Source: an uncultured bacterium (GTDB taxonomy: Bacteria; Verrucomicrobiota; Kiritimatiellia; CAIKKV01; CAITUY01). Taken from it: a stretch of 64,000 nt of DNA. The notes under the pieces are model-generated. The model ran no database searches, was not told the DNA's origin, and saw nothing but the letters and a program-made list of their open reading frames with translations. The stretch is from contig CAIVSY010000063.1 of NCBI GenBank assembly GCA_903908715.1, positions 30,113 through 94,112 on the forward strand. The letters are read 5' to 3'. Positions within the stretch are counted from its first letter, which is position 1; each line of letters begins with the position of its first letter. A program made the position numbers and the translations under genes. Shown piece after piece: positions 1 to 64,000 of the stretch.

Positions 1-1239
1 GGACTCGCACTGCTTCAGCCCTTGCAGCAGATCAAAACCCTCGACACTCCGGCAACTTCCCCGGCCGACACCCTTCTCGTCAAAACCGATAACAATGGTC
101 GGCCTTCCATAGCGAGTCGAGAGCCTTGAGGCGACAACACCGATAACCCCCAGATGCCAGCCTTGCCCGCCCACAACGATGCACGGCTGCGTGACCGGCT
201 GAAAGGCTCCGCCGTTGCCTGCCTCAATCTGTTCAATGATCGCCTTCTCGATCTGTTTCCGGTCCCGGTTTAACGACTCCAGAACTTCGGAGAGAACCCG
301 GGCCCTTTCATCCTCCCGGGTCAACAGCAGTTCAAGCGCAGCATCCGCAGTACCGAGCCTGCCGGCCGCATTTAATCTCGGCCCCAAGACAAATGCCACA
401 TGATACGTCCCCAACTCACCCAAGCCGCCTGCCACTTCCCCCAGGATGGCAATGCCCTTCCGATCCTTCCGATTCAGCCTTGCCAGGCCGTGCGCTGTCA
501 GAATGCGATTCTCCCCCCGCAAAGGAACAACGTCAGCGATGGTTCCCAATGCAACAAGGTCAAGGTGTGCTCGCAAGTCCACGCCACTGACAGCAGGCAG
601 TCCCTGATCGCGCCCTGCCTTCAGGAGAGCATGACACACCTTGAAAGCCACGCCGACACCCGCGAGATCCTGCCCGGCCGCACATGCACCCAGCTTGGGA
701 TTCACGATCGCCACTGCCGGCGCAACAGGGCCGCTCACCTCGTGATGATCGGTAACCACCACGTCAACGCCCACGTCCCTCGCCACACCAACCGCATCAA
801 CGGACCCCGTACCGCAATCGGTGGTAATGATAAGGCTGGGCCGGTACCGCTCAATGCAGCGCTGAACCGCCTGCACCCCCAGACCATACCCCTCCTCCAG
901 CCGACTCGGCAAATAGCAGGCTACGCGGGCGCCGAGTGCAGACAAAACCTCCACCATGAGGGCCGCACTTGTAATCCCGTCCACATCATAATCCCCGTAG
1001 ATGAGTATCGATTCCCCCTGCTGTATACCGCGCCAGATACGGGCCACAGCATCCGTCATCCCAGGCAGGAGGAATGGATCGGAAAGATCACTTAAGCGTG
1101 GGCGAAGGTACCGGTCGAGATCCCCGGCGGTGTGTACACCCCTCCAGATCAGACTGCGAACCAACCGTTGAGGAATGCCGGGGAAGCCCCCGGCATCGTT
1201 GGATCGATCCTCTTCTGCAATGACTCGCCAGCGCTTCAC
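1..1239 (-). CDS. recJ: Single-stranded-DNA-specific exonuclease RecJ; partial, runs off the left edge and is missing from the ORF track
   Basis: Manual translation from GTG at 1239 (GTGA overlap with the secDF stop): VKRWRVIAEE...PRLSDLSDPFLLPGM...VAFVLGPRLNAAGRLGTA...WHLGVIGVVASRL...GSCRSVEGFDLLQGL. These are RecJ DHH/DHHA1-family signatures. Confidence 0.93.
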   Translation of the reverse strand, partial: MKRWRVIAEEDRSNDAGGFPGIPQRLVRSLIWRGVHTAGDLDRYLRPRLSDLSDPFLLPGMTDAVARIWRGIQQGESILIYGDYDVDGITSAALMVEVLSALGARVACYLPSRLEEGYGLGVQAVQRCIERYRPSLIITTDCGTGSVDAVGVARDVGVDVVVTDHHEVSGPVAPAVAIVNPKLGACAAGQDLAGVGVAFKVCHALLKAGRDQGLPAVSGVDLRAHLDLVALGTIADVVPLRGENRILTAHGLARLNRKDRKGIAILGEVAGGLGELGTYHVAFVLGPRLNAAGRLGTADAALELLLTREDERARVLSEVLESLNRDRKQIEKAIIEQIEAGNGGAFQPVTQPCIVVGGQGWHLGVIGVVASRLSTRYGRPTIVIGFDEKGVGRGSCRSVEGFDLLQGLKQCES

Positions 1240-3755
1240 ACCAGCGACTTCGACCCGAGGTCAGGAGCCTTGAACCGGTACCACAACAGCACGACAGGCG
1301 TCGCGATGTAAATGGTCGAATACGTTCCCGAAATCATTCCGATGAACATCGCGATCGAGAAATCGCGAATAGCCCCGCCTCCAAACACCAGCAGGCAAGC
1401 CACGGAGACAAAGGTCAGGAAATTCGTCAACAGCGTACGCGAAAGCGTTTCATTCATGCTTTGGTTGCAAATATCGACAAACGACTTCCCACGTGCCAAG
1501 CGCAAATCTTCCCGGATCCGGTCGAAAATCACGATCGTATCGTTGACGGAATACCCGACAATCGTCATCAGCGCAGCCATCACCGTCATATTCAATTGCA
1601 CGCCGAGCAAGTGACAGACCCCTGCAGTCACAAGCACGTCATGAAACAGGGCGGCTACGGCACCCATCCCGAATCCAAGTTCGAAACGGTACCAGATGTA
1701 GATAATCATCGCCACAAGCGCCAGCGCCATGGCAAGGGTCGCTTTGCGTTTGAGTTCACTGCCGATCTGGGGGCCCACATCATCCTGCTGCAACAGCCGG
1801 AACCCGGAACCGGCGAACATTTCATCCATAACCGACTTGATCGATGCGCCTTGTTCCGCATTCCCCGCCTTCACCAGCAGGTACTCGCGTCCTCCCTGCA
1901 TTTCCTTCTGGTACAGCGGCGTAGCATCCTTGATGCCCCTCTCATTCAGCACCGCCCGCAACGTCTCGACGTCCACCTTCTTTTCGAAGGAGAAGGTCAG
2001 CTGGGAACCACCGGTGAAATCCACACCGAACACACGGGTCGCGTCCTGCACGCCGTTCCGGATCATCACACCCCAGGAAACCACGATCACCACGATCGAG
2101 AGGCTTAATGCAATCTTCCAGGGCTTCATGAAATTAAACCGCGACGGCTTGATTGCCTCCATCATCTTCAACAATCCCGTCGAACTCGTCCGGACCGCCA
2201 TCGCGTTGAAGCACATACGGGTGACAATCACGGCTGTGTACAAGCTGACAATGAGACCGGCAATCAGCGTCACAGAGTAACCGCGCACGGGGCCGGACCC
2301 CATAATAAAAAGGATCACCGCTGTAATGATCGTTGTGACATTAGAGTCCAGGATCGCCGTGAACGCGCGCGAAAAACCGGCATGAATTGTCGCAACAAAT
2401 CCCTTGCCGGCCCTCAGTTCCTCCCGTATGCGCTCGAAAATCAGAACGTTTGCATCCACCGCCATACCTATGGAGAGCGCAATGCCCGCAATACCGGGGA
2501 GAGTCAGCACCGGCAGGGCAATCGCCCCGCCCGTCCTCGCATCCTTGGCAAACATTCCCAGGATACCCGCCACAACCACCATACCCAGCGGGAGAAGAAC
2601 GATGTTCAGCAGCAGGGCAAAATCCGCCACGATACCGCTGAACAGGTAGTACAGCGCCATCAGGACAACAATCGCCACGCACCCCATGATCCCGGCCTTG
2701 ATCCCGCTCTGAACCGAATCGGCGCCAAGCGTCGGGTCGACAATCCTCTGCTCCACGATCTTAACAGGCGCAGGCAATGATCCAGCCTTGAGGATGTTGG
2801 CCAGAAATGCCGCCTCCTGCACCGTAAAACTGCCGCTGATTTCGGCGCGTCCCCCGTGAATCGCCTCCCGGATGACCGGAGCCGAATAGAGCGTTCCATC
2901 CAGGACAATGGCCATCTGACGCCCCATCTGAGGATTCGGATTCCGAGCGCCACCCGGGGCGAAATCCGATGTGACCTGGGCAAATTTCCGCGTCCCCTTG
3001 GCGTTGAACTCCAGCGAAACCACAACATCACCCATCGACCGATAATCCACCGCAGCATGCTTCAAGGTGTCGCCGGCCAGTTGGGGCCGCTTTTCGACAA
3101 AGCAGGGACTGTATACTTCCTCGCCATTGATCTTTTCCCTCTCCAGAAGGAACTCGTGCCCGTGCGGTGCATTGAACAGCGCCAGTTTCTTTCGAAACTC
3201 CTGATCCATCGGCGGCGCATTCTTGTCACGCTTGTAATAGTTGCGACTGACCCCGCGGTCTGTGAGCGACACCATGCGGAATCCTTCCGGTATCGCGCCT
3301 TTCTCGAAGAGCTTGTCGACATGCTCACGGTTCTTCTCGTGAACCATGCGGAACTCCAGGAACGCAGCGCTTTCCAGCGCCCGCTTGGCTTCTTCGCGCT
3401 TCTTCTCCCCGATCCCCGGCAATTGAACGACAATCCGATTATTCTTCTCGGGATAGATCACGGGCTCGGAAATGCCAAGACCATCCACCCGGTTACGAAT
3501 TACCTCCAGCGCCCGGGCTTGCGCATCCTGAACCCGTGCAGGAATACGGTCGCGCAACTGGTCATCCGGCATCTCCTTCAACTCTTCGCGCAACTGCGCC
3601 AAAATTCCTTCCTCGTCAATCTGGACCGTAAAACTGGTCCCGCCCCGCAGGTCCAGCCCGAGCCGGAGCTTCTGGTCCAGAGGCAATACTGTCACAAGGG
3701 ATCCAATGACCAACACCAACAGGATCAGCCATTTCCAAAGCGCTCTCTTATCCAT
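1236..3755 (-). CDS. secDF: Protein translocase SecDF fusion protein
   Basis: LRLGLDLRGG, RIVVQLPG, GPSLG-like DPTLGADS, GMAVDANVLIFERIREE, GVDFTGG, GYSVNDTIVIFDRIRE. SecD and SecF halves in one ORF, downstream of yajC. Confidence 0.96.
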   Translation of the reverse strand: MDKRALWKWLILLVLVIGSLVTVLPLDQKLRLGLDLRGGTSFTVQIDEEGILAQLREELKEMPDDQLRDRIPARVQDAQARALEVIRNRVDGLGISEPVIYPEKNNRIVVQLPGIGEKKREEAKRALESAAFLEFRMVHEKNREHVDKLFEKGAIPEGFRMVSLTDRGVSRNYYKRDKNAPPMDQEFRKKLALFNAPHGHEFLLEREKINGEEVYSPCFVEKRPQLAGDTLKHAAVDYRSMGDVVVSLEFNAKGTRKFAQVTSDFAPGGARNPNPQMGRQMAIVLDGTLYSAPVIREAIHGGRAEISGSFTVQEAAFLANILKAGSLPAPVKIVEQRIVDPTLGADSVQSGIKAGIMGCVAIVVLMALYYLFSGIVADFALLLNIVLLPLGMVVVAGILGMFAKDARTGGAIALPVLTLPGIAGIALSIGMAVDANVLIFERIREELRAGKGFVATIHAGFSRAFTAILDSNVTTIITAVILFIMGSGPVRGYSVTLIAGLIVSLYTAVIVTRMCFNAMAVRTSSTGLLKMMEAIKPSRFNFMKPWKIALSLSIVVIVVSWGVMIRNGVQDATRVFGVDFTGGSQLTFSFEKKVDVETLRAVLNERGIKDATPLYQKEMQGGREYLLVKAGNAEQGASIKSVMDEMFAGSGFRLLQQDDVGPQIGSELKRKATLAMALALVAMIIYIWYRFELGFGMGAVAALFHDVLVTAGVCHLLGVQLNMTVMAALMTIVGYSVNDTIVIFDRIREDLRLARGKSFVDICNQSMNETLSRTLLTNFLTFVSVACLLVFGGGAIRDFSIAMFIGMISGTYSTIYIATPVVLLWYRFKAPDLGSKSLV

Positions 3756-3827
3756 ATCCGTCCTACGCTCCTTTTTTCAGAACTCCTTCACCCGTCCCCG
3801 CCCGCTCGGGCGCCCTTCGGTCTGAAC

Positions 3828-4187
3828 TCAACCCTGCCGGTCCATTTCGCCCGGTTCCTCATCCTTCTGCAACACGCGGATCACAGCCCCCCGCGCAATG
3901 TCCACCTTGACATTGTCCGCCACCTTGACGGTGAATGTCTGGTCCTTGACATTGGAAACCGTACCGATCATCCCCCCGCAGAAGAGGATCCTGTCCCCTG
4001 TCTTGATCTCGCTGATGAGTTTCTTGCGCTCCTTTTCCTTCTTCATCTGCGGGCGGATCATCATGAAGTAGAAAAGGGCGAAAATAATCACCATGTACCC
4101 GATCATCAGCATCCCGCCGCCCTGCTGCTGCCCCTGCCCCGCCGGAGGTGTTGCCATCCCAAAAACCATCATCATGCCGTTCATCAT
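3828..4187 (-). CDS. yajC: Preprotein translocase subunit YajC
   Basis: FYFMMIRPQ-K-EKE...GDRI...GG.IGTV...ARGAV; lies between tgt and secDF. Confidence 0.95.
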   Translation of the reverse strand: MMNGMMMVFGMATPPAGQGQQQGGGMLMIGYMVIIFALFYFMMIRPQMKKEKERKKLISEIKTGDRILFCGGMIGTVSNVKDQTFTVKVADNVKVDIARGAVIRVLQKDEEPGEMDRQG

Positions 4188-5308
4188 CGCTCCTTTTCCT
4201 TCTGCTGTTCGTAAAATGCTGCTCGAAACTCCTCGAAACTTCCCGTTTCCAGCGCTCTCTGGATCTCCCGCATGAACTCCATGAAACGGTGAATGTTATG
4301 TATTGTCAGCAACCGCACACCCAGTATCTCACCCACATTCATCAAATGCCGCACATAGGACCGGCTGAAACGACTGCAACAATAACACCCGCACCCCTCC
4401 TCCACAGGCCGCAAATCATCCTTGTACTCACCCGCCTTGACCGGATACTTGCCGAACCGCGTCAACGCCGTACCATGCCGGGCATATCGCGTCGGCATGA
4501 CACAATCGAACATGTCAACCCCCAGCGAAATCGCCTCGAGCATCTGCCGCATCACTCCGACCCCCATAAGGTAGCGGGGACGCTCAAACGGTAGTTCCCT
4601 GACGCCGTGACGCGTCGCTTCGAGCATCACCGTTTCCGGCTCGCCGACACTCACACCGCCCACCGCATACCCGTCAAAGCCAATCGCCGTCAGTTCACGG
4701 GCACATCGCATCCGAAGTTCCGCAAACTCGCCGCCCTGAACGATTCCGAACACCAACTGGCCGTTGCCAGAGCGGCTTTCCGCACATAAAGCGGCCCATG
4801 ATAGGGTCCGCTCCACCGCCTGACAAGCGTATTCGGCAGTGCATGGATAGGGCGGACATTCATCAAAAACCATCGCGATATCCGAACCAAGGCGCCGCTG
4901 TATGTCCATCGCCTCCCTCGGTCCCAGAAACAACCGGGATCCATCCACATGGGAGGAAAACTCAACCCCATCCGGCCTGATCTTGCGGAGCTTGGAAAGG
5001 CTGAACACTTGGAATCCGCCGCTGTCAGTCAGAATCGGACGGTCCCATCCCATGAATCGATGCAGGCCGCCATGCCTTTCAATCGTAGCCAGGCCCGGCC
5101 TCACATAAAGGTGGTAGGTATTCCCCAGCACGATCTCCGCCCCAGCCGTTTCCAGTTCCAGAGGGGTCATTGCCTTGACCGTTGCCTGGGTCCCGACCGG
5201 CATGAATACGGGCGTCTCAACCGGACCATGAGCGGTCCATAGACGCCCGCGCCTTGCCCGTGAATTCCGATCCGTATCCAGAATCTCGAATGTACCCACC
5301 CTGCTCAT
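4184..5308 (-). CDS. tgt: tRNA-guanine transglycosylase (queuine tRNA-ribosyltransferase)
   Basis: ETPVFMPVGT, GNTYHL, TDSGGFQVFSL, DECPPYP, GGVSVGE, DMFDCV, Zn site CGCYCC...HN. Confidence 0.97.
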   Translation of the reverse strand: MSRVGTFEILDTDRNSRARRGRLWTAHGPVETPVFMPVGTQATVKAMTPLELETAGAEIVLGNTYHLYVRPGLATIERHGGLHRFMGWDRPILTDSGGFQVFSLSKLRKIRPDGVEFSSHVDGSRLFLGPREAMDIQRRLGSDIAMVFDECPPYPCTAEYACQAVERTLSWAALCAESRSGNGQLVFGIVQGGEFAELRMRCARELTAIGFDGYAVGGVSVGEPETVMLEATRHGVRELPFERPRYLMGVGVMRQMLEAISLGVDMFDCVMPTRYARHGTALTRFGKYPVKAGEYKDDLRPVEEGCGCYCCSRFSRSYVRHLMNVGEILGVRLLTIHNIHRFMEFMREIQRALETGSFEEFRAAFYEQQKEKER

Positions 5309-6384
5309 CCGGCCGCCACCGCCAATAACGCAGCGTCCGCCAGAACCAGTGCAGCCATCGACTCGACCACGGCTACAGCACGAGGCACCACGCAGGGATC
5401 ATGTCGGCCCTTGGCCGCCAATATAAGAGGCTTCCCGTTCCAATCAGTCGTCTCCTGCAACAGGCCAATCGTGGCCGGCGGCTTGAATGCCACCCGGAAC
5501 ACAATCGGCTCGCCATTGCTCAGACCACCCTGGATGCCGCCACTCCGGTTGGTGGCCGTTCCTAACCGGTCCCCCTTACGGACAAACCGGTCATTATGGT
5601 CCGAACCGCTCATTCGGGTGGACCGGAACCCCAGCCCTATCTCGAAACCCCTGGTCGCAGGAATGGACATCATTGCCGCCGCCAATCTTGCACTCAACTT
5701 GTCAAACACCGGCTCTCCCCAGCCCGCAGGCACATGACGGCACACACACGCAACCACCCCGCCCAGCGAATTACCACCCGCCTTGGCTTCACGGATCCGA
5801 TCCGCCATCTTTTGCGCGACCTCGGCATCGGGACAACGTACCGGCGTCCGATCCACCGCGGCCCGCGTCAACTTGTCAACATCGGGCTCGGACACGCACA
5901 GATCCTGAACGGATTCCACCCACGCAACAATTTCCACCCCGTATCGGACCCTGAGCAGTTTCTCGGCAATAGCGCCTGCAGCAACCCTGCCTACCGTTTC
6001 TCTTGCACTTGCACGTCCCCCGCCACTGGACGCCAAAACACCGTATTTCATCTTGTAGCTGTAATCGGCATGGGAGGGCCGCGGCGCTGCAACCATCTCG
6101 CCATAGTCTTCCGGTTTTGTGTCCCGGTTTGCCACAAGAACCGTCAAGGGCGATCCCAGCGTCACTCCCTTCTCTACGCCGCTAACAAGCTGCACACGGT
6201 CCGCTTCCCCGCGCGGTGTGGTTAAATCACTCTGCCCCGGACGCCGTCGATCCAGCTGCGGCTGAATATCGGACTCACACAACTCCAACCGCGCGGGACA
6301 TCCGTCAATCACGGCTCCGACAACGGGCCCATGGGACTCCCCAAATGTTGTCACCCGGAAAACCTGTCCAAATGTATTACCCAT
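5305..6384 (-). CDS. aroC: Chorismate synthase
   Basis: MGNTFG...TFGESHG, RPSHAD, GGGRASARET, GGIQGG.SNG, GRHDPCVVPRA. Start set at ATG 6384 after a GGAGAG SD (the ORF track extends to 6477). Confidence 0.96.
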   Translation of the reverse strand: MGNTFGQVFRVTTFGESHGPVVGAVIDGCPARLELCESDIQPQLDRRRPGQSDLTTPRGEADRVQLVSGVEKGVTLGSPLTVLVANRDTKPEDYGEMVAAPRPSHADYSYKMKYGVLASSGGGRASARETVGRVAAGAIAEKLLRVRYGVEIVAWVESVQDLCVSEPDVDKLTRAAVDRTPVRCPDAEVAQKMADRIREAKAGGNSLGGVVACVCRHVPAGWGEPVFDKLSARLAAAMMSIPATRGFEIGLGFRSTRMSGSDHNDRFVRKGDRLGTATNRSGGIQGGLSNGEPIVFRVAFKPPATIGLLQETTDWNGKPLILAAKGRHDPCVVPRAVAVVESMAALVLADAALLAVAAG

Positions 6385-6407
6385 ACGTTCACTCTCCCAT
6401 AAGTCCA

Positions 6408-6437
6408 ACCTTACGAAATCCTTGCACATACTGGCAA
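6408..6437 (-). promoter_or_regulatory. Candidate sigma70 promoter for aroC-tgt-yajC-secDF-recJ
   Basis: Minus strand TTGCCA-N18-TAAGGT, about 25 nt upstream of the aroC ATG. Confidence 0.35.
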
Positions 6438-6503
6438 CGGTTTCTTGCTGGGATGACTCCTGCATTCCCGACATCAATCCATGAACACAGCCCTACTCCA
6501 CCA

Positions 6504-6532
6504 TTGACACCCGTGCCAACGGCAGGGATAAT
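6504..6532 (+). promoter_or_regulatory. sigma70 promoter for the + strand membrane cassette
   Basis: TTGACA-N17-GATAAT: perfect -35, 5/6 -10, optimal spacer, about 55 nt upstream of the GTG at 6586. Confidence 0.7.
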
Positions 6533-6585
6533 TGCGGGAAAGATCATCTTGGCGACCTGAATGATTGATAACCGGGAGCAACATT

Positions 6586-7161
6586 GTGAACGCTAGAAAG
6601 AAATGGATGATATGGGGGGGCGTTGCCGTTGCCTTTTTCGCGTCAATCCTTCTGGCCACAGTTATGCATGTCAGAAAACAGCCGGCTCCTGCCGCATTTG
6701 ATCTTTCTCAATATACCCAATTGACCACTTCCACCAGCGTGAATAACTCTCCCGCTGCACAAACCGATCGCAAGGGACCGGCACCAGCAGGCCATCTCCC
6801 TGAAGCGCATCCACCTGCGGCAGAAATGGATGCAGACTCCACCAATGCACCGAGCCATCAAGATCAGGGTGAATTGCATGCAGTCTTCCCTGACCGATTG
6901 TCACAGGATGAATTCCCTTACCAAGTCATTCCTTTTGAAGCCCGTATAGTGGAGTTCCCGATTGTTCTGCTCGACCAGCATCGACTGGATCTGGCCCCTG
7001 AAATCCGGATGGATCCGACCATGGGCCTTCAGGACACTGATCCGTTATCAGCCTTGAGGGCGAATGTGTACCGGATTGAAAAGCCTTCCCCACCTCCAGG
7101 CCCCCGCCCCGAGCCTCCGAAACCCCCACGCCCCCCTGAGGAAAGTCCCTCGGGCCTCTGA
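6586..7161 (+). CDS. Hypothetical protein with an N-terminal membrane anchor, Ser/Thr/Ala/Pro-rich linker and Pro-rich C-terminus
   Basis: RKK plus hydrophobic helix, then TQLTTSTSVNNSPAAQT, ending PSPPPGPRPEPPKPPRPPEESP. GGGAG SD before GTG 6586 (ORF track start 6565). Confidence 0.6.
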   Translation: MNARKKWMIWGGVAVAFFASILLATVMHVRKQPAPAAFDLSQYTQLTTSTSVNNSPAAQTDRKGPAPAGHLPEAHPPAAEMDADSTNAPSHQDQGELHAVFPDRLSQDEFPYQVIPFEARIVEFPIVLLDQHRLDLAPEIRMDPTMGLQDTDPLSALRANVYRIEKPSPPPGPRPEPPKPPRPPEESPSGL

Positions 7162-7179
7162 TTCCCGGGAGGACGCCCT

Positions 7180-8892
7180 ATGCCTTTGCTTTCGAATCTG
7201 GCACTAGCGCTGGGCCTCATCGTCAACCCATGGCTTCTGGCCCGGAACCTATGCCGGAATGCCGACACGGTCCTGACACTGGCCATAGCGGGCGTGTGCC
7301 TTGTATCAACGGGAGTAGCCGCACCAGTCCTTCTCCATCTGGTCCATATCCCGATATCAGCCGGCCCCCTCACGGTTTTTCATGTTGTGGTGTTCACCAT
7401 CGTCCTCATCCTCTCCCTCCTGCGTGACATCCGCCTGCGCCCCACAACCGAAAACGGATCCATCAGCTCAGCCTTTTCGCCCATGGGATTCATGGCGGCG
7501 GGATTCGCCCTCTTGGTCATCCCGTTCACCCCAATTGCCGGAATCGACACCTATAAGTGGCAGGATCTAGCTGGCGCAGTGAAGGTCGAACGGTCCGTTC
7601 CCTGGCTCATCCATCCTGTGTCCCTGCTTGGATTCACCCCTCGCTCCTACCCGAGCGCACAACCCCTTCTGCTTGCCTCGATATCCATCCTGAGCGGTGC
7701 AAGTGTGGATTGGAGTTCTTACCTCCTCTCCCTCGTTTCCGGAGCCATCGGACTGACTTCTGCCACCGCCCTGGCGCGCCATGTATTCACAAAACCATCC
7801 ACTTCCCTGTGGATGGCCTTCCTGTATGTATTTTCGCCCGTTTTTCTCCGTTATAACTTCTGGGCGACAGGACGCGGACTCTTCATGGCCCTGCTGCCGC
7901 TCTTTGCACTGGGTCTTCTTCACAAGATGCGCGGCAAGACCTTGCTGGCGGCGGCATGGTGTGCCATCCTGCTTTGCCTGTCTCACAAGGCGGGAATGGT
8001 TGCCGTCGCCGCCATTCCGATCGCCTTCCTGGCAGGAGTCCTTTTTTTCCCTCCGGCCCCATCCGCCACCCATCCTCCAAAAGGCTTGGCCCTTATCTGG
8101 CGTATGGGCCTGCCTTGCCTGTTCGCCCTGGCATCTCTGGGTGCGGGATTCATGCTGGCGCAATATTCCCCTTTGAACATGGCGGTCCGGCTGGCAACAC
8201 GACTAGCCTTCCTGTTCCCCTTTTCCCTGATCGGACTTCCGTTTGTTTTTCTCCCGGTTCACGGGACACCTGCCGGACGAGCCATGACCATGATGGCCTT
8301 GTTTGCCCTGCCCGCCGTATGCACGGACTTCATGTATGGATCCCTGATTGCCGTCCTTTTCGTTGCCTATCCTGCGGCAATCGGGCTGGACGAACTGATA
8401 ACCCGAATCCCACCCCACAGCCATCGCTGTGCATATGCCGCAATCGTAGCTGCCGTGATGATTCCTGCCGTCACAATTATCGTTCACCAGTCAGCGGATT
8501 CACCCTCTCGCGATGTCGTCCGCGCCGCCAGATTCCTAAACCAGCTTGACCCCTTGGGACCCTACAGGATCGAGGCCCCGGGCCGCACCCGGACGCGTAT
8601 GCAAGCCTACCTCGACGGATGTCCGCGCTTCAATGTTTTCCAGTCCCGCCAGCCGGCATTGAAACCGATGCCCTTCCCGCTGTTGACGGGTCCCGTGCAT
8701 AAGGATGTGAGGGATATCACCAACTACCTGCGGCAATGGATTGTCCTGCCGGACACCTCCACAGATTGGTACGGATCCAATCCAAAAGTGTACTTTATTA
8801 CCGTCGCCGGCGAAGGCAAAGTCCCCCCTGGCGCACGACTCCTGTTTACGTCCGGAAATGTTTCGGTATACGATGGCCCTTCGGAACCATGA
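7180..8892 (+). CDS. Polytopic membrane protein, probable GT-C fold glycosyltransferase
   Basis: About 12 hydrophobic segments; external-loop GIDTYKW, SYPS and FSPVFLRYNFW patterns; soluble C-terminal tail. Family assignment is inferred. Confidence 0.6.
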   Translation: MPLLSNLALALGLIVNPWLLARNLCRNADTVLTLAIAGVCLVSTGVAAPVLLHLVHIPISAGPLTVFHVVVFTIVLILSLLRDIRLRPTTENGSISSAFSPMGFMAAGFALLVIPFTPIAGIDTYKWQDLAGAVKVERSVPWLIHPVSLLGFTPRSYPSAQPLLLASISILSGASVDWSSYLLSLVSGAIGLTSATALARHVFTKPSTSLWMAFLYVFSPVFLRYNFWATGRGLFMALLPLFALGLLHKMRGKTLLAAAWCAILLCLSHKAGMVAVAAIPIAFLAGVLFFPPAPSATHPPKGLALIWRMGLPCLFALASLGAGFMLAQYSPLNMAVRLATRLAFLFPFSLIGLPFVFLPVHGTPAGRAMTMMALFALPAVCTDFMYGSLIAVLFVAYPAAIGLDELITRIPPHSHRCAYAAIVAAVMIPAVTIIVHQSADSPSRDVVRAARFLNQLDPLGPYRIEAPGRTRTRMQAYLDGCPRFNVFQSRQPALKPMPFPLLTGPVHKDVRDITNYLRQWIVLPDTSTDWYGSNPKVYFITVAGEGKVPPGARLLFTSGNVSVYDGPSEP

Positions 8893-10682
8893 ATCCTGCC
8901 CTGATATTTTGCACCCTGCAACTGACCATCCTTCTTCTTGCCTTGCTAGGTGGAGGCATCTTCCCAAGTACGGTTTGCATGGTCGCCATCTTCACCTCCC
9001 TCGCTTTCACACTCACTTGGGGCCTGCCGCGCCTGCGGCAGGCCCAACCCTCCCCGCCCCCTTCGTCTGTTTCACCCACAACGGCAACCCTCGAAGTCCT
9101 GATGGCGCTGATTCTGCTGTTAATCCTCTTCAGCGCAATCCCTCTCCCTCCGCTTCTGGATCCCCTGATCGGCCGTCTGCGGGCCAGTCAGAACCATACA
9201 GCGACCACACTGTTGCAGGAAGCCGCTCGTGTCGGTTTTTTTGAGGATGGAACCCCTTGGTTCTGCCTCAGCCGGAACCGTGCAGGCACCCTCCGCATGT
9301 TCCTGCTTCTAGGCGCTGCTTTCGGATCAGCCCTTTGCGCCGCAAGCCTCCCGGCACGGTGGCAGAGAGCCTACCTGGTCTTCCTCGCGTGCACAGGCGG
9401 CCTCATCGCCATCGGCGGCTACATCGGGCAATGGGTAATTCCCCAGGAAAATACGCTTTGGTGGACTCTTCCAATCCCGCCGACTTTGCCGGGCCCTGTA
9501 GGATGCTTTATCAACCGCAACCATTTCGCGGGCTTCCTCGCCATCCTCTGCCCGGTCGCCCTGGCGCTTTCCGAAGACGCCTTTCGTCGCCGCCAGTGGA
9601 AGACCGCTCTTGGCATGGCTGCCCTCCTGGGCTGCATGACTTTTTCCCTTGTAATGGTCCTGTCGCGTGGAGCCATCCTCGCCTTCCTGATCGGCACCGG
9701 CGCAACCGCGGCATGGATCATCTTTCGGAGAAGCCGGGCGGCCGGTATCGTTTGCCTGATCCTGGCATTGGGAATCCTGATCATTCTCTATCGTACCACT
9801 CCCGCGCTCCGGGACCGTTTGGACGAATTTCGCCAGCCGAACACCAGCGGTAGCGTCCAAACCCGGCTGCAGGAATGGCGTGAAACCCTTCGAACAGCCT
9901 GTTACTACCCGGTGATCGGAAGTGGCGCTAATGCCCTGCGCATGACATACCCCATTCACCGCCACACTTCCGGAAAATGGCTGGTCAATGCGGAAAACGA
10001 ATACGCACAACTGCTTGCTGAAGGCGGCCTGATCGGTGCGGGACTCGCCATCGCCCTGCTGGCGGCGGCGACCCGTAGAATGCATTTCAGGGCCTGCGCT
10101 CCGGAGTCACAAGTTTTCCCGGTTGCCGTCATCGGCGCTTTCCTGACGGCAGCCGTCCACAACGCCGTCGATTTCCCGGCGCGTCAACCGCTCTATGCCA
10201 TCGTCCTGGCATCACTTGCCGGCCTTCTTTTCGTTCCACCGTCCATGCATGAAACCATATGCCGGTTCCGCCTGCGCCTGATACCAGCGGCTGTCACCCT
10301 GCTGGGCTGCATGATCTTGTCAATAGGCCCGATGTCTTCGTTGCAGCGCCTGGACTCCTACAGCCTTCTGGCCAACCTTTCACCTGCGGAATTGCGGCGC
10401 GCACTGAACTGGGCGCCCACCAGCTGGCATGCGTGGTATATGTCGGGCCGGACCGCGTGTGATGCCGGCCTTGCGACGCAACGCGTGGACCTGTGCGTCT
10501 TTGGGGAAAACCTCATGACGCAAGCTGCCGCGTACGACCCGAACAACTACAGGCTGTGGTATGACCTGGGGCTTGTCCGGCGAGCCCTACGGCAGCATGG
10601 CAGGGCGGATCAGGCATTTGCCAGGGCGAAAGAACTCCGTCCCTGGGTTTCACCCCCCCCCGCAGAACGGAGGCAGCAGTAA
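8889..10682 (+). CDS. O-antigen ligase / O-oligosaccharyltransferase (Wzy_C) family protein with C-terminal TPR-like region
   Basis: FINRNHFAGFL, SRGAILA, RLQEW...PVIGSG, AENEYAQLLAEGGLIG, HNAVDFP; TPR-like AAAYDPNNYRLWYDLG. ATG 8889 overlaps the upstream stop (ATGA). Confidence 0.8.
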   Translation: MNPALIFCTLQLTILLLALLGGGIFPSTVCMVAIFTSLAFTLTWGLPRLRQAQPSPPPSSVSPTTATLEVLMALILLLILFSAIPLPPLLDPLIGRLRASQNHTATTLLQEAARVGFFEDGTPWFCLSRNRAGTLRMFLLLGAAFGSALCAASLPARWQRAYLVFLACTGGLIAIGGYIGQWVIPQENTLWWTLPIPPTLPGPVGCFINRNHFAGFLAILCPVALALSEDAFRRRQWKTALGMAALLGCMTFSLVMVLSRGAILAFLIGTGATAAWIIFRRSRAAGIVCLILALGILIILYRTTPALRDRLDEFRQPNTSGSVQTRLQEWRETLRTACYYPVIGSGANALRMTYPIHRHTSGKWLVNAENEYAQLLAEGGLIGAGLAIALLAAATRRMHFRACAPESQVFPVAVIGAFLTAAVHNAVDFPARQPLYAIVLASLAGLLFVPPSMHETICRFRLRLIPAAVTLLGCMILSIGPMSSLQRLDSYSLLANLSPAELRRALNWAPTSWHAWYMSGRTACDAGLATQRVDLCVFGENLMTQAAAYDPNNYRLWYDLGLVRRALRQHGRADQAFARAKELRPWVSPPPAERRQQ

Positions 10683-10683
10683 C

Positions 10684-11025
10684 ATGAACCAGATCCTCAT
10701 CGGTTCTCTCATACCTTTCGCCGTGGCCATGGCAGTTTATGCCCGCCGCAAGGGTCGGGCAGACATCGCCTTCCTGACCCTGACCCCGTTCGCCATGCTG
10801 CTGGGAGCCCTCTGGGCCGTCGTCCCTGATCTGCCCCGCTTGTTTGGTCGATCGGATCTCTACCTCCGATGGTCCATCGACCCGCGAATGAACCTCTTCT
10901 TCTGGCATTACTCCATCGACCAGATCGAAACCGACTCATCCTGGTATGCGGTCGGACTCCTGCTGACGGGGGCCTGCTTGCTTTTCATCGGCTGGCGTGA
11001 AATCGCAAGAAGGGAGTCCGGCTGA
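10684..11025 (+). CDS. Small membrane protein, YdjM/metal-dependent-hydrolase-like (PD motif); paralog A
   Basis: 3 TM segments; AVVPDLPRLFG...MNLFFWHYSID. ATG 1 nt after the upstream stop (ORF track start 10561 overlaps the previous gene). Confidence 0.6.
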   Translation: MNQILIGSLIPFAVAMAVYARRKGRADIAFLTLTPFAMLLGALWAVVPDLPRLFGRSDLYLRWSIDPRMNLFFWHYSIDQIETDSSWYAVGLLLTGACLLFIGWREIARRESG

Positions 11026-11384
11026 TGGCCTCCGCCCCATTGCATTTCGCCATTGGCACCGCAACCGGCATGGTTCTCCTGGCACCCCGAATCCTCGCCG
11101 CCTGGAATGCACGCGAAAAGCTGGCGACGGCAACCCGGACATGGCTGTTGATCTCCTGGGGATGCGGAATCGTAGCGGCAATCCCCAGCCTCCTGCGGTA
11201 CGCTGGATTCCCTGAAAGCATTTACGCCAATCCATGGATGAACATCTTTTTCCTGCATCCATGGATCAACCGGATCCTGCCCAGAAACGAATTGCCTGGA
11301 AGCTTGGCCATGGCAATCTGCTGGACCACGCAATATGCATGGGTCCTTGCAGCCGTGCTTCGCAGCGGTCGGATCAGGAAGTAA
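11025..11384 (+). CDS. Small membrane protein, YdjM-like (N-terminal His); paralog B
   Basis: LHFAIG...AAIPSLLRYAG...MNIFFLHPWIN. TGATG coupling to paralog A. Confidence 0.6.
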   Translation: MASAPLHFAIGTATGMVLLAPRILAAWNAREKLATATRTWLLISWGCGIVAAIPSLLRYAGFPESIYANPWMNIFFLHPWINRILPRNELPGSLAMAICWTTQYAWVLAAVLRSGRIRK

Positions 11385-12219
11385 TCTGCTCCCGAAGCCT
11401 GCGGCCTTTCTCGAGTTGCTCACGCACAGCCTCGAAATCGCCCGCCTCTATATCTGCGATCAATCCCGCCAGTTCCCCCTGGAATCCACGAAGCGCAGAC
11501 AGAATCTCCGCACGATTGCTCCTCACGATGTCATGCCACATATCAGGGCTCCCCGCCGCAATACGGGTGGTGTCGCGATATCCCGGACCGCACAACGCAA
11601 GAAACTTATCCCGGTCCATCCCACCGGTCGCCGTTACCAACAAACTCGCGACCAGATGCGGGAGGTGACTGGTCCTGGCCACAATCGCATCGTGATCCTC
11701 CGGCGCCAACCGCACCACCCGGCACCCAACATCGCGCCACATCCGGCTCACGACATCGACCCCCGATCCGGCACCTTCTCCCGCAGTCACCACGGTAACC
11801 GAACCTTCATAGAGGTCCGCACGCGCCACCGCGATACCCGTCTTCTCGGATCCCGTCATGGGATGACTTCCCACAAACTCCACCGGTCGGCCTGCGAGAA
11901 CAGGCGCGATCCGATTCGTCAGTTCGGTCTTCGTGCTCCCTACGTCGGTAATAACAGTCCCCGATTCCAGGGCCGGCAAAAACGAATGCACCAGTTCGGG
12001 GATCGCCAGAACGGGGGTGCACACAACGACAATCTGTGCCCCTTCCACGGCCGTCTGCGGGGTGCCCGCAACCTCATCCACAACACCCATCGCAAGGGCT
12101 GCATCCATCGTCGCCTTGCGACGTGCATAGCCTTTAACCCGGGCTAGGCCGCGCCGCCGCAACGCCAGGCCCAGCGAACCTCCCATCAGACCCAAACCGA
12201 TGACCGCAACCGTCTTCAT
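11374..12219 (-). CDS. tyrA: Prephenate/arogenate dehydrogenase
   Basis: VAVIGLGLMGGSLG, TDVGSTK, FVGSHPMTGSE, HDAIVARTSHLPH, DTTRIA...MWHDI. ATG 12219 overlaps the hisC stop. Confidence 0.93.
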   Translation of the reverse strand: MKTVAVIGLGLMGGSLGLALRRRGLARVKGYARRKATMDAALAMGVVDEVAGTPQTAVEGAQIVVVCTPVLAIPELVHSFLPALESGTVITDVGSTKTELTNRIAPVLAGRPVEFVGSHPMTGSEKTGIAVARADLYEGSVTVVTAGEGAGSGVDVVSRMWRDVGCRVVRLAPEDHDAIVARTSHLPHLVASLLVTATGGMDRDKFLALCGPGYRDTTRIAAGSPDMWHDIVRSNRAEILSALRGFQGELAGLIADIEAGDFEAVREQLEKGRRLREQITS

Positions 12220-13346
12220 GCCGTTGCCTGTCCTCCTGCACGCGCCGCCAACACCGTCTCCAAGGCCCGGAGACAACGGCGGTTTTGCACCCGCGTTCCC
12301 ACCGTAATCCGGATGTGATCCGGAAGACGGTACGGATCCATGGGGCGGACAATGACCCCGAGCTTCTGCATCGCCTCGAAGACCTCCCGTCCCTTCCCGA
12401 CCTTGACAAGGATGAAGTTAACCACGGATGGCACAAACTCCAGACCCATCTTCCGGAATGCCTTCTCGAAGTCCACCAGACCATCCTTTACAAGCCTCCG
12501 GGTGCGCTCGACATGCTCCTCGTCCTCCAGTGCGGCAAGGGCAGCCGCCTGCCCCATGGCCGTGGTATTGAAAGGCTGCCGCACCCTCTGCATCAGATGG
12601 ATGCATTCCTCCGGCGCAACGGCATACCCGATCCTCAAGCCGGCCAGACCGTATGTCTTCGAGAAGGTTCGCAGGATAATCACGTTGCGCCCCTCCCGCA
12701 CGTATCGCAACGTGTCCGGCTGCAGGGCGGGATCCAACAATTCGATATACGCCTCATCCAGCACGGTGATCACATGATCCGGAACCCTGTGCAGGAAGGA
12801 TTCCAGTTCCGCACCGCCCACCATTGTGCCGGTTGGATTGTTGGGGTTCGCGATGAAGACAACCCGGGTCTCACCCGTGATGGCCGCAAGCATGGCATCG
12901 AGATCATGTGTGAACTCACGCATGGGCACCAGGACCGTCCCCGCCCGAAACATATCGCCAACCAGTTTGTAGACCACAAAGGCCCGGTCCGCCATAACCA
13001 GATTCATCCCCTCGCCCAGGAAAACATGGCCGATAAACTCGATCAACTCATTACTGCCTGTGCCGATCAGTAACTGACCCGGCTTGACATGTAACTTCCG
13101 CGCAAGGGCCTCCCGCAGGTAAAAGGCCCCGCCGTCGGGATACAGGTGCATTCGCCGCGCCACCGCCCGCATGGCCACCACGGCCTTCGGGGATGGCCCC
13201 AGCGAATTCTCGTTGGACGCCAGCTTGATGATGTCATCGGCGGAAGCAAAACCCATCTCCCGCGCGACCTCCTCAATGGGCCGTCCAGGCTCGTAGACTC
13301 CAAGCCCGCTGACCCAGGAACGCGCCAAATCACTGAAACCTGGCAT
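12216..13346 (-). CDS. hisC: Histidinol-phosphate / aromatic amino acid aminotransferase
   Basis: KLASNEN.LGPSP, YPDG, NPNNPTG, DEAY, RTFSKTYGLAGLRIGY. AAGGAG SD before ATG 13346. Confidence 0.93.
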   Translation of the reverse strand: MPGFSDLARSWVSGLGVYEPGRPIEEVAREMGFASADDIIKLASNENSLGPSPKAVVAMRAVARRMHLYPDGGAFYLREALARKLHVKPGQLLIGTGSNELIEFIGHVFLGEGMNLVMADRAFVVYKLVGDMFRAGTVLVPMREFTHDLDAMLAAITGETRVVFIANPNNPTGTMVGGAELESFLHRVPDHVITVLDEAYIELLDPALQPDTLRYVREGRNVIILRTFSKTYGLAGLRIGYAVAPEECIHLMQRVRQPFNTTAMGQAAALAALEDEEHVERTRRLVKDGLVDFEKAFRKMGLEFVPSVVNFILVKVGKGREVFEAMQKLGVIVRPMDPYRLPDHIRITVGTRVQNRRCLRALETVLAARAGGQATA

Positions 13347-13364
13347 ACCTTTCTCCTTTAACAC

Positions 13365-14426
13365 TTACCGGGATCTCGGGTAGGAACCCAGCACATTCAT
13401 ATACACACAATGGCCGGATATATCCGCCAGCGCTTTCGTCACCGGCTCATCCGTCGGATGACCTTCCAGGTCCACAAAGAAGAAGTACTCCCAAGCCTTG
13501 CTCCGACTCGGGCGCGATTCGATCTTTGTCATATTGAGCCCGAACTTCTTGAACGACTCCAGCGCACCGTACAAGGCACCGGCCTTATGCTGGACGGCAA
13601 AACACAAGGACGTCTTATCGTTTCCCGTCTTTTGGCCGTACCCGTGTCCAAGCACGACAAACCGTGTCGTGTTCCCGCTCATATCCTGCACATCGGACTC
13701 GAGGATCCGCAGCCCGTAGATTTCCGCCGCGAGCCGGCTGGCAAGCGCGCCGCTGTTGGGCTCCTTGGCCGCCAGTTCAGCCGCCCGCGCCGTACTGGCC
13801 ACGGGGATCATGTCCACTCCCGACATCTCGCGCTGAAGCCACTGCCGGCACTGCCCCAGAACCTGGGGATGGCTGTAAAGCTTCTCAATCCTCTCCCTCG
13901 CCACCATGGAAAGCAGGCACTGCGAGATCGGCAGGTAAATCTCAGCGCAAATCTTGAGCGGAGTTTCCGCCAATCGGTCCAGCGTGAAGGTTACCGCACC
14001 CTCCGTGGAGTTTTCGACCGGCACAACCCCGTAGTCGGCCATTCCTTTCTCGACAGCGTCAAACACGTCACTGATGGTCTCACAGGAATAGTATTCCACA
14101 CTGGCACCAAAGCGGCCGCGGGCGGCCTGGTGGGAAAATGTCGAAGGCGGCCCAAGGTATGCAACCTTCAGGTTCTTTTCTAGCGCCAACGCCGCCGACA
14201 TGATCTCCCGGTAGATTGCCCGAAGCGATTCAGGCTTGAGCGGCCCCTGACTGAGCGATGTGACCCGTGCCAGCACCTCCTTCTCCCTCGCAGGCACGTA
14301 CACACCCTGACCGTCCTTCTGCTTGAGCTTGCCGATCTCGAGCGCACAACCGGTTCGCTCATTTAGAAGCCGTATAAGTTCCTCGTCAATCTGATCGATC
14401 TTCTTCCTCAGGTCTCCGACGTTCAT
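13365..14426 (-). CDS. pheA: Chorismate mutase / prephenate dehydratase (P-protein)
   Basis: LRKKIDQID, VAYLGPPSTFS, PVENSTEG, NTTRF, TKIESRP, ACT domain. Confidence 0.96.
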   Translation of the reverse strand: MNVGDLRKKIDQIDEELIRLLNERTGCALEIGKLKQKDGQGVYVPAREKEVLARVTSLSQGPLKPESLRAIYREIMSAALALEKNLKVAYLGPPSTFSHQAARGRFGASVEYYSCETISDVFDAVEKGMADYGVVPVENSTEGAVTFTLDRLAETPLKICAEIYLPISQCLLSMVARERIEKLYSHPQVLGQCRQWLQREMSGVDMIPVASTARAAELAAKEPNSGALASRLAAEIYGLRILESDVQDMSGNTTRFVVLGHGYGQKTGNDKTSLCFAVQHKAGALYGALESFKKFGLNMTKIESRPSRSKAWEYFFFVDLEGHPTDEPVTKALADISGHCVYMNVLGSYPRSR

Positions 14427-15100
14427 GCGCCTTCCCCTCCCGATTCCTTTTCCGGCGCGGCCGCGACCACCGTCCGCGGCTCCGTCACAACCGGTGCCGA
14501 GGCCTGCGCCACCGCCTGCTGCCGCTGCGTATCCATCCTTGCCAGTTCACCAATACCCGGCAAATCCTTGACGTTCTTCAACCCGAAATGCTCCAGGAAG
14601 ACTTGCGTCGTCCCGTACAACATCGGACGCCCCGGCAGTTCACTGCGCCCAACGATCTTGATCAATTGCATCTCCATCAGCATTCGCAGAACATGATCCA
14701 CCGTCACGCCGCGTACCCCCTCGATTTCCGCACGGGTAATCGGCTGCCGATATGCGATAATCGCCAGGGTCTCCAGCGCCGGACGCGAGAGCCGCGTCGG
14801 CTTACCCACATCCAGCATGTGCCTCACCCACAGCCCGGCGGACGGGTCACTCTGGAACCGGTATCCCTCGGCGCTCTCCACGAGATCAAAGCCAACCCGC
14901 TGGCTTTCGCAGTCCGCCTGCAACCGGGCCAGCGCCTCCTTGATATCCGACTCGCGTGCCGAGGCAAACGCGACCGCTTCCTCGCCACATGCCTGCGCCG
15001 TTTCCTGAAGGACCTTGCGTATGGCCCCGACCGTTAATGGCTGTCGCGCGGCAAAGATGATCGCGCCCAGCACCTGCTTGAGTTCCACTTGCGTTTCCAT
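14423..15100 (-). CDS. scpB: SMC-Scp complex subunit ScpB
   Basis: LSRPALETLAIIAYRQPITRAEIEGVRGV, GRPMLYGTT..FL..FGL. Start could be as far up as 15136. Confidence 0.94.
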   Translation of the reverse strand: METQVELKQVLGAIIFAARQPLTVGAIRKVLQETAQACGEEAVAFASARESDIKEALARLQADCESQRVGFDLVESAEGYRFQSDPSAGLWVRHMLDVGKPTRLSRPALETLAIIAYRQPITRAEIEGVRGVTVDHVLRMLMEMQLIKIVGRSELPGRPMLYGTTQVFLEHFGLKNVKDLPGIGELARMDTQRQQAVAQASAPVVTEPRTVVAAAPEKESGGEGA

Positions 15101-15163
15101 CGCTTCATTTCCCGTCTTCGGATTCATCACAAACAAGACTCGGAATCCTGAACCGAACCCCGC

Positions 15164-15910
15164 CTACGCTTCCACCACCTCGCCAATCATGATCTCGCCA
15201 AAATCTCCCTCCTGCTGCGCAGCCACCTGTCGCAGCCGAATCAGTTCCAGCAAGGCCAGAAATGTGCATATGATCTCATACCGGGAAGCCGCATCCGCAA
15301 AAAGGCTGCTGAAGACCACCTTCCGGCTGCCCCGTACCGTTCCCAGGATGTGCTCGATCTTGTCTACCACCGTGAAACGGTCGTCGACAATCTCCCCGAA
15401 ATCGACAACCTTGACCCGCTTCAGCGTTTCGTTGAAGGCCGCAATCAGATCGAAGATACTGACGTCCCCCAATCCGACGCCCGCGGGCTCCGGCTCCGGG
15501 ACAACAAGGGGATCCTGGCCGCGCGTGAACACATTCTCCTGCTCGTACTCCCGGATCTGAAGATGCGAGGCCGCCTCCTTGAACTTCTTGTATTCAATCA
15601 GTTGACGGACCAGTTCCCACCTCGGATCCTCCTCTTCCTCCTCCAGGTCAGGCCGCTCATCCACAGGCAATAGCATCCGGCTCTTGATCATCATCAGCGT
15701 GGCGGCCATCACAATAAACTCGCCCGCGATGTTCAGGTCGAGCATCTTCATCACGGAAAGATATTCCATGTATTGAGTGGTCACTCGCTCGATGGGAATA
15801 TTGTAGATGTCGAGTTCATCCCGCTTGATCAGATACAGGAGCAAGTCCAGCGGCCCTTCGAATATCTCGAGTTGCACCTTGTAATCGTCTTGAACAACCA
15901 ACTGGCTCAT
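15164..15910 (-). CDS. scpA: Segregation/condensation protein ScpA
   Basis: FEGPLDLLLYLIK, AGEFIVMAATL..IKSRMLLP, FLALLEL. Confidence 0.95.
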   Translation of the reverse strand: MSQLVVQDDYKVQLEIFEGPLDLLLYLIKRDELDIYNIPIERVTTQYMEYLSVMKMLDLNIAGEFIVMAATLMMIKSRMLLPVDERPDLEEEEEDPRWELVRQLIEYKKFKEAASHLQIREYEQENVFTRGQDPLVVPEPEPAGVGLGDVSIFDLIAAFNETLKRVKVVDFGEIVDDRFTVVDKIEHILGTVRGSRKVVFSSLFADAASRYEIICTFLALLELIRLRQVAAQQEGDFGEIMIGEVVEA

Positions 15911-15944
15911 CGCATCCTTCCTTCCGCCGGACTACGCAGGGGAA

Positions 15945-16925
15945 TCACTCCAAGCCCACGGCACGACGCGCCGCATCCAGCGTCTTGCGTGCCTCGGCAC
16001 GCGCCCGGGACGCGCCATCGCGCAACACGGATTCCACATACCCCGGATCCTGCTCCAACTCCTTCCGCCGCCGGCGGAACGGCTCGAAATAGGCCCAAAG
16101 AATCTCAAACAACTTCTTCTTTGCGTCTCCGTATCCATATCCGCCAGTACGGTACCGCGACTCCATCTCCTGCCGTTCGACATCGGAGGCGAACAACCGG
16201 TACAATGCGAAAACATTGCAAGTCGAGGGGTCCTTGGGATCCTGCAGTCCTTTGCTGTCGGTAACCACCCGCATGCACCGGGCCCGCGTCTCCTTCTCGC
16301 TCCCGAAAATCTCTATGGTGTTGCTGTAGGACTTGGACATCTTCTGACCGTCCAACCCGGGAACCACCGCCACCTCATCACGGATAACCGGCTCGGGAAT
16401 CCGAAACACCTCTCCAAACTGAAGATTGAACTTGATGGCAATGTCACGCGTCACCTCCACATGCTGTTTCTGGTCACGGCCAACCGGCACCGTGGTGGAC
16501 TGCACAGCCAGGATATCCGCGGCCATCAGGACCGGATAGCTGAACAATGCATGCGAGGCTGCGATCCCCTTGGCCACCTTATCCTTGTAGGAATGGCAAC
16601 GTTCAAGCAAACCCATCGGCGTAACGACGGAAAGCAGCCATGTCAGTTCGGTCACCTCGGGAACATCACTCTGCCGGAAAAAGACCGTCCTCTTCGGATC
16701 GAGCCCGCAGGCTAGGAAATCCAAGGCCACATCATGCGAATTGGCCCGCAGGATTGCCGGGTCGGACACCGTTGTCAGCGCATGGTAATTCGCGATAAAG
16801 AGATAGGCATCCCCCTGCTCCTGCAACTCAAGAGCAGGCCGCATCATGCCAAAATAGTTGCCGAGGTGCAGTTTCCCTGAAGGCTGAATCCCGGAAAGGA
16901 TCCTCAACTTGGTTTCCGTCTTCAT
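15945..16925 (-). CDS. trpS: Tryptophan--tRNA ligase
   Basis: SGIQPSGKLHLGNY (HIGH-like), YPVLMAADIL, VPVGRDQKQH, KMSKS. Confidence 0.97.
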   Translation of the reverse strand: MKTETKLRILSGIQPSGKLHLGNYFGMMRPALELQEQGDAYLFIANYHALTTVSDPAILRANSHDVALDFLACGLDPKRTVFFRQSDVPEVTELTWLLSVVTPMGLLERCHSYKDKVAKGIAASHALFSYPVLMAADILAVQSTTVPVGRDQKQHVEVTRDIAIKFNLQFGEVFRIPEPVIRDEVAVVPGLDGQKMSKSYSNTIEIFGSEKETRARCMRVVTDSKGLQDPKDPSTCNVFALYRLFASDVERQEMESRYRTGGYGYGDAKKKLFEILWAYFEPFRRRRKELEQDPGYVESVLRDGASRARAEARKTLDAARRAVGLE

Positions 16926-17044
16926 GCGTAATCCACCATCCCTGAAAACACGTGTAAAACCGCGACTTTATCTTAACCAGGAAGGATCATAAAGGCATTT
17001 TTCGCCCTGGCAGGGCATGGAAACGACATGTCAGGGTGGCCGCC

Positions 17045-18238
17045 TTATGCCCGCAGGCCCGCCGCCAGCAGGCAAAACAGGTTTACCCCGTTACGGAGGG
17101 ACTCATCCGTGAAATCAAATTCCGGACTGTGCAAGCTGGGAGACCCCACCCCCATGCCAAGCCAGAACATGAGCCCAGGCCGGCCGATGAGATAAAATGC
17201 GAAGTCTTCACCAATCATTGCAGGAGCCGGAGCCTCAAGAAAGGATTCCGGAGGCAGGTATCGCCGGGCCAGCCGTGCGCAACGCTCAAACACCGCCTTG
17301 TCATTGATGACCGGCAATTGGTAAGGAACCTCGAACTCGATGTCCGCTTCCACGCCAGCCTCCCGCGCCAATTCCTCCGCAACCGCCCTCATCTCCGCCT
17401 GCACAGCCAACCCGTCTGCCGCATCCAGATAACGGAAGGTCCCCCCCACTCGTGCGACACCCGGAATGATGTTGTTCATCGACCCCGCCGTCACACGGCA
17501 GACACTGATGACCACACCATTTGTCTGGTTCCAACGCTTGTGCAGCGCCTCCAGACGCGTCACAACGGCTGAAGCCACCGGTATCGGATTTCGTCCCGCT
17601 TCGGGCGTCGCCCCATGGCACCCCATGCCGCGGAACTCGAACTCGAAAAAACCCGCCGCGGCAAAAAACGGACCCGGCCTGGAAACAATCTGCCCCACCG
17701 GGAAAGCCGACTGGGCATGCAACGCATATACTTCGTCCAATCCGTCGCACACCCCCTTGGACACCAGGTCTCGCCCGGCACACACCACCTCTTCACCCGG
17801 CTGGAAAATGAACCGAACGTTGGATTCCAGGCGGTCACGCACGGCACAGAGTACAGCGGCCGAACCCGCCAGGATCGCCATATGCCCGTCATGCCCGCAG
17901 GCGTGCATCATGCCGGGGAATGCAGACTGGTACGGTTGCCCCGTCTGCTCCGAAATGGGCAGCGCATCCATGTCGGCCCGCAACCCCACCGTCCTCCGGG
18001 CTCCAACGTCCAGCGTCGCGACCACATCCGTGCCCAGAATCGGCGATGCAAAATCCAGGGGCAAGCGACTGAGCCAACCCATCAGGACGTCCCGTGTTTT
18101 TGTTTCCTGCAACGCAATCTCGGGGCATGCATGCAGTGTGCGGCGCAGGGAACGGATCTCCGGCAACCATTGATCCACCTGTCCTGCTATCGCTTCCGCA
18201 ACAAGATCCTCTCGCATATCGCGCGTCCTTTCAGGCAA
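17045..18238 (-). CDS. M20 family amidohydrolase (hippurate hydrolase-like)
   Basis: LHACPE, LRADMDALP, MHACGHDGH, FQPGEE, GCHGA.P, GEDFAFY, LHSP.FD. Confidence 0.92.
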   Translation of the reverse strand: MPERTRDMREDLVAEAIAGQVDQWLPEIRSLRRTLHACPEIALQETKTRDVLMGWLSRLPLDFASPILGTDVVATLDVGARRTVGLRADMDALPISEQTGQPYQSAFPGMMHACGHDGHMAILAGSAAVLCAVRDRLESNVRFIFQPGEEVVCAGRDLVSKGVCDGLDEVYALHAQSAFPVGQIVSRPGPFFAAAGFFEFEFRGMGCHGATPEAGRNPIPVASAVVTRLEALHKRWNQTNGVVISVCRVTAGSMNNIIPGVARVGGTFRYLDAADGLAVQAEMRAVAEELAREAGVEADIEFEVPYQLPVINDKAVFERCARLARRYLPPESFLEAPAPAMIGEDFAFYLIGRPGLMFWLGMGVGSPSLHSPEFDFTDESLRNGVNLFCLLAAGLRA

Positions 18239-18449
18239 GCCGTGATGGATGCAGTTCCCTGTATCACACCGGAACGCTGGCAGGCAATAGCGATCCCGCC
18301 ACTCCCGCTACCCTCTATCAAAACGGACGGATTGCAGAGCAGAAAACCCATCCTCCTTGCCGGACTTTTAAACTGCATGCACAAAGTAACGGTGGTATAA
18401 ACACTGCCAGCCAGAAAATAGCGTAACATAAGGAAAACTCTTAACAGTT

Positions 18450-19301
18450 ATGAAATACATCGAAATCCCTCTCTTCCCGACCCTGCCCCAGGCGCCCGAC
18501 GCAGGGGATGAAGAGGGAAGTTTGTCACCAAGCACTTTTATCCACTCGGTCGGCACACCCACGGTCACGGTCTATTTCCCACCCTGCCCGAACGGCACAT
18601 CCGTGGTCGTCTGTCCGGGCGGCGGCTATGCGGGGGTCTCCATCACATGGGAAGGCCACACCATAGCCCGCTGGCTTGCGAATTGGGGAATCACCCCCCT
18701 TGTCCTGAAATACCGGCTCCCCGAAGGACGCATCACCGAACCGCCCCTGCCCTTGCTCGATGCATGGCAGGCCCTGCGCGTCGCCCGCTCGAACTCTGCC
18801 GCATGGAAACTGGACCCCTCCAAAATCGGAATCATGGGGTTCAGCGCTGGCGGCCATCTGGCCCTGACCGCCGCCTTGCACCCCGGGAAAGCGGGACCTG
18901 CCGGACAGCCCTATGCAGGGGTCGAAGCCAGGGCTTGTTTCCAGATCCTCGCCTACCCGGTCGTGACTTTCCTGCCGCCCTATGCGCACAAAGGCTCCTG
19001 CAACAACCTGCTCGGAACCAATCCGCCGGAGGATCAGGTCCGCCGCTATTCGGGTGAACTGCACGTTACAGCAGACACTCCCCCGGCCTTCCTTGTGCAT
19101 GCGGATGACGACCCCGGCGTTCCCGTCCAGAACAGCCTGATGCTTCTGAAAGCCTTGCAGAAGGCAGGAGTCGATGCCGAACTGCTGCGTCACCCCACCG
19201 GTGGACACGGCTTCAGCCTCGGATTCAGCCTGGGCGTGCCTCATGCGCCCGACTGGTTGCCGCACCTCCACCACTGGATGCAGAAACGGCGATGGCTTTG
19301 A
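18450..19301 (+). CDS. Alpha/beta hydrolase (carbohydrate esterase-like)
   Basis: CPGGGY oxyanion motif, GFSAGG nucleophile elbow, TPPAFLVHADDD (Asp), GGHGF (His). Confidence 0.88.
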   Translation: MKYIEIPLFPTLPQAPDAGDEEGSLSPSTFIHSVGTPTVTVYFPPCPNGTSVVVCPGGGYAGVSITWEGHTIARWLANWGITPLVLKYRLPEGRITEPPLPLLDAWQALRVARSNSAAWKLDPSKIGIMGFSAGGHLALTAALHPGKAGPAGQPYAGVEARACFQILAYPVVTFLPPYAHKGSCNNLLGTNPPEDQVRRYSGELHVTADTPPAFLVHADDDPGVPVQNSLMLLKALQKAGVDAELLRHPTGGHGFSLGFSLGVPHAPDWLPHLHHWMQKRRWL

Positions 19302-19310
19302 CCGTGTCGG

Positions 19311-19868
19311 CTAGAGCCGCCCGATTTCAGGCACTTCCCGAACGGCAGACGGCACGTCGAAAAAACCTTCCGGCCCAAAGCCGAACAGTCCTGCAACAAG
19401 GCTGCTTGGAAAGGTTTCCCTCCGGTTCCGGTAGTCCCGCACATTGCCGTTGAAAAAACGCCGCGCCGCCTGGATCCGATCCTCCGTATTCACCAGTTCC
19501 TTCTGCAGAGCCAGGAAATGCTGGTCTGCCTTGAGCTGAGGATAGCGTTCCACAACGACCAGCAATTGCTGGATTGCCGCAACGAGCTTGGTCTCGTCAG
19601 TCGCCTGCTCCCCGGGTGTCCCGTTGTTCGCCACACATCGGCTCCGCAATTCCGTAACGCGTTGCAGCACCTCGCGCTCATGCGTTGCATACCCCTGAAC
19701 GGTGGCAACAAGGTTAGGAATAAGGTCGTACCTGCGTTTCAATTCCGTGTCAATGTTGCCCCAGGACTCCCGAATATGGTTCCGCAGACTGACAAGACTG
19801 TTATAGGTAAGAATGACAAACAGGCCAGGGGGCATGAGAATGAGCATACCGATTACACAAATAATCAT
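19311..19868 (-). CDS. lemA: LemA family protein
   Basis: YNSLV.LRN...W.NID..LKRRYDLIPNLV, YPQLKAD..F, EDRIQAARRFFN. Confidence 0.95.
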   Translation of the reverse strand: MIICVIGMLILMPPGLFVILTYNSLVSLRNHIRESWGNIDTELKRRYDLIPNLVATVQGYATHEREVLQRVTELRSRCVANNGTPGEQATDETKLVAAIQQLLVVVERYPQLKADQHFLALQKELVNTEDRIQAARRFFNGNVRDYRNRRETFPSSLVAGLFGFGPEGFFDVPSAVREVPEIGRL

Positions 19869-20536
19869 GCGCCCCTCGCTGCAAAAAGATAATCCGGTAT
19901 GCGGGTCCGTATCTCTACAAGCCGGTTCAGGTTTGCCTCCACCTTCGCCACATCCATCCGCGAGTCAAAGAGCATGGCCAGCGAGGACTTCTCGATCTCG
20001 ATCGAAACATCCGGATTCCCAAGCAGATACTCGATCATGCGCGCATTGCACACATCATAGGCAAACTTCCGGTCGAGGGAACGGACGCAGAAACGCCGGG
20101 AAAACTCATGGGACTCGAAGTCGATATCGTCGTAGCCGAATGCCTGCGCGATCTTGGATAGCCAGCTTTCCCGTCCAATGGTGAGTTCCGGAAAATGCGC
20201 AGGCATCACCAACAGGTAAAAACTGATGTAATGATGATGGGTCTGGCGACGCCCCTTGGAATCCGTGGAGTGAGTCTCATAATGAAAATCACCGGCAATC
20301 ACCGGGTAGTTCCGGAAGGAACCCCTCATGACATTGAACGCATACCGGTTCTCCCCCCTCGCCAGCTTGTCCAGAAAAGCCATTTGTGATGCTAGCGTAT
20401 GGTCGTGGTCCACACTGAACCGCAACCCCAGTCGGGCGGCAAGCGCCGCAAGTGCCTCCCTTCGTTTCTTGTCGGCGAAATACCCGACAATCGAGAGGGC
20501 GACAAACACCAACACAATAATCAGAACAACTCTCAT
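19865..20536 (-). CDS. Hypothetical membrane-anchored protein (DUF3137-like), coupled to lemA
   Basis: N-terminal TM helix, then DIDFES.EFSRRF.V.S.D.KFA; ATGA overlap with lemA. Confidence 0.7.
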   Translation of the reverse strand: MRVVLIIVLVFVALSIVGYFADKKRREALAALAARLGLRFSVDHDHTLASQMAFLDKLARGENRYAFNVMRGSFRNYPVIAGDFHYETHSTDSKGRRQTHHHYISFYLLVMPAHFPELTIGRESWLSKIAQAFGYDDIDFESHEFSRRFCVRSLDRKFAYDVCNARMIEYLLGNPDVSIEIEKSSLAMLFDSRMDVAKVEANLNRLVEIRTRIPDYLFAARGA

Positions 20537-20668
20537 GATGCAGCCTGTTCGAAAGATAGGTCAATCCACCGCATTTGACAATGGCACATAATTCATTCGC
20601 CGCACAGGGCTTGACTTACCCCATGAGAGTGACACAATGGCGGCCCTGCATGTAATGACCAAGGAGAT

Positions 20669-21892
20669 ATGACGATGAATATCCGACCCCTTCAATCCCT
20701 GCGAGCCCGGCCTGATCTGGCATCACGAGTTGCATCCGTCCCCTACGATGTCGTCGATACCCGGGAGGCACGCATCCTGGCGGAAGGGAACCCATACAGT
20801 TTTCTCCATGTCTCACGTGCCGAAATCGGAATGCCGGACAGTACCGATCCGTATTCCGAGGCAGTCTATGCACGCGGCCACGGAAACCTGATCCGTTTCG
20901 AACAGGAAAAGACCCTGTTGCGCGATACCGCCGCACACCTCTACCTTTATCGCCAGACCATGGGTACCCATGTGCAGCGCGGCATCACGGCATGCTGTTC
21001 CACCCTTGACTACGACCACCACATCATCAAGACCCATGAAAAGACACGGCAGGATAAGGAAGATGACCGGACGCGCCACATTAAGACCTTGAAAGCCCAG
21101 ACTGGTCCTGTCTTCCTGGTCTACCGGGACAAACCGGAAATCGACCGACTGGTCGCCACCATTGAACAAACCCATCCTCTGTTTGATTTCGTCGCTGCCG
21201 ACGGTATCGGTCATACTGGCTGGACTTGTCCTGATTCCGCGACCCTCATGGCACTCTTCGCGGATGTTCCGGCCGCCTATATCGCGGATGGACATCACCG
21301 TGCAGCCGCGGCATCCCGTGTGGCAAAGGAATGCCGCGCCGCGAATCGCCACCACGACGGCAGCGAGGAATACAACTGGTTTCTCGGCGTCCTGTTTCCC
21401 GCCAGCCAAGTTCAGGTTCTCCCTTACAACCGGCTTGTGAAGGATTTGAACGGACTCACGACAGCGGCCTTCCTGGAGAAAGTTACTCCGCTCTTCCATA
21501 TCTCCGACGCGTCCACGCCCTCGCCCTCCCGCCCGGGCACCGCCTGTATGTACCTGCAAGGCAAGTGGTATAATCTTTCGTGGTCCGTGCCCACTGGCGC
21601 CAAACCAGAGGATCGGCTGGATGTAACCGTCCTTCAAGAGCGCCTCCTGGGGCCAATACTCGGAATCTCCGATCCCCGCACCAGCAAACGCATCGAGTTC
21701 TCAGGCGGAATCCGTGGAACACATGAACTGGAACAACGCGTCCAGACTGGAGAGGCAACTGTCGCTTTTTCAATGCACCCGACAACCGTACAGCAAATGC
21801 TGGATATCGCGGATGCTGGCGGCATCATGCCTCCCAAGAGCACATGGTTTGAACCCAAGCTCCGTGACGGCTTGTTTGTCCACACAATCTAG
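20669..21892 (+). CDS. DUF1015 family protein (ParB/Srx-like nucleotide-binding fold)
   Basis: PYDVV, NPYSFLHV, IKTHEKT, YIADGHHR.A, PKSTWFEPKLRDGL; AAGGAG SD. Confidence 0.9.
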   Translation: MTMNIRPLQSLRARPDLASRVASVPYDVVDTREARILAEGNPYSFLHVSRAEIGMPDSTDPYSEAVYARGHGNLIRFEQEKTLLRDTAAHLYLYRQTMGTHVQRGITACCSTLDYDHHIIKTHEKTRQDKEDDRTRHIKTLKAQTGPVFLVYRDKPEIDRLVATIEQTHPLFDFVAADGIGHTGWTCPDSATLMALFADVPAAYIADGHHRAAAASRVAKECRAANRHHDGSEEYNWFLGVLFPASQVQVLPYNRLVKDLNGLTTAAFLEKVTPLFHISDASTPSPSRPGTACMYLQGKWYNLSWSVPTGAKPEDRLDVTVLQERLLGPILGISDPRTSKRIEFSGGIRGTHELEQRVQTGEATVAFSMHPTTVQQMLDIADAGGIMPPKSTWFEPKLRDGLFVHTI

Positions 21893-21943
21893 GAACGAGT
21901 AACCCTCGACAGGGAATTGGACATCTGTTACGTTCCCGGTTCA

Positions 21944-22342
21944 ATGAATCCGCGTATTCTCGTTCTCGAGGACGATCAGGCACTCTGCAAAATATATTCC
22001 ATTGTTCTAAGGAAAATGGGGTTTGCCCCGGATTTCGCGCCTTGCGGTGAGGACGCAATTGCTCTGTATACCCAGGCGAATACCTCAGCCGCACCTTATG
22101 CGGCTGTCATCCTTGACCTGTTTGTCGTCCATGGCATGGGCGGACTCGAAACCTGCGAGAAACTCCGCGCGATCAGCCCGCAGGTTTACACGATTGTAGC
22201 AAGCGGCTCTTCCAAGGAAACGCTCTCCTCGGAATATCAGGAGAAAGGTTTTACCGATTTTCTTGCAAAACCGTTCCGTGTACAGGATCTTGAGGAATGT
22301 CTTACCCGCATGAAGACCAGACTGGCACAGGCAGGCACATGA
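21944..22342 (+). CDS. Single-domain response regulator (receiver only)
   Basis: ILVLEDD, VILDL (phospho-Asp), ASG, KPF. Confidence 0.85.
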   Translation: MNPRILVLEDDQALCKIYSIVLRKMGFAPDFAPCGEDAIALYTQANTSAAPYAAVILDLFVVHGMGGLETCEKLRAISPQVYTIVASGSSKETLSSEYQEKGFTDFLAKPFRVQDLEECLTRMKTRLAQAGT

Positions 22343-23157
22343 AAAAAACGGTTCACCCTGTTCTTCGTCTGGGTGGGGCTCTACCCCTGATTGAAGTCCT
22401 GCATGAGGATGACGACCTCATTGCAGTCAACAAGCCCGCAGGCATGCTGACCGCACCCGACCGCTGGGATCGGCACCGGCAGAATCTCATAGGGCTACTG
22501 CACACAGGGATTCGCGATAAGCGCCCCTGGGCGATAGAGCGCACGCTGACCTATCTGGCCAATGTTCACCGCCTGGATGCCGGCACCAGCGGAGTTCTCC
22601 TTCTGGCTCGTTCGAAACGGGCGCTCGTTCAACTGGCAGCACAGTTCAAGCAGCGGCAAACCCGGAAAGCCTATCTCGCCCTCGTGGAAGGCACTCCACT
22701 ACAGCCCGAAATGGACATTCACCTTCCTCTGGCCCCAAGCCTCCGGCATCCCGGACTCTCCGAGGTGAACCAGGCCCATGGGAAGCCCGCACTCACACGC
22801 ATCAGCCTGCTGGAGAACTTCCGGGGGTATTCCCTGCTCCGGGCCGAACCTCTCACCGGTCGCCTCCACCAGATCCGTGTCCACTTGCGGGAAATCGGCT
22901 GTCCACTTGTGGCGGATCCGGACTATAGCAATGGACTGCCTCTCCTTCTTTCCCGCCTGAAGAAACGGTACAAACTGAAACCCGAAGGCGAAAAGCCGCT
23001 TTTGGCCCGGCCGGCACTCCATGCCGAACAACTGGAAATCCGGCACCCCTCTACAGGGGAACCGATCGTGATAACCGCACCCTGGCCAAACGATCTGACA
23101 GTGGCGGTAAAATATCTTCGCCGATTCGCCGCCGGACCATCCCCCAAGGGGTCCTGA
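22339..23157 (+). CDS. RluA-family pseudouridine synthase
   Basis: VNKPAGML, VHRLDAGTSG (catalytic Asp), TGRLHQIRVH, LHA..L.I.HP. Confidence 0.93.
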   Translation: MKKTVHPVLRLGGALPLIEVLHEDDDLIAVNKPAGMLTAPDRWDRHRQNLIGLLHTGIRDKRPWAIERTLTYLANVHRLDAGTSGVLLLARSKRALVQLAAQFKQRQTRKAYLALVEGTPLQPEMDIHLPLAPSLRHPGLSEVNQAHGKPALTRISLLENFRGYSLLRAEPLTGRLHQIRVHLREIGCPLVADPDYSNGLPLLLSRLKKRYKLKPEGEKPLLARPALHAEQLEIRHPSTGEPIVITAPWPNDLTVAVKYLRRFAAGPSPKGS

Positions 23158-23312
23158 GGCGACACACCTCGGGCACACCCGCAAAACTGCTTGTTTCATC
23201 CCTCCCGTTCTGCAATCATCCGGCGCAGAAAAGTGTGCCCGGCATACTGCCTGACGACCGGCAAGAAGGCAGCAGGCGCGGCTTACATCCGAGATTACTT
23301 GTTGTTCCACCT

Positions 23313-24707
23313 ATGCGCTATATCAGCACAAGAGGAAGCCAGACACCCCTGGGATTCAGTGATGCCGTGATGACGGGCCTCGCACGGGATGGCGGCCTGC
23401 TACTCCCGGCGGAAATCCCTTATGTCGCAGACCGGCTCCCCTCGTGGCAATCCCTTTCCTACACCGATCTCGCCTTTGAAATCATGCGCCTGTTCTGCGA
23501 CATCCCGCAGGATGAACTTCAAGCCATCATCCATCGCAGCTACCACTCTTTCCACCACCCCGACGTAACACCCGTTGTAAGCGTCAACAACATCCACATC
23601 CTGGAACTCTTCCATGGCCCGACGCTTGCGTTCAAGGACGTAGCTTTACAGTTCCTCGGCAACATCTTTGAATACATACTGGACCAGAGGAATCGCGAGT
23701 TGAACATCCTCGCCGCCACCAGTGGCGACACCGGGAGCGCAGCCATTTGCGGCGTTAGGGGTCGCGATCATATCCGCATCTTCGTCATGCACCCCCGTGG
23801 CCGTGTCAGCCCGACTCAGGAACGCCAGATGACCAGCGTCCTGGATGAAAATGTCTTCAACATCGCCGTGCAAGGCACTTTCGATGATTGCCAGCGGATC
23901 ATGAAGGAACTCTTCAGCGATCTCTCGTTCAAAGACAGTCATTTCCTTGGAACCGTCAATTCCATCAACTGGGCCCGTGTGCTCGCGCAGGTGGTCTACT
24001 ACTTCTTCGCCGCCTTCCGCGTCATGCGGCTCACCTCCTGCAAGCGCGTACGCTTTGCCGTCCCGACAGGGAATTTCGGAGATATCTTCGCCGGTTATGT
24101 CGCTCAGCGGATGGGCTTACCCATCGGACAGCTTATCCTGGCAACAAATGAAAACGACATTTTGACACGCTTTTTCAATATCGGCGAGTATAAGCAAGGG
24201 AGCGTCCACGCCACCATCAGCCCGTCCATGGACATCCAGGTGGCTAGTAATTTCGAACGGTACCTCTACTACCGGCTGGGAGAAGACCCCATCCGTCTGC
24301 GCGAAGAGATGGCGGCTTTCAGCACAACCGGGAGGTTGACTGTAACCCCTCTCCCTGACGGTCGCGTGGACGACCTCATCTCAGCCGGAGCAGTCGGCAC
24401 GGCGCAGACCCTGGCCACTATCCGCACGTTCCACCAGCAGTACGGATACCTTCTGGACCCCCACACTGCCGTTGGCATCCATGTCGCGCAGCAGCATTTG
24501 TGCAGGAACGAGCCGATGATCTGCCTGGCCACGGCACATCCGGCCAAGTTCAGCCAGGCCATTGAGAACGCGACCGGGCAGGATCTGGCCCATCATCCGC
24601 TACTCGACGCCCTAGCCGATTTGCCGACCCGGTGCGCCGTTCTGCCTGCCACACAGGGTGCGATCCGATCCCATATTCAGCGCTCCCTGATCTCACAGCC
24701 CGAATAG
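23313..24707 (+). CDS. thrC: Threonine synthase
   Basis: MRYISTRG, ELFHGPTLAFKD (PLP Lys), ATSGDTG, NSINWAR, VPTGNFG, LATAHPAKF. Confidence 0.96.
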   Translation: MRYISTRGSQTPLGFSDAVMTGLARDGGLLLPAEIPYVADRLPSWQSLSYTDLAFEIMRLFCDIPQDELQAIIHRSYHSFHHPDVTPVVSVNNIHILELFHGPTLAFKDVALQFLGNIFEYILDQRNRELNILAATSGDTGSAAICGVRGRDHIRIFVMHPRGRVSPTQERQMTSVLDENVFNIAVQGTFDDCQRIMKELFSDLSFKDSHFLGTVNSINWARVLAQVVYYFFAAFRVMRLTSCKRVRFAVPTGNFGDIFAGYVAQRMGLPIGQLILATNENDILTRFFNIGEYKQGSVHATISPSMDIQVASNFERYLYYRLGEDPIRLREEMAAFSTTGRLTVTPLPDGRVDDLISAGAVGTAQTLATIRTFHQQYGYLLDPHTAVGIHVAQQHLCRNEPMICLATAHPAKFSQAIENATGQDLAHHPLLDALADLPTRCAVLPATQGAIRSHIQRSLISQPE

Positions 24708-24727
24708 CCGCACGCCAAGGACCGCCC

Positions 24728-25117
24728 CTGAAAATCCTCCTGCAGATTCGACGCTACCTGACAATCGGCATGGCGGCCGCGCTGACGGATTTCTGCCTTT
24801 ATGGACTTATGGTCCGATTCGCAGGATTGCCGCCTGTAATCGCCAACCTGATCAGCCGTCCAACAGGCGGCCTGGTCAGCTTTCTGGGCAACAAGATGTG
24901 GACGTTCGAACGCCGCACACTGGCTGGCACACGAGCCCAGGCACTGCGCTTCCTCGCCACTTGGATTTGCGCATACGCTGCATCAGAGATTCTGGTGTGG
25001 CTCTTCCATGACCGGCTTGGTTTCACTCCCCTGCCGGCCAAGGTGTCCGCGGAAGCCATCGCCTGCAGCGGTGTCTTCCTGACCCACCGCGTCTGGACCT
25101 TTGCCGCCCGCCGCTGA
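24728..25117 (+). CDS. GtrA-like small membrane protein (lipid-linked sugar flippase family); start uncertain
   Basis: RYLTIG.AAALTDF.LY, ANLIS, FLGNK.WTF, RVWTF; 4 TM segments. ORF track start 24632 overlaps thrC, so the start here is approximate. Confidence 0.75.
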   Translation: MKILLQIRRYLTIGMAAALTDFCLYGLMVRFAGLPPVIANLISRPTGGLVSFLGNKMWTFERRTLAGTRAQALRFLATWICAYAASEILVWLFHDRLGFTPLPAKVSAEAIACSGVFLTHRVWTFAARR

Positions 25118-26053
25118 ACCGGCAACTGCCTCTATCTCGCTTTCCTCCAGTACGACCCGAACCGCCCCCAGCGCCAGTTCATAATCCATAACCAGCGGGA
25201 CCAAGGCATCCACGGGAGCCGCTCTGGATGCCTCTGTCAGCGCAGGATCCCCCACTTCCCCAGCCAGAGTGGAGAAGGGTATCCCCCAAGCCTGGAAATC
25301 ACGGACGCGAACGCCCCCCCCTTTCTCCAGTTCAGTCCGAATGTATAAGGCACGGAACCGGTTCCGACGGAGACAAATCGGACTGCAGCCTGCCTGTGCA
25401 TCGAGCCGGATCCGGACAACACGGCCTTCCATGTTGACCGCAATGGTCCCGGCATCAGCCGGCAACTTGCCCGTTGACTCCCCGCGGTATTTCAAGTCAA
25501 GGAATGAAAGAATAGTCCCGACCTGCTGGCTGAGCCGGTACAACGCCTCCGGCGCCGTCAGGTTTGTACTCACCGTACCCGTCAGCAAGTCCCGCTTGCG
25601 GTACTCCATGAAACCGCCCTGGGCGTCATAAAAGGACACGGCCCGGCTGACGGAACTGCGCCCGAAAACAGGATTCAACTGCTGGTCGATTTCCTTGGCA
25701 AAAACCAGGGCGTTCATTCCGGGCACATCGAGAACCGCAACCATACGGTCATTGATCCTTGTCCGGCCGCCTTCTCCTCTCAGGTGATCCTTTGATCTCA
25801 CACGAATATCCACAAGAACAGCCGGGACCTCTTTGCCGGTACGCCCATGCTTCCAAGTGCCCATCGTGCTCACCAGTTCCATTCGCCCCAGATAACCCAG
25901 TTCCATGCCGAGAAAACGGTAGGTAATGTCGTAGGTCATCCGCACCGGCGCTGCTTGCCCCTGAAAACGGCTCGACACATCATCCAGCGATTCCATGGCC
26001 TGTAACCGAACGGCCAACAAGATAACTGCCATCAGCAACCAGCGCCTCATCAT
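24983..26053 (-). CDS. Hypothetical exported protein
   Basis: Signal peptide MMRRWLLMAVILLAVRLQA; AGGAGG SD inside the rnr tail; ATGA overlap with rnr. The last 45 codons overlap gtrA. Confidence 0.6.
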   Translation of the reverse strand: MMRRWLLMAVILLAVRLQAMESLDDVSSRFQGQAAPVRMTYDITYRFLGMELGYLGRMELVSTMGTWKHGRTGKEVPAVLVDIRVRSKDHLRGEGGRTRINDRMVAVLDVPGMNALVFAKEIDQQLNPVFGRSSVSRAVSFYDAQGGFMEYRKRDLLTGTVSTNLTAPEALYRLSQQVGTILSFLDLKYRGESTGKLPADAGTIAVNMEGRVVRIRLDAQAGCSPICLRRNRFRALYIRTELEKGGGVRVRDFQAWGIPFSTLAGEVGDPALTEASRAAPVDALVPLVMDYELALGAVRVVLEESEIEAVAGSAAGGKGPDAVGQEDTAAGDGFRGHLGRQGSETKPVMEEPHQNL

Positions 26054-28260
26054 GATCTCTGCCGCCTCCTCCTATGGCCCGCAGCCCCCCCCCCGCGCTT
26101 CCTTACTTCAGCGGACTTCGGGCGCACGGGCGCAAAGTCAATCTTACGCTTGTCGAAATCCACCCTCGTGGGTAAGACCCGCAACCGGGTCCCCACCTTG
26201 AACACTTCCTTCCCCACCCTCAGGGCGTGTGCACCGGGATCAAAACGGACAAAATGCTCTGAAAGAGTGGACACATGCACTAATCCTTGCACATCCAGGT
26301 CATCTAATTCGATGAACAGCCCGAAATTCGCCACCTTGACCACAACCGCCTCATATTCCTGAGGTTTGGCCTGCTCCAATTGCTGCGCGAGGAATCGATA
26401 CTTCTTTATCTCCAGAAGATCGCGCTCGGCCTGCTCGGCCGATCGTTCCGTATCGGAGCAATGAAGCGACAGCCGGTCCAGTTCCTCAAGCCGGTACGGG
26501 GTCGTACGCCGCTCAAGGGCAGACGCCAGCAACCGATGGATCACAAGGTCCGGGTAACGGCGGATCGGCGATGTGAAATGAGCATAGTACTTCTTCGCCA
26601 ATCCGAAATGCCCGCCATCCCTGGCAGAATAGATCGCCCGTTTCATGCTGCGCAGGATCGCCATCTGGGCCGAATGCGCCAAGGGGGTATTCCGGATACG
26701 CTGGACAAATTGCATCAAGTTCGACCTCTGCCGCAAATCACCCGGCTGGTACCCCATGTCGCGCAATTCCTCACGGAGAAGTTCCAACTTGTCTTCCATT
26801 GGCGGCTCGTGCAACCGGTGTATCAGCCGAATCCCGCGCCCGCTGAGCTCACGATCGACGGCCTCATTGGCTGCCACCATGCACTCCTCGATCATCTGAT
26901 GCGAGATATCGTTGACCACAGGACGGATATCCTCAATCATCCCATCCTTGCCAATGACGATCTGGCTCTCCGGCAGGTCAATATCCAAAGCATACTGCTG
27001 CATCCGCCGCTGTCGGAGAGTCATCGCCAGTTCGCAGACCGCCCTGATCAGGCTCATCACATCCTCACCCACTCCATCCACCTTGCAGCGCATGCCCACA
27101 GGGCACTGCAAAACCTGTAGCGCCTGCTCATATGTCAGTCGAAGTTTGGAGTGAATGATGCTTCGCTCAAAACGGGAACTCACGAGGCGTCCCGTCTCAT
27201 CAAAAGTCATGAACACCGAGAATGCCAACCGGTCCTGGCCGGGCTTCAGACTGCAAAGTCCGTTGGACAATTCCTCCGGCAGCATCGGGATCACCTTGTC
27301 CGGAAGATAAACGCTGTTCCCGCGTTTTGCGGCCTCATTATCCAGCGCACTTCCCGGTCTTACAAAATGACAGACATCCGCAATGTGAACCCCGAGAACC
27401 CTCAGCCCCTGCTCGTCCCGCTCCAGGGAAAGGGCATCATCAAAATCCCGAGCGGTTGCCGGGTCGACCGTGAAAATGAACTTCTTCCGCAAATCCAGTC
27501 TCCGGGCCGTCTCCTCCATCCGGCCGGCCGCCCGCTCCGCCTCCGCCATGACCTCGCCGGGGAACTCCAGCGGTAGATCGTAATTGCGCATGACGGCCAG
27601 GGTGTCTAGCGAAGGGTTGTCCGCCGGGCCGATAACCTCAATAATCTCCGCCTCGGGATTCACGTGCCGGTTCTCCCAGTTGGTGAACTGGATCACGACC
27701 CGATCCTCCAGTTGGGCACCAGCGGCATCCGGCACATAGAAATCCTGCTGGTAGGAGGGATCCATCGGCACCACATACAGGAACCGGCCCGTGCTGCGCA
27801 GTGTGCCAACCACAACCCGCTTTGCGCGCTCCACGATCCGTATCACAGAGCCGTACCGCTGCCATTCGGGGGCCCCGGGGCGCGGCGGCGCCAGACGCAC
27901 CACCACCAAGTCACCCGGTAGCGCGGTCCCGATCTCGCCACGCTCAATCGCAACCCCGAACGACTGCCCGCTTTCTGTGAGGTACCCTGCGCCCGATCTC
28001 TTGATCTCAATCCTGCCGGTCACGAGATCCGCAGGCGCTCCGAGCGTATAACGCGTCTTGCGAATCATGACAATCTCACCATTGGCAACCATCTGTTGTA
28101 ACAGTTGCGCCAGCGCCCGACGCCCGGCCCCGCCAATTTTCATCGCTTCGGCAATTTCCGGAGCGGTCATCGGCGTATACCCGGGCTTGCGGAACAACTC
28201 CATCACAGCCTCGTGCTCAACTTGTTGTCCAGCCCTTCGCTTGCCCATAGATTTCTCCAT
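26050..28260 (-). CDS. rnr: Ribonuclease R
   Basis: TVDPATARDFDDA, VHIADV, GNSVY, HFTSPIRRYPDL..HR, C-terminal S1 domain, basic tail. Confidence 0.95.
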   Translation of the reverse strand: MEKSMGKRRAGQQVEHEAVMELFRKPGYTPMTAPEIAEAMKIGGAGRRALAQLLQQMVANGEIVMIRKTRYTLGAPADLVTGRIEIKRSGAGYLTESGQSFGVAIERGEIGTALPGDLVVVRLAPPRPGAPEWQRYGSVIRIVERAKRVVVGTLRSTGRFLYVVPMDPSYQQDFYVPDAAGAQLEDRVVIQFTNWENRHVNPEAEIIEVIGPADNPSLDTLAVMRNYDLPLEFPGEVMAEAERAAGRMEETARRLDLRKKFIFTVDPATARDFDDALSLERDEQGLRVLGVHIADVCHFVRPGSALDNEAAKRGNSVYLPDKVIPMLPEELSNGLCSLKPGQDRLAFSVFMTFDETGRLVSSRFERSIIHSKLRLTYEQALQVLQCPVGMRCKVDGVGEDVMSLIRAVCELAMTLRQRRMQQYALDIDLPESQIVIGKDGMIEDIRPVVNDISHQMIEECMVAANEAVDRELSGRGIRLIHRLHEPPMEDKLELLREELRDMGYQPGDLRQRSNLMQFVQRIRNTPLAHSAQMAILRSMKRAIYSARDGGHFGLAKKYYAHFTSPIRRYPDLVIHRLLASALERRTTPYRLEELDRLSLHCSDTERSAEQAERDLLEIKKYRFLAQQLEQAKPQEYEAVVVKVANFGLFIELDDLDVQGLVHVSTLSEHFVRFDPGAHALRVGKEVFKVGTRLRVLPTRVDFDKRKIDFAPVRPKSAEVRKRGGGAAGHRRRRQRS

Positions 28261-28268
28261 TCAACACC

Positions 28269-29225
28269 TCATTCCTGCGATTTCAACCTTGGGTCCAGCG
28301 CATCCCGCAAAGCATCCCCGACCAGATTGAACGCAAGTACGACAACCACAATGACCACTGTCACGGCGGTCATTTCCCACCATACGCCCTGCCATAAACG
28401 CAGGCGCGCATTACTGACCATCACACCCCAGGAAGGTTCCCCCTGGACTCCAATTCCCAGGAAACTCATGAAAACCTCCGTTCCGATCGCCGCCGGAAAC
28501 CGCAACGAAAACGTGATAATGATAATATGAAACACGTTGGGAAGGATATGCCGAAATACAATTCGTCCTGAACTGAAGCCAAGCGACCGGGCGGCCATGA
28601 CATAAGCCCGTTCCCGGTGCTTCATGACCTCTGCCCGCACGAGTCGGCAGAGTCCCACCCAGGTCGTCAGGCCGATTCCAAGATAAATCCCCATCAATCC
28701 CTTGCCCACCACCATAGCGATCGCCAGCACAAAAAGCAGCCCCGGCATGCAGGCCACCGTCGTATACAACCAGACGACCAGATCGTCAACCCACCGCCCG
28801 AAATACCCGGCCACGCACCCGAGTACCACGCCTATCGGGATCGCGATGAGCGAGGTGACCACTCCCACAAGGAACGCAATCCGCGCCCCCTGGATGGTTC
28901 GCTGGAGGACATCCCGCCCGAGGTTATCCGTACCCAGGGGATGATTTGCCAGTCGGCACGCAACCGTGGCCAGCCCCGGCAATGCCCCATCCGGCGACGG
29001 CGCCAGCGGATGGCGGAACACGCTGGGAGGGATATACCGCTTCTGCAAATCCACCCGCTGGTACGGCGGCGTCTGATCCTTAAACCGGTACCACTGGTGC
29101 AGAATCTCCCCATAGAGCGCAAGAACAAGAAACGCGCCCAGAACCCATAGACACGAACAAATCATCCGCCGCCTGCGCAACTGCTGCCAGGCTGTCGCCC
29201 ACAAGGATGTTCCCTTCTCGTTCAT
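28269..29225 (-). CDS. Oligo/dipeptide ABC transporter permease (OppC/DppC-like)
   Basis: HPLGTDNLGRD, EAA-type loop YVMAARSLG, FLGIG, PSWG, GDALRDALDPR. Confidence 0.9.
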   Translation of the reverse strand: MNEKGTSLWATAWQQLRRRRMICSCLWVLGAFLVLALYGEILHQWYRFKDQTPPYQRVDLQKRYIPPSVFRHPLAPSPDGALPGLATVACRLANHPLGTDNLGRDVLQRTIQGARIAFLVGVVTSLIAIPIGVVLGCVAGYFGRWVDDLVVWLYTTVACMPGLLFVLAIAMVVGKGLMGIYLGIGLTTWVGLCRLVRAEVMKHRERAYVMAARSLGFSSGRIVFRHILPNVFHIIIITFSLRFPAAIGTEVFMSFLGIGVQGEPSWGVMVSNARLRLWQGVWWEMTAVTVVIVVVVLAFNLVGDALRDALDPRLKSQE

Positions 29226-29227
29226 TC

Positions 29228-30556
29228 TCACCGCAACTTGACCCTCGGATCCACCAGCGCATAGCAAATATCCGAAACCAGGCTCGCCCCGGCATAGAGC
29301 AGCGCACCGACCCAGACAACACCGCGAACCACTTCAACATCCGAGGAATTGATCGCGTTGATACTCATGCCTCCCAAGCCCGGGATTCCAAAGAAACTCT
29401 CCAGCAGGAGGCTTCCTGTGTACAGAAACGGAATCGCGACAACCGTATTCGTGATGACGGGTATCATGGCATTGGGCAATACATGCCCGAAGAGTACTCC
29501 GGCCGGACTTCGTCCTTTTGCAAAAGCCGTCCTTACATAATCCTTATACATCTCATCCAGCATAATAGTCCGGTAGAACCGGAGATTAGCCCCCATCGAA
29601 CTTACGATCCCTATGAAAACCGGCAGCAGGAGATTGGTCCATGATTCCATCCCCCAGATCGGGAACCAGCTGAGCTTATAGGCCAGGAAGAATTGCCCGA
29701 TGATGATCCAAATCAGGTAATTGATGCTAAGGAGCGCCACGGAAAAAAACACAAGGGCACGATCCGGCCAACGGTCGCGGAAATAGGCGCATATGAGCGC
29801 GAGGCTGAGCGAAAGCACAAGTTCCCCAACAAATATCGGCACGGTCAGGAGCAGGGACGGTCCCACCCCGCGGCGGAGCATCGTGGTAACCTTCTGGCTT
29901 GTGGCAATGGATTCACCGAGATCCCACCGCAAAAGTTTTCCCAAAAAATGAATCAACTGCGAGTCAAACACATGCAGCACCCTGCGCTGCAAACGAATGG
30001 ATCGCAGTTCAATCCCGCCCTGCAATCCCTCCAATACCAGTGTATCGTCCGACTCGACCTTGAAGCACAAATCCCTTCGAGTCCAACCCCTGCCTGCAGT
30101 CACTGCCGCTTCCGCTACTGCGTCCGTCCCCTCCATGAGCCGCAGAACTCCGCCTTCTGCAGAACGGCACACCACTCGCAAACGGTACGCGGTGCCCTTG
30201 CGCAGGCCAAATGCAGTCGGCAATCGGTACCGCCCACCGGGCATCACCCGCCGATACCCACCCCCGCTGCTTGCTGCGGAGTCCGTCCCGACAGGCAGTA
30301 CCGCCGGGCTTGACATACCCTCCTTGGACTCCCAGGCAGGCAATGCACGTGTATCCGTCCAGAACCCCGCAAACAAGGGCTTGTTGAACCCCTTCTGCTC
30401 GTCAAACTCTTCCAGGGCCTGCGGTGAAGCATTCTTCCCCAGCGCTACAGACGCCGGACTGCCGCCCACCGCATAAAAAAGAATGAATGTAATGAGAATG
30501 ACCCCGAACACCGTCGGGATCAGGTACAGCAACCGGCGTATGATGAAACGGATCAC
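29228..30556 (-). CDS. Oligo/dipeptide ABC transporter permease (OppB/DppB-like) with a large inserted extracytoplasmic domain
   Basis: FIIRRLL..IPT, DLGES, DYVRTAFAKG, ESFFGIPGLG, DPRVK; about 130 extra aa after GFNKPLF. Confidence 0.9.
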   Translation of the reverse strand: MIRFIIRRLLYLIPTVFGVILITFILFYAVGGSPASVALGKNASPQALEEFDEQKGFNKPLFAGFWTDTRALPAWESKEGMSSPAVLPVGTDSAASSGGGYRRVMPGGRYRLPTAFGLRKGTAYRLRVVCRSAEGGVLRLMEGTDAVAEAAVTAGRGWTRRDLCFKVESDDTLVLEGLQGGIELRSIRLQRRVLHVFDSQLIHFLGKLLRWDLGESIATSQKVTTMLRRGVGPSLLLTVPIFVGELVLSLSLALICAYFRDRWPDRALVFFSVALLSINYLIWIIIGQFFLAYKLSWFPIWGMESWTNLLLPVFIGIVSSMGANLRFYRTIMLDEMYKDYVRTAFAKGRSPAGVLFGHVLPNAMIPVITNTVVAIPFLYTGSLLLESFFGIPGLGGMSINAINSSDVEVVRGVVWVGALLYAGASLVSDICYALVDPRVKLR

Positions 30557-30568
30557 AAGGGATAAGGA

Positions 30569-31912
30569 TCAAAAGGGAAGTTTGTATTCCTGGATTTTTC
30601 GTTGAATGGTGCGTGTGGAGACGCCAAGCTCATCCGCGGTAAGTTGACGGTTCCCATTATGGCGTCGAAGTGCGGACAATATAGCCGTTCTCTCGATTTC
30701 CACAAGCGTCATTCCAGCCGTCGTTGCAGAGGGAACTCCCGACCGGCCAAGCTGGATGGCATCAGGGCCTAGCATGCGGCTCCCCGCAAGAATAACAGCC
30801 GACTCGATAACGTTTCGCAATTCACGGATATTCCCGGGCCAGGTGTGGCCGCGCAGTTTGCTCCATGTCTCAGGCAGAATCCCGTCAATCTGCCGCCCGT
30901 GGTCGGCGCACGCCGCCTTCACAAAACGCAGGGCAAGCTCAGGGATATCCTCCATCCGCTCGCGCAAGGCAGGGATACGGATCGTGACGACCTGCAAGCG
31001 GTATAACAGATCATTCCGGAACTCCCCGGCTGCGACCAATTCCTCGAGATCACGATTCGAGGCCGCCACAATACGGCAATCCACCTTGACGGGCGCTCGC
31101 CCGCCTACACGCAGAACCTCCCTGTGTTCCAGCACCCGCAACAGACGGGCTTGGACCGACTTGGGCGCAATTCCAACCTCATCCAGGAAAAGGGTCCCGC
31201 CCTCCGCCCTCTCAAACGCGCCTGCGTGGCGCTCGGATGCACCCGTAAAGGCTCCCTTTTCATGCCCGAACAACTCCGATTCAAGCAGGGACTCCGTGAA
31301 CGCTCCACAGTTGACTGCCACAAAGGGGCCTTCAGCCCGGCGACTGTCGACATGTAAGGCCCGCGCTACAAGCTCCTTGCCGGTTCCACTCTCGCCCAGG
31401 ATCAGGACTGTGGCATTCGTATCCGCCACGGATGCAATCTGCTTCAGAATCTCCTGCATCCTGCCGGATGCCGCCACCATGGAACGGGCACTATGCCGCA
31501 CACGCATCTCGTCACTCAGGCGGGCCACCTCCGAACGCAGTCGACTGGCTTCCACAGCCCTCCGTATCTTGACTTGAAGGTCTTCCAGATCGAGAGGCTT
31601 GACCAGATAATCATAACCACCATGATGCAAAGCGCTTACAGCGGTATCCACGGATCCGTAAGCCGTCATGATAAGGATAGGAATCGAAGGCTTCTGTCGC
31701 CGCACTGCGTCGAGGACCTTCAGGCCGTCCACATCCGGAAGAACGAGATCCGAAAGCACAACCTGAATGCTTTCACGAAGAGCCAAATCAATCCCCGACT
31801 GCCCGGTAGCCGCCGTGAGAACCTTGTAGCCGCAATCCCGTATCGCATCCTCAACGGACCGCCTGCCGTCAGGATCATCCTCGATAACAAGAATGGTCGG
31901 TTCTCTATTCAC
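30569..31912 (-). CDS. sigma54-dependent response regulator (REC-AAA+-Fis HTH, NtrC family)
   Basis: VIEDD, SDL (phospho-Asp), GESGTGKE, ESELFGHEKGAFTGA, FLDE, WPGNIREL, HTH. Confidence 0.94.
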   Translation of the reverse strand: MNREPTILVIEDDPDGRRSVEDAIRDCGYKVLTAATGQSGIDLALRESIQVVLSDLVLPDVDGLKVLDAVRRQKPSIPILIMTAYGSVDTAVSALHHGGYDYLVKPLDLEDLQVKIRRAVEASRLRSEVARLSDEMRVRHSARSMVAASGRMQEILKQIASVADTNATVLILGESGTGKELVARALHVDSRRAEGPFVAVNCGAFTESLLESELFGHEKGAFTGASERHAGAFERAEGGTLFLDEVGIAPKSVQARLLRVLEHREVLRVGGRAPVKVDCRIVAASNRDLEELVAAGEFRNDLLYRLQVVTIRIPALRERMEDIPELALRFVKAACADHGRQIDGILPETWSKLRGHTWPGNIRELRNVIESAVILAGSRMLGPDAIQLGRSGVPSATTAGMTLVEIERTAILSALRRHNGNRQLTADELGVSTRTIQRKIQEYKLPF

Positions 31913-32091
31913 AGTTCAGCACCACAATCGGTTGTTCCATAGCAGTTACATACCATGCGTTTCTCTTCCGGGCAAGAATACGGATCGTCCGCTGCAACCT
32001 GATCCGATCCGTCTACAATAATGGATTGCAATTCCATTCGCAAAAAAGACATGATCCATCGTCAATTGAGCCGTTTTATACACATGGGGAC

Positions 32092-33156
32092 ATGACTATG
32101 AATTCACGCGAACGCATGCTGGCAGCAATTAACAGAAAGCCGGTTGACCGGATTCCGACGGACCTATGGGCGACTGGAGAGGTTATGGAGAAGCTGCGCC
32201 GCCACTTTGGGGATGGGGTTGATATAGATCGGCAGCTACACATCGATGGGTTTGCCTGCGTTGAGCCAGAGTATGTCGGTCCCGCTCTACCCGAAGTGCC
32301 CCCGGGCGAGTCTGTTGATTTCTGGGGTATGCGAACCAAGACAGTGCCACACGAGGGAGGCGCGTACAGCGAGCAGTGCTTTTATCCCCTTGCCGAAGCA
32401 CAAACCATTGACGACTTGAACAGGTATACTTGGCCGCAAACCGGATGGTTTGATTATTCGGGCATGAAAGCCAAGGCAAAGGCCGCCGCCAAGGCTCATG
32501 CTGTGCAGTGCGGTTACATGGCACCCTTCTATTTCCACAACAACCTCCGGGGGCTTGAACAATCCCTGATCGACCCCCTCATTGACCCGGAATTCACCCA
32601 TCATCTGCTCTCCCGGATTTCAGATTTCTTCTACAACCATCACCGCAGGATGTTCGAGGCTTGCGAAGGGCTGATTGATGTCGCCCAGGTGACCGATGAT
32701 CTTGGCAGTCAGTCTGGCCCGCTCATCAGCCTGGAGCTTTATCTGGAGTTCTACGCTCCGCACCACAAGCGCATGATCGACCTCTGTCATGAATTTGGCA
32801 TCAAGGTCTTCCATCATGATGACGGCAGCTGCCGCCCTTTTCTCCCGACGCTGGTTGAAATGGGAATTGACGTGCTGAATCCCATCCAGTGGACCTGCCC
32901 TGGGATGAGCATGACAGAACTCAAGACCGAGTATGGCGAACAGATTTGTTTTCATGGCGCCGTCGAAAACCAGCGCATACTGCCGTTCGGCACGCAGGAG
33001 GAGGTGCGGGCCGAAGTGCGTCATTGCATCGATTCCCTCGCCGGAAATGGCACAGGATACATTCTGGCATCCTGCCACAACCTGCAGGTGAACACCCCGG
33101 TCGAGAACATCATCGCAATGTACGACGAAGCCTGGCGCTATGGAAAACGTTTCTGA
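32092..33156 (+). CDS. Uroporphyrinogen decarboxylase-superfamily protein (MtaA/CmuA-like corrinoid methyltransferase or URO-D-like)
   Basis: RERMLAAI....VDRIP, DFWG, LRGLEQ.L.D, DDLGSQ.GPLIS, HDDG, LNPIQ, GYIL..CHNLQ. Confidence 0.82.
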   Translation: MTMNSRERMLAAINRKPVDRIPTDLWATGEVMEKLRRHFGDGVDIDRQLHIDGFACVEPEYVGPALPEVPPGESVDFWGMRTKTVPHEGGAYSEQCFYPLAEAQTIDDLNRYTWPQTGWFDYSGMKAKAKAAAKAHAVQCGYMAPFYFHNNLRGLEQSLIDPLIDPEFTHHLLSRISDFFYNHHRRMFEACEGLIDVAQVTDDLGSQSGPLISLELYLEFYAPHHKRMIDLCHEFGIKVFHHDDGSCRPFLPTLVEMGIDVLNPIQWTCPGMSMTELKTEYGEQICFHGAVENQRILPFGTQEEVRAEVRHCIDSLAGNGTGYILASCHNLQVNTPVENIIAMYDEAWRYGKRF

Positions 33157-33199
33157 ACCCTGCCTGCGCCGGACCCTCTGAGTGCGCATACCCAGAAAA

Positions 33200-33285
33200 T
33201 GGTGCCCGGGGTGGGAGTCGAACCCACACACCCTTGCGGATAAGGGATTTTAAGTCCCTTGTGTCTGCCATTTCACCACCCGGGC
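33200..33285 (-). tRNA. tRNA-Leu (anticodon UAA)
   Basis: GCCCGGG acceptor stem, GGTGAAATGGCAGACAC D-arm, AGGGA-CTTAAAA-TCCCT anticodon arm, long variable arm, GGTTCGACTCC T-loop, encoded CCA; 86 nt. Confidence 0.97.
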
Positions 33286-33304
33286 CGGCATGGAAAAGGG
33301 GGGT

Positions 33305-33333
33305 ACTTTATCATCAAAAGCCGGGCTTCTCAA
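33305..33333 (-). promoter_or_regulatory. sigma70 promoter for tRNA-Leu
   Basis: TTGAGA-N17-TAAAGT with extended -10 TG and a C-rich discriminator (ACCCCC), 20 nt upstream of the tRNA. Confidence 0.6.
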
Positions 33334-33368
33334 CAGGTCTCGCAAGAAAACACAGGGCTCTCCCTGCA

Positions 33369-34421
33369 TCACATCTGCTTCTGGCGATAGCTCTCCACTT
33401 CCCACTGTTCAATGAATTCCCGCTGTCGATCGTCGAGGAAGCGCACACCTCCAAACGCCTCCGCCAATTGCCCGACTAAAGCACCATCCCGGGCCAGTTC
33501 AAGCGACAAGGCCGCCTTTTTAATTGTTGGCCCCGCTGCATATACGCCTTGATTCGTCACAAAAACCTGCGGTGTATATCCCCATCGCCTGCGGAATGCC
33601 TCCAAGCCGTCCGCAGTCACATCGCCCTCATAGGGAAACGCCTTGGAATATACAATGTGATCCGGGGAAATCGGCCCTTTGACCGCCTTGAAATTGCCTC
33701 CGCAGACGACCACCCAACCATCGGTCGCGACTAGTCGCTGTATTTCAGCCATGACAGTGTTCCCGGCAGCGGGCGTCACCGCCAGGCACTCCTGCAGCCC
33801 GGCGGAACGGTACACCCTTTTCAACGTTTCCATGATCTTGCCGTAGTGGCCGCGCACTTCCTCAACCGCATCCCCCGTAACAAAGACCCCATGGTTTTGC
33901 AGGAATAAGACAGCGGGAGTACGCCCCCGTTGTCCGGCGTATTCCCGAACCCTGCGGCGGACATCCATGCAAAGCGAGAAACCGGGATCCACGTAGGGCA
34001 CCCATAAAGCGTCCGGGAACAGCTTCTCACAAGCCTCGCGCCCATTGAGGGAACAGGTCATGCCGTTCACCAGCGCAGGATGCGTGTGTACAACAAAAGT
34101 CTCCTCCAGAACATCATGCAGTGGGGCCTCGACCGAAGGCCGCCCCGCCTGACCCTGCCGGACAGCCTTTTCCATCATTTCCTTGACCAGTGCTTCTCTC
34201 TTCTGAGCATCAGCCGGCACGCAGATTGAATACAGCAATCCCAGGCGTTCCCTGTCCACTTCCACGAAAGCATTGGGCTGCAACCCCTCAAGCGTTGTCC
34301 CGGAAGGCTTGACCCACAAGGAGGACCCATTCTTTGCCGACGTGTTTCCCCCGCCCCCCTTAACGTATTCCGCTGTTCCGAATTCGTGAGAAAGAAGTGT
34401 AACTGCTGTCAGAATGTCCAT
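33369..34421 (-). CDS. Class II aldolase/adducin family protein (resembles the aldolase half of RhaEW-type enzymes)
   Basis: GGGGNTSAK, KPSG, RPSVEAPLH, VVHTHP, LQNHG, PDHIVY. Confidence 0.85.
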   Translation of the reverse strand: MDILTAVTLLSHEFGTAEYVKGGGGNTSAKNGSSLWVKPSGTTLEGLQPNAFVEVDRERLGLLYSICVPADAQKREALVKEMMEKAVRQGQAGRPSVEAPLHDVLEETFVVHTHPALVNGMTCSLNGREACEKLFPDALWVPYVDPGFSLCMDVRRRVREYAGQRGRTPAVLFLQNHGVFVTGDAVEEVRGHYGKIMETLKRVYRSAGLQECLAVTPAAGNTVMAEIQRLVATDGWVVVCGGNFKAVKGPISPDHIVYSKAFPYEGDVTADGLEAFRRRWGYTPQVFVTNQGVYAAGPTIKKAALSLELARDGALVGQLAEAFGGVRFLDDRQREFIEQWEVESYRQKQM

Positions 34422-34545
34422 GTTCGATCTTTCCGCCGGTTATTTGAGAAATGCAACGGCTATGGACAATATACTCCTGGTGTCTTCCGGCAACAATCCA
34501 TTATCAATCAAGTGCCGCACAGGCACTCAAGAGGAACCAACCGGC

Positions 34546-35172
34546 CTACCGCACCCCATACACATCCAGAAGCGACGCCCCGGCCTCGTCCAGATCCCGT
34601 CCGAACGCAATCACTCCGTCCTCGTGTCCTCCCATAACAGCCACCTTCAGCCGGAGCAGGTCACTCTCGCGGTACAATCGCGCCAGTTCATAACCCATTT
34701 GCGGGGTACCATACTCGACGGAACGAGACGTTGTCGGCCATCGGTCCATCAATCGGTTCCACAAGCCCGCATGATGAACGTGGATCACCGCACCGATCCC
34801 GCAGTCAACCTGATACAGAACCGCATGTGTCATACACTCCGCGGACGGCGAGACAGATCCCTCTTCCGCCCGGTACAACACCTGGTTCCGCTCAAGGTCG
34901 CAATGCGAAACCATGCAATATTCGCGCGCCGTCAATTCGGCAACCTGCCCCGTCCGTGTTGCCGTAATCAGGAAACCGTCCGATATCCGGATGCTGAGAT
35001 TCCCGAATCCCACGCCCGCCAGCACACCCTCCCGGTATGCACCAATCATATCGAGAGCACGCAAGCGGGTACGCCAACGGTTCAATGCGGCCACATCGGC
35101 CGGATCGGCATGACCGATCCCTGCGAACAGGGCCGTGAACTTGAAATACCCTTCTCTCGGCTGCGTACCCAT
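34546..35172 (-). CDS. Class II aldolase/adducin family protein (short form)
   Basis: FGNLSIR, FLITAT, PSAECMTHAVLY, VIHVHH, GGHEDG. Confidence 0.85.
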   Translation of the reverse strand: MGTQPREGYFKFTALFAGIGHADPADVAALNRWRTRLRALDMIGAYREGVLAGVGFGNLSIRISDGFLITATRTGQVAELTAREYCMVSHCDLERNQVLYRAEEGSVSPSAECMTHAVLYQVDCGIGAVIHVHHAGLWNRLMDRWPTTSRSVEYGTPQMGYELARLYRESDLLRLKVAVMGGHEDGVIAFGRDLDEAGASLLDVYGVR

Positions 35173-35175
35173 CGC

Positions 35176-38100
35176 CTAGCCATCCAGATTCGCCTTGCGG
35201 CGTGGCGACTTGGGTGTCCCCACCAGCGATGGGAACTTGATACTCGGGGAATGCCGGTGGAACTCCTGCACACTGCATACTTCAATCCGTCCGGATTCAC
35301 GCATGGCGCATATTCCGGTCAAAGCCGCCCGCATGCCGTGGACGGTTGTCGTGATCGGGATATTCCGGATGACCGCATGCGACCTCATCTTGACTTCGTC
35401 AATCTTCGGCGCTGGCCCGCTGGATGGTGTGTTGACAATCCATTGCACACGCTTTTCCTCAATCAGGTCGACAACATTCGGGCGCCCCTCGGAGATCCGG
35501 AACAGGGCGTGTGTCGGGATCCCGTTCGACCACAAGAGCGTACTTGTCCCCACCGTGGCAAAAATCGTGAACCCCATCTCGTGCAGCTGACGGGCCATGG
35601 GCAGGATCTCAGCCTTATCCTCGTCGCGAACGCTGAGGAAAACATTTCCTTTCGCGGGGAGCGGATTCCCGGCCGCAATCTGGCTCTTGAGGAATGCCAT
35701 CCCGCTGTTGCTGTCAATCCCCATCACTTCGCCGGTGGACTTCATTTCCGGCGTCAGGATCACATCCACTCCCGGGAAACGGGCAAACGGAAACACCGCC
35801 TCCTTTACCGAAAAATGCCGCGGCACGATCTCCGTTGTGTACCCCATATCCTTGAGTTTGAACCCCGCCATTACCAAAGCCGCCAGCTTGGCTAGTGGCA
35901 CCCCTATTGCCTTGCTGACGAATGGAACTGTCCGCGACGCCCGCGGATTCACCTCCAATACATACACCTGCCCGTCTTTGACGGCATACTGCACATTCAT
36001 CAAACCCATGACCCCGAGCTCTCCGGCCATCAGAATCGTACAACGCCGGATCTCCTCCTTGACAGAGTCCGGCAAGGTCGGCGGCGGTATGGTACAGGCA
36101 CTATCGCCGGAATGAATGCCGGCCAGCTCGACGTGCTCCATGATAGACCCTATGACCGTCGTCTGCCCGTCGGAAATGCAATCCACGTCCACTTCGACAG
36201 CGTTCTCAAGATACCGGTCCACCAGAACCGGCCGCTTCTCGGAAACCTCGACCGCTTCGGCCATGTACTTTCGCAGCATTTCACGGTCATAGACGATCAC
36301 CATGGCCCGGCCCCCAAGAACAAAGGAAGGCCTCATCAGCACAGGATACCCGATTCGCTCGGCGATCTTCTCCGCCTGCTCCACCGTGGTGGCCATGCCG
36401 TTGTCCGGCTGCTTCAATCCGAGTTTACGAATCATCGCCTGGAAAAGATCACGATCCTCGGCGACCTCAATGCTTGCCGGTTTCGTACCGATAATATTGA
36501 CCCCGCTGGCTTCAAGATCCCGCGCCAGGTTCAAGGGCGTCTGCCCTCCGAACTGCACAATCGCCCCCCAGCATTCCTCCCGCCGGTAGATATGCAGGAC
36601 GTCTTCCAGCGTTAACGGTTCAAAATACAGGCGATCACTGGTGTCGTAGTCCGTGGACACCGTTTCGGGGTTGCTGTTAACCATGATGGTCTCGAACCCC
36701 GCCTCGTGTAGCGCAAAGGCCGCGTGCACACAGCAGTAATCAAACTCAATCCCCTGCCCGATCCGGTTGGGCCCGCCGCCGAGAATCATGACCTTCTTCT
36801 TTGTGCTGGCCCGGCTCTCATCCAATTCCCCGTAGGTTGAATAGAAATACGGGGTGAAAGCGGGAAATTCGGCGGCACAGGTATCGACCAATCCGTAGTT
36901 CGGCAGCAGGTTCATGACCTCCCGCGCGTCCCGGACCTCCGCCTCCTTGCACCCCAACAGCCACGCAAGTTGCCGATCCGAATACCCCATCTCCTTTGCC
37001 TGCCGGAAGAGCGCGGCATTCTTCCTCATGCCATCCAGCCCGCACGCCCCGCGGATTTCGTCCTCGTACGCCGCCAGTTCCTCCATATGGCGGAGAAACC
37101 ATGGATCAATTCCGGTGATTTCATGAACACGCTCGACGCTCCATCCCCTCTTGAACGCCGCTCGAATCACGAACACACGCATGGCGTTCGGCCGTTCCAG
37201 CTCCGACTCCAACTTCGCGTCGCTCATTCCCTCAAATGGGCTGTCCTTGCCATCCGCGCCAAAGCCCGCACGCCCCACCTCCAGGGAACGGCACGCCTTC
37301 TGGAAGGACTGCTTGAATGTCCGACCAATACTCATGGCCTCCCCGACGGATTTCATCTGCGTCCCTAGCCGACTGTCCACTCCAGGGAATTTCTCAAATG
37401 CAAAACGGGGCATCTTGGTGACGACATAATCGATGGCCGGCTCAAAGCATGCGGGCGTCTCACGGGTAATGTCATTCCTCAACTCGTCAAGCGTGTAGCC
37501 TACCGCCAGCTTGGCGGCAATCTTGGCAATCGGAAATCCCGTGGCCTTTGACGCCAGCGCACTGGACCGCGAAACGCGCGGATTCATCTCTATGATCACC
37601 ATCCGCCCGTTACAGGGATTCAAAGCCCATTGCACATTGGATCCGCCTGTATCCACCCCGATCTCCCGCATCACGGCAAGGGAGGCATCCCGCATCCGCT
37701 GATATTCGCGGTCGGTCAAGGTTTGCGCGGGAGCGACCGTAATGCTGTCGCCCGTATGTACGCCCATCGGATCGAGGTTCTCAATCGAACAGACAATCAC
37801 ACAGTTATCCTTGCGGTCCCGCATGACCTCCAGTTCAAATTCCTTCCACCCCAGGACCGACTCCTCGATGAGTACTTCTGAAGTGGGACTGTAGAACAGG
37901 CCGCGACGGACGATTTCCTCGAACTCCCTTGCGTCCCGGGCAATACCGCCTCCCGTTCCGCCCAGCGTGAATCCCGGACGGATGACAACCGGCCAGGACC
38001 CGATCATCTCGCGTACCCTGACCGCCTCTTCCATCGAGTGTGCGGCACCGCTGACCGGAAGATCCATCCCGATCTTCTGCATGGCAGCCTTGAATAGCGC

Positions 38101-38487
38101 CCGGTCCTCCGCCTTGCGGATAATGTCGGCACGGGCCCCGATCATCTCCACCCCGTAACGGTTCAGTATCCCCGAATCATGCAGTTCCACCCCCAGATTC
38201 AACGCGGTCTGACCACCCAGAGTCGGCAACAACGCGTCCGGTCTCTCGCGACGGATAATCTCGCCAAGGATCTCCGCCTTCAGGGGCTCAATATACGTCC
38301 GATCGGCGAACTCCGGATCCGTCATGATGGTGGCCGGATTACTGTTCACCAGAACCAGTTCATACCCTTCCTCCTTCAGCGCCTTGCACGCCTGGACCCC
38401 GGAATAATCAAATTCACAGGCTTGCCCGATGACAATCGGGCCAGACCCTATCAGCATGATCTTCTTTATGTCGGTTCTCTTTGGCAT
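35176..38487 (-). CDS. carB: Carbamoyl-phosphate synthase large subunit
   Basis: [28 protein letters not shown], duplicated ATP-grasp domains, [20 protein letters not shown]-like C-terminus. Confidence 0.98.
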
Positions 38488-38496
38488 ACGTATACC

Positions 38497-40167
38497 CTAC
38501 GATTTGACAGGCCGTGCGGGCCGCCTGGATTTCCTGGCCTCATTCTTCCCCTGCCCGCGCAAGGCCGCACCCACGAAACCCCGGAATAAGGGATGAGACT
38601 GCAATGGCGTCGACTGGAACTCCGGATGGAACTGGCATGCGACAAACCACGGATGATCCGCCAACTCAACAATCTCCACGAGATCACGCCCGGGACAGAT
38701 TCCGGAAAAGATCATCCCGGCCCGCTGCATCTTCTCGCGGAAACGGTTGTTGAACTCATACCGGTGACGATGCCGTTCACTGATCTCCCCTCTCCCGTAA
38801 GCCTTTCCCGCCACACTATCGGACTGGATCGCACAAGGATAGGCCCCCAAACGCATGGTCCCGCCCTTCTCAGTGACTTTCTTCTGCTCAACCATCATGT
38901 CGATCACAGGATACGCCGTAGCAGGAGCAAATTCAGTGCTGTTGGCTCCCGCCATCCCGCAAACATTACGGGCAAACTCAATCGTGGCACACTGCATGCC
39001 CAGGCAGATCCCGAAAAACGGGATCCGGTTGACCCGCGCATACTGAATCGTCTGGATCTTTCCCTCGATCCCTCGATCCCCGAAACCGCCCGGAACCAGA
39101 ATCCCGCTGACCCCAGCCAGTAATGCCGCAGCACCGGCTTTCTCGACCTCTTCCGATTCCACCATGCGGATCCGCACACCAACGCCATTGGCAATACCGC
39201 CGTGCGTCAACGCCTCATAAATACTCTTGTAGGAATCCCTTAAGGAAATGTACTTGCCCACCACTCCGATTTCAACCAGCCCCTGCGGCGGCGTGATGAG
39301 GGTTGCCACCATTCGCTTCCACTCGGAGAGTTCCAGCGGGTTCACATGCAGGCCAAGCATCTCCAGGATGTAGACGTCCACATCCTGCCTCGCAAGCTCA
39401 ATCGGAACCTCGTAAATCGAATGCTCGACATCCTTTTCCTCGATCACCTTGTTCTCATCGACATCGCAGAATAACGCCAGTTTGGCCTTATGCTCGGCTG
39501 TCATCGAATGCTCGCACCGGCAGATCAGGACATCGGGCACAATGCCGATGGTCCGGAGTATCCCCACGGACTGCTGCGACGGCTTGGTTTTCATTTCGCC
39601 GGCCGCCTTGATGTACGGCACCAGTGTCAGGTGAATGAACAGACCGTTCCTGCGCCCAATTTCGTGGCGATATTGCCGAATCGCCTCCAGGAAGGGTAGC
39701 GATTCGATGTCTCCGACCGTTCCACCGATCTCCGTGATGGCAATATCCACATCCTCGCCGTCCAGCGAACGGATGGCGGCCTTGATCTCATCGGTGATAT
39801 GCGGAATCACCTGAACGGTCTTGCCCAGATAACCGCCCTCTCTTTCGCGCGTGATCACCGCCCGGTATATGCTTCCGGAGGTGAAGTTGCTGTTCCGTGT
39901 GCAGGGAATGCCGGTGAAACGCTCGTAATGTCCCAGATCCAGATCCGTCTCCGCCCCGTCAACCGTAACATAGACCTCGCCATGCTGGTACGGCGACATC
40001 GTCCCTGGATCCACGTTGAGATAAGGATCCAGTTTCTGGAGCTTGACCCGATAGCCACGCTGGCGCAACAGAAGCGCCAAGGCAGCGGATGTCAAGCCCT
40101 TGCCCAGCGAGGAAACCACACCACCCGTGATAAAGACATGCCTCGTCGGTCCATTACGCGTGGCCAT
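38497..40167 (-). CDS. pyrG: CTP synthase
   Basis: [51 protein letters not shown]. Confidence 0.98.
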
Positions 40168-40188
40168 GATTTCCCTCCCTCTTCATCC

Positions 40189-41622
40189 TTACTCCAGATT
40201 CAATAGCAGAGTTGCCGTCTCCAACGCATCCTTACCCGTCATCCGGCTGACATCAAGCGGGTAATGCCCCGAAAAACACGCCGTGCAGTACCTCCCCGCA
40301 TTGGAGAAAGGCGTAAGCAATCCCTCCAGGCTCAAATATCCGAGACTGTCCGCCCCCGTGAACCGACGTGTCTCCTCCACACTGTGGCGCGCAGCAATCA
40401 ATTCATCCCTCGTCGCAAAGTCGATCCCGAAAAAACAGGGGTGTATCGTCGGCGGGCACGATATCCTGAGGTGGATTTCCTTTGCACCCGCATCCCGCAA
40501 GGCACTGACCCGGCGGCGCGATGTCGTTCCCCGTATAATGGAATCATCCACCACGACCACCCGCTTGCCCTTGACCACGTTCCCGATGACCGCCAACTTC
40601 ATATCCACACTGCGGGCCCGTTCCTCCGCCGAAGGCATGATAAAGGTCCGCCCCACATAATGGTTCCGCATGAAACCGAAATCCAACGGGATCCCGCTCT
40701 GCCGCGAATATCCCAGGGCGGCTGAATTCCCGCTGTCCGGAACGGATGTAACCAAATCCGCCTCCACCGGATGTTCCTGCGCCAACCGCATGCCAAGCCG
40801 GACACGGGTTTCATGCACATTCTGACCAAACAACAGGCTGTCCGGACGCGCAAAATACACATGCTCGAACACGCACTGCGAGACGCCCGCACCGCCTCCT
40901 TCGGCAAACCAGCTTGAATGCATTCCGCTGGCATCCACCACCACCAGTTCGCCCGGCTCAACATCCCGGATATACTCGGCGCCAACCTGCGTCAGGGCAC
41001 AGGTTTCGCTCGCAAACAAGTATCCCGACCCCAAGCGTCCAATGGATAGCGGCTTGAACCCCAATGGGTCGCGCGCCGCCATCAGGCAGTCCTTCGTCAT
41101 CAACAGAAACGAAAACGCGCCCTTGAGTTCACTCAGGGCGCGTGCAACCCGTCTCGGACGGGCCCGGAACATCGGATCGGCAAGCAAATGGACCAATACC
41201 TCGCTGTCGGTGCTGGTCTGGAAGATCGCCCCCGACTCCTGGTACATCCGCCGCAAGGATTGGGCATTAACCAGATTCCCGTTGTGGGCAATGGCCCAAA
41301 TGCCGTCACTGCACTCCACCACCAGAGGTTGGACATTCTGGATGCGGGGGGAACCCGTGGTGGAATAACGCACATGCCCGATGCCTAGATGCCCGGGCAA
41401 CTGCCGGATGCGATCCGCTGGAAAAACATCGTTTACAAGGCCGAGCCCCTTGATGGACCGTACCTGCGTTCCATCCGAGGTCACAATACCCGCACTCTCC
41501 TGCCCCCGGTGCTGCAAGGCAAACAACCCGGCATGAATCAACGGGGCTACGTCCGGTATGCCGTAGACTCCGCAGACTCCGCACGCCTCCCGTGGCCGAT
41601 CTTCGAACGCATTGCCATTCAT
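40189..41622 (-). CDS. purF: Amidophosphoribosyltransferase (propeptide / Fe-S type)
   Basis: REACG, LQHRGQESAG, GHVRYST, AHNGN, VPDSG, VVVDDSIIRGTT, YCTACF. Confidence 0.97.
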   Translation of the reverse strand: MNGNAFEDRPREACGVCGVYGIPDVAPLIHAGLFALQHRGQESAGIVTSDGTQVRSIKGLGLVNDVFPADRIRQLPGHLGIGHVRYSTTGSPRIQNVQPLVVECSDGIWAIAHNGNLVNAQSLRRMYQESGAIFQTSTDSEVLVHLLADPMFRARPRRVARALSELKGAFSFLLMTKDCLMAARDPLGFKPLSIGRLGSGYLFASETCALTQVGAEYIRDVEPGELVVVDASGMHSSWFAEGGGAGVSQCVFEHVYFARPDSLLFGQNVHETRVRLGMRLAQEHPVEADLVTSVPDSGNSAALGYSRQSGIPLDFGFMRNHYVGRTFIMPSAEERARSVDMKLAVIGNVVKGKRVVVVDDSIIRGTTSRRRVSALRDAGAKEIHLRISCPPTIHPCFFGIDFATRDELIAARHSVEETRRFTGADSLGYLSLEGLLTPFSNAGRYCTACFSGHYPLDVSRMTGKDALETATLLLNLE

Positions 41623-41677
41623 AGTTGCGCCCTCTCTCCGCACGGGGCGGCATGTTTACACCGTCCCACGCCACTAC

Positions 41678-43144
41678 TCAAGAACATTCTTCCCCGCCGG
41701 ACTCGCCGGAAATCCCGCGGGAATCCAGATAAGCCTCTATCCCGGCCGCAGCCTGCCGCCCGTCACGAATCGCCCTCACCACCAGGGATGCTCCCATCGA
41801 CATGTCGCCCGAAACAAAAATCCCCGGAACATTGGTCATGTTGGCGGCATCCCTCCAGATTACGCCCCCCGTTCCCGTACGAAGCCCGAGGTCTGCAATC
41901 ATGCGGTTCGGCTTCGGACCGGTAAACCCCATCGCCAGCAGAACCAGATCGGCCTTCCATTCGCGGTCCGATCCCGGCACCTCACGCATGACAGGCCGCA
42001 CGGCCCCGGTCGGTGTCGCCCACTCGACATCCACCGTGCAAACCGCCGTCACCCTGCCGTTGGCCCCCTTGAACTTCTTTGTGGCCACAGCCCAATGCCG
42101 CTCGCAGCCTTCCTTGTGACTGCTGGATATACGCATCACGTACGGCCACATCGGCCACGGCGTCGACTCCGAACGCACGGGCGGCGGCTGGGGCAGAATC
42201 TCCACCTGCTTCACCTGGACCGCCCCCTGCCGGATCGCGGTCCCCACGCAATCGGATCCGGTGTCACCACCGCCGATTACAAGCACAGACTTGCCATCCG
42301 CAAGGATCGCACGATCCGGGTCAACGGACTCACCTGCTAAACGTCGATTCTGCTGTGTCAGATAGTCCATGGCGAAGTGGATTCCCGCCAGTTCCCGCCC
42401 AGGAACCGCCAGATCCCGCGGTTGTCTCGCGCCCGCACACAGGCAGATGGCATCAAAGCGGCCCCGCAGGTAGTGATAGGACAGATCCTCGCCAACCCGC
42501 ACACCCATTTCGAAGTCGACACCCTCCGCCTCCATCAGCGCGATCCTCCGGTCCACAATAACCTTCTCGAGCTTGAACTCCGGAATGCCATAACGCAGGA
42601 TTCCGCCCGCCCGGGCTGCGCTGTCGTACACAACCACCCGGAACCCGCGACGGTTGAGCGTATCGGCCACCGCCAATCCCGCAGGACCCGAACCGATAAC
42701 CGCCACACGCTCCCCCCGCCGTACAGCTGGCGGCCGCGGCTTCACCAATCCCAGTTCAAAGGCGCGTTCAATAATGGCCAGTTCGATCTGCCGGATGGTC
42801 ACCGGCTCGCGGTTAATCCCGAGCACACAGGAACCCTCGCAGGGGGCCGGGCAAATGCGCCCGGTGAACTCCGGGAAGTTGTTGGTTGCCAACAGCACCT
42901 CCAACGCATCCCGCCATCGGCCGTGATAAACATGGTCATTCCATTCCGGAATCACATTCTGCAAGGGACAACCACAGCCATGGCAAAAAGGAGTCCCGCA
43001 GTCCATACAACGAGCGGCCTGCTCCGTGATCCCGTCCTCCGCGAACCGCAGTTCCACGGCACGATAGTCCCGTACCCGGTCCTGGACCGGGCGATAGCCC
43101 GGTTCCTTCCTGCCGTATTCCATGAACCCCGTGGGCTTACCCAT
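41678..43144 (-). CDS. gltD: Glutamate synthase small subunit
   Basis: QAARCMDCGTPFC, NNFPEFTGRICPAPCE, GSGPAGL, GGGDTGSDC, GASLVV.AI. Confidence 0.97.
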   Translation of the reverse strand: MGKPTGFMEYGRKEPGYRPVQDRVRDYRAVELRFAEDGITEQAARCMDCGTPFCHGCGCPLQNVIPEWNDHVYHGRWRDALEVLLATNNFPEFTGRICPAPCEGSCVLGINREPVTIRQIELAIIERAFELGLVKPRPPAVRRGERVAVIGSGPAGLAVADTLNRRGFRVVVYDSAARAGGILRYGIPEFKLEKVIVDRRIALMEAEGVDFEMGVRVGEDLSYHYLRGRFDAICLCAGARQPRDLAVPGRELAGIHFAMDYLTQQNRRLAGESVDPDRAILADGKSVLVIGGGDTGSDCVGTAIRQGAVQVKQVEILPQPPPVRSESTPWPMWPYVMRISSSHKEGCERHWAVATKKFKGANGRVTAVCTVDVEWATPTGAVRPVMREVPGSDREWKADLVLLAMGFTGPKPNRMIADLGLRTGTGGVIWRDAANMTNVPGIFVSGDMSMGASLVVRAIRDGRQAAAGIEAYLDSRGISGESGGEECS

Positions 43145-46100
43145 GGACCACCTCCGCCCGCTCCGTCGCCTCGTCCTCGCGCATCATCTTTCCCAGCACG
43201 CGCCGGTATTCCATTGGAAAGACCTTTACAAAATAGGGCAGATGCTCCTCCCACCCGTCCAGAATCCGTCGCGCCTTGCGACTACCCGTGTATTCCATAT
43301 GCCGCCGGAGCATGGACCGGATCTCCTCCTGGTCCTTCGGGTCGGATACCATTTCAAGGTCAACCATATCCAAATTGCACCGGCTGTCGAAACTCCTGTC
43401 CTCGTCATAGACATAGGCCAGACCGCCGCTCATTCCAGCCGCGAAATTAACCCCCGTCCGTCCGAGGACAATGACACGTCCGCCTGTCATGTATTCGCAT
43501 CCATGGTCTCCCACTCCTTCCACGACCGCATGAGCTCCGCTGTTCCGTATGGCAAATCGCTCACCAGCGCGTCCGCAAATATACATCTCCCCGCAGGTGG
43601 CCCCGTAAAGAAGAACATTCCCCGCGATCACGTTCTCCGAAGGGTCGAAACCGGCCGATCCACCCGTCTTGAGAATAATCCGGCCTCCGGACAGCCCCTT
43701 GCCCACATAATCGTTGGCCTCACCCTCAAGAACCATCGTCATCCCCCGAACACACCACGCACCGAAACTCTGCCCCGCCGCACCTTGGAAGACAAGGGTC
43801 ACCGTATCCTCAGGGAGACCCTTGTGACCATGGCGACGGGCAATCTCCCCGGCAATCATGGTCCCCACCGTCCTATTCACATTGCGTATCGGAGAGGATA
43901 TCTGGACGGGATTTCCCCCTTCGATCGACTCCCGAACCCGTGGCATCAAGGCAAGATCCAGCGCCTGATCCAGTTCGTGATCCTGCCGCTCCATGCACCG
44001 GACCGGTCCCCCGGTTTGAGGGCGATAGAGAATACCGGAATAATCAAGCCCCCTCGCCTTCCAAAAGGCAATGGCATCGTTCATCTCCAGCAGGTCAGAA
44101 CGTCCCACCATCTCATCCACCGTGCGGATTCCCAGACTGGCCATGATTCCACGGGCCTCTTCAGCCACATAGGTCAGGAATCTCTGCAGGTACTCCGGCT
44201 TGCCAGCAAAACGCTTGCGCAATTCGGGATCCTGTGTCGCCACACCCACCGGACATGTATTGCTGTGGCACTTTCGCATCATGACACAACCCATCACCAC
44301 CAATGCCGTGGTGGCGAACCCGAATTCCTCGGCCCCGAGCAGAGCGGCAACAACCACATCACGTCCGGTCTTGATCTGGCCATCCGTCTGCAACCGGACC
44401 CGGCCACGCAGGTTATTCAGGACCAGCGTCTGCTGGGTTTCGGCCAATCCAAGCTCCCAGGGAACCCCCGCATGCTTGATGGAGGAGAGCGGAGATGCCC
44501 CTGTGCCCCCATCATAACCGCTGATGAGGATCATGTCCGCCTTAGCCTTTGCCACACCGGCCGCAATCGTGCCCACTCCCAGTTCCGAAACCAGCTTGAC
44601 CGAGACCCGGGCTCCACTGTTGATGTTCTTGAGGTCATAAATCAGCTGCTTGATGTCCTCGATCGAATAGATGTCATGGTGCGGCGGCGGCGAAATCAAG
44701 GTCACACCCGGCGTGGAATGACGGACACGGCCGATCTCATCGTCGACCTTATGCCCCGGCAACTGCCCGCCCTCCCCCGGCTTTGCTCCCTGGGCAATCT
44801 TGATCTGTAATTCCCGTGCATGGACGCAGTATTCCGCCGTTACACCGAACCGTCCGCTGGCAACCTGCTTAATGGCGCTGCAACGGCTGTCTCCGTTTGG
44901 AAGCGGAATATACCGGCCTGGATCCTCCCCACCCTCCCCGCTATTGCTCATGCCGCCCAAACGGTTCATGGCAATAGCAATCGTCTCATGCGCCTCACGG
45001 CTGATGGACCCGTAGGACATGGCGCCCGTGACAAATCGCTTGACGATCGCAGCCGCCGGTTCAACCTCCTCGACAGGCACGGGCAAGGCAGTCTTGAACC
45101 GGAACATTCCCCGAAGGGTGAACTGCCGCTCCGCCTGCTCATTGATCAACCGCGCGTATTCACGATACAAGGCAACATCATCCTGGCGGGTTGCCTGCTG
45201 CAGTTTGCTGATGGCATCCGGACTCCAGAGATGCCGCTCCCCATCCACCCGGTAGCGGTAATGGCCACCCGCAGTCAATAATTCCGGGGCATTCAAATGT
45301 CCTGCCCAAGCCTCGGTATGGCGCGCACAGGCCTCCGCGGCAATGCCGTCCAAGCCAATCCCTCCCACACGTGACGCAGTCCCCTCAAAATAGCGGTCAA
45401 CCACCTCGCGCTTCAGGCCGACGGCCTCAAATACCTGGGCGCTCCGGTAACTGCGCAGGGTGGAAATCCCCATCTTGGACATGACTTTCCGCAATCCCTC
45501 CTGTAGCGAAGCCACATAGTTTTCCAATGCCCTCGCCACACCGATATCCGCGCTTAACTCGCGCCGCTTGGCCATCGAAGCGACAATTTCAAACGCCATA
45601 TAGGGGTTCACGGCTGTCGCGCCATACCCCAGCAGCAGCGCCATATGCATCACCTCACGCGCATCCCCTGTCTCGAGCAGGATACCCACACCCGTTCTGC
45701 GGCCATCACGAATCAGCCGGCGATTGACCGCTGATGTCGCCAGAAGCGACGGAATCGGAACCTCGTCCACAGTGAGGCCCCGATCGCTGAGGATGATCAG
45801 GTTCGTGCCCTCACGCACCGCCTGCTCCACCTCGTTCCCGAGCCGCTCAAGGGCCGCCTCAAGGCGCATCCCCCCTTCCCCACGGGGAAACCCGATACGA
45901 AACGCCTTTACGCTGAAATCAGGAAGATTCAGGTCCCGGATCCGCGCCAGGTCCTCGTTGGAAAGAATGGGATGCCGTAACTTGATCAAGCGCGCATGCT
46001 GGGGAACTTCCGAGAGGATATTGGATGGATTCCCGATGAACGTCATCAGCGACATCACCAGTTCTTCGCGAATCGGATCAATCGGCGGATTGGTCACCTG

Positions 46101-47690
46101 CGCAAACATCTGCTTGAAATACGAGAACAGCAACTGCGGCTGATCCGAAAAAACCGCCAGCGGCGTGTCCGTCCCCATCGAACCCACCGGCTCATGCGCC
46201 TTGGAAGCCATCGGTTCGAGTATCATCTGCAGGTCCTCACGCGTATAACCGAACAAACGCTCCCGCCGCAACAAGGTCGATTCATCCGGATTCACCGGGG
46301 CCATTGCCTCGAACAAGCCTTGCACAAGGACCTTGTTTTCCTCCACCCAGCGCCGATAGGGTTGTTGACGCACCACCCGGCTCTTGATCTCACGGTCCTT
46401 GATGACCCGCCCGCTTTCGAAATCCACCAACAGCATCTGGCCGGGGCGCAAGGCTCCTTTCTCCTTGACCCGATCGACGGGAATGTCCAGCACCCCTGCC
46501 TCGGACGCCATGACCATGAAACCATCCCGTGTGAGAGTGTAGCGAGCGGGCCGTAGGCCATTGCGATCCAATAGCGTGCCGACCCGTAATCCATCGGTGA
46601 ACGCAACCGTTGCCGGACCATCCCAGGGCTCCATGAGGCCCGCGTGATACTCAAAAAAACCCTTCTGGTCAGGCCCCACGGGATATTTCGCGCCCCATGC
46701 TTCGGGTATGAGCATCATCATGGCATGCGGCATGGACCGGCCGGCCGCTGTCAACATCTCCAGCGCATTATCCAGGCAGGCGGAATCACTACCACCCGGG
46801 TCAATGATTGGCAGCAACTTCCGCATGTCGTCACCGAAAAGCAACGAGTGCATCTGCCGCTCGCGGGCCCGCATCTGGTTAAGATTGCCACGCAGGGTAT
46901 TAATCTCGCCGTTATGCGCCAGCATCCTGAACGGCTGCGAAAGTTCCCAGGAAGGAAAGGTGTTGGTACTGTAACGCTGGTGGAGAACCGCAACCGCACT
47001 CTGCACACGTTGGTCATTCAGTTCCGTGTAGAACCCCGACACCTGCCCCCCCATGAGCAATCCCTTGTAAACCACCGTCCGGGCAGAAAAGCTGACCACA
47101 TAAAAGCGCTCCCTTGGCCCCAGCAGTTCCGCAACCTTGCGCTGGACAATCTTGCGGACAACCAGCAGCTTGCGATCCAACGCCTCACCCGTCAGGCCAT
47201 TCCCCCCCACAAAAACCTGCATGACCAAAGGGCAATCCCGGCGGGCAAGTTCCCCCAAAATCGCCTGATCCGTGGGGACTTCCCGCCAACCCAGCAGGGT
47301 AACCCCTTCCACACGAAGCACAGACTCCATGACGGCCATACATTGTTTGCGAACCGCAGTCTGGGGCACAAACAACATGCCAACTCCATAGGCACCTCCA
47401 TCCGGCAAGGCGAACCCCAGTCGCTCCGCCTCCTCCCGGTAAAAGGCGTCCGGAACCTGAATCAGGATTCCAGCACCATCCCCCGTCGTCTGATCCCCTC
47501 CCACAGCCCCGCGGTGAAGCAGGTTCTTCAGGACCTCAATACCGTCCCGTATGATTGCATGACTGGGTTTCCCCTCGATATTCGCGACAAACCCCACCCC
47601 GCAACTGTCGTGTTCCTGAAGCGGGTCATACAATCCCTGGGCCGGAGGCAAGCCGTACTGGCCACCCTCCTTGCTGGATACATCCGTCAT
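43137..47690 (-). CDS. gltB: Glutamate synthase large subunit
   Basis: EHDSCGVGF (Ntn Cys), HQRYSTNT, AHNGEIN, GAKPGEGGQLPG, CVMMRKCHSNTCPVG, EGVGDHGCEYMTGG. Confidence 0.98.
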   Translation of the reverse strand: MTDVSSKEGGQYGLPPAQGLYDPLQEHDSCGVGFVANIEGKPSHAIIRDGIEVLKNLLHRGAVGGDQTTGDGAGILIQVPDAFYREEAERLGFALPDGGAYGVGMLFVPQTAVRKQCMAVMESVLRVEGVTLLGWREVPTDQAILGELARRDCPLVMQVFVGGNGLTGEALDRKLLVVRKIVQRKVAELLGPRERFYVVSFSARTVVYKGLLMGGQVSGFYTELNDQRVQSAVAVLHQRYSTNTFPSWELSQPFRMLAHNGEINTLRGNLNQMRARERQMHSLLFGDDMRKLLPIIDPGGSDSACLDNALEMLTAAGRSMPHAMMMLIPEAWGAKYPVGPDQKGFFEYHAGLMEPWDGPATVAFTDGLRVGTLLDRNGLRPARYTLTRDGFMVMASEAGVLDIPVDRVKEKGALRPGQMLLVDFESGRVIKDREIKSRVVRQQPYRRWVEENKVLVQGLFEAMAPVNPDESTLLRRERLFGYTREDLQMILEPMASKAHEPVGSMGTDTPLAVFSDQPQLLFSYFKQMFAQVTNPPIDPIREELVMSLMTFIGNPSNILSEVPQHARLIKLRHPILSNEDLARIRDLNLPDFSVKAFRIGFPRGEGGMRLEAALERLGNEVEQAVREGTNLIILSDRGLTVDEVPIPSLLATSAVNRRLIRDGRRTGVGILLETGDAREVMHMALLLGYGATAVNPYMAFEIVASMAKRRELSADIGVARALENYVASLQEGLRKVMSKMGISTLRSYRSAQVFEAVGLKREVVDRYFEGTASRVGGIGLDGIAAEACARHTEAWAGHLNAPELLTAGGHYRYRVDGERHLWSPDAISKLQQATRQDDVALYREYARLINEQAERQFTLRGMFRFKTALPVPVEEVEPAAAIVKRFVTGAMSYGSISREAHETIAIAMNRLGGMSNSGEGGEDPGRYIPLPNGDSRCSAIKQVASGRFGVTAEYCVHARELQIKIAQGAKPGEGGQLPGHKVDDEIGRVRHSTPGVTLISPPPHHDIYSIEDIKQLIYDLKNINSGARVSVKLVSELGVGTIAAGVAKAKADMILISGYDGGTGASPLSSIKHAGVPWELGLAETQQTLVLNNLRGRVRLQTDGQIKTGRDVVVAALLGAEEFGFATTALVVMGCVMMRKCHSNTCPVGVATQDPELRKRFAGKPEYLQRFLTYVAEEARGIMASLGIRTVDEMVGRSDLLEMNDAIAFWKARGLDYSGILYRPQTGGPVRCMERQDHELDQALDLALMPRVRESIEGGNPVQISSPIRNVNRTVGTMIAGEIARRHGHKGLPEDTVTLVFQGAAGQSFGAWCVRGMTMVLEGEANDYVGKGLSGGRIILKTGGSAGFDPSENVIAGNVLLYGATCGEMYICGRAGERFAIRNSGAHAVVEGVGDHGCEYMTGGRVIVLGRTGVNFAAGMSGGLAYVYDEDRSFDSRCNLDMVDLEMVSDPKDQEEIRSMLRRHMEYTGSRKARRILDGWEEHLPYFVKVFPMEYRRVLGKMMREDEATERAEVVHG

Positions 47691-47714
47691 GGCTAGCGTC
47701 TCCTGAATAGCTTA

Positions 47715-47738
47715 GGGCGCCCGGTAAACCGGGCGCCC
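47715..47738. repeat. Perfect GC-rich inverted repeat between glnA and gltB
   Basis: GGGCGCCCGGT-AA-ACCGGGCGCCC; no U-tract on the minus strand. Confidence 0.75.
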
Positions 47739-47780
47739 ATTCATGCGATTCCCAAACCGTTGCGGTCTGCCATTCAACCG

Positions 47781-49904
47781 TCATCGGTAGAACAGCATGT
47801 CCGCATACGTCGGCAGCGGCCAGTAACCCGATCCCATCACGGGTTCAACGGCATCCGCAACCCTGCGCAATGCCGACATGGCAGGCATCACACCATCCCG
47901 GAAGGAGACCGCCCTTTCCGGAGCGTGTTTTTCCGACATAGCCTTGCCAACGGCCAGTTCCAGATCATCGATCGCCGTCGCCAGCTCAGCGGCACTCCCG
48001 TTCAGGCGCCTCAGCAATGAAGCCTGCGCCGCCGGTGTCTCCCCCGCCGCCTCAACCGCATTCATCCCGACTGCCACATCCCCGGCAAACTTGACCACCG
48101 CCGGCAGGATCTCCCGACGCGCCATCTGCAACATCGTCCTGGCCTCGATCGCAATGGTCTTGGCGTAGTTCTCCAGCAGGATCTCGTGCCGGGCCTTGAT
48201 CTCACCCTTGGTCAACGTGCCGTGCTTGACGAGGACGGCCACGTTGTCCTTTTCCTGCATCGCGTTGATACCGTCCACACAATTGCGGATGTTCGGGAGA
48301 CCCCGCCGGCCTGCCTCCTCCACCCAGGCAGCGGAATAGTTGTCGCCGTTGAACACTATCGCCTCATGTTCCTTGGCGTACTCCTGCAACAGCTTCTGGA
48401 CGCGCGAATTGACGTCCTTCACCCCCTCGAGGTTGTCGGCAATCTCCATCAACGTATGGGCCACAATCGTGTTCAGGACGAAATTCGGCCCCGAAAGCGA
48501 CTGCGAGGAACCCGCCATGCGGAACTCGAACTTGTTGCCGGTGAATGCGAACGGCGATGTACGGTTCCGGTCCGTCGTGTCCTTGGGGATCGCAGGCAGA
48601 TGCGAAACCCCAAGCATCAACCGCCCACCCTGCTTGGACCGGTTCGCTCCACCTTCCCGCAACTGGGATAGAATATCCGTCAACTGATCCCCGAGAAAAA
48701 TCGACACAATCGCCGGCGGAGCCTCGTTGGCACCCAACCGGTGGTCGTTGCCCGGCGTTGCCACGGTCGCCCGCAACAGGCTGGAATACTTATGCACCGC
48801 CCGAATCACCGCCATCAGGAATACCAGAAACTGCATGTTGTCGTGAGGGGTGCTTCCCGGATTCAGCAGGTTGATCCCGTCATCGGTCCCGATCGACCAG
48901 TTATTGTGCTTCCCGGATCCGTTCACACCAGCAAAAGGCTTCTCGTGGAGCAGGCAGATGAACCCATGCCTGCGAGCTGTACGCTGCAGAACTTCCATCG
49001 TCAGCTGATTATGATCCACACCGATGTTGACGGTTGCGAAAACCGGGGCAATCTCATGCTGGGCCGGAGCCACCTCGTTATGCTGGGTCTTCGCCAGGAC
49101 CCCCAGTTTCCACAGCTCCTCGTTCAGATCCGCCATGAAGGACGCCACCCGCTCATGCAGAGTACCGAAGTACTGGTCCTCCATCTCCTGCCCTTTCGGT
49201 GGCGGCGCCCCGAACAGGGAGCGCCCGGCAAAACGCAGATCCGCCCGGCGCTCCACAAACTGACGATCGATCAGGAAATACTCCTGTTCCGCACCCAAAG
49301 TGGCGGTCACCCTTCGGCTCGTCGTATTCCCCAATGCCCGCAGCACGCGCGTGGCCTGGTTATTTAACGCCTCCATAGACCGTAACAAAGGGGTCTTTTT
49401 GTCCAGCGCCTCCCCCGTGTAGGACGCAAAGGATGTGGGAATGAAAAGCGTGATGTTCTTCCCGTCCCGCTTGATGAATACCGGCGACGTGCAATCCCAT
49501 ACCGTGTATCCACGCGCCTCAAAAGTCGCACGAATGCCGCCGGACGGGAACGAGGATGCATCCGGCTCGCCCTGCGTCAATTCCTTGCCGCTGAATTCCA
49601 TCATGATCCGGCCGTCGCTCGTCGGCGAAATGAATGAATCATGCTTCTCAGCCGTGATCCCGGTCATGGGCTGGAACCAGTGACAGAAATGCGTAGCCCC
49701 CTTTTCCACCGCCCAGTCCTTCATGGCATTCGCCACCACGTCAGCCACCGCGGGATCCAACTCCCGCCCTTCCTCAATCGTAGCCTTGAGCCTGCGATAT
49801 ATGTTCTTCGGCAACCGCTCCCTCATGACCGCATCGTTGAAAACATTCGAACCGAAAACCTCGGGAAGCCCCGACTCTTGCGTTGTCTCATTTCCGTTTT
49901 TCAT
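47781..49904 (-). CDS. glnA: Glutamine synthetase type III
   Basis: [88 protein letters not shown] before ATG 49904; an in-frame ATG also lies at 49976. Confidence 0.96.
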
Positions 49905-50021
49905 ACTGGCTCCTTCTTGCATCACAACTGCGTACGTGTCCCCTAACTTATACACCAACCCAACCCGGTTGACCATGAGGTTTCCTGACCGGATCGCCTA
50001 AAAAAGCACGATGGATGACTG

Positions 50022-50037
50022 AGCAACAAGCGTGCCA
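50022..50037 (-). promoter_or_regulatory. sigma54 (-24/-12) promoter for glnA-gltBD
   Basis: Minus strand TGGCAC-GCTTG-TTGCT, a full match to TGGCAC-N5-TTGCW (GG-N10-GC). Confidence 0.85.
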
Positions 50038-50100
50038 GATATTAAAACGAGCAAAATCCACCCGAAAATCGATACAAGAGCGGGCAGCTAACGAATCAGA

Positions 50101-50150
50101 TGCTACAGATTTGTAACACAACCGCTCTCTTTGCTTCATTTTTGAATGCA
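50101..50150. promoter_or_regulatory. Candidate enhancer (activator-binding) palindromes
   Basis: TGCTACA-GATT-TGTAACA (50101-50118) and TGCTTCA-TTTT-TGAATGCA (50132-50150), between the two sigma54 promoters. Confidence 0.45.
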
Positions 50151-50277
50151 CGTGCAAACATCACTAATGGAAATCGGAGGGATAACAGGTTGAGTCCCAT
50201 GCAGAATTGCCGCTTCGGACGCTAACGCCCTCTGGAAATTGACCTCCAAAGGATTTCATGAGGGGAAACCGTTGCAT

Positions 50278-50293
50278 TGGCACAACTCTTGCA
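50278..50293 (+). promoter_or_regulatory. sigma54 (-24/-12) promoter for the PEP-synthase-like gene
   Basis: TGGCAC-AACTC-TTGCA, full consensus, 33 nt upstream of ATG 50326. Confidence 0.85.
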
Positions 50294-50325
50294 TAGACCT
50301 CCTGTAACGAACCGAAAGAACAGCT

Positions 50326-52950
50326 ATGAAAGGAAAACCGTCCACCCGAAACAAGCTCCCCCACTTCAGCACAGGATTACCTTCGCTCGATTCCACCCTG
50401 AACGGCCTTCTACCAGGGGATAACGTCGTATGGCAAGTCGACGAAATCAACGAGTACCGCCCGTTCGTTGACCGATTCATCGATTACAGCCGTACACTGG
50501 ATACCCCGATCGTCTACTTCCGGTTTGCCAGCCATCGCCCCTTGATTCCGGAAAATTCAGGCGTGGAAATCCATCCCGTGGAACCCGGCATGGGTTTTGA
50601 ACCCTTCGTCGGGGAAATCCTGGATGTGATCGAGCAGAAGGGTCGTGGCGCTTTGTACGTGTTCGACAGTTTGTCCGAATTGGCGGCTGACTGGTACAGC
50701 GATCGCATGCTGGGGAATTTCTTCATGATCACATGCCCCTTCCTGTTCCAACTCGACACCATCACGTACTTCGCACTGCTCAGCAATCATCATTCCTTCC
50801 ACGCCATCGACAGCATCCACCAGACAGCGCAGGTCGTTATCAATGTACACCGGAACCGGGAGCGGGTATTCATTCATCCACTAAAAGTGGAGAAGCGGTC
50901 TTCACCAACTCTGTACATGCTGCACGAATGGGAACGGGATGATTCCTTCATACCTGTCAGCGCGAGTACCACAATCGCCGAAATCATGGCCAGGGCTCCT
51001 CAGCCCTGGCTGGATTTTGCGGCAACCCGTCCCGGCATCTGGATGCAAACCGTCCTCCGGGCCCGCAAATCCATGGAGTCCTCCTTCGGCGGTTCCGGAT
51101 CACTGAAGGAAACCCAGGAATCCTTTCAACGTCTCCTGCGTGGCGCCATCACACGGGACGCCCGATTCCTGCCTCTGACCCGAAGATACTTCGACCTGCC
51201 GGATCTGCTTGCCATCATCCAGCGGATGATTGGCACAGGCCTCATTGGCGGCAAGGCACTCGGCATGCTGCTGGCCCGCGCCATTATCCGCAAGCATTCC
51301 CCGGAACTGCATGCTCGCATGGAGCCGCATGACTCTTTCTATATCGGCTCGGACGTCTTCTACACCTACCTCGTTCAAAACGGTTGCTGGGAACTGAGAC
51401 GCAAGGCCACCGACTTGAATTTCCTCATGGAGCAGAACGAGGCAACACAACGGAAGCTTATGTCCGGTTCCTTTCCAGACTATATCCGACGGCAGTTTTC
51501 GGAAATGCTGGACTACTTCGGGCAGGCACCCATCATTGTCCGCTCAAGTTCACTGCTCGAGGACAGCTACGGGAATGCCTTCTCCGGGAAGTATGAGACG
51601 GTCTTTTGCGCCAACCAGGGCAACCCTGCGCAACGCCTTGAATCGTTCATGCAGGCTGTACGCACCGTGTATGCCAGCACATTGAGCCCCGAAGCCCTCT
51701 CCTACAGGCACCAGCGCGGCCTTCTCGATCGGGACGAACAAATGTCCCTCCTGGTCCAACGGGTTTCCGGTGACCGCCACGGCACCAATTACTTCCCCCA
51801 GGTTGCCGGCGTTGGCTTCTCCTTCAATCCTTTCGTCTGGAATGAGGATATTGACCCGAAAGCCGGCATGATCCGGTTGGTCTTTGGTCTCGGCACCCGC
51901 GCCGTGGACCGGACAGGCGATGACTACACCCGCCTGATCGCCCTGAATGCGCCCGAAAAGAGACCCGAAGGCGCCCCGGGTGACTCGATCCGCTATTCGC
52001 AGCATAATGTCGATGTCCTCGACCTCTCCGAAAATCAGCTCAAGGAGAAATCGATCGCCGAGGTACTCCATGATCTTCCTGGAAGATTCCCTCAGGACCT
52101 GTTCTTTGACCGGCACGGCACACCCATCGCATCAGGGCATGAGTTCTGGCACACCACCTTCAACCGCATGATCCGCGAGACGCCATTTGTGGCCGACATG
52201 CGAGCCGTGCTGGAAATCGTTCAGGATGCCTATGAGCATCCTGTCGATATCGAATTCACCGCAAACTTCTCCAGCGCTTCGGATTACCGCATCAATCTGG
52301 TACAATGCCGGCCATTCCAGGTCCGCATCACGGGAAGCAGCGACCGCCTGCGTTCTCCGTCCACCCTCCGCCGGCAGGATATCCTCCTCGAAAGCGGCGG
52401 ACCGATCATAGGGCAAAGCGCATCAACCCCGGTCGACCGGCTGGTGCTCGTTGTGCCTGCGGTATATGGAAGAATGACCGTCAACGAACGATATGCCGTG
52501 GCGCGCGCCATAGGCAAACTGAACCGCCTGGCTGCATCCGGGCCAGCCATGACGCTCATGCTAGTCGGTCCTGGGCGTTGGGCCACCACCACACCCGCGC
52601 TGGGCATCCCCGTCTCCTTTGCTGAAATAAATGCAGCATCGATCGTCTGTGAGATTGCCGCCATGCACGAGGGCTTGATCCCGGACGTCTCGCTGGGCAC
52701 CCATTTCTTTAACGACCTCGTTGAAATGAACATGCTGTACCTTGCGGTTGCTCCTGACCGCAAGGGGCACAACGTGAACAGTTCCCTGATCACCAGCTTA
52801 CCGAACAAACTGACAACCCTCCTGCCACAGTCATCAGGCTTGGAGCAAGTCCTCTGGGTGGTCGACAGCGTGGATATCGCGGGCGGTGCGCGACTGTATC
52901 TGCATGCCGACAGCTTCAAGCAAAAAGCCGTTGTCTACCTTTCCCGATAA
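50326..52950 (+). CDS. PEP/pyruvate-binding (PPDK_N ATP-grasp) domain protein with a degenerate RecA/KaiC-like N-terminus; not a canonical PEP synthase
   Basis: STGLPSLD..LNGL..GDNVV and YVFDSLS (KaiC-like); IGGKA, VRSSSLLED...FSGKYET, LLVQRV, VAGVGFS, GLGTRAV, DIEF, VQCRP (ATP-grasp); C-terminal GPGRW...SLGTHFF. No TIM-barrel PEP domain is recognisable. Confidence 0.85.
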   Translation: MKGKPSTRNKLPHFSTGLPSLDSTLNGLLPGDNVVWQVDEINEYRPFVDRFIDYSRTLDTPIVYFRFASHRPLIPENSGVEIHPVEPGMGFEPFVGEILDVIEQKGRGALYVFDSLSELAADWYSDRMLGNFFMITCPFLFQLDTITYFALLSNHHSFHAIDSIHQTAQVVINVHRNRERVFIHPLKVEKRSSPTLYMLHEWERDDSFIPVSASTTIAEIMARAPQPWLDFAATRPGIWMQTVLRARKSMESSFGGSGSLKETQESFQRLLRGAITRDARFLPLTRRYFDLPDLLAIIQRMIGTGLIGGKALGMLLARAIIRKHSPELHARMEPHDSFYIGSDVFYTYLVQNGCWELRRKATDLNFLMEQNEATQRKLMSGSFPDYIRRQFSEMLDYFGQAPIIVRSSSLLEDSYGNAFSGKYETVFCANQGNPAQRLESFMQAVRTVYASTLSPEALSYRHQRGLLDRDEQMSLLVQRVSGDRHGTNYFPQVAGVGFSFNPFVWNEDIDPKAGMIRLVFGLGTRAVDRTGDDYTRLIALNAPEKRPEGAPGDSIRYSQHNVDVLDLSENQLKEKSIAEVLHDLPGRFPQDLFFDRHGTPIASGHEFWHTTFNRMIRETPFVADMRAVLEIVQDAYEHPVDIEFTANFSSASDYRINLVQCRPFQVRITGSSDRLRSPSTLRRQDILLESGGPIIGQSASTPVDRLVLVVPAVYGRMTVNERYAVARAIGKLNRLAASGPAMTLMLVGPGRWATTTPALGIPVSFAEINAASIVCEIAAMHEGLIPDVSLGTHFFNDLVEMNMLYLAVAPDRKGHNVNSSLITSLPNKLTTLLPQSSGLEQVLWVVDSVDIAGGARLYLHADSFKQKAVVYLSR

Positions 52951-52969
52951 GCGCGCCACCGGTTTTGCC

Positions 52970-53009
52970 AGAGGGGAATCCGGGCCCGGATACCACTGTA
53001 GGCCCCTCT
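52970..53009. terminator. Possible hairpin between convergent genes
   Basis: AGAGGGG...CCCCTCT enclosing the perfect palindrome ATCCGGGCCCGGAT (52978-52991); no clear U-tract. Confidence 0.3.
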
Positions 53010-53065
53010 TGCGGGGCCCCTGCGTTCATGACCGTGACTTCACAGACACTCGGCATCCACCGGCC

Positions 53066-54820
53066 CTATTCACGCGTGTCAAGGAAACGGTACAAGGTAG
53101 CTCTCGATACACCCAGAAGTCGGGCAGCCTCCACCTTGTTCCCTTGCGTCTTCTCCAGCGCCTCCCGTACCGCTTCATCATCCAGGCGCAAGCGCCCTTT
53201 CGGCCCCGGCCCCCCCTCGGCTGCAACCAATCCGCGCATCGGCGCCAAGGCCACCGGCGGGAGATGCTCCGGCAGGATGCTGTCCCCTTTACACTTGATC
53301 AGGGCAAATTGGATCCAATTCTGCAATTCACGGACATTCCCGGGCCAGTCGTAGCCCAGCATGACATCCATCGCCTCTGCCGAAAAACTCATCTTGCGGC
53401 GCACCCCTCCCTCGGTCAGGCGCGAAAGGAAATGATTCGCCAGAAGCGGAATGTCATTCCGACGATCCCTTAAAGGAGGAACCGTGAGAGGCACCACACT
53501 CAACCGGTAGTACAGGTCCTCCCGGAAGCGCCCTTCCGCCATTTCACGGCGCAAATCCTTGTTCGTGGCGCTGATGACCCGCACATTGACCTTGAGTGTC
53601 TTCTCCCCGCCAACCCGCTCAAAGGCGCCTTCCTGCAGGACACGCAGAAGCTTGACCTGCATGGCGGTTGATATATCCCCGATCTCATCCAGGAAAATCG
53701 TGCCGCCGTCCGCCAGCTCAAAGCGGCCTTTCTTGTCACGCACCGCCCCTGTGAAAGCACCGCGAACATGCCCGAACAACTCACTTTCAAGCAACCCTTC
53801 CGGCAGAGCGCCACAATTGACCGGAACGAACAATTTTGTGCCTCGCGGCCCCTCGTTATGCAGGGCCGCAGCAATCAGTTCCTTCCCGGTTCCGCTTTCC
53901 CCCTGGATCAGGACCGGTGCGGCAGACTCGGCAAGTTCCGGGATCAGGTCATACAGGGCAAGCATCTTGGTGTCCCGCCCGATGATGCCCGCAAACTGCT
54001 GGATCTCTCCCAGTCTCCTTGCCAGTTGCTGCTCACGCGTCATGTCCCTGAAACATGCCAGCACAGCCGTTTGCCGCCCCCCGGGGTCCCGTACAGCCGT
54101 TACCGTCATCTCGATCCGTCGCCGCTCGCCCGACGCCGTGGCAATTTCGACTTCCCGAAGCACATCCTTCGAAGGCGGCACCATGCCTTCACAAAAGGCA
54201 CACTTTCCACCACACAGGCCGCCCGCCATGACCTCATGACAGTCCTGGTTGATCACATCCTCACGTCTATAGCCTGTGATCCTCTCTGCAGCCTTGTTGA
54301 ATCCCAGGATCCGCCGATTGAGGTCATGGATAATCACCCCATCCGTCAAGTGATCCAAAATCAGTTCAGACTGCTCCCGGGCATGGAACAGAGCCGCAAG
54401 ATACCCATGCGAGAACAACTCATTGACCAATCCACGAACGATTGCCGCCAGGGCCCGGATAGCGTCCTGCCTGCCTGCCGGATCCCCGTCCCCCGCCGGA
54501 AGCCTTGCGATGTTCCAATGAAGACAAAGCGGATTCCCCGGAAGGTTCCGGCACTGCTCGGCCGCCTCGTCGCAAAGAGTGATGACCAGGTCATACTCTC
54601 TGCGCATCGCCTCATCACGCTGCACACCCGCTCCCGGATCCGGCAGATCGATCTCGCGTAACAACGCGGCAACAGCAGGATCAACCCCGGTATTATCCAA
54701 ACCGGCAAAAACGATTTCCTGGTCGGTCTTGCGATAGGACCGGGAAAACGCCGCAGCCAGAAAGCCTCGGCTCGCATCCCCTCCCGACACAAACAGGATC
54801 CTGTATCTTCTAGTTGCCAT
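53066..54820 (-). CDS. sigma54 enhancer-binding protein: ArsC/LMW-PTP-like domain + PAS + AAA+ + Fis HTH
   Basis: RILFVSGGDASR...DLVITLCDEAAEQC...LHW; DGVIIHD...FNKAAERITGY (PAS); GESGTGKE, GAFTGA, FLDE, WPGNVREL; HTH. AAGGA SD before ATG 54820. Confidence 0.9.
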   Translation of the reverse strand: MATRRYRILFVSGGDASRGFLAAAFSRSYRKTDQEIVFAGLDNTGVDPAVAALLREIDLPDPGAGVQRDEAMRREYDLVITLCDEAAEQCRNLPGNPLCLHWNIARLPAGDGDPAGRQDAIRALAAIVRGLVNELFSHGYLAALFHAREQSELILDHLTDGVIIHDLNRRILGFNKAAERITGYRREDVINQDCHEVMAGGLCGGKCAFCEGMVPPSKDVLREVEIATASGERRRIEMTVTAVRDPGGRQTAVLACFRDMTREQQLARRLGEIQQFAGIIGRDTKMLALYDLIPELAESAAPVLIQGESGTGKELIAAALHNEGPRGTKLFVPVNCGALPEGLLESELFGHVRGAFTGAVRDKKGRFELADGGTIFLDEIGDISTAMQVKLLRVLQEGAFERVGGEKTLKVNVRVISATNKDLRREMAEGRFREDLYYRLSVVPLTVPPLRDRRNDIPLLANHFLSRLTEGGVRRKMSFSAEAMDVMLGYDWPGNVRELQNWIQFALIKCKGDSILPEHLPPVALAPMRGLVAAEGGPGPKGRLRLDDEAVREALEKTQGNKVEAARLLGVSRATLYRFLDTRE

Positions 54821-54840
54821 TCTCTGTTCCTTCCCAAGAA

Positions 54841-56121
54841 TCAACGGTCCAGAAGCCCGTCTTCCACCGCCTGACGAATTAACCGCTCTGCATATTCCCA
54901 TAAGGCGGCCGACCCTTGCTCGACATGGCTGTTGCGTTCACGAACCTGGCCCTGATCAATGCCGTGGGTACGCCAGACAACTCCGCCGGTGTAGTAGTTG
55001 TGAAGCAGCGGCTGCACACGGTCAAGAGCAGCGGCAAACCTCGCCTCCGGGGTCCGGCGCGCCTCGAATTCATCCCACAAGCCGCGAACCCATGCCGCCT
55101 GATCCGGCGGCAGAATGCCGAATACCCGGTTGGCGGCAGCTCGTTCGCGCTCCAGTTTCCCGGCGTTCCCGGTCACGTCATAGCAATACGTATCCCCGGC
55201 ATCGATTTCCACAAGATCATGCATCAGCACCATCTCCACCACTCGCGCAATATCGATATCCTTGATCACCGCAAACTCCCGCAATAGAACCGCCATCACG
55301 GCCAGATGCCAGGAGTGCTCCGCATCGTTCTCGTAGCGGCTCCCATCCATGAGCAGGGTCTTGCGAAACACATGCTTAAGCTTATCGATCTCCAGTATGA
55401 ACTCCATGATCCTTGCCAGCCGCTCGCCGCCAGCCTCCGCGGCGGGCATCACGGGCCGCATAGAAAAGGAGGCTGTCGATCCGGGGCCTGCCGCTGCACG
55501 GGCCTCAAGCCAATCCAGGAGGTGACCGGCAACCGCACGCTTGCTCATGAGCGGCAATTCCCGGAAGGAGCCATCCGGAAAAACCAGCAGCACCCGGTTC
55601 GTATCCACATCAAAGCCAGCGTCGGTCTGACGGACATCGTTCGCCACAATCATGTCCACGCCCTTGGCCCCACACTTGCGGCGGGCCTCCAACAATACGT
55701 CTTCCGTCTCCGCAGCAAACCCTATCACGATGCGGCTCCCCTTCTCGTCCCGCAATTCGCGAAGGATGTCTGGGGTCGGGACAAGGCGCAAATCCGCGCC
55801 TGCCGTCAGCTTCTTGATCTTCTCGTGACGGAACTCAGCCGGACGCCAATCGGCCACGGCAGCCGCCATTACGAGGGCATCACAGGTCCGGAAGTGCCGC
55901 TGGACCAACGCCAGCATCTCGGCGGCAGAAACTGCCCTTTCCACCAGAACACCCGCCGGCGCCGGCAAGGAAACCGGACCACTGACCAGGACAACCTCGT
56001 GACCCCGTGCACGTGCAACCTCCGCTACCGCGTAGCCCATTTTCCCGGACGAACGATTGCTTAAAAAACGCACCGGGTCCAGATGCTCCCGGGTCGGTCC
56101 AGCGGTAACCAGGATTCGCAT
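54841..56121 (-). CDS. coaB: CoaB (phosphopantothenate--cysteine ligase) domain fused to an HD-domain (HD_3, 5'-deoxynucleotidase-like) hydrolase
   Basis: N-half VTAGPTRE.LDPVRFLSNRSSGKMG, AAAVADW, GFAAET, IVANDV; C-half ENDAEHSWH, MHDLVEIDAGDTY, EARFAAALDR. No stop codon between the halves. Confidence 0.85.
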   Translation of the reverse strand: MRILVTAGPTREHLDPVRFLSNRSSGKMGYAVAEVARARGHEVVLVSGPVSLPAPAGVLVERAVSAAEMLALVQRHFRTCDALVMAAAVADWRPAEFRHEKIKKLTAGADLRLVPTPDILRELRDEKGSRIVIGFAAETEDVLLEARRKCGAKGVDMIVANDVRQTDAGFDVDTNRVLLVFPDGSFRELPLMSKRAVAGHLLDWLEARAAAGPGSTASFSMRPVMPAAEAGGERLARIMEFILEIDKLKHVFRKTLLMDGSRYENDAEHSWHLAVMAVLLREFAVIKDIDIARVVEMVLMHDLVEIDAGDTYCYDVTGNAGKLERERAAANRVFGILPPDQAAWVRGLWDEFEARRTPEARFAAALDRVQPLLHNYYTGGVVWRTHGIDQGQVRERNSHVEQGSAALWEYAERLIRQAVEDGLLDR

Positions 56122-56136
56122 GGCATGCCCTCCATC

Positions 56137-57021
56137 TTAACGGGCGTCGAATTCCCGGATCTTCTCCCGAACCACGGATTCCGCCTCGTTATAGATCTCA
56201 CGGATCATGGGATCCGTGAAGGAGTACACCCGTTCCTCCCACGTCGTACTTTTCAGGCGGTCAAACAAACGCTGGCGGGCGGCATCGATGTCCTTGCCGT
56301 AGATATGGAAGGAATCCGCATGCCAGTTCAACCGGGCCAGGCGCACCTCCCGCCCGGACTTTTTCGCCACGCCCGCAGCCACGATATCATGGTTGAACAT
56401 CGTGAATCCGAACATGTTCATGAAATTGGCCCCCCAGGCATCGTTGCTCCGGAAGCGGATATTGCAGTTGAGCCACCAGACGCCCTTTTCATCCTCCTGG
56501 ATCCGGTACCAGATCGACTGCAGACACGGCGGGTCATAGCATTCCAGGTCAAGATTGGGCATCCACGTGATCATCTGGGCTTGCCGTGTAAACGGCTGGC
56601 TCACCAGCTTGTCAATCACCGCTTCGACCTGGTTGATCTTGAAGGAACCCGCCTCCACCGACTCATAGTGGCGCAGCTCTTTCCAGACCCCGTAGTTCGC
56701 CAGCCGCCCGTGATACGTGTACTCCCATCGCGTATCCGCGGTGTCATTCATATTCTTGACCCAATGGTCCTTGGCCCCCTGCAGTTCCATCACATATTCG
56801 CGAAGGTCCTCGATCCCTCCGGGAAATGCCTTGTGGATCATCGGTTCCGCCATCGGATCCAGAACGGTAATGCACATGGTCGAATCGAGGCTTTCGGGAT
56901 CACCAGGCTTGTCATACTGTGTCCTGAATCGGGTCCCCTTCTCGTAGAGTTCGCGCAGGGCCCTCTCGTATGCCTCAGCCAAAGACCGCCCTTCCACATG
57001 CAATACCGGGATGTTCTTCAT
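56137..57021 (-). CDS. thyA: Thymidylate synthase family protein, archaeal-type/divergent
   Basis: YTYHGRL, TRQA, DPPCLQ (catalytic Cys), FRSND, GANFMN (Asn), SFHIY. Confidence 0.75.
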   Translation of the reverse strand: MKNIPVLHVEGRSLAEAYERALRELYEKGTRFRTQYDKPGDPESLDSTMCITVLDPMAEPMIHKAFPGGIEDLREYVMELQGAKDHWVKNMNDTADTRWEYTYHGRLANYGVWKELRHYESVEAGSFKINQVEAVIDKLVSQPFTRQAQMITWMPNLDLECYDPPCLQSIWYRIQEDEKGVWWLNCNIRFRSNDAWGANFMNMFGFTMFNHDIVAAGVAKKSGREVRLARLNWHADSFHIYGKDIDAARQRLFDRLKSTTWEERVYSFTDPMIREIYNEAESVVREKIREFDAR

Positions 57022-57293
57022 GCTGCCTTCTCCCTCATGCTGTTAAACGCTCCGCACAGGTTACCCCGCATGCGCTTGCCGATAAACCGCCGGGGCTCAT
57101 TGCGCCTCCTGACCGGCTCCATTCTTATGCTTTTCACGGTGGGGATGGAAAGCTTTTTCCAAAGCGGAGCGATGTGTCTCCATGACTTGCGAACCCGGCG
57201 AAATCGCTGCCATGAACCCGGCGTTCCTGATTTCCCAGCACCATGCCCCTTCCTCCTTGCATCCCGGAAGGCAGTTTGCCAACGTACGCAGCC

Positions 57294-58613
57294 ATGAGTG
57301 AACGCTGCCCATCCAACCCCGGCACGGGGAACCAGCCGTCCAGCGCCAGTTTTCCAGCACACCCCGTGGTAATCCTGGCTTTCCTTTCCATGCTGGCGAT
57401 CTATTTCTTCTCCTATTTCCAGCGATCTGCCATCCCCGGAACGATTTTCAACGAAATCCAGTCGGACCTTGCGCTCCCCGCCACCGTCGTCGCCTCCCTC
57501 GGGGCTATGTTCACCTACATCTATGGCGGAATGCAGGTGTTTGTTGGGATGGCAACGGACCGCGTCGGCGGCCGGCGCACCCTGCTTTTCGGTGGAGTCA
57601 TCATGGTAGTTGGAGGCCTTCTCTTCCCCTTTTCCCATTCAGTGTTCCTGCTCTTTACCAGCCGTATTATCACAGGTTTTGGCGCCAGTTTCATGTACCT
57701 CAGTCTGACCAAGGAAGCAGACCTGATGTTCGACAAGCGCCATTTTGTTGCCCTGCTGGGCATCGTTTGCTCTGTCGGCTACCTCGGGGCTCTTGTCGGA
57801 ACCCTGCCGTTCCAGCGGCTTACGGTCTGGCTGGGCTGGCGTGATGCGCTGTTGTACATCGGCATCCTGACAGGTTTCTTTCTGGCATTCGCTTTCCTTT
57901 GCCTGCGGAAATTCAAACGCTTCACTCCGCCTGAAGGACGGCTTTCATTCGCACCCGTGAGGGATGTGTTGATGAACCGTCGGTCCCTCCCGCTGCTGCT
58001 TTGCGGTCTGATCAATTTCCCGATCTATTTCGTCTTCCAGTCCGTGCTGGGCAAGAAATTCCTCGAGGATATCGCCGGATTGACCCCGGCAACGGCCTCG
58101 ACATTCGTCCTCCTGATGATTGTGGTGAGCGCCACAACCGCATTCATGGGCGGTATTTCCCTGCGATGGATCGGGCACCGGCGCAAGCCGGCCGCCATTC
58201 TCTCGGGCGTTCTGGTCCTCCTCGCCTGCGCAACAATGCTGGCAGCCATCCTGCTGCGCGCCCAAAGCTGGATTTACCTGGCCGCCTATGTGGCTTTGGC
58301 CGTCTCCACAGGCTGTGGCCCGGCCTTCATGGCCCTGATGAAGGAGTTGAATCATCCGGATGCGGCAGGCACCTCGATTTCCATTCTAAATGGAACCACT
58401 TATATCGGCGCGGGAATCGTCGGAAACCTGGCCGGGTTCATTCTGGACCAGTTCAAGGACAAGGCTATCCCCGTTTGCGGGAAAACCATCTACCCTGTGG
58501 AGGCATATTCCACACTTTTCACCATCCTGGTCGTCCTCAGCATCCTTTCAGTGTTGATCATCTCGTTTGTGCAGGAAACACGCGGCGAATCCCGGTACGA
58601 ATCCCCGATGTGA
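57294..58613 (+). CDS. MFS transporter
   Basis: 12 TM segments; motif A G.ATDRVGGRR; YFQRS. Start uncertain (ORF track start 57243). Confidence 0.88.
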   Translation: MSERCPSNPGTGNQPSSASFPAHPVVILAFLSMLAIYFFSYFQRSAIPGTIFNEIQSDLALPATVVASLGAMFTYIYGGMQVFVGMATDRVGGRRTLLFGGVIMVVGGLLFPFSHSVFLLFTSRIITGFGASFMYLSLTKEADLMFDKRHFVALLGIVCSVGYLGALVGTLPFQRLTVWLGWRDALLYIGILTGFFLAFAFLCLRKFKRFTPPEGRLSFAPVRDVLMNRRSLPLLLCGLINFPIYFVFQSVLGKKFLEDIAGLTPATASTFVLLMIVVSATTAFMGGISLRWIGHRRKPAAILSGVLVLLACATMLAAILLRAQSWIYLAAYVALAVSTGCGPAFMALMKELNHPDAAGTSISILNGTTYIGAGIVGNLAGFILDQFKDKAIPVCGKTIYPVEAYSTLFTILVVLSILSVLIISFVQETRGESRYESPM

Positions 58614-58704
58614 TTCATCGGATGGTCTGGGAAAGCGGCGCACTTTACTGTCTCAACCTTCTTTCTTGCCTTTCCTGAATGCCTGCGGCATGGTTTTGTG
58701 CCGA

Positions 58705-60303
58705 ATGAGACCCGCACCCGCAAACCCTTCAGCCAAAGCCCCACCCTGGTACCGTCGGAGTCCCTGGGGCCCCATTCTGCTTTTAGCAGGTTCAGCCCTG
58801 CTGCTCCGCGTTGTCTATCTCCTATGGTTCTGCCCGTACGAACTGGCCGCGGATGAATCCCATTATTGGGAATGGTCGCGCCGCCCGGCCCTTTCGTACT
58901 ATAGCAAGGGGCCGGGAGTGGCCTGGCTGTTGTACATCAGCACCCGCCTGTTTGGCAGTTCAGAGTGGACCGTCAGACTTCCCGCCGCTGTTTCTTCCTT
59001 TGCCAGCCTCCTGCTTCTCGCACGCCTGGCACGTTCACTGGCTCCAGCCGTTCCGAACCTACCGTTGCGTGCCGCCGCTCTCTTCCTTCTGGCTCCCGTT
59101 TTCCATGGGACCTCACAATTCATGACCATCGACGGTCCATATTACACATGTTGGCTTCTGGCGGCCCTGACCGCCTGGCAGCTTTCACAAGGCAAGGGAT
59201 CGAACAGGGGGTATTTGCTTCTCGGCGCCGCAATCGGCCTCGGTATGCTTTTCAAGTATACGATCCTGCTTCTGCTACCGGGCATTCTCCTCTTCCTCCA
59301 TCGCTCTCATCCCTTGACGCGAGTCCAGCGTACCATGCGCTTGGCGGCCCTCCTGGCGGGACTTCTCCTGATCTCAAGTCCGATTCTGGCGTGGAATTTC
59401 AGCAACGGATGGCCCACCCTCGCTCATCTCCTGGGTCATGCGGGCTTGCCGGGCGGTGACATTCAAACCGCAAGGGGCTGGAACTACAATCCACTCTGGA
59501 CCATAGGATACCTGATTTATCCGTTCCTCTTCCTCGGCCCTCCCATCACCATCTTGATCTTTCTGGGCATTCGTGACGCCTGGCGTCAACGCCACGCGGA
59601 TCCGGCATACTGGAAACTCTGCTCGTTTGCGCTGCACTCCGCAATCCCCGTGATCACCTTTTACCTGTTGCTTTCCTTCAAGACGGATATCGAACTCAAT
59701 TGGACTGTGGCGGGTTACACGGTTCTTCTGATTCCCGCCGCATCCCTGCTGGCCCGGCGTTCAAGCGATCCCGATGTTCGCCGATTGTGGAAGTGGACGA
59801 CTGGTTTCGGAATCGCGGTCGGCATCCTGATCTCCTTCGGGGCCTGGCCGCTGGAGCGCATATCGCGAATGCAGGTCAATGGACGGCACATTCCTGCCGA
59901 CCGGGCCCTCAAACGCGTCACCGGTCATCGGCAACTGGCTGGAGCCGTCGAGAAGATTGCCGGCGCCGTTCGCAAGGAGACCGGTCTGCAACCCTTTATT
60001 GTTGCCGCCGGTTATAGCCGGGCCAGCCTCCTCGCCTTCTATATGCCGGGCCACCCATCGGTGCGATGCGGCAGCCCTTTCCTGGGTGGCCGTGAATCCG
60101 CATACGACTTCTTCGCGGATACAAGCCTATCCGACCCTGACCTGCTGGGGCGCCCCGCCATACTGGTCGGCGCAACGCAAGCCGCATGGGATGAAGCCCT
60201 GTATTTCGATACCCTGGTCCGGAGCGGGTATCCGGGCCGGATTTTTGCCGCTTATGGTTATGGCGGCCCATCAAGGGAATCTCGAATGCCCTCGCAACGG
60301 TAA
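58705..60303 (+). CDS. ArnT/PMT-like (GT39/GT83) glycosyltransferase
   Basis: DESHYWEWSR....YYSKGPG, WTVRLP, TIDGP, LFKYT, SPILAWN. Start at ATG 58705 (ORF track start 58567 overlaps the MFS gene). Confidence 0.85.
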   Translation: MRPAPANPSAKAPPWYRRSPWGPILLLAGSALLLRVVYLLWFCPYELAADESHYWEWSRRPALSYYSKGPGVAWLLYISTRLFGSSEWTVRLPAAVSSFASLLLLARLARSLAPAVPNLPLRAAALFLLAPVFHGTSQFMTIDGPYYTCWLLAALTAWQLSQGKGSNRGYLLLGAAIGLGMLFKYTILLLLPGILLFLHRSHPLTRVQRTMRLAALLAGLLLISSPILAWNFSNGWPTLAHLLGHAGLPGGDIQTARGWNYNPLWTIGYLIYPFLFLGPPITILIFLGIRDAWRQRHADPAYWKLCSFALHSAIPVITFYLLLSFKTDIELNWTVAGYTVLLIPAASLLARRSSDPDVRRLWKWTTGFGIAVGILISFGAWPLERISRMQVNGRHIPADRALKRVTGHRQLAGAVEKIAGAVRKETGLQPFIVAAGYSRASLLAFYMPGHPSVRCGSPFLGGRESAYDFFADTSLSDPDLLGRPAILVGATQAAWDEALYFDTLVRSGYPGRIFAAYGYGGPSRESRMPSQR

Positions 60304-60395
60304 CCCGTCCATCACTGCGGCCTTTCTTCCTCGACACACTCCATCCAAAGCGGCTATATACAAGCGCTCTTTGAACCCGATCCCGGAGACCGGTT

Positions 60396-61502
60396 GTGCG
60401 AATTGTTTCACGTTATGTGCGCGACAGCTACCTGTTGACGTTTCTGCTGACGTTACTGGTCCTGACATTCGTCATGTGCGTCATGGTGCTTTTCCGCATC
60501 GCCGACCCCCTCGCCATGGGCGGCTCGGTCCGGCTTATTGCAACAATCTTCCTGGCAGGGCTCCCTTCCGCTCTCGGGTTTTCCATTCCCGTCAGCATCA
60601 TGACTGCCGCGCTGCTGACCTTCGGCAAGTTGTCCGCGAACGGCGAAATCACCGCCATGAAAAGCAGCGGAATCAGGATGCTCCAGATCATGCGGCAGCC
60701 CATGCTCTTTTCCGCCCTTATGGCCGCCATCTGCCTGCATTTAACCGCAACGATCGTTCCAACCAGCTACGCCGCCCGGAGGGAAGCCCTTCGCCAACTG
60801 GGCACAGAAAGTCCCATGCAACTGATCGAGGAAGGGCGCCCCATCCGGGACTTCCCCGGTATTACCTTCTATGTCGGTGCCAAGGAGGATAACCAGCTCC
60901 TGGACATCTTCATCTACCAGGTCCAGCACGGCGCACCGCCCCGGACCATCAGGGCCAAACGCGGCACCATCACCGCAACCGAAGACAAGCAAAGCCTGAT
61001 TGTCGATCTTTATGATGTCCGCGTGGACCCATTCTACGATGACCGCCCCGGAGCGGGACTCGCCAGCCATTTCCCTTACGTCATTAACCTTAACCAGAAG
61101 GATCCCGCATCCCCGGTTAAAACCCGCAAGAAGAGCGATATGACCATGGATGAAATCATCGGAGTTTTACAGGATATGCCCGCGGCTTATCCAGGCCTGC
61201 CTCCTGCGGATCTGGCACGCCAAGCTGCGGTCCTCAAGGTTGAATTCAATAAGCGGATTGTCATGGCCCTGTCCTGTTTCTTCTTCGTTCTCCTGGGTGC
61301 GCCGCTGGCCACCAAGACCCACCGCCAGGAAACCACGGTTGGAATCGGAATCAGCTTGGGCTTGGTGTTTATTTTCTATCTTTTCATCATTGTTGCCGAA
61401 ACCCTTACCAGAATCCCGATGCTCCAACCGCACCTGATGACATGGCTCCCTATTGCCATCGCGGCCGGACTCGGCATTCGCCTGATCCGACGTTGTGACT
61501 GA
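60396..61502 (+). CDS. LptF/LptG family LPS export permease
   Basis: RIVSRY, IPVSIMTAALLTFGKLSANGEITAMKSSGI, I.AKRG, EFNKRI..ALSC..F..LG.PL, WLP. Confidence 0.9.
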   Translation: MRIVSRYVRDSYLLTFLLTLLVLTFVMCVMVLFRIADPLAMGGSVRLIATIFLAGLPSALGFSIPVSIMTAALLTFGKLSANGEITAMKSSGIRMLQIMRQPMLFSALMAAICLHLTATIVPTSYAARREALRQLGTESPMQLIEEGRPIRDFPGITFYVGAKEDNQLLDIFIYQVQHGAPPRTIRAKRGTITATEDKQSLIVDLYDVRVDPFYDDRPGAGLASHFPYVINLNQKDPASPVKTRKKSDMTMDEIIGVLQDMPAAYPGLPPADLARQAAVLKVEFNKRIVMALSCFFFVLLGAPLATKTHRQETTVGIGISLGLVFIFYLFIIVAETLTRIPMLQPHLMTWLPIAIAAGLGIRLIRRCD

Positions 61503-62775
61503 GCCCCGCAACAACTATCGTTCGTTCTGGCTACCGGACCTGCTGGGGCTGTCACTGCTGGCTTGCCTTGCCACAGTTCCCTTCCTTTCAGGAAAGCTGG
61601 ATCTGTATTTGCAGTCCCTTTTCCACACCCCGGCAGCCCAAACCGCATGGTCGCACGAAAACCGGCCCCTGTGGCGCTTCCTCTATCATTTCGGAACCTG
61701 GCCGGCCCTGATAACCGCACTGGGCGGACTGATCGTCTTCATTGCAAGCTGGCGACGCCCGTCACTGGCTCATTTCCGCCGGCATGGCGCCTACCTGTTC
61801 CTTGTTCTCGCCATCGGACCCGGATTGCTTGTAAACACCATTTTCAAGGATCACTGGGGGCGCCCACGCCCAAGGCAGGTAACGGAATTCGGTGGGCGCT
61901 GGCAGTTCCAGCATGTGCTGCAAAACGGAGCCGCGGGCAGAGGAAAATCGTTCCCCTGCGGACACAGCTCCACGGGTTATTATTTCGTGGCCCTATATTT
62001 CCTGCTCCGTCGCCGTCACAAGAAGCTCTCCCTGGCCGCACTGGCAGGCGCACTCCTATACGGAACACTTATCGGAATCGCCCGCATGGCCGCAGGAGCG
62101 CACTTTTTCTCGGATGTTCTCTGGTCGGCCGTTTTCACAGCTGGAGCGGCCTGCCTTCTCTATTATTTTATCCTGCGCAGTCCCGCAACGGAAGACACTC
62201 CCGGCGCCATCGCACCTGCGCGCCGCCCTGCCCTCATAATAACCGTCTCGATCCTTCTGGCAGCAGGGGCTCTTCTCGCCACGCTCGCGGCAACCCCATC
62301 TTACCGGGACTGGCATACCCGTATCTCCATCCCCGAATCCATCACACCTGACCTGGAAATCAAGTGCTTACGCTGTGATGTCGATCTGTCCTTCATAGAT
62401 TCCCCGGACCGCACGGTTCAGGTCGCCGGTGAGGCTCACGGCTTTGGCTGGCCGTGGATCCGTATTCGGGAATCATTTTCTCTCCCGGATCCGCCCGGGA
62501 CCACGCTCCGTCTGGCCGTCATCCCTGACAAGGGATTCAGCGAACTCGCGGGTTCTCTTCGCATCCGCGTCCCAGCCCGCCTGTTCAAGGAAGTCCGAGC
62601 CGAAATGACCGAAAATCAAATCAAGATCACGGCGCCGCCAGGGCTGCTTATCCCGCCGCTTAACCTGCGGATGCAACAAGCCATCGTATCGGCTCCGGAG
62701 GAGATGAAACGCAGGTTACTGGAAGAACCCGCCACCAACGGAGTACAAATCCTGCGCCTGCCCGCGACCCGCTAG
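61495..62775 (+). CDS. PAP2-family membrane phosphatase with a C-terminal soluble extension
   Basis: C1 KDHWGRPRP, C2 SFPCGH, C3 ARMAAGAHFFSD; about 150 aa soluble tail after the last TM segment. Confidence 0.87.
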   Translation: MTEPRNNYRSFWLPDLLGLSLLACLATVPFLSGKLDLYLQSLFHTPAAQTAWSHENRPLWRFLYHFGTWPALITALGGLIVFIASWRRPSLAHFRRHGAYLFLVLAIGPGLLVNTIFKDHWGRPRPRQVTEFGGRWQFQHVLQNGAAGRGKSFPCGHSSTGYYFVALYFLLRRRHKKLSLAALAGALLYGTLIGIARMAAGAHFFSDVLWSAVFTAGAACLLYYFILRSPATEDTPGAIAPARRPALIITVSILLAAGALLATLAATPSYRDWHTRISIPESITPDLEIKCLRCDVDLSFIDSPDRTVQVAGEAHGFGWPWIRIRESFSLPDPPGTTLRLAVIPDKGFSELAGSLRIRVPARLFKEVRAEMTENQIKITAPPGLLIPPLNLRMQQAIVSAPEEMKRRLLEEPATNGVQILRLPATR

Positions 62776-63536
62776 GAAGTGACCCTTCGGAATGAATGGC
62801 GCATGGACTGGCGGGACCCCGGACAGGGCCTGTCCAACGGAACTTCTAACCCATTCATACCCGCTCGAGACCTCTTGTAGGGGAGAAAGGCAAGAATCGG
62901 GACTCCACCCCTTTCCTTCAATGTCCGGATATTATCCGTCTCGATCCTGCCAATGCGCCCCGGCTTCGACTGGTTTATCACGATTCCCAGGACAGTCAAT
63001 CGGCGGAACCGCAGCATCTCCAGCGTCATGAGCGTATGATTCAGCGTTCCCAAGCCAGGCCGGGCGACCACGACGACAGGCAGGCCGAAAGACACCATGA
63101 TATCCAGCATGGTGTATTGCCGGCCTACAGGAACGAGCAGCCCCCCCGCCCCTTCCACCACAAGCCGGTCATACTTGCGCAGCAGGGCACGTCCCGCAGC
63201 CAGGATGCGCGAAATCAGGATGGGCCGGCCAGCCAGCAGGGCCGCCAGATGCGGAGAACACGCAGGCCGGTAGCGGTACGGGGCCATCTGCGCATACAAG
63301 CTGGAGGGAACCTTCAAGCTTGCCGCCTTCAGACAAACATCAAGATCCGGCGCCCGGAGCCGGTCCGCGGGACCTGTGCAACCCGTTTGCACCGGTTTCA
63401 TGGGCACCGCATCCACCCCTGCCTTTCGCCATGCCCGCAGGATTGCGGAAGCCACCAGCGTCTTACCAACCCCGGTATCCGTTCCCGTGACGAATACGCC
63501 ACGCGCCAGGCCGAGTTCTCTGCCGCCACACTTCAA
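62772..63536 (-). CDS. bioD: Dethiobiotin synthase
   Basis: VFVTGTDTGVGKT, KPVQTG, SPHLAA, VVEGAGGL, LGTLNHT; TTG start overlaps the bioC stop. Confidence 0.95.
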   Translation of the reverse strand: MKCGGRELGLARGVFVTGTDTGVGKTLVASAILRAWRKAGVDAVPMKPVQTGCTGPADRLRAPDLDVCLKAASLKVPSSLYAQMAPYRYRPACSPHLAALLAGRPILISRILAAGRALLRKYDRLVVEGAGGLLVPVGRQYTMLDIMVSFGLPVVVVARPGLGTLNHTLMTLEMLRFRRLTVLGIVINQSKPGRIGRIETDNIRTLKERGGVPILAFLPYKRSRAGMNGLEVPLDRPCPGSRQSMRHSFRRVTS

Positions 63537-64000
63537 CCTATTCCTCCCCTGATTGCACTGACACACAGTACTTCATACCCCGCAAAGACTCCCCCATGAC
63601 CATCCGGGCATTCGCGATCATACTCCTGTATAAGGCGCTGAATCTCACCTCGCGAAAGCGGAACTGAACTGCGCGACACTTCCCCGCCCGTCAGCCCTTG
63701 CGCATGGATCGTCTGCAGGAAATCTCGGGCGGATGCATAGCGGGCATGCACGAGTTCCTTATGGACCTCCTCGACAAGAAAACCCGCGGAGTCCATTGCC
63801 GCCAACACAACCGATTCCTCGACAAGGCGGGCAGTTGGTATCTTGGCCGGCGAAATCAGCGACCGGATCCGGCGCAGTTCAGCCAGAGTCCCGGCGGTCA
63901 TTAATGCGGCGCATAATCTGCCACCAGGCGCGATCAGCCTATAGACATTACGTATCGTCGATTCAATCGGGACCGCCCAGTGCAATGCGGAACTGCTTGC
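63533..64000 (-). CDS. bioC: Malonyl-ACP O-methyltransferase BioC, C-terminal part (runs off the right edge)
   Basis: SSALHW....L.PGG.L....GTL.EL; adjacent to bioD. Confidence 0.75.
   Translation of the reverse strand, partial: ASSSALHWAVPIESTIRNVYRLIAPGGRLCAALMTAGTLAELRRIRSLISPAKIPTARLVEESVVLAAMDSAGFLVEEVHKELVHARYASARDFLQTIHAQGLTGGEVSRSSVPLSRGEIQRLIQEYDRECPDGHGGVFAGYEVLCVSAIRGGIG

Follow-up and report, generated by a model that had tools for sequence, protein, structure and literature searches.

Among the described systems closest to the locus reported here, TfpO modifies the C-terminal Ser of the pilin, and the O-antigen ligase WaaL binds the diphosphate of its lipid carrier through two Arg residues (Arg191 and Arg265 of 7TPG). 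In the pilin pairs of P. aeruginosa, the acceptor gene pilA is directly followed by tfpW, whose product is a GT-C enzyme with a TPR domain in the periplasm, or by tfpO (bioRxiv 10.1101/2020.04.19.049825). A His in the periplasmic loop of the ligase (His313 of 7TPG) is the proposed activator of the acceptor, and Asp or Glu at this position is the pattern of Wzy-type polymerases (PMC10920833). Here we analysed a stretch of 64,000 nt from an uncultured member of the Kiritimatiellia (contig CAIVSY010000063.1, hereafter the window), in which a gene for a tagged protein, the cargo, precedes genes for a GT-C-like protein, a Wzy_C/TPR protein and two small membrane proteins. We put at about even the chance that this locus represents a conserved Kiritimatiellia operon, cargo-g2-g3-g4-g5, which assembles a glycoconjugate on the periplasmic side of the inner membrane, the likeliest acceptor being the product of the operon's first gene. 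The features of the region are as follows.

5305..6477, - strand: aroC (chorismate synthase; Pfam Chorismate_synt, 3.8e-133), conserved divergent neighbour of g1-g2
6504..6532, + strand: sigma-70-type promoter-like site, TTGACA-17 nt-GATAAT, in the aroC/g1 divergent intergenic region; consensus match only
6565..7161, + strand: g1, the cargo; bitopic, N-terminus inside, TM helix at residues 15-33
7138..7158, + strand: C-terminal tag EESPSGL of g1, an instance of S-x-[SGTA]-G-[LIVM]-COOH
7180..8892, + strand: g2, 570-aa polytopic membrane protein with a C-terminal soluble domain (AF2 and Foldseek)
8889..10682, + strand: g3, 597-aa Wzy_C-family membrane protein (Pfam)
10684..11025, + strand: g4, 113 aa, 3 TM; N-terminus and a conserved 38-aa TM2-TM3 loop predicted periplasmic
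11025..11384, + strand: g5, 119 aa, 3 TM, paralog of g4
11374..12276, - strand: tyrA (prephenate dehydrogenase; Pfam PDH_N and PDH_C), convergent with g5
12216-13364: class I/II aminotransferase (Pfam), the hisC of the run
13365-14426: pheA (Pfam CM_2, PDT and ACT)

By the ORF listing and direct reading, the five genes lie on the + strand with gaps of 18, -4, 1 and -1 nt, and g5 overlaps the 3' end of tyrA by 11 nt. This layout, the position of the TTGACA-17-GATAAT site and the gene content (anchored g1, GT-C-like g2, Wzy_C/TPR g3, paralogous g4 and g5) all agree with the first-pass annotation of the sequence. The start and stop codons of g2 and g3 overlap in the window (ATGA), and G+C shows no break across the cassette. 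The promoter-like site matches 11 of 12 consensus positions. Such sites number 2 in the region and 1.8 in shuffles; since the total is not above shuffles, it is only quality and position that favour the site at 6504-6532. The true start of aroC is probably near 6381 (MGNTFG...).

The cassette had also been proposed to be inserted into a former pheA-hisC-tyrA-aroC run. The relatives do not bear this out, as tyrA adjoins aroC in none of those examined. By their synteny, aroC-tgt is divergent from g1-g2 throughout the family and g1-g2 always lies beside aroC, while d326-d248-d237-pheA-hisC-tyrA forms a separate conserved block on other contigs; in the genome G007, the pheA-hisC-tyrA block is on the same contig as aroC, 63 kb away. 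The g5/tyrA junction is limited to the genus of the window (G001), which indicates that a rearrangement joined the two blocks.

The system consists of two modules, cargo-g2 and g3-g4-g5, which co-occur far above chance. Across 301 genomes sampled class-wide in the Kiritimatiellia, g2 is present in 44, g4 in 59 and both in 42, with g2 found without g4 in 2 (Fisher p = 5e-35, in a test that treats genomes as independent of kinship). Of the 42 genomes with both modules, 19 have them side by side and the others at separate loci, and some genomes carry cargo-g3-g4-g5 without g2. Within the class, 10 or more GTDB families show the order cargo-g2-g3-g4-g5, so that the five protein families are found together well beyond the window genome. 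No named cultured species appears among the 55 named holder loci. Around these loci, the Kdo transferase gene waaA is convergent to g5 in 10 cases (it lies on another contig in the window genome), and flippase-like LPG_synthase_TM genes precede g3 in several.

The ORF of g1 opens at TTG 6565; the start is likely GTG 6586, behind GGGAG, and ATG 6607 is possible. The protein has a single N-terminal TM helix, a conserved motif FPYQVIPFEARIVEFPIVLL, a Pro-rich spacer and the C-terminal tag, and matches no Pfam or NCBIfam family. At the loci of relatives, its orthologs lie upstream of g2. Of 35 distinct proteins whose genes directly precede a g2 homolog, 27 end in the tag S-x-[SGTA]-G-[LIVM] and the other 8 lack its strict form. 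In the window genome, 5 of 8952 ORFs end in the motif and only 2 combine it with a low-complexity spacer: g1 and the ORF upstream of a second g2 copy. The head gene of the operon encodes from 104 to 1906 aa, and a Pro/Thr/acidic low-complexity spacer and the terminal tag are nevertheless kept. In the window the cargo has 200 aa and a membrane anchor; elsewhere it is a secreted protein of 600-1900 aa with DUF7948 and FGE-sulfatase domains, both of which were found in 8 of 8 large cargos run through Pfam. In genomes without an intact g2, the cargo lies directly upstream of g3, with the strict motif at locus L072 and near variants at L069 and L077.

The AF2 model of g2 is of high quality (pLDDT 94.4, pTM 0.93). 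Its top 9 Foldseek matches in the PDB are all GT-C proteins, including AftD, ArnT, DPY19, AftA and ALG9, and ALG12 follows at overall rank 12. The nine have probabilities of 0.90-1.00, after which the probability falls to ~0.1; with TM-scores of only 0.30-0.43 and E-values of 4e-3 to 0.2, the relationship is distant. g2 represents a new family with a GT-C fold, the GT-C assignment being made by fold alone and at modest similarity. No sequence-level match connects g2 to a described GT-C family (PMT, PMT_2, ArnT/GT83, GT87, STT3 and others): there was no Pfam match at E up to 10 and no NCBIfam match at E up to 1, a PDB profile search with 54 g2 homologs found no GT-C chain, and hhalign against a PMT_2 protein gave a probability of 0.3%. 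An invariant Asp123 (nt 7546-7548), within AGIDTYKWQD, lies in a 64-aa loop that follows the fourth helix (TM4, not TM1), precedes short helices and is predicted periplasmic by a crude positive-inside count. Arg and His residues are invariant as well, and the model ends in an alpha/beta domain (residues 440-570).

g3 scores well above the Wzy_C threshold (PF04932, 74.7 bits against a cut-off of 31.7, residues 246-386) and above that of TPR_17 (27.8 against 24.4 bits, residues 543-575). Its best NCBIfam match, TIGR03097 (PEP_O_lig_1, 5.2e-16), is below its own cut-off, and phmmer matches include designed TPR proteins. An extra TM helix is present, and the C-terminal TPR region (~residues 500-585) is predicted periplasmic by crude topology. 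At the His-Asn position of canonical family members, set by alignment to Wzy_C paralogs of the same genome rather than to 7TPG itself, g3 has Glu369-Asn370 (nt 9993-9998). Glu-Asn (AENEY) is found in 39 of 40 orthologs and Ser-Asn in the other; among the 8 other Wzy_C proteins of the window genome, seven have His-Asn and the eighth His-Ala. By this alignment, g3 lacks the proposed acceptor-activating His of O-antigen ligases of the WaaL type (CAZy GT121). Four Arg residues are invariant in the orthologs (R260, R310, R326 and R358) and are candidate counterparts of Arg191 and Arg265 of 7TPG.

By hhalign, g4 and g5 are paralogous (probability 96.3%, E 1.6e-9); naturally fused forms occur in one family, and neither protein matches a Pfam or NCBIfam family. 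The invariant residues of g4 are W44, A45, P48, D49, Y60, H75, D79 and E111, and its family comprises only 108 representative clusters among 1.84 billion. g5 keeps the N-terminal His (LHFAIG) and has PS for the PD and H..N for the H..D of g4; it is probably a non-catalytic partner of g4. SMR/EamA or GtrA flippase subunits were rejected, as g4 and g5 have three hydrophobic segments rather than four and no Pfam matches. None of 67 g4, g5 and fusion sequences matched YdjM/DUF457 hydrolases (PF04307) at E up to 10. Unsplit relatives carry an N-terminal His, PD and H-x-x-[LI]-D, which we take to resemble YdjM motifs, as a lead only. Foldseek with a model of the g4-g5 fusion, whose g4 half is of low confidence, gave nothing above a probability of 0.12. 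In other phyla, g4-related domains are fused to the capsule phosphatase CpsB/CapC.

Since the five families co-occur and the folds are supported, for g2 at fold level and for g3 by Pfam, the proposal of an uncharacterised surface protein- or lipid-glycosylation system stands as far as glycosylation or glycan assembly facing the periplasm is concerned. The insertion is not supported, and self-containment is too strong a term: enzymes for making or flipping a lipid-linked sugar donor are missing from the cassette, donor synthesis being elsewhere, and its modules lie apart in about half of the genomes.

The conserved polar residues are all predicted periplasmic by the crude topology, and a nucleotide-sugar-using domain is found in none of the five proteins. 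In the mechanism we favour, genes elsewhere would supply the donors by making and flipping lipid-linked sugars. The periplasmic TPR region of g3 would bind this enzyme to the cargo, and g3, alongside a g4/g5 heterodimer, would transfer or polymerise an undecaprenyl diphosphate-linked glycan onto the Ser-containing C-terminal tail or the spacer of the cargo. The tail could be the modified site, or could equally be a docking peptide. g2 may use a polyprenyl-monophosphate donor to add sugars to that cargo or to the glycan on it. It would be an optional decorating enzyme, because it is almost never found without g3-g5 and some cargo-g3-g4-g5 genomes lack it. The Asp/His/Asp set that g4 retains at the membrane surface, together with the degenerate g5, would probably serve g3 as an accessory site that binds metal or substrate. 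What results would be a glycoprotein, either membrane-tethered or displayed at the surface.

A possible, if doubtful, alternative is that the target is a lipid or polysaccharide. In this case g3 with g4/g5, as a Wzy-type enzyme, would polymerise or ligate O-antigen, capsule or exopolysaccharide, g2 would be an ArnT- or GtrC-like decorator of lipid A/core or of the polymer, and g1 a tail-docked accessory rather than a substrate, such as a scaffold, a chain-length regulator or a lectin-like polymer binder. The Glu of g3 fits the polymerase families and thereby points to glycan polymerisation, not to transfer onto protein. ArnT is among the best structural matches of g2, the FGE-sulfatase-fold domains of the large cargos could bind carbohydrate, and the CpsB/CapC fusions and the flippase-like genes before g3 are in line with such a target. 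In addition, waaA beside g5 hints at a link to LPS, which counts against protein glycosylation; however, waaA is convergent rather than co-oriented with g5, and in the window genome it is not on this contig. Export genes of the Wzx, PCP and OPX types are absent from the cassette, and LPS or EPS could be served by the 8 other Wzy_C paralogs, described as canonical His-Asn (7 of 8 in the alignment). Above all, a Ser tag and a mucin-like spacer kept on otherwise unrelated proteins look like an acceptor or sorting signal.

It is also conceivable, and in our estimate unlikely, that g2 is no glycosyltransferase and that its GT-C-like fold serves in the processing, sorting or anchoring of the tagged protein (tail cleavage or a non-covalent tether, for example), with g3-g5 acting separately on a glycan. 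The one-to-one pairing of g2 with a tagged neighbour does resemble the logic of a sorting enzyme and its cargo, and the structural similarity to GT-C enzymes is modest and has no sequence link. Nevertheless, all nine credible structural matches are GT-C glycosyltransferases, and g2 has an invariant Asp in the long predicted-periplasmic loop, with juxtamembrane helices, as well as invariant Arg and His of the kind typical of these enzymes. The tagged cargo also occurs with g3-g5 alone, and 42 of 44 g2 holders have g4. That the five genes are mere neighbours, with g1-g2 functionally unrelated to g3-g4-g5, would fit the separate loci in about half of the genomes with both modules but is strongly disfavoured and very improbable, given g4 in 42 of 44 g2 holders against 59 of 301 genomes overall, the constant order of the fused modules across at least 10 families, the ATGA overlap in the window and the cargo directly upstream of g3 where g2 is missing.

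The Kiritimatiellia degrade sulfated and complex polysaccharides and are widespread in lakes, sediments and guts; to our knowledge almost nothing is known of their envelope. The operon defines four protein families without a database model, namely the cargo, a GT-C-fold enzyme invisible to profiles and the 3-TM pair, and shows a Wzy_C subfamily with Glu in place of the ligase His. Its short C-terminal tag connects otherwise unrelated proteins to enzymes of the g2/g3 type. If the tag is a signal for glycosylation or anchoring, it would give a new rule for how bacteria choose glycoprotein targets, and a compact set of tag and enzymes with possible use in glycoengineering; if the target is a lipid or polysaccharide, g4 and g5 would be a new accessory pair for Wzy-type enzymes. 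A bolder form of the protein reading, which we regard as rather improbable, is a "glyco-sortase" of PVC bacteria, in which the tag S-x-x-G-[LIV] and a mucin-like spacer mark one cargo for covalent coupling to a lipid-linked or polymeric glycan. Its enzymes could be the new GT-C family and the Glu-variant Wzy_C/TPR enzyme, the latter with the 3-TM pair as a novel cofactor of two subunits, and lectin-like proteins would then be displayed on the cell surface.

Like the pilA-tfpW and pilA-tfpO/pilO pairs, the locus has a dedicated membrane glycosyltransferase gene just downstream of its putative acceptor gene, with GT-C and Wzy_C enzyme types and the involvement of a periplasmic TPR domain (bioRxiv 10.1101/2020.04.19.049825). 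In contrast to the pilin pairs, the cargo is not a pilin and its modification is proposed from the genes, both enzyme types sit in one operon with two small subunits, and the TPR region is on the Wzy_C protein rather than, as in tfpW, on the GT-C protein. In addition, sequence comparison links g2 to no known GT-C, and g3 has Glu for the His of its family. With Wzy-type polymerases and WaaL (CAZy GT121-GT135, clan GT-C1; 7TPG), g3 shares a match above the Wzy_C Pfam threshold and, as in the polymerase families, a long predicted-periplasmic loop, invariant Arg and an acidic residue at the acceptor-activating position (PMC10920833). It differs in the exchange of the ligase His (Glu in 39/40 orthologs, Ser in the other), in its extra TM helix and C-terminal TPR region, in its constant coupling to g4/g5, and in the absence of Wzx, Wzz and Wza partners from the operon.

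A GT-C enzyme encoded with two small paralogous membrane proteins recalls ArnT with ArnE/ArnF (lipid A aminoarabinose) and GtrA/B/C, and ArnT (5f15) is among the top structural matches of g2. Unlike ArnE/ArnF and GtrA, g4 and g5 have 3 rather than 4 TM and no EamA, SMR or GtrA match; unlike ArnE/ArnF, they carry their conserved residues in a predicted-periplasmic loop rather than in the membrane and travel with the Wzy_C gene rather than the GT-C gene, and genes for donor synthesis are absent. The two best fold matches of g2 are mycobacterial AftD and the sixth is AftA (6wby, 6w98, 8if8), but at TM-scores of 0.30-0.37 and identities of 13-18%, and g2 is much smaller and lacks the context of an arabinan pathway. 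As in the sortase/LPXTG, exosortase/PEP-CTERM and rhombosortase/GlyGly-CTERM systems, a short C-terminal signal behind a low-complexity spacer is found on unrelated proteins together with a linked membrane enzyme, and TIGR03097, the best NCBIfam match of g3 (below cut-off), is the exosortase-associated putative O-glycosylation ligase. Here, by contrast, the tag takes up the five terminal residues and is followed by neither a TM helix nor a basic tail, the folds of the linked enzymes are those of glycosyltransferases rather than peptidases, and each system has one cargo instead of a regulon.

The first-pass annotation had described five + strand genes lying between the - strand genes aroC and tyrA. 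They are seen both in the ORF list and by direct reading of the sequence, with the gaps claimed for them (18, -4, +1 and -1 nt from g1 to g5) and the claimed 11-nt overlap of g5 with the stop end of tyrA. The claimed promoter is also present as TTGACA-17-GATAAT at 6504-6532, matching 11 of 12 consensus positions. The genes are arranged as follows:

4184-5308: tgt (Pfam)
5305-6477, - strand: aroC, chorismate synthase (Pfam)
6565-7161, + strand: g1, the first protein or "cargo", ORF opening at TTG 6565
7180-8892, + strand: g2, GT-C-fold protein, 570 aa
8889-10682, + strand: g3, Wzy_C/TPR protein, 597 aa
10684-11025, + strand: g4, small membrane protein
11025-11384, + strand: g5, small membrane protein
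11374-12276, - strand: tyrA, prephenate dehydrogenase (Pfam)
12216-13364: aminotransferase gene (Pfam)
13365-14426: pheA, CM_2-PDT-ACT (Pfam)

GTG 6586 is the likelier start of g1, since GGGAG precedes it and it leaves a short basic N-terminus, as in the orthologs. The listed aroC ORF begins at TTG 6477; MGNTFG (residue 33) is where its orthologs and the Pfam match set in, and the true start is probably near 6381, which would widen the gap between the divergent genes to about 200 bp. The window is part of a 171-kb contig in a 3.05-Mb metagenome-assembled genome (MAG). MAGs with related loci are labelled Kiritimatiellae/Kiritimatiellia, Verrucomicrobiota, Victivallales or "PVC group", and a search for transcripts turned up only three sequencing runs that contain the locus, all of lake-water metagenome DNA.

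Synteny among 40 relatives contradicts the proposal that the cassette was inserted into a former pheA-hisC-tyrA-aroC run. Throughout the window's family, g1-g2 is divergent from aroC-tgt. tyrA is part of another conserved block, d326-d248-d237-pheA-hisC-tyrA, which is located on other contigs or, in one genome (G007), on the aroC contig at a distance of 63 kb from that gene, and g5 is convergent with tyrA only in the window's own genus (G001). The locations of tyrA and aroC thus rule out insertion into an aromatic amino acid operon; what happened in this genus is that two blocks became joined. A horizontal island is likewise ruled out, as G+C is even over the whole cassette region and the genes are vertically conserved beside aroC.

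The cassette consists of two modules, cargo-g2 and the triad g3-g4-g5, which are joined in some genera of the 40 relatives and at separate loci in others. The triad is inseparable in 5 of 7 families of the order. In an even, class-wide sample of 301 genomes, 44 have g2 and 59 have g4, with an overlap of 42 (Fisher p = 5e-35, without correction for phylogeny). In 19 of these 42 genomes, which span at least 10 GTDB families, one module directly adjoins the other and the gene order is the same. g2 is found without g4 in 2 genomes and g4 without g2 in 17; thus, g2 depends on the triad, and the triad is independent of g2. At 10-14 loci of other families, a conserved waaA (Kdo transferase)-xerC-topA-dprA block is convergent just downstream of g5 (for example, locus L047, 10679-16783); in the window's genome this block is on another contig (C20, 5006-10975).

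The gene directly upstream of g2 homologs, at a distance of -1 to 134 nt, encodes proteins of 104 to 1906 aa. Members of the window's family have a small bitopic protein here, which combines a conserved 20-residue motif with a spacer of PPG repeats; outside this family, the gene product is a signal-peptide protein. The large cargos scanned all carry DUF7948 and FGE-sulfatase domains (8 of 8); SBBP or InlB B-repeat domains are present in some as well, and a poly-Asp/Glu, poly-Thr or poly-Pro spacer comes after the domains. A search for literature on DUF7948 found no papers. The C-terminal end is S-x-[SGTA]-G-[LIVM] in 27 of 35 distinct upstream proteins, with near variants in several of the other eight: g1 ends in EESPSGL, and elsewhere the tag reads VESNAGL, EVSTSGL, ISESGI, DDSQSGL, PPSVGGL, ITSPSGV and others. 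In the window's own genome, the motif is terminal in 5 of 8952 ORFs, and only two of these combine it with a spacer, namely g1 and an ORF that precedes a second copy of g2 on a 2.1-kb contig. In genomes with g2 absent or disrupted, a cargo is located directly upstream of g3, with the strict tag at locus L072 and near variants at L077 and L069. By its distribution, the tag thus belongs to the whole system, cargo-[g2]-g3-g4-g5.

The AlphaFold model of g2, built with an alignment of 54 homologs, has a pLDDT of 94.4 and a pTM of 0.93. Its nine credible Foldseek matches in the PDB are all GT-C enzymes at probability 0.90-1.00, including AftD, ArnT, DPY19, AftA, ALG9 and ALG12, and the next matches are transporters at ~0.1. 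The likeness is distant (TM 0.30-0.43), and neither a profile search against PDB sequences nor hhalign against a PMT_2 protein links g2 to a known GT-C by sequence. Among the invariant residues are Asp123, which lies within AGIDTYKWQD on the long loop following the fourth helix, and R155, R224, R232 and H269. Only 197 relatives of g2 are found among 5.8 billion clusters, all "hypothetical" and none with a Pfam domain; even at permissive thresholds, neither Pfam nor NCBIfam has a model that matches g1, g2, g4 or g5. The second g2 copy of the genome (contig C93, 2149 bp; locus L026, 151-2122) is 45-47% identical to the window's and follows an ORF ending in PESPSGL. It is closer to the g2 profile (2.0e-225 vs 8.1e-214), and may not be a true paralog but a piece of a different Kiritimatiellia genome that was mis-binned. 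In the genome of L077 (G309/G238), g2 is split into two frames (contig C44, 15426-17064; profile positions 4-342 and 345-550), apart from the cargo-g3-g4-g5 operon. This copy is probably decaying, as would fit a dispensable g2.

g3 exceeds the Pfam thresholds for Wzy_C and TPR_17. At the Wzy_C signature position, the eight other Wzy_C proteins of the genome have His-Asn (seven) or His-Ala (one), g3 has Glu-Asn, and its orthologs have Glu in 39 of 40 and Ser in one. Wzy-type polymerases have Asp or Glu at this position, where O-antigen ligases have the His proposed to activate the acceptor (PMC10920833). g3 is therefore not a canonical WaaL-type ligase, and judged by this residue it looks polymerase-like. 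Its extra last TM helix and TPR region are predicted to be periplasmic from a crude count of hydrophobic segments. The eight further Wzy_C genes, on contigs C11, C30, C67, C32, C6, C53, C74 and C78, are unusually many for a 3-Mb genome and rule out g3 as the only ligase of the organism. A literature search for Kiritimatiellia together with O-antigen ligase found no papers.

g4 and g5 are paralogous (hhalign 96.3%, E 1.6e-9), each with three TM segments. A crude count predicts that the N-terminus and a conserved TM2-TM3 loop of 36-38 residues face outward. Within the same order, one family encodes the two as one fused polypeptide, of which six examples are known, and this argues that g4 and g5 act as a heterodimer. 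In other phyla, the unsplit relatives combine three features, an N-terminal His, a PD motif and an F-F-x-H-x-x-[LI]-D motif; g4 retains PD and H..D, and g5 retains the N-terminal His, with PS instead of PD and H..N instead of H..D. A profile of g4 retrieves 108 representative clusters out of 1.84 billion. Because MAFFT aligns g5 rows to the g4 half as soon as g4 rows are present, the natural fusion was folded with a deep alignment restricted to its g5 half. In the resulting model, confidence is high for the g5 half and low for the g4 half with its conserved loop, and Foldseek matched no solved structure. YdjM/DUF457 is ruled out as an identity for the pair (0 of 67 sequences match), as are ArnE/F- or GtrA-type flippases, by topology and the lack of family matches.

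Some relatives of g4/g5 are fused to a CpsB/CapC capsule phosphatase domain. In an Omnitrophota MAG (locus L096, 9118-11158; proteins P0177 and P0193), a PHP-type phosphatase domain of this kind is joined to a g4-like 3-TM domain in which the N-terminal His, PD and FFFHxxLD motifs are all present. A degenerate g5-like small protein precedes the fusion, and GT2 and epimerase genes adjoin, suggesting that an intact copy is paired with a degenerate one beyond Kiritimatiellia too. In a MAG labelled Victivallales (locus L079, 4444-7282), g4-g5 follows a 703-aa PMT_2 (GT-C) protein with a 4-nt overlap and no Wzy_C gene is there; from this gene order, the small pair can apparently partner either kind of glycosyltransferase that uses lipid-linked sugars. 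Relatives of g4, sometimes with g5, are also found in Kofleriaceae and Myxococcales MAGs of Myxococcota (L090-L094). At the two of these loci that were checked, they directly follow large PEGA-domain proteins and have no detectable Wzy_C neighbor, although ORF calls are unreliable there owing to high G+C.

The firm parts of this picture are the folds with the family matches, the co-occurrence of the modules, the g4-g5 fusion found in nature and the tag; the outward position of the conserved residues comes from crude hydropathy and positive-inside counts. None of the five proteins can make or flip lipid-linked sugar donors, so these would be supplied by genes elsewhere; flippase-like LPG_synthase_TM genes lie upstream of g3 in some loci. 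Most economically, the tagged protein would be the acceptor: the tail or spacer of the cargo would receive a glycan from g3, with its TPR region, together with g4/g5, and g2 would attach further sugars. We give this reading about an even chance. Alternatively, the cassette may polymerize or decorate LPS or exopolysaccharide, with the first protein as an accessory. The Glu of g3, ArnT among the structural matches of g2, waaA as a neighbor and the CpsB fusions of g4 relatives all favor this reading, which we consider the main rival, with a lower but still substantial probability. That the system represents a new principle of protein anchoring seems improbable.

If the tagged cargo is the acceptor, the closest precedent would be pilin glycosylation in P. 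aeruginosa, where tfpW (a GT-C with a periplasmic TPR domain) or tfpO is located directly downstream of the acceptor gene. Glycan transfer by GT-C and Wzy_C enzymes next to an acceptor gene is of a known kind, and the use of lipid-linked donors is established for both families (PMC10920833). What is new is that one operon combines GT-C and Wzy_C enzymes; also new are the g4/g5 pair, a Wzy_C variant with Glu and a TPR region, a family that has the GT-C fold in its structural model and escapes sequence searches and, above all, a terminal tag common to unrelated cargos.

Follow-up and report, generated by a model that had tools for sequence, protein, structure and literature searches.

The window under study, a stretch of 64,000 nucleotides from an uncultured Kiritimatiellia bacterium, contains genes for glutamine and glutamate synthesis in a row with three genes for glutamine-consuming steps of nucleotide and carbamoyl-phosphate formation. 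All six are full-length, co-oriented and located on the minus strand: glnA for a type III glutamine synthetase (47781-49904), gltB and gltD for the large and small subunits of glutamate synthase (43137-47690, NF008730, 1745 bits, four GOGAT Pfam domains; 41678-43144, TIGR01317, 628 bits), purF for amidophosphoribosyltransferase (40189-41622, TIGR01134, 521 bits), pyrG for CTP synthase (38497-40167, NF003792, 817 bits) and carB for the large subunit of carbamoyl-phosphate synthase (35176-38487, NF003671, 1666 bits). The intergenic distances from glnA to carB, i.e., 90, -8, 55, 21 and 9 nt, reproduce exactly those given, together with the common orientation, in a first-pass annotation of this DNA. 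Not included there was a seventh co-oriented gene that starts 3 nt past carB and encodes a class II aldolase/adducin-like protein of 208 aa (34546-35172, minus strand; Pfam Aldolase_II, 6e-11) for which no NCBIfam match was found. Such a gene likewise lies 3' of carB in relative L052. In the window it is probably the last gene of the unit; 3' of it there are a weak hairpin and a promoter, TTGTTG-N17-TATATT, that belongs to the following gene. With one strand and short gaps throughout, the row has the arrangement looked for in a single operon, although short gaps behind one strong promoter are no proof of one. The 8-nt overlap of gltB and gltD is kept in nearly all relatives, and the 21-nt gap preceding pyrG contains a GGAGGG ribosome-binding site. 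The gap of 55 nt before purF assumes the ATG at 41622 as start and would shrink to 34 nt with the alternative GTG at 41643; the purF product carries a 13-residue propeptide followed by Cys.

With 707 aa and the Pfam domains GSIII_N (PF12437, E-value 1e-79), Gln-synt_C-ter (PF18318, 6e-39) and Gln-synt_C (PF00120, 1e-18), the glnA product has the three-domain structure and the length of about 700 aa by which type III glutamine synthetases are recognized. It falls below the cutoff of NCBIfam model TIGR03105, which was built on shorter proteins of ~435 aa, and it is the sole glutamine synthetase-like match in the genome. Its start was set to the ATG at 49904, which is preceded by the ribosome-binding site AAGGAG, and the ATG of the longest open reading frame at 49976 was rejected. 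Among the glutamine consumers, pyrG is present in a single copy and purF is the only canonical copy, a paralog on contig C98 reaching 181 bits vs. a cutoff of 350. The carbamoyl-phosphate synthase, which had also been listed as a glutamine consumer of the cluster, is represented in part: carB is present, but it encodes the synthetase subunit and not the glutamine-binding one, and the only carA of the genome resides next to guaA on contig C84. The cluster thus holds carB alone and not a carAB operon. Furthermore, a second carB, 51% identical to the cluster copy, is found on contig C43, and both paralogs are retained across the family.

A -24/-12 element without any mismatch to the sigma54 consensus TGGCAC-N5-TTGC, TGGCACgcttgTTGC, is located 118 nt 5' of the glnA start codon (50023-50037, minus strand), in agreement with the sigma54 promoter proposed earlier ahead of the cluster. 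Of 30 related loci, 25 have a TGGCAY-N5-NTGC site 5' of the type III glnA, such sites having a background frequency of 0.07 per 300 nt. The genome encodes rpoN (419 bits, over cutoff), and genes for enhancer-binding proteins flank the cluster on both sides (53066-54901 and 30569-31912), so that consensus and distance, the regulatory proteins and conservation of position all characterize the site at glnA as a sigma54 promoter. A second, divergent sigma54 site is present at 50278-50292 on the plus strand and faces the opposite way.

Between glnA and gltB, the transcript would contain a GC-rich hairpin with a 10-bp stem, GGGCGCCCGG-TTTA-CCGGGCGCCC (47715-47738, minus strand), that is not followed by a T-tract and constitutes a candidate attenuator or RNA 3' stabilizer. 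A hairpin at the same position 3' of glnA was found in every family member checked, with a T-tract in most of them (L033, L036, L037, L039, L040, L041, L043, L044, L045 and L083). The idea that it is a dispersed repeat was rejected, its sequence being unique in the genome. Lacking a T-tract, the hairpin of the window may not terminate transcription at all, which would favor a single operon; alternatively, it may bring about full termination by another route. In genus g2, the glnA-gltB gap comprises only about 63-71 nt and read-through is therefore the only route to gltB there. On the other hand, genus g4 has a good sigma70 promoter, TTGCGG-N17-TATAAT, between the glnA terminator and gltB, such that a gltB promoter of unrecognizable type may also exist in the window, where no promoter-like motif was detected in the 90-nt gap. 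At the remaining junctions, including that between gltD and purF, no hairpin was seen, and hairpins with a T-tract were not found anywhere inside the cluster. An Rfam search of positions 33000-51000 at E<=1 returned only a tRNA, so that the junctions gave no match to a known riboswitch or RNA leader, and in seven related loci Rfam yielded nothing above the gathering threshold. No dual-hexaloop motif was evident in the glnA-gltB gap, and a genome search for the ANTAR domain (PF03861) gave zero matches, as it did in the control genomes.

The only relaxed sigma70-type match at any junction of the cluster is part of a promoter-like module before purF (41636-41681, minus strand) that consists of a -35 element TTGAGT (41681-41676) overlapping the gltD stop codon, a 17-nt spacer, a -10 element TAAACA (41658-41653) and the leader CCCCGTGCGGAG (41647-41636). 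Neither sigma70- nor sigma54-like motifs were detected in the window before gltB, carB and the aldolase-like gene or before pyrG, for which a search for internal promoters had been suggested. In position and sequence, the purF module is homologous to a module (TTG-N17-TA, CCCCGTGYGGAG leader) conserved in genera g1-g4, where it is kept whether or not gltD precedes; the alignment shows little or no variation at the TTG and T(A) positions and a spacing of 17 nt. In L154 and L157, a T-tract terminator lies immediately 5' of the module. The motif CCCCGKGYGGAG occurs once in the window. Canonical sigma70 promoters are in use in this genome, as indicated by the tRNA promoter TTGAGA-N17-TAAAGT at 33333-33305. 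The -10 element TAAACA does not possess the usually conserved final T, a position that varies among relatives, and instead of a promoter the module might represent the site of a regulator. Nevertheless, comparison across the four genera points to an independent purF promoter, the very finding that the first-pass annotation had named as evidence against its single operon. In genus g5 and more distant lineages the module is absent and gltD and purF are tightly coupled, and cluster architecture clearly differs between lineages. The sequence CCCCGTG follows a TTG-N17-TA motif not only before purF but also before the second carB of this genome; its interpretation as a shared leader of a nucleotide regulon was dropped, since it is not conserved 5' of the second carB in relatives.

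With regard to gene order, the synteny sought earlier does exist. All six genes occur in the same order in ten genomes (the window, L035, L036, L037, L038, L046, L060, L066, L067 and L083) spanning several genera and families of the Kiritimatiellia, and in L046 every junction is overlapping or at most 16 nt long. The gltD-purF junction measures 0-17 nt and is devoid of the promoter module in L046, L066, L083 and genus g5. In genera g2 and g3 the order is split, the blocks being apart or separated by 14-18 kb on one contig, and many relatives possess the glnA-gltBD part with the sigma54 promoter only. Rearranged variants keep purF beside gltBD; the orders observed comprise gltBD-purF, purF-gltBD, glnA-purF-carB, glnA-purF-pyrG-carB and glnA-nadE-like ORF-gltBD-purF, the nadE-like ORF being named from an SGGxDS motif read by eye and not from a family library. 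Adjacency of purF and gltBD was found in 39 of 63 scorable loci from the PVC group vs. none of 13 outgroup loci, it is kept even where protein identity between the genomes is only 50-70%, and on a PurF tree linkage labels are grouped much more strongly than after shuffling. The association of the gene for the glutamine producer with those for its consumers is real, conserved and not random. A sister clade has purF as the first gene of a purF-gltB-gltD unit that is preceded by sigma54-like sites: GG-N10-GC sites at a fixed distance precede 19 of the 23 purF-first loci of the purF-gltBD clade, with a background of 0.033 per 150 nt. Close relatives with a stand-alone purF-pyrG-carB block do not have a sigma54 site before purF, so that within the family any link of sigma54 to purF could run via read-through only. 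Together, the clustering, the rearranged variants and the purF-first unit of the sister clade make control of the purine entry step by nitrogen and sigma54 plausible in this lineage. Full-text searching of the literature retrieved neither such a cluster nor any nitrogen regulation in Kiritimatiellia.

From the genes, gaps, motifs and conservation in relatives, all of them observed directly, we infer how the cluster is transcribed, and we lean, by a modest margin over the opposite, towards a conserved, glutamine-centered set of nested transcription units instead of one simple operon. The sigma54 promoter at 50037-50023 would drive glnA, presumably under nitrogen limitation and via a nearby enhancer-binding protein, and the GC-rich hairpin would end or stabilize most transcripts. 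A fraction would read on into gltB-gltD, because the hairpin is not followed by a T-tract and the 90 nt between glnA and gltB contain no recognizable promoter. The products of gltB and gltD would be translationally coupled through the overlap of their genes. As there is no terminator between gltD and purF, read-through should continue into purF, pyrG, carB and the aldolase-like gene, while a sigma70-type promoter at the gltD-purF junction (TTGAGT-N17-TAAACA) would maintain basal expression of purF-pyrG-carB while the sigma54 promoter is inactive. Overall, glutamine synthetase and GOGAT would be regulated by nitrogen, and the purine, CTP and carbamoyl-phosphate steps would have a constitutive level plus a nitrogen-dependent supplement.

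Were the sigma54 promoter the only one, glnA through carB together with the aldolase-like gene would form one operon, and entry into nucleotide and carbamoyl-phosphate synthesis would be strictly nitrogen-controlled. The short gaps and the fact that no hairpin of the cluster, including that after glnA, carries a T-tract agree with this, as do the true fusion of gltD and purF in some lineages (L046, L066, L083 and g5) and the sigma54-type units headed by purF in the sister clade. However, the gltD-purF junction is the exact location of a conserved promoter-like module, the family members share a hairpin 3' of glnA, and purF and pyrG, both single-copy housekeeping genes, are needed under all nitrogen regimes, and we therefore consider strict control of this kind unlikely. 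Of the original proposal of one sigma54 promoter for all six genes, the conserved clustering of producer and consumers holds, whereas the role of that promoter as sole driver does not fit the purF module, the glnA hairpin, the location of carA outside the cluster or the presence of a second carB.

The converse reading, three independent units (glnA alone, driven by sigma54 and terminated at the hairpin; gltBD behind an unrecognized promoter; purF-pyrG-carB and the aldolase-like gene under a promoter of their own) that lack meaningful read-through and owe their adjacency to selection for co-location or to shared ancestry, draws on genus g4, in which each block has signals of its own (the T-tract terminator after glnA, the sigma70 promoter before gltB and the purF module), on the separated blocks in g2 and g3 and on the relatives whose stand-alone purF-pyrG-carB block has no sigma54 site. 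It is equally improbable in our view for the window itself, where the glnA-gltB gap is free of promoter-like motifs, the hairpin has no T-tract and gltD and purF are not separated by a hairpin, and it does not account for the tight or overlapping junctions in other lineages. That two ordinary operons are neighbors by chance and their adjacency has no functional meaning might be concluded from the many relatives in which the two blocks lie apart, but this is highly improbable given that the adjacency persists at 50-70% protein identity, recurs in several different gene orders, clusters on the PurF tree beyond shuffled labels and is missing from all 13 outgroup loci.

The arrangement is of significance beyond this genome, as purF, pyrG and carB are physically tied to glutamine synthetase and GOGAT here and in many relatives. 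We tentatively suggest, with less confidence than the nested units themselves, that Kiritimatiellia and Lentisphaeria, and perhaps the wider PVC group and neighboring phyla, have a gene order built around glutamine, in which genes for the initial reactions leading to purines, CTP and carbamoyl phosphate became physically attached to GS-GOGAT so that sigma54 sets the capacity for spending glutamine nitrogen, fully in lineages with fused or purF-first units and as a supplement in the organism studied here. Should transcription confirm it, the synthesis of nucleotide precursors would be gated by nitrogen status via the organization of operons, in a phylum that has received little study and has few members in culture, and the cluster would be a clear case of operons organized by shared substrate and not by pathway.

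Among known systems, the enterobacterial glnALG (glnA-ntrBC) operon shows the same nested architecture as proposed for the Kiritimatiellia cluster: glnA is transcribed from the sigma54-dependent promoter glnAp2 and followed by a terminator-type hairpin, and transcription of the downstream genes results from partial read-through as well as from a sigma70 promoter of their own. There, the downstream genes encode the regulators NtrB and NtrC and the glutamine synthetase is of type I, whereas here they are metabolic (GOGAT, PurF, PyrG, CarB), the enzyme belongs to type III and the hairpin is not followed by a T-tract. The first three genes of the cluster and their sigma54 promoter correspond to a normal nitrogen-assimilation unit as in GS-GOGAT operons (glnA or glnN with gltBD under sigma54/NtrC-type control), yet the unit is extended by purF-pyrG-carB, whose products catalyze initial or key reactions of three further pathways. 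The operons in which model bacteria carry purF, pyrG and carAB are separate, regulated by nucleotide end products and located away from nitrogen-assimilation genes. Co-oriented genes of different pathways in one row of nested units are also found in the aro-trp-his supraoperon of Bacillus subtilis, which combines several pathways with internal promoters and read-through; in the Kiritimatiellia cluster, in contrast, the organizing principle is a shared substrate, the amide nitrogen of glutamine, and the upstream promoter is of the sigma54 type.

The six genes that the first-pass annotation had read as one operon behind a single sigma54 promoter are all present, full-length and arranged in series on the minus strand of the window: the gene for type III glutamine synthetase (GSIII, glnA; 47781-49904), gltB (43137-47690), gltD (41678-43144), purF (40189-41622), pyrG (38497-40167) and carB (35176-38487). 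Assignments rest on NCBIfam equivalog or subfamily models far over their cutoffs, GSIII being recognized instead by three Pfam domains. Intergenic distances from glnA to carB, reported as 90, -8, 55, 21 and 9 nt, were reproduced. The ATG at 49904, preceded by AAGGAG, is taken as the GSIII start codon, and the longest-ORF ATG at 49976 was set aside. A seventh gene, overlooked earlier, lies 3 nt past carB (34546-35172, minus strand) and encodes a class II aldolase-like protein of 208 aa. Downstream of it, a weak hairpin and a TTGTTG-N17-TATATT motif belonging to the next gene are found, and the unit therefore probably stops there. Rfam detected neither a riboswitch nor a leader RNA within the cluster.

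Relatives were sampled as 20-kb stretches at glnA3 (the GSIII gene) and, from public genomes, as 10-kb flanks of the 80 best PurF relatives. The complete order glnA3-gltB-gltD-purF-pyrG-carB occurs in ten genomes, i.e., the window and loci L035, L036, L037, L038, L046, L060, L066, L067 and L083, which represent several genera of the family as well as other families and share protein identities of only 50-75%; in L046 all junctions are ≤16 nt or overlapping. Partial layouts found elsewhere comprise glnA-gltBD alone, purF-pyrG-carB alone, gltBD-purF-pyrG-carB, glnA-purF-carB and glnA-purF-pyrG-carB, while one large clade has the order purF-gltB-gltD. On the PurF tree, purF directly adjoins gltBD in 39 of 63 scorable PVC-group loci (downstream of gltD in 18, upstream of gltB in 21) vs. 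none of 13 outgroup loci, and linkage labels cluster far above shuffled labels. Given the ten full-order genomes and this linkage, the gene order is conserved. In L060 (2893-3638; Kiritimatiellae MAG JAQUMN010000016), the 750-nt glnA-gltB "gap" codes for a protein with an SGGxDS motif, read by eye, which we take to be that of NAD synthetase; the ORF looks nadE-like and, if it is nadE, would place one more amide-nitrogen enzyme within the cluster. A PPDK_N-like gene (50326-52950, plus strand), divergent from glnA, accompanies the cluster in relatives, where its neighbour varies by genome among purF, gltB and glnA (L040, L056, L075, L081, L140, L146).

Upstream of GSIII, a sigma54 element without mismatches, TGGCACgcttgTTGC, is located at 50037-50023 (minus strand), and a second element (50278-50292) is oriented toward the PPDK_N-like gene. 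The genome encodes rpoN, and sigma54 activator genes lie on both flanks of the cluster. TGGCAY-N5-NTGC precedes glnA3 in 25 of 30 loci (background 0.07 per 300 nt). The broader proposal that sigma54 governs glutamine consumers is supported for the wider lineage: in 19 of 23 loci of the purF-gltB-gltD clade, GG-N10-GC precedes purF at a constant spacing (e.g., TGGAACGATTCTAGCT, TGGCATGAGGAGTGCT; background 0.033 per 150 nt), and a sigma54-type unit comprising GOGAT seems to begin with purF there. In close relatives with a free-standing purF-pyrG-carB, no sigma54 site was found before purF.

The assembly, a 3.05-Mb MAG (91% complete), contains one copy each of purF and pyrG; a PurF-like paralog on contig C98 reaches 181 bits vs. 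a cutoff of 350. carA is absent from the cluster, its only copy residing on the 3.7-kb contig C84 (L159:1-2134, minus), where 4 nt separate it from a downstream guaA; the latter, likewise a glutamine amidotransferase gene, is truncated at the contig end. This constitutes a second pairing of glutamine amidotransferase genes from two different pathways; an integron-integrase gene lies immediately upstream. A second full-length carB (C43:62002-65202; L158:5000-8203, minus), 51% identical to the cluster copy, shares its contig with a PII gene, and two carB paralogs are retained family-wide. In relatives of genus g2, the second-carB leader combines a promoter with a downstream hairpin that bears a T-run (GGGGTTTTTTCCCG) and may act as an attenuator of the pyrimidine type. 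Many contigs of the genome (e.g., C111:24735, C98:17863, C50:17286, C3:18618) carry a repeated hairpin, CCCTCTCCC-loop-GGGAGAGGG with TCGGGGTGA after it, whose dispersed copies look like a REP-like element.

Two features bear on transcription within the cluster. A perfect 10-bp GC hairpin (47715-47738) lies 43 nt past the glnA stop; it lacks a T-tract and occurs only once in the genome, which does contain canonical T-tract terminators elsewhere. A strong hairpin is shared at this position by all family members examined, and most of these hairpins are followed by a T-tract. In genus g2, the entire glnA-gltB gap spans only ~63-71 nt, so that gltB would be reachable only via read-through, which marks the hairpin as a putative intercistronic attenuator. 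Genus g4 has TTGCGG-N17-TATAAT between its hairpin and gltB; no promoter-like motif was detected upstream of gltB in the window.

At the gltD-purF junction (41681-41636), TTGAGT-N17-TAAACA followed by CCCCGTGCGGAG forms the only relaxed sigma70-type match across the cluster junctions (background 0.064 per 100 nt). CTTGnnn-N17-TAnnnn plus CCCCGTGYGGAG precedes purF in genera g1-g4, beside gltD or unrelated DNA alike; the alignment of these regions shows no variation in CTTG or in the T that opens the -10 box, and hardly any in the A after it, the weak point being the variable final base of the box. In two relatives (L154, L157), the module immediately follows a T-tract terminator, and by its position the predicted purF promoter must lie within it. 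That canonical promoters are in use in this genome is indicated by the near-canonical TTGAGA-N17-TAAAGT (33333-33305) of a tRNA gene (33203-33285, minus; Rfam, 59 bits). The module is missing from genus g5 and more distant lineages, where gltD and purF are coupled within 0-17 nt and genuine gltD-purF fusions are predicted to exist. CCCCGTG after TTG-N17-TA occurs before purF (41636-41647, minus) and before the second carB, with only 11 such modules genome-wide; it is kept upstream of purF in four genera, but relatives do not conserve it ahead of the second carB. The gltD reading frame extends into the former intergenic region, its stop codon falling within the -35-like hexamer, and the C-terminal tail of ~10 residues (41678-41710, minus) does not align with relatives.

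All statements on transcription of the cluster are inferred from sequence. We consider a nested architecture most likely in this genome, albeit with modest confidence: sigma54 would drive glnA, and transcripts that escape attenuation would continue through gltBD to purF-pyrG-carB and the aldolase-like gene; a constitutive purF promoter would keep the essential single-copy genes supplied whenever sigma54-driven transcription is off. The conserved module before purF weakens the claim of one sigma54 promoter for all genes, and a strict single operon is improbable. Three independent units without real read-through appear similarly doubtful. That adjacency is meaningless would fit the partial layouts and is, against the conserved order, very improbable.

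The clustering is genuine and conserved and departs from the textbook picture, and a full-text literature search turned up no account of a cluster of this kind. It may be viewed as a nitrogen-assimilation operon to which genes of amidotransferase pathways have been added. The glnALG operon of enterobacteria is a known arrangement of nested type, which the architecture proposed here would resemble.

What the first reader, a model, noticed from the sequence alone, without database searches (positions are those of the whole stretch)
50022..50293. Back-to-back full-consensus sigma54 promoters sharing one upstream region
Seen: TGGCACGCTTGTTGCT (-) and TGGCACAACTCTTGCA (+) both match TGGCAC-N5-TTGCW, face outwards and lie 240 bp apart. 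Two such matches in a ~420-bp intergenic region are unlikely by chance. Inference: glnA and the dikinase-like gene are co-regulated from shared enhancer sites, which ties the unknown protein to N assimilation.
Basis: seen in the sequence. Interest (0 to 1): 0.72.

Follow-up and report, generated by a model that had tools for sequence, protein, structure and literature searches.

The report
Two-way sigma-54 nitrogen control region
A 420-bp gap between genes in an uncultured lake bacterium holds two outward-facing sigma-54 promoters around one conserved pair of activator-binding sites; one promoter drives glutamine synthetase/glutamate synthase and the other an uncharacterised ATP-grasp protein, which ties that protein to nitrogen assimilation.

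Summary
TGGCACGCTTGTTGCT (-, 50037..50022) and TGGCACAACTCTTGCA (+, 50278..50293) are the only exact TGGCAC-N5-TTGCW matches in 64 kb (0.05 expected). The (-) promoter drives glnN (type III glutamine synthetase)-gltB-gltD. The (+) promoter sits 48 nt before an 874-aa pseudo-KaiC/PPDK_N ATP-grasp protein. In three relatives (79-86% protein identity) the spacer DNA has diverged except for four blocks: both promoters and two 16-bp dyads (GYTWCA-N4-TGWARC) 31 bp apart. The glnN promoter plus dyad pair recurs in about 20 lineages. All 13 dyad pairs found in 1.76 Mb lie upstream of sigma-54 promoters of glnN or amtB-glnK, so they mark a nitrogen-regulon enhancer. The (+) promoter is specific to the window's clade and has no conserved sites of its own, so sharing the enhancer is the best reading but remains inferred. 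The ATP-grasp family is independently linked to GDH, GOGAT, GSIII, NrpR, Amt and PII across phyla. The activator is unresolved; the adjacent PAS-type enhancer-binding protein is a candidate with conflicting evidence. The architecture is of a known kind in a new lineage, with new cargo.

The parts
50022..50037 (-). Sigma-54 (-24/-12) promoter of glnN-gltBD: TGGCACGCTTGTTGCT. Predicted transcription start about 50011, giving a 5'UTR of about 107 nt.
   Evidence: Exact consensus match. In the 4-species alignment 11 of its 16 columns are invariant. An equivalent promoter lies upstream of GSIII in about 20 distinct loci, with variable spacers.
50102..50117 (.). Dyad A, GCTACAGATTTGTAAC (consensus GYTWCA-N4-TGWARC). 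Its centre is 98.5 bp from the predicted (-) start and 194.5 bp from the (+) start. Candidate enhancer (UAS) site.
   Evidence: 10 of 16 columns are invariant in the alignment. The dyad is conserved upstream of glnN promoters in many loci.
50133..50148 (.). Dyad B, GCTTCATTTTTGAATG, 31 bp (about 3 helical turns) from dyad A. Its centre is 129.5 bp from the (-) start and 163.5 bp from the (+) start.
   Evidence: 11 of 16 columns are invariant. All 13 such dyad pairs in 1.76 Mb lie upstream of sigma-54 promoters of glnN or amtB-glnK.
50278..50293 (+). Sigma-54 (-24/-12) promoter of the PPDK_N-like gene: TGGCACAACTCTTGCA. Predicted transcription start about 50304, giving a 5'UTR of about 22 nt.
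   Evidence: Exact consensus match. 15 of 16 columns are invariant, spacer included, in relatives with 79-86% protein identity. It is absent upstream of most other family members.
47781..49904 (-). glnN, type III glutamine synthetase (707 aa).
   Evidence: Pfam GSIII_N, Gln-synt_C and Gln-synt_C-ter.
41678..47690 (-). gltB (43137..47690) and gltD (41678..43144), the glutamate synthase large and small subunits, co-oriented behind glnN. The gaps are 90 nt and an 8-nt overlap. purF and pyrG follow.
   Evidence: Pfam. No terminator-like site at the gene junctions. The order GSIII-gltB-gltD is conserved in relatives.
50326..52950 (+). 874-aa uncharacterised protein with three parts: a P-loop-less KaiC/RecA-like N-terminal domain, a PPDK_N ATP-grasp domain, and an unassigned C-terminal domain with an invariant His793.
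   Evidence: Pfam finds PPDK_N only. NCBIfam scores are far below the cut-offs. AlphaFold2 gives pLDDT 75.6. Foldseek matches the RPH/PEP synthase ATP-grasp domain and KaiC/FlaH.
53066..54820 (-). One-component enhancer-binding protein (bEBP, a sigma-54 activator) and candidate activator. Domains: degenerate LMW-PTP/ArsC-like domain, a PAS domain with CX9CX3CX2C, AAA+ with GAFTGA, and HTH_8.
   Evidence: Pfam and NCBIfam. GAFTGA at residue 381 of the 611-aa ORF that starts at 54901. Orthologue contexts are; the alignment is.
30569..31912 (-). Second enhancer-binding protein, REC-AAA+-HTH_8 (an NtrC-family response regulator). Alternative candidate activator, and further evidence that the genome uses sigma-54.
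   Evidence: GAFTGA. Pfam. NCBIfam scores are below every equivalog cut-off.

Best explanation
The 421-bp glnN/PPDK_N-like intergenic region is a bidirectional sigma-54 control region.

- Two closed-complex promoters face outwards.
- Between them lies one enhancer made of two 16-bp dyads (GYTWCA-N4-TGWARC) 31 bp apart, so both are on the same face of the helix.
- The dyads are centred about -99 and -130 from the glnN transcription start, and about -164 and -195 from the other start.
- An enhancer-binding AAA+ activator assembles on the dyads, loops the DNA and remodels sigma-54 RNA polymerase.

The enhancer plus the glnN promoter is an old, lineage-wide nitrogen-regulon module. The same arrangement precedes glnN and amtB-glnK in relatives. 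The second promoter is a later addition in the window's clade. It places the uncharacterised pseudo-KaiC/ATP-grasp protein under sigma-54 control, most likely through the same enhancer, because no other conserved element exists in the region.

Shown by sequence and comparison: the motifs, their conservation, the dyads and their exclusive association with nitrogen operons.

Inferred: sigma-54 dependence, looping, sharing of the enhancer by the (+) promoter, and the identity of the activator. The adjacent PAS-type enhancer-binding protein is given about 40-50%.
For: - Specificity: these are the only two exact consensus sites in 64 kb (0.05 expected). Both are correctly oriented, 48 nt before the PPDK_N-like ATG and 133 nt before the glnN ATG.
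- Footprint: in the alignment of the window with L081, L082 and L083, 47 of the 64 columns in four blocks are invariant, against 20 of about 387 columns elsewhere. The blocks are the two promoters and the two dyads.
- glnN promoter: it recurs in about 20 distinct loci with invariant TGGCA..TGC and variable spacers.
- Dyads: 13 dyad pairs (29-32 bp apart) occur in 1.76 Mb. Eleven precede sigma-54 glnN promoters and two precede sigma-54 amtB-glnK promoters; none lies elsewhere.
- Phasing: insertions between dyads and promoters come in steps of about 11 or 21-23 bp.
- Sigma-54 use: two enhancer-binding protein genes with intact GAFTGA lie in the window.
- Alternatives absent: no sigma-70-like match in the region and no Rfam element.
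- Nitrogen link: PPDK_N-like genes neighbour GDH (24 loci), gltB (23), gltD (19), GSIII, NrpR, Amt and PII; 46 of 84 loci have at least one.
- Independent recurrence: Fibrobacterota have sigma-54 promoters before PPDK_N-like-gltBD operons.
- Precedent: divergent sigma-54 promoters under one activator are known, for example zraP/zraSR (PMC4987338).
Against: - No transcription start site or expression data exist. No RNA run holds the sequence.
No RpoN box is present in the window or the fetched loci.
- The (+) promoter is absent from most family members, including the next clade with the same divergent gene order (L003, L004, L005, L032).
- Its exact 16-mer GGCACAACTCTTGCAT also precedes a small ORF followed by rubredoxin, superoxide reductase and ferritin genes, next to an orthologous enhancer-binding protein in L173. 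That site has no nitrogen-type dyads, so a different enhancer or activator is possible.
- Helical phasing for the (+) side rests on only 4 sequences.
Confidence: 0.68

Rival explanations
1. Both are sigma-54 promoters but they are not co-regulated. The dyads serve only glnN, as part of the nitrogen regulon. The (+) promoter descends from the promoter that normally lies next to the PAS/Cys-rich enhancer-binding protein, and that protein, possibly a redox sensor, activates it through sites not yet recognised or from downstream.
For: - The exact 16-mer GGCACAACTCTTGCAT occurs only in the window's clade and next to the orthologous activator in L173. There it drives a small ORF followed by rubredoxin, desulfoferrodoxin and ferritin genes. 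A chance match in 1.76 Mb is about 8e-4.
- The orthologues share a near-identical HTH and a conserved CX9CX3CX2C motif in the PAS domain.
- L172 has a similar arrangement.
- The (+) promoter is missing in other clades that keep the dyads.
Against: - No conserved block other than the dyads exists between or near the promoters in four species.
- The same activator orthologue lies directly upstream of the dyads and the glnN promoter in L167 and L169.
- The PPDK_N-like family is linked to nitrogen genes, not redox genes, across phyla.
Confidence: 0.2
2. Only the glnN-side motif is a working promoter. The (+) motif binds sigma-54 polymerase non-productively or is a relic, and the PPDK_N-like gene is transcribed from an unrecognised housekeeping promoter, as in most other lineages.
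For: Most homologues lack any sigma-54 motif upstream: 72 of 77 scanned at up to 2 mismatches (this scan missed the L081 promoter because the gene start was misplaced). Non-productive and intragenic sigma-54 sites are known in E. coli (PMC4591121 title and abstract).
Against: - 15 of 16 positions are invariant across four species in otherwise diverged DNA.
- The site keeps its position 47-71 nt before the start codon.
- No sigma-70-like match is present.
Confidence: 0.08
3. Chance matches: the organism does not use sigma-54 at these sites.
For: rpoN was not seen, because it could not be searched for.
Against: - Only 0.05 matches are expected per window.
- The sites are conserved across many lineages.
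- Two enhancer-binding protein genes with GAFTGA lie in the window.
Confidence: 0.02

Closest known systems
Enterobacterial glnAp2 with tandem NtrC enhancer sites
   Same: - A sigma-54 promoter drives glutamine synthetase.
- Two dyad sites lie about three helical turns apart, roughly 100-140 bp upstream. From my own knowledge, the E. coli sites are at -108 and -140.
- The site layout is hexamer, A/T-rich 4-mer, hexamer, as in the NtrC enhancer TGCACC(A/T)4TGGTGCA (PMC4987338).
- The adjacent activator's HTH (EAARLLGVSRATLYRF) resembles NtrC's; this comparison is from memory and is a lead only.
   Different: - The enzyme is a type III glutamine synthetase, co-transcribed with gltBD.
- The half-sites are GTTACA/TGTAAC, not GCACC/GGTGC.
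- The co-localised activator has no receiver domain, and no ntrB-like kinase is adjacent.
- A second outward-facing promoter is present.
- The lineage is in the PVC superphylum.
Divergent sigma-54 promoter pairs under one activator (zraP/zraSR with ZraR; hyc/hyp with FhlA)
   Same: Two outward-facing sigma-54 promoters lie in one intergenic region, with the activator sites between them (PMC4987338).
   Different: The cargo here is nitrogen assimilation genes and an uncharacterised protein. The activator gene is not one of the divergent units. Sharing is inferred, not shown.
PEP synthase, PPDK and rifampin phosphotransferase (dikinase superfamily), for the + strand gene
   Same: The PPDK_N ATP-grasp nucleotide-binding domain is shared.
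   Different: There is no PEP-utilizers swivel domain and no PEP/pyruvate TIM barrel. A P-loop-less KaiC-like domain is added at the N-terminus. NCBIfam scores are 58 bits or less against cut-offs of 500-1350.

Membership tests
Sigma-54-dependent promoter | -24 GG and -12 GC elements with 10 nt between them (TGGCAC-N5-TTGC) | tested here: met
   Both sites match exactly. The (-) site also matches the extended YTGGCACG-N4-TTGCW form.
Sigma-54-dependent promoter | Upstream of a gene and oriented towards it, with conservation in orthologous regions | tested here: met
   The (-) promoter is found in about 20 lineages. The (+) promoter is found in 4 species of one clade.
Sigma-54-dependent promoter | rpoN present in the genome | not testable with these tools
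Indirect support: two enhancer-binding protein genes with GAFTGA lie in the window.
Sigma-54-dependent promoter | Transcription start about 12 nt downstream of the GC element, dependent on rpoN and an enhancer-binding protein | not testable with these tools
   No RNA runs hold the sequence. Only low-coverage lake metagenome DNA is available.
Enhancer (UAS) for an enhancer-binding protein | Dyad-symmetric sites 80-200 bp upstream, conserved and specific to co-regulated promoters | tested here: met
   Dyads A and B are conserved. All 13 dyad pairs in 1.76 Mb precede sigma-54 promoters of glnN or amtB-glnK.
Enhancer (UAS) for an enhancer-binding protein | Demonstrated binding by a specific activator | not testable with these tools
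   The co-localisation evidence conflicts. Orthologues of the adjacent activator lie next to the dyads in L167 and L169, but next to dyad-less promoters in L172 and L173.
NtrBC/glnAp2 system | NtrC-type sites TGCACC-W4-TGGTGCA and a receiver-domain NtrC with NtrB | tested here: not met
   The half-sites differ. The adjacent activator has LMWPc-like and PAS domains and no REC domain. The REC-type activator at 30569..31912 scores below the NtrC cut-off and has no kinase gene beside it.
PEP synthase / PPDK dikinases | PPDK_N plus a phospho-His swivel domain (PEP-utilizers) plus a PEP/pyruvate-binding TIM barrel | tested here: not met
   Only PPDK_N is detected. The PDB profile search matches the ATP-grasp part only. 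All NCBIfam equivalog scores are far below their cut-offs.

The most novel reading that the evidence does not exclude
Uncultured PVC-group bacteria, and possibly Fibrobacterota, may run ammonium assimilation through a so-far undescribed sigma-54 regulon. It would be defined by tandem GTTACA-N4-TGTAAC enhancers and governed by a one-component activator with a pseudo-phosphatase domain and a Cys-rich PAS domain, instead of NtrBC. The widespread pseudo-KaiC/ATP-grasp protein would be a member of that regulon and act as a new ATP-dependent controller or enzyme of the GS/GOGAT/GDH node.
Probability: 0.3. Interest if true: 0.75.

Novelty: new member of a known kind. Interest (0 to 1): 0.5.

Why it matters
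The architecture itself is textbook: sigma-54 promoters with an upstream enhancer, arranged divergently. Three things give it value.

- It is a well-supported prediction of how glutamine synthetase III and glutamate synthase are controlled in a barely studied, uncultured lineage. A 2025 survey describes sigma-54 control of glutamine synthetase as mainly a feature of Pseudomonadota (PMC12316311).
- It defines a searchable nitrogen-regulon motif: tandem GYTWCA-N4-TGWARC dyads followed by a -24/-12 promoter.
- It adds transcriptional-regulatory evidence, independent of gene neighbourhood, that a very widespread and highly conserved but uncharacterised three-domain ATP-grasp family belongs to nitrogen assimilation. 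The family is at least 50% identical across bacterial phyla and Methanomassiliicoccales archaea. That makes its function testable.

Tried and rejected
A regex for the RpoN box found nothing in the window or in 1.69 Mb of fetched relatives' loci. This is uninformative.
- RNA evidence: no RNA run holds the sequence. The DNA runs are 2-6x lake metagenomes whose short unitigs match perfectly but do not span the region.
- Rfam found no riboswitch or leader in 49700..50500.
- The sigma-70 consensus scan gave no hit in the intergenic region. That consensus may not apply to PVC bacteria.
- Other regulator sites were considered and dropped: NifA UAS (TGT-N10-ACA), NtcA (GTA-N8-TAC), TnrA/GlnR boxes, the NrpR operator (GGAA-N6-TTCC; one 3/4 half-match at 50235-50248, not conserved) and IHF sites. 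None fits or is conserved (reading).
- The third TWCA-N4-TGWA match in the window (22187) lies inside a coding region, so it was rejected as chance.
- The direct and inverted repeats from the repeat finder are not conserved in relatives.
- I tried to settle the activator by orthologue context, using all 12 contig look-ups. The result is mixed.
- Comparing HTH sequences between the PVC and Fibrobacterota activators was uninformative, because the Fibrobacterota genes are partly masked by N runs.

Full report
**Observation.** The two 16-mers are present as described. TGGCACGCTTGTTGCT lies on the - strand at 50037..50022, and TGGCACAACTCTTGCA lies on the + strand at 50278..50293. They are the only exact matches to TGGCAC-N5-TTGCW in the window. 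Shuffles expect 0.05 matches, and none of 100 gave two. With up to 2 mismatches the window is not enriched (42 observed, 33 expected), so these two sites stand out. The (-) site also fits the extended form CTGGCACG-N4-TTGCT.

**Genes.**
- On the - strand lies a type III glutamine synthetase, glnN (47781..49904). Its real start is the ATG at 49904, behind an AAGGAG ribosome-binding site.
- gltB (43137..47690), gltD (41678..43144), purF and pyrG follow it. Gaps are short and there are no terminator-like sites at the junctions.
- On the + strand lies an 874-aa protein (50326..52950) in which Pfam sees only PPDK_N.
- Convergent with it is a one-component sigma-54 activator (enhancer-binding protein, bEBP; 53066..54820). 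It has a weak LMW-PTP/ArsC-like domain, a PAS domain, an AAA+ domain with an intact GAFTGA, and HTH_8.
- A second activator of REC-AAA+-HTH_8 type lies at 30569..31912.
- Predicted transcription starts are about 50011 and about 50304, giving 5'UTRs of about 107 and about 22 nt.

**Source organism.** The window comes from a lake-water metagenome assembly. The closest named relatives are PVC-group, Victivallales and Kiritimatiellia MAGs.

**Conservation of the region.** I fetched three closer relatives through the 874-aa protein: L081 (86% identity), L082 (82%) and L083 (79%).
- Their intergenic DNA has diverged in sequence and length. Mean column identity is 54%, and the distance between the two predicted starts ranges from 227 to 293 bp.
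- Four blocks survive: the (-) promoter (11 of 16 columns invariant), dyad A at 50102-50117 (10 of 16), dyad B at 50133-50148 (11 of 16), and the (+) promoter (15 of 16, spacer included).
- Together these blocks hold 47 invariant columns out of 64. The remaining roughly 387 positions hold 20.

**The glnN promoter is old.**
- It is present in the next clade, which has the same divergent gene order (L001, L003, L004, L005, L032).
- Among metagenome GSIII genes at least 65% identical to the window's that had enough upstream sequence, 7 of 10 have it (L139, L084, L087, L089, L091, L092, L088).
- It is also present in L167 and L169, in two more distant GSIII loci (L115, L151) and in a Fibrobacterota locus (L074).
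- Across 20 sequences TGGCA and TGC never vary, while the spacer does. Part of this invariance comes from the search criteria.

**The dyads form a nitrogen-regulon enhancer.**
- Both dyads fit GYTWCA-N4-TGWARC and lie 31 bp apart.
- The same pair, 29-32 bp apart, lies 56-135 bp upstream of the -24 element of almost every glnN promoter found.
Eleven are these glnN sites. The other two (L088, L090) lie 75-100 bp upstream of sigma-54 promoters of amtB-glnK operons: TGGCACGGGGGTTGCA and TGGCATGGTAATTGCA.
- None lies anywhere else.
- In L001 a further, weaker pair precedes gltB.
- Length changes between dyads and promoters come in steps of about 11 or 21-23 bp. That fits face-of-helix constraints but rests on few sequences.
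- In layout (two dyads three helical turns apart, about -100 and -130 from the start, hexamer/A-T-rich 4-mer/hexamer) the module resembles the NtrC sites of glnAp2. The bases differ from the NtrC enhancer sequence given in PMC4987338.

**The (+) promoter is young.**
- Among 77 family members with enough upstream DNA, a sigma-54 motif precedes the gene only in the window's clade and, independently, in two Fibrobacterota loci (L058, L067). In those two loci the gene heads a PPDK_N-like-gltB-gltD operon.
- In the window's clade the only conserved elements upstream of it are the dyads. They lie 164 and 195 bp from its predicted start in the window, and 98-143 bp (dyad B) in the relatives, with similar helical phase.
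- Sharing of the enhancer is therefore the simplest reading. Divergent sigma-54 promoters under one activator are known, for example zraP/zraSR (PMC4987338). It is still an inference.

**Link of the unknown protein to nitrogen.**
- Across 84 loci from Verrucomicrobiota, Kiritimatiellia, Planctomycetota, Omnitrophota, Fibrobacterota, Spirochaetota, Elusimicrobiota, Deltaproteobacteria-type MAGs and Methanomassiliicoccales archaea, recurrent neighbours are glutamate dehydrogenase (24 loci), gltB (23), gltD (19), GSIII, NrpR (6), Amt (4) and PII (3). At least one is present in 46 loci. Cluster identities were checked with Pfam.
- The protein is very conserved (mean column identity 68%).
- No family member has a solved structure, and the only PDB matches are weak hits to the ATP-grasp domains of PEP synthase and rifampin phosphotransferase.
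- The AlphaFold2 model (pLDDT 75.6) combines a KaiC/FlaH-like domain without a P-loop, an ATP-grasp domain like those of rifampin phosphotransferase and PEP synthase, and a C-terminal domain of low confidence that carries an invariant His.
- It fails the membership test for true dikinases.
- Earlier notes of this scan reached the same neighbourhood conclusion. I re-derived it here.

**Which activator?** The evidence conflicts.
- For the adjacent PAS-type activator:
  - Its orthologues lie directly upstream of the dyads, the glnN promoter and GSIII-gltBD in L167/L168 and L169/L170.
  - They lie beside the PPDK_N-like/GSIII pair in the window and L082 (the same sequence as L165/L166).
  - They lie on the same contig in L081 (the same contig as L164).
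  - One-component activators usually lie next to their targets (PMC4641369).
- Against:
  - The truly conserved linkage is thyA, DFP/HD, then the activator gene. What follows varies.
  - In L172 and L173 it is a sigma-54 promoter driving a small ORF plus rubredoxin/rubrerythrin, superoxide reductase and ferritin genes, with no nitrogen-type dyads.
  - In L171, L174 and L175 no sigma-54 promoter follows at all.
  - All these orthologues have nearly the same HTH and a conserved CX9CX3CX2C motif in the PAS domain, which suggests a redox or metal sensor.
- Other observations:
  - L175 belongs to the same assembly as L001. That genome therefore has both the activator and the dyads, but on different contigs.
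  - The L173 promoter shares the exact 16-mer GGCACAACTCTTGCAT with the window's (+) promoter. These are the only exact occurrences in 1.76 Mb.
  - The (+) promoter may therefore descend from the activator-proximal promoter, for example by inversion of a promoter-gene segment. This is the basis of the main rival explanation.

**Limits.**
- There are no RNA data.
- Rfam and the sigma-70 scan gave nothing.

**Verdict.**
- The architecture is a new member of a known kind.
- Its main value is the nitrogen-regulon enhancer motif, together with the regulatory link it gives to an uncharacterised, widespread protein family.

Noticed in passing
window 50326-52950; loci L001-L083: The 874-aa pseudo-KaiC/PPDK_N family is at least 50% identical across many bacterial phyla and Methanomassiliicoccales archaea. 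Its recurrent neighbours are GDH, gltB, gltD, GSIII, NrpR, Amt and PII. Its function is unknown.
   Followed up: partly
L173:7899-7915 and window 50279-50294: The exact 16-mer GGCACAACTCTTGCAT of the (+) promoter also forms a sigma-54 promoter 117 nt after an orthologous activator gene in a distant relative. There it drives a 70-aa ORF followed by rubredoxin, desulfoferrodoxin, ferritin and DsbD genes. L172 has a similar arrangement with a different promoter sequence.
   Followed up: partly
window 53066-54820 (-): The adjacent sigma-54 activator has a conserved Cys motif, CX9CX3CX2C (CHEVMAGGLCGGKCAFC), in its PAS domain and a degenerate LMW-PTP/ArsC-like N-terminal domain. Its orthologues always follow thyA and a DFP/HD-domain gene.
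   Followed up: partly
L058:5714-5792, L067:5737-5815, L074:13728-13743: Fibrobacterota loci carry very similar dyads (for example GATACATTTCTGTATC and GGTACATTTATGTGCC, about 63 bp apart) upstream of sigma-54 promoters of PPDK_N-like-gltBD or GSIII. They lie next to amtB-glnK and a GAF-type sigma-54 activator. The motif may therefore be older than the PVC group, or convergent.
   Followed up: partly
window 49940-49950 (glnN leader, - strand sense GGTGTATAAG): A short element, GGTGTA(T)AAG, lies about 35-45 nt upstream of the glnN start codon. It is kept in the window, L082, L083 and, more loosely, L167. It could be the -10 element of a secondary housekeeping promoter or a leader signal.
   Followed up: no
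L001:3436-3482: A second dyad pair 31 bp apart lies between GSIII and gltB in L001. No canonical sigma-54 motif was found downstream of it.
   Followed up: partly
L006, L007, L012, L069, L070, L073: NrpR-family repressor genes (PF01995), best known from methanogens, lie next to GDH and the PPDK_N-like gene in Kiritimatiellia- and Planctomycetota-type MAGs.
   Followed up: partly
window 50146-50155: A perfect 10-bp palindrome, TGCACGTGCA, abuts dyad B. It is not conserved in L081-L083.
   Followed up: partly
window 1-64000: GC skew is strongly and uniformly negative (-0.11 to -0.20) over the whole window, at 56-60% GC.
   Followed up: no
window 35176-49904 (-): glnN-gltB-gltD-purF-pyrG and a 1103-aa ORF (not checked here) are co-oriented with short gaps. 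The sigma-54 transcript may therefore extend into glutamine-consuming biosynthetic genes. No junction terminators were seen.
   Followed up: partly

Follow-up and report, generated by a model that had tools for sequence, protein, structure and literature searches.

The window, which is the whole 64-kb stretch of DNA analyzed, contains at positions 50326..52950 of the + strand an open reading frame of 874 amino acids, P0001, and both the open reading frame list and the translation agree in this with an earlier note on the same DNA. The closest relatives of P0001 are 86%, 82% and 79% identical and align over the full length, and more than 8000 full-length relatives are known (3555 representatives when clustered at 50%), so P0001 is a real gene. 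Its product is a pseudo-KaiC / PPDK_N ATP-grasp / His-domain protein. It consists, in order, of an N-terminal KaiC/RecA-fold domain without a P-loop (residues ~14-223; 50365..50994), a helical connector leading to the ATP-grasp (residues ~238-300; 51037..51225), as seen in the AF2 secondary structure, a PPDK_N-type ATP-grasp nucleotide-binding domain (PF01326, residues 306-670; 51241..52335), an unstructured linker that tethers the C-terminal domain (residues ~663-684; 52312..52377), and a C-terminal alpha/beta domain of ~190 aa and of unassigned fold (52378..52947), all of them encoded on the + strand. The CAT codon of His793, a candidate phospho-carrier or catalytic histidine, lies at 52702..52704 (+). 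The connector is the least conserved of the structured parts (mean identity 0.48), and the linker, with a mean identity of 0.46, has no secondary structure and a pLDDT of 60-72 in the AF2 model. The motifs quoted in the earlier note were located in the N-terminal domain (STGLPSLD at 15-22, LNGLLPGD at 25-32 and FDSLS at 113-117) and in the C-terminal domain (AASIVCE at 770-776 and SLGTHFFNDLVEM at 789-801), residue 793 being in fact a histidine. The observed architecture and motifs are confirmed, and the interpretation that had been placed on them is supported in part.

The neighbor of P0001 on one side is the divergent gene of a type III glutamine synthetase, GSIII (47781..49976, - strand; Pfam GSIII_N at 1e-79, Gln-synt_C and Gln-synt_C-ter). 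Downstream of it, and together occupying 41678..47690 of the - strand, are gltB, for the large subunit of glutamate synthase (43137-47690; GATase_2, Glu_syn_central, Glu_synthase and GXGXG), and gltD, for the small subunit (41678-43144; Fer4_20 and Pyr_redox_2), forming an operon GSIII-gltB-gltD divergent from P0001. A perfect sigma-54 (-24/-12) promoter motif, TGGCAC-aactc-TTGC, is located at 50278..50292 (+), 33 nt upstream of the P0001 ATG, and a second perfect motif, TGGCAC-gcttg-TTGC, read in the sequence at 50023..50037 (-), faces GSIII-gltB-gltD. The exact motif has three matches in the 64 kb, versus 0.19 expected. An equivalent of the GSIII-side promoter (GCAA-N5-[AG]TGCCA) was seen by eye at the same place in three syntenic loci (L002, L003 and L023). 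Concerning the promoter of P0001, a sigma-54 promoter was found before the family gene in just one of the 76 loci compared (L041); it is therefore a local feature, and the idea of a family-wide sigma-54 promoter was rejected. On the other side, a convergent gene codes for a sigma-54 enhancer-binding protein with PAS, AAA+ and HTH_8 domains (53066..54901, -; Pfam Sigma54_activat at 1e-69, PAS and HTH_8), which is a candidate activator of both sigma-54 promoters. A conserved partnership with this adjoining activator was also rejected, a comparable neighbor occurring in 3 of 80 loci. No gdhA, nrpR, amtB or second paralogue was found within the window.

Gene linkage was studied over the family in 80 loci sampled from numerous bacterial phyla and from Methanomassiliicoccales archaea, with a flank of 10.8 kb. 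The earlier note had mentioned similar proteins encoded next to glutamate dehydrogenase or glutamine synthetase genes in anaerobes, and this linkage proved to be real and strong: at least one of gdhA, gltB/D, GSIII, nrpR or amtB is present in 51 of the 80 loci, compared to a chance expectation of ~0.2 loci for a single-copy gene and that flank. By gene, gdhA is present in 35 loci (at 600 bp or less in 17 of them), gltB in 20 (directly downstream and on the same strand in 13), nrpR in eight, GSIII in five and amtB in four; in 29 loci the flank contains no nitrogen gene. The family gene is in many loci co-directional and tightly spaced with gltB-gltD, in an operon-like manner, and with respect to gdhA its orientation is often divergent or convergent, not operonic. 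Because the family adjoins, in many phyla, the genes that take ammonium to glutamate and glutamine, a role as a so far unrecognised controller of nitrogen assimilation, driven by ATP, is probable. The linkage shows a functional association and not a mechanism, and a metabolite acting as phosphoryl acceptor would explain it equally well.

Concerning the central domain, PPDK_N was the sole match of P0001 in the Pfam scan (residues 306-670, E 2e-48). The ATP-grasp motifs are intact, as the earlier note had read them: GGK at 308-310, VRSSS at 405-409 (VRSS..ED), DIEF at 641-644 and QCRP at 660-663 (QxRP). The residues K310, R406, E412/D413, D641/E643 and Q660/R662 do not vary within the family and align with the motifs of E. 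coli PpsA. A Foldseek search with the ATP-grasp gave as best match the rifampin phosphotransferase RPH (5hv3, 1e-13), and also HpeI (9goj). The absence of a PEP barrel was likewise borne out, since the PEP-utiliser TIM barrel PF02896 was not found by Pfam and P0001 has no remaining stretch that could accommodate it; nor was PEP_mobile (PF00391) found in the Pfam scan of P0001. The NCBIfam models of PEP synthase/PPDK scored 47-58 bits versus cut-offs of 598-883 (e.g., 57.8 versus 883), and the RPH model NF041857 scored 30.6 bits versus a cut-off of 999, with the match confined to the ATP-grasp part. Many database records name the relatives 'pyruvate, water dikinase' or 'pyruvate phosphate dikinase', and the P0001 family is routinely misnamed as PEP synthase or PPDK.

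The C-terminal domain was modeled by AF2 with confidence (pLDDT 90.3, pTM 0.89). His793 is conserved in 100% of 90 representatives clustered at 50%, among which are remote paralogues of ~770, ~1060 and ~1500 aa, about 30-37% identical; R751 (in GPGRW, 748-752), G760, E776, S789 and G791 are equally invariant. In the AF2 model, His793 occupies the N-terminus of helix 792-800, after a floppy loop of low confidence (781-789). The distance from QxRP to the C-terminal domain is the same as that from QxRP to the swivel domain in PpsA, with an unstructured and poorly conserved linker in between. The earlier note had read the C-terminus as a putative swivelling beta/beta/alpha phospho-His domain, and this claim is arguably refuted, as such a domain is not recognisable by fold or by profile; a lack of conservation of His793, which the earlier note also named as a refutation, is clearly not what is seen. 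The Foldseek comparison with the PDB gave nothing at E ≤ 1e-3, and no chain of PEPS, PPDK, EI or RPH was among the 50 matches listed; weak recurring matches to Mre11/SbcD-type phosphoesterases and to TIM-barrel glycosidases were discarded as non-informative (TM ≤ 0.30, probability ≤ 0.4). There was no significant Foldseek match in BFVD, no match of a C-domain profile (43 sequences) in an hmmsearch of all PDB sequences, and no Pfam match, PF00391 with its G-G-x-T-x-H signature included, at E ≤ 10 in the C-domains of 43 members. The hhalign comparison with swivel profiles of two and then six sequences was also null, and the register GPGRWGT..LGVPV / GGRTxH..ELGIPAVV was dropped because, with a six-sequence probability of 0.3%, it is at noise level. 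As neither homology nor fold similarity to swivel domains is detectable, the argument for His793 as a phospho-carrier is one of position, invariance and analogy. If His793 does carry phosphate, the C-terminal domain would be a carrier on a new fold.

Concerning the N-terminal domain, Foldseek confirmed the KaiC/RecA fold proposed in the earlier note, with matches to KaiC CI, FlaH (4yds) and PH0284 (2dr3) at E ~1e-8 and target-normalised TM of 0.63-0.70. The assignment is based on this fold search, because the support from sequence profiles is marginal (PH0284 with E 0.28, and hints of PAXNEB). A Walker A motif, [AG]x4GK[ST], occurs neither in the whole protein nor in the N-domains of 43 out of 43 diverse relatives, and the Walker-B-like FDSLS is kept, with an invariant D114 where a hydrophobic strand ends. 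Invariance extends to numerous further residues of the domain, both polar and aromatic. Of the polar ones, D32, N33, R66, H70, S117, D126, T167, Q169 and R191 belong, together with D114, to a KaiC-like pocket without a P-loop. The position that follows strand 2, which in KaiC holds the catalytic glutamates, reads YFRFxxH with R66 and H70 invariant, as mapped by sequence order and not by superposition. Without its P-loop, such a KaiC-fold domain could not bind ATP by the usual mode.

The constant core of the family (residues ~270-872) comprises the ATP-grasp and the C-terminal domain, and aligns end to end with the paralogues of ~770, ~1060 and ~1500 aa. The paralogues carry different N-terminal extensions on this shared core, and those of the ~1060-aa class add a Pol-beta nucleotidyltransferase domain at the C-terminus. 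A modularity of this kind, with swapped N-terminal modules and added domains, is typical of signalling proteins. No receiver-domain forms appeared among the best 150 representatives. The family runs to thousands of proteins with 50-60% identity, distributed over Verrucomicrobiota, Kiritimatiellota, Planctomycetota, Omnitrophota, Spirochaetota, Fibrobacterota, Desulfobacterota, Nitrospirota and Methanomassiliicoccales. The cluster members looked up had only MAG names and no cultured host, and no characterisation of, or experimental data on, any family member was found in the searchable literature. P0001 is a member of a very large superfamily without a published name, in which PPDK_N is combined with a His-bearing C-terminal domain.

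The reading that we prefer, tentatively and with somewhat less than even confidence, is that P0001 is a regulatory, AMP-forming dikinase that modifies or binds proteins of the glutamate/glutamine node, with glutamate dehydrogenase (GDH), glutamate synthase (GOGAT) or glutamine synthetase (GS) as the likeliest target. By analogy with PEPS, PPDK, RPH and VadK, the ATP-grasp would split ATP to AMP and load a phosphoryl group on His793, and the tethered C-terminal domain would then hand it to an acceptor within the ammonium-assimilation node, the likeliest acceptor being one of those three enzymes. Since the paralogues swap other N-terminal modules in, the KaiC-fold domain most likely serves for docking, for oligomerisation or, as the earlier note had proposed, for sensing a ligand, and would in this way direct or gate the core. 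It should be considered that this domain is as conserved as the catalytic ones (mean identity 0.64 versus 0.65), which is unusual for a mere sensor and counts against our reading. At the present locus, P0001 would be transcribed from its sigma-54 promoter, back-to-back with that of GSIII-gltB-gltD, and from this arrangement its expression would belong to the nitrogen response.

A rather unlikely alternative is that P0001 is a small-molecule dikinase, whose ATP-grasp and His793 would phosphorylate either a metabolite from the 2-oxoglutarate/glutamate/glutamine node or a signal molecule made from such a metabolite. Small molecules are the substrates of most PPDK_N enzymes so far characterised, such as rifampin in the case of RPH and phenolic ketones in that of the HpeI-type enzymes, and RPH and HpeI are the best structural matches found by Foldseek. 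In a comparable manner, the substrate would be bound in the remodelled KaiC-like nucleotide pocket, which keeps invariant polar residues despite the loss of the P-loop, or in the C-terminal domain. The operon-like placement with gltB-gltD in many loci also agrees with this possibility, and the very high conservation across phyla and archaea would fit a universal metabolite ligand. However, we know of no pathway step at the glutamate/glutamine node that needs an AMP-forming phosphorylation, the N-domain swaps and the added nucleotidyltransferase domains of the paralogues are more typical of signalling, and gdhA is often divergent or convergent instead of operonic.

It is also conceivable, if rather improbable, that His793 is not a phospho-carrier, and that the C-terminal domain is itself catalytic or ligand-binding, or the whole protein an ATP-dependent scaffold or switch without covalent transfer. 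R751, E776, S789 and H793 would then form an active site, and the strand with the Gly-rich GPGRW loop an anion-binding site; in fact, the invariant R/E/S/H set and the strand-Gly-rich-loop element resemble an active or phosphate-binding site. The lack of any relation to swivel domains in the PDB, BFVD and hhalign comparisons agrees with this, as does the size of the C-terminal domain, which at ~190 aa is twice that of a swivel domain. On the other hand, to our knowledge all characterised PPDK_N domains work via a phospho-His on a mobile domain, and P0001 conforms to this in its linker and in having His793 where a helix begins, just behind a flexible loop. In its catalytic version, this alternative would imply a chemistry not seen in PPDK_N enzymes.

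Two other possibilities can be treated briefly. That the N-terminal domain functions as an ATPase or autokinase of the KaiC/RecA type, so that P0001 would have two ATPases or act as a clock-like timer, is highly improbable: the fold and the invariant Walker-B-like Asp114 speak for it, but the Walker A Lys/Thr is found in 0 of 43 diverse members and the position of the KaiC catalytic glutamates, again as mapped by sequence order only, is occupied by YFRFxxH with its invariant R66 and H70. Even less tenable is an identification with the usual PEP synthase or pyruvate phosphate dikinase, which is suggested by the database names of the relatives and by the presence of PPDK_N but already refuted by a domain content without TIM barrel and PEP_mobile, by PEP synthase model scores of 51-58 bits versus cut-offs of 598-883, and by a KaiC-like domain foreign to such enzymes.

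GDH, GOGAT and GS are the gateway of nitrogen into biomass, and it is chiefly in proteobacteria, actinobacteria and cyanobacteria that their post-translational regulation is well understood. If P0001 is a regulatory dikinase, as we prefer to think, it would bring a new type of signalling chemistry to the junction of carbon and nitrogen, with a new phospho-His carrier fold and a new use of a pseudo-KaiC domain, and a widespread annotation error would be corrected. A wider and more doubtful proposal, with a real but minor chance of being right, is that the family constitutes a broad, unrecognised system of post-translational control of ammonium assimilation, in which a phospho-His is carried on a non-swivel fold, dead KaiC domains act as guides, and GDH, GOGAT or GSIII are switched by phosphoryl transfer or otherwise. 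If true, the family would stand in for GlnE and GlnD, the controllers used by proteobacteria, and might account for the reversible inactivation of GDH that was reported long ago from anaerobes and left without explanation.

Compared to known systems, P0001 shares with PpsA and PPDK the PPDK_N ATP-grasp with all its nucleotide-binding motifs, and its C-terminal domain takes the place that the swivel domain has after QxRP in PpsA, but it is devoid of the PF00391 swivel and the PF02896 TIM barrel and has the KaiC-like domain in addition. RPH (PDB 5hv1/5hv3/5fbs), the best structural match to the ATP-grasp, is like P0001 a PPDK_N enzyme of three domains that lacks the PEP/pyruvate barrel, the specificity being set in RPH, and presumably in P0001, by a third domain that is not a barrel. 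However, the order in RPH is ATP-grasp, rifampin-binding domain and canonical swivel His domain (GGxxTH), whereas in P0001 the ATP-grasp comes after the KaiC-fold domain and the His domain is of an unassigned fold without relation to the canonical swivel. With KaiC CI, FlaH/ArlH and PH0284, the N-terminal domain has in common the fold, the GLPxLDxxLxG lead-in and the Walker-B-like Asp, and it differs from them in the loss of the P-loop in every family member examined (43) and in its fusion to a dikinase core. GlnE (GS adenylyltransferase) and GlnD (PII uridylyltransferase) are functional analogues only, as ATP/UTP-driven covalent controllers of ammonium assimilation; they have no sequence relationship to P0001, for which phosphoryl transfer and not nucleotidylylation is proposed, although the Pol-beta-type nucleotidyltransferase domain of some family paralogues belongs to the same broad superfamily. 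Finally, VadK (Rv1127c) of Mycobacterium tuberculosis is a PPDK-derived protein of ~490 aa that has lost the PEP barrel and retained the canonical swivel domain, autophosphorylates on His422 and binds the enzymes of the methylcitrate cycle (PMC13400623). P0001 differs from it by the additional KaiC-like domain, by a canonical swivel that is undetectable, and by its linkage to nitrogen assimilation instead of the methylcitrate cycle. As a regulatory His autokinase associated with the enzymes of one pathway, VadK is the closest functional model for the role proposed here for P0001.

The gene under study is an intact ORF (50326-52950, + strand) with an 874-aa product, in which all the motif strings quoted in the earlier note were found in place: STGLPSLD (residues 15-22), LNGLLPGD (25-32), FDSLS (113-117), AASIVCE (770-776) and SLGTHFFNDLVEM (789-801), the last one including His793 (codon CAT, nt 52702-52704, + strand). 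A Pfam scan of the protein returned PPDK_N as the sole domain (residues 306-670, E 2e-48), while neither PEP_mobile nor the PEP-utiliser TIM barrel was found. The NCBIfam models for PEP synthase, PPDK and RPH scored 17-58 bits versus cut-offs of 456-1700, and all covered the ATP-grasp part only. The absence of a PEP barrel, claimed from the sequence alone, was therefore borne out by Pfam and NCBIfam. The same holds for the absence of Walker A, as none occurs in the whole protein and the P-loop is missing from the N-domain of every member examined (43 diverse relatives). The full-length AlphaFold2 model, built with 54 sequences (mean pLDDT 83.5, pTM 0.80), displays three globular parts separated by low-confidence linkers (residues 224-237 and 663-684).

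The N-domain (residues ~14-223) was matched by Foldseek in the PDB to KaiC (many entries), the KaiC CI domain 4tl7, FlaH 4yds, PH0284 2dr3 and RecA, with E values of ~1e-8 to 1e-7 and TM scores, normalised to single-domain targets, of 0.63-0.70. The proposal of a KaiC/RecA-like N-terminus is thus right at the fold level. Its Walker-B strand ends in an invariant Asp114, the segment following strand 1 reads D-x-I-E/D-D-Y-x-P-F, and further invariant polar or aromatic residues are D32, N33, R66, H70, S117, W123, D126, T167, Q169 and R191. Mean identity was 0.64 in the N-domain versus 0.65 in the ATP-grasp.

Concerning the ATP-grasp (residues ~301-662), the top structural matches were rifampin phosphotransferase 5hv3 (E 1e-13) and HpeI 9goj. 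The motifs GGK (308-310), VRSSS..ED (405-413), DIEF (641-644) and QCRP (660-663) are invariant in the family and align with their counterparts in E. coli PpsA, so the nucleotide site is intact by motif criteria, in agreement with the earlier reading.

A separate model of the C-domain (residues ~685-874), based on 43 diverse sequences, shows an alpha/beta domain (pLDDT 90.3, pTM 0.89), tethered by an unstructured, poorly conserved linker of 22 residues. His793, the conservation of which the earlier note had proposed to check, was invariant in 54 close relatives, in 43 phylum-diverse relatives and in 90 representatives clustered at 50%, including ~770-, ~1060- and ~1500-aa paralogues at 30-37% identity. 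It is located at the N-terminus of helix 792-800, preceded by a low-confidence loop (781-789), within a core segment (744-808) of 80% mean identity, and R751 (in GPGRW), G760, E776, S789 and G791 are co-invariant with it. In BLASTP against E. coli PpsA, the HSP over DIEF...QxRP continues, still colinear, as far as the first strands of the swivel domain of PpsA, which places the C-domain exactly in the swivel position. So, of the claim of a swivel-like C-terminus, the invariant histidine, the linker and the position stood, but the swivelling beta/beta/alpha fold did not. The model gave no PDB match at E <= 1e-3 with Foldseek (best 5.7e-3, TM 0.23); chains of PEPS, PPDK, Enzyme I or RPH were absent from the best 50 of 645 weak matches, and nothing matched in the BFVD library. 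Searching all PDB sequences with the domain profile (E <= 10) retrieved no PEP-utilising enzyme, PF00391 did not match any of the 43 family members scanned, even at E <= 10, and hhalign gave a probability of 0.3% versus a genuine swivel profile (E. coli PpsA and PtsI, PEPS 2ols, 8a8e, 9dae and RPH 5fbs). On these results the C-domain is not recognisable as a swivelling beta/beta/alpha domain; the fold is new, or else it is a derivative so elaborated that it escapes detection. Judging from conservation, His793 is certainly essential, and its role as a phospho-carrier is plausible. Among the PPDK-type dikinases, the gene product has a new domain architecture, its histidine being carried by a domain whose fold is unassigned.

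The core formed by the ATP-grasp and the C-domain (residues ~270-872) recurs in several other protein forms. In ~770-aa paralogues it lies behind an unassigned N-terminus of ~150-200 aa, and ~1060-aa paralogues carry a Pol-beta-type nucleotidyltransferase domain at the C-terminal end (5/5 representatives tested). Such a domain (PF01909/PF18765) follows the His domain in the family proteins P0234, P0237, P0243, P0249, P0251 and P0188, one protein reaching 1654 aa. The swapping of N-modules and the added nucleotidyltransferase argue that the ATP-grasp and His domain make up the catalytic unit, the KaiC-like domain being an accessory targeting or sensing module. In proteins of ~1500 aa (P0032-P0037 and P0121; 1461-1513 aa) a core-only copy is naturally fused to a full KaiC-type copy, suggesting cooperation between both types of paralogue. 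The module pattern resembles that of signalling enzymes more than that of pathway enzymes.

In a word-indexed search the full-length relatives numbered more than 8000; the closest three were 86%, 82% and 79% identical and likewise ~874 aa long. HMMER, run exhaustively on 1.84 billion representatives, returned 3555 hits at E <= 1e-3 and 734 at E <= 1e-30. When one genome per species was scanned, the family turned up in at least 550 species, and the 80 top loci represent Verrucomicrobiota, Kiritimatiellia, Lentisphaerota, Omnitrophota, Planctomycetota, Spirochaetota, Fibrobacterota, Elusimicrobiota, Nitrospirota, Desulfobacterota and other 'delta' lineages, Myxococcota, Chloroflexota, Actinomycetota, and also Methanomassiliicoccales archaea, at 50-70% identity. 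Copies from the latter and other archaeal MAGs (L028, L031, L034, L036, L039) are 52-54% identical to the bacterial protein, implying transfer between domains of life; nitrogen-assimilation genes occurred in none of the flanks examined at these five loci. The window sequence also occurs in lake-water metagenome runs. Relatives are named 'PEP/pyruvate-binding domain-containing protein', 'pyruvate, water dikinase' or 'hypothetical protein' in databases, and a literature search found no paper on the family. The superfamily is widespread, uncharacterised and mis-annotated.

The genomic context was analyzed by tblastn in 80 loci (mean flank 10.8 kb each), with identities verified by Pfam. The gene gdhA was found in 35 loci (17 within 600 bp, all orientations), gltB in 20 (in 13 of them immediately downstream in the same orientation, with a median gap of 230 bp), gltD-like genes in 19 (~5 of them NfnB-like, adjoining an NfnA-like gene and gdhA), nrpR in eight, type III glutamine synthetase (GSIII) in five and amtB in four. 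At least one of them was present in 51/80 loci, versus ~0.2 expected by chance for a single-copy gene, so the linkage to GDH or GS genes given in the earlier note was correct. The closest relatives differ in partner, three loci (L002, L003, L023) having the GSIII-gltB arrangement of the window and three others (L004, L005, L008) gdhA and nrpR; this ties the family to the whole ammonium-assimilation node rather than to one enzyme. In L032 (3130-9583), L037 (1212-9598) and L048 (3123-9598; here gdhA is ahead of the Nfn-like pair) the family gene is closely preceded by a recurring cassette of NfnA-like, NfnB/GltD-like and gdhA genes, which couples a likely source of NADPH to GDH and to the dikinase-like gene.

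In the window, GSIII (47781-49976, - strand) is divergent from the gene and is followed on its strand by gltB, gltD, purF and pyrG. GSIII and the gene are separated by 349 nt, and this stretch contains a back-to-back pair of perfect sigma-54 promoters: TGGCAC-aactc-TTGC (50278-50292, +), with its end 33 nt ahead of the ATG of the gene, and TGGCAC-gcttg-TTGC (50037-50023, -), before GSIII. Exact motif matches in the whole 64 kb were three versus 0.19 expected; the third TGGCAC-N5-TTGC (35896-35910, +), inside and antisense to a 1103-aa ORF (35176-38487, -), is probably due to chance. Midway between both promoters there is a 10-bp perfect palindrome, TGCACGTGCA (50147-50156), a candidate enhancer (UAS) for the activator. 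Just downstream of the gene and convergent with it, a sigma-54 enhancer-binding protein with PAS, AAA+ and HTH_8 domains is encoded (53066-54901, -). Its ~175 residues before PAS give a sub-threshold match to LMWPc, the low-molecular-weight phosphotyrosine phosphatase (E 7e-4, 20.3 bits versus a cut-off of 23.2), and may form a sensor domain of the pseudo-phosphatase or arsenate-reductase-like kind. By eye, the GSIII-side promoter was seen at the equivalent place in the syntenic L002, L003 and L023. A promoter before the family gene occurred only in this window and L041 among 76 loci, and a neighbouring sigma-54 activator in only 3/80, so the paired promoters and the activator are features of the lineage and not of the family. 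Farther on, a 426-aa ORF (54841-56121, -) fuses a DFP domain (E 6e-67), the CoaB-type C-terminal domain of the pantothenate-metabolism flavoprotein, to an HD_3/YfbR-like phosphohydrolase domain (E 4e-50), an unusual pairing. Within 56137-57638 (-) there are a 294-aa ORF whose sole match, weak and partial, is to thymidylate synthase (E 7e-10, covering profile positions 88-222) and, upstream of it, a 206-aa ORF with no Pfam family.

By analogy with PEPS, PPDK, RPH and VadK, ATP would be split to AMP at the dikinase-type site and the phosphoryl group would be taken up by His793 and then passed on, the most likely acceptor or partner being one of the neighbouring enzymes. That the protein is, as a whole, such a regulatory dikinase is a tentative reading, put somewhat short of an even chance. 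The observations behind it are the intact ATP site, the invariant histidine on a tethered domain, the dead KaiC fold, the GDH/GOGAT/GS/NrpR linkage and the local sigma-54 motifs. Of the main rivals, a dikinase acting on a small molecule, which would draw on the same ATP site and histidine, seems rather unlikely. It is also unlikely, and if anything slightly more so, that the C-domain is catalytic or ligand-binding instead of a carrier; the null fold comparisons speak for this reading, the linker and the position of His793 against it. The domain content excludes a conventional PEP synthase or PPDK and, with no Walker A, also a working KaiC-type ATPase.

The GDH of B. fragilis was reportedly inactivated reversibly in vivo (Yamamoto and co-workers, 1987). 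New from the window are a GSIII-GOGAT-linked gene arrangement in which sigma-54 promoters are paired, a negative result in directly testing whether the C-domain is a swivel domain, and confirmation of the KaiC fold of the N-domain. Baggio & Morrison (1996) is cited by title in PMC4539542. A published precedent is VadK, a PPDK-derived regulatory His autokinase without the PEP barrel (PMC13400623). However, VadK retains a canonical swivel domain, whereas the C-domain of the present gene product is not recognisable as one.
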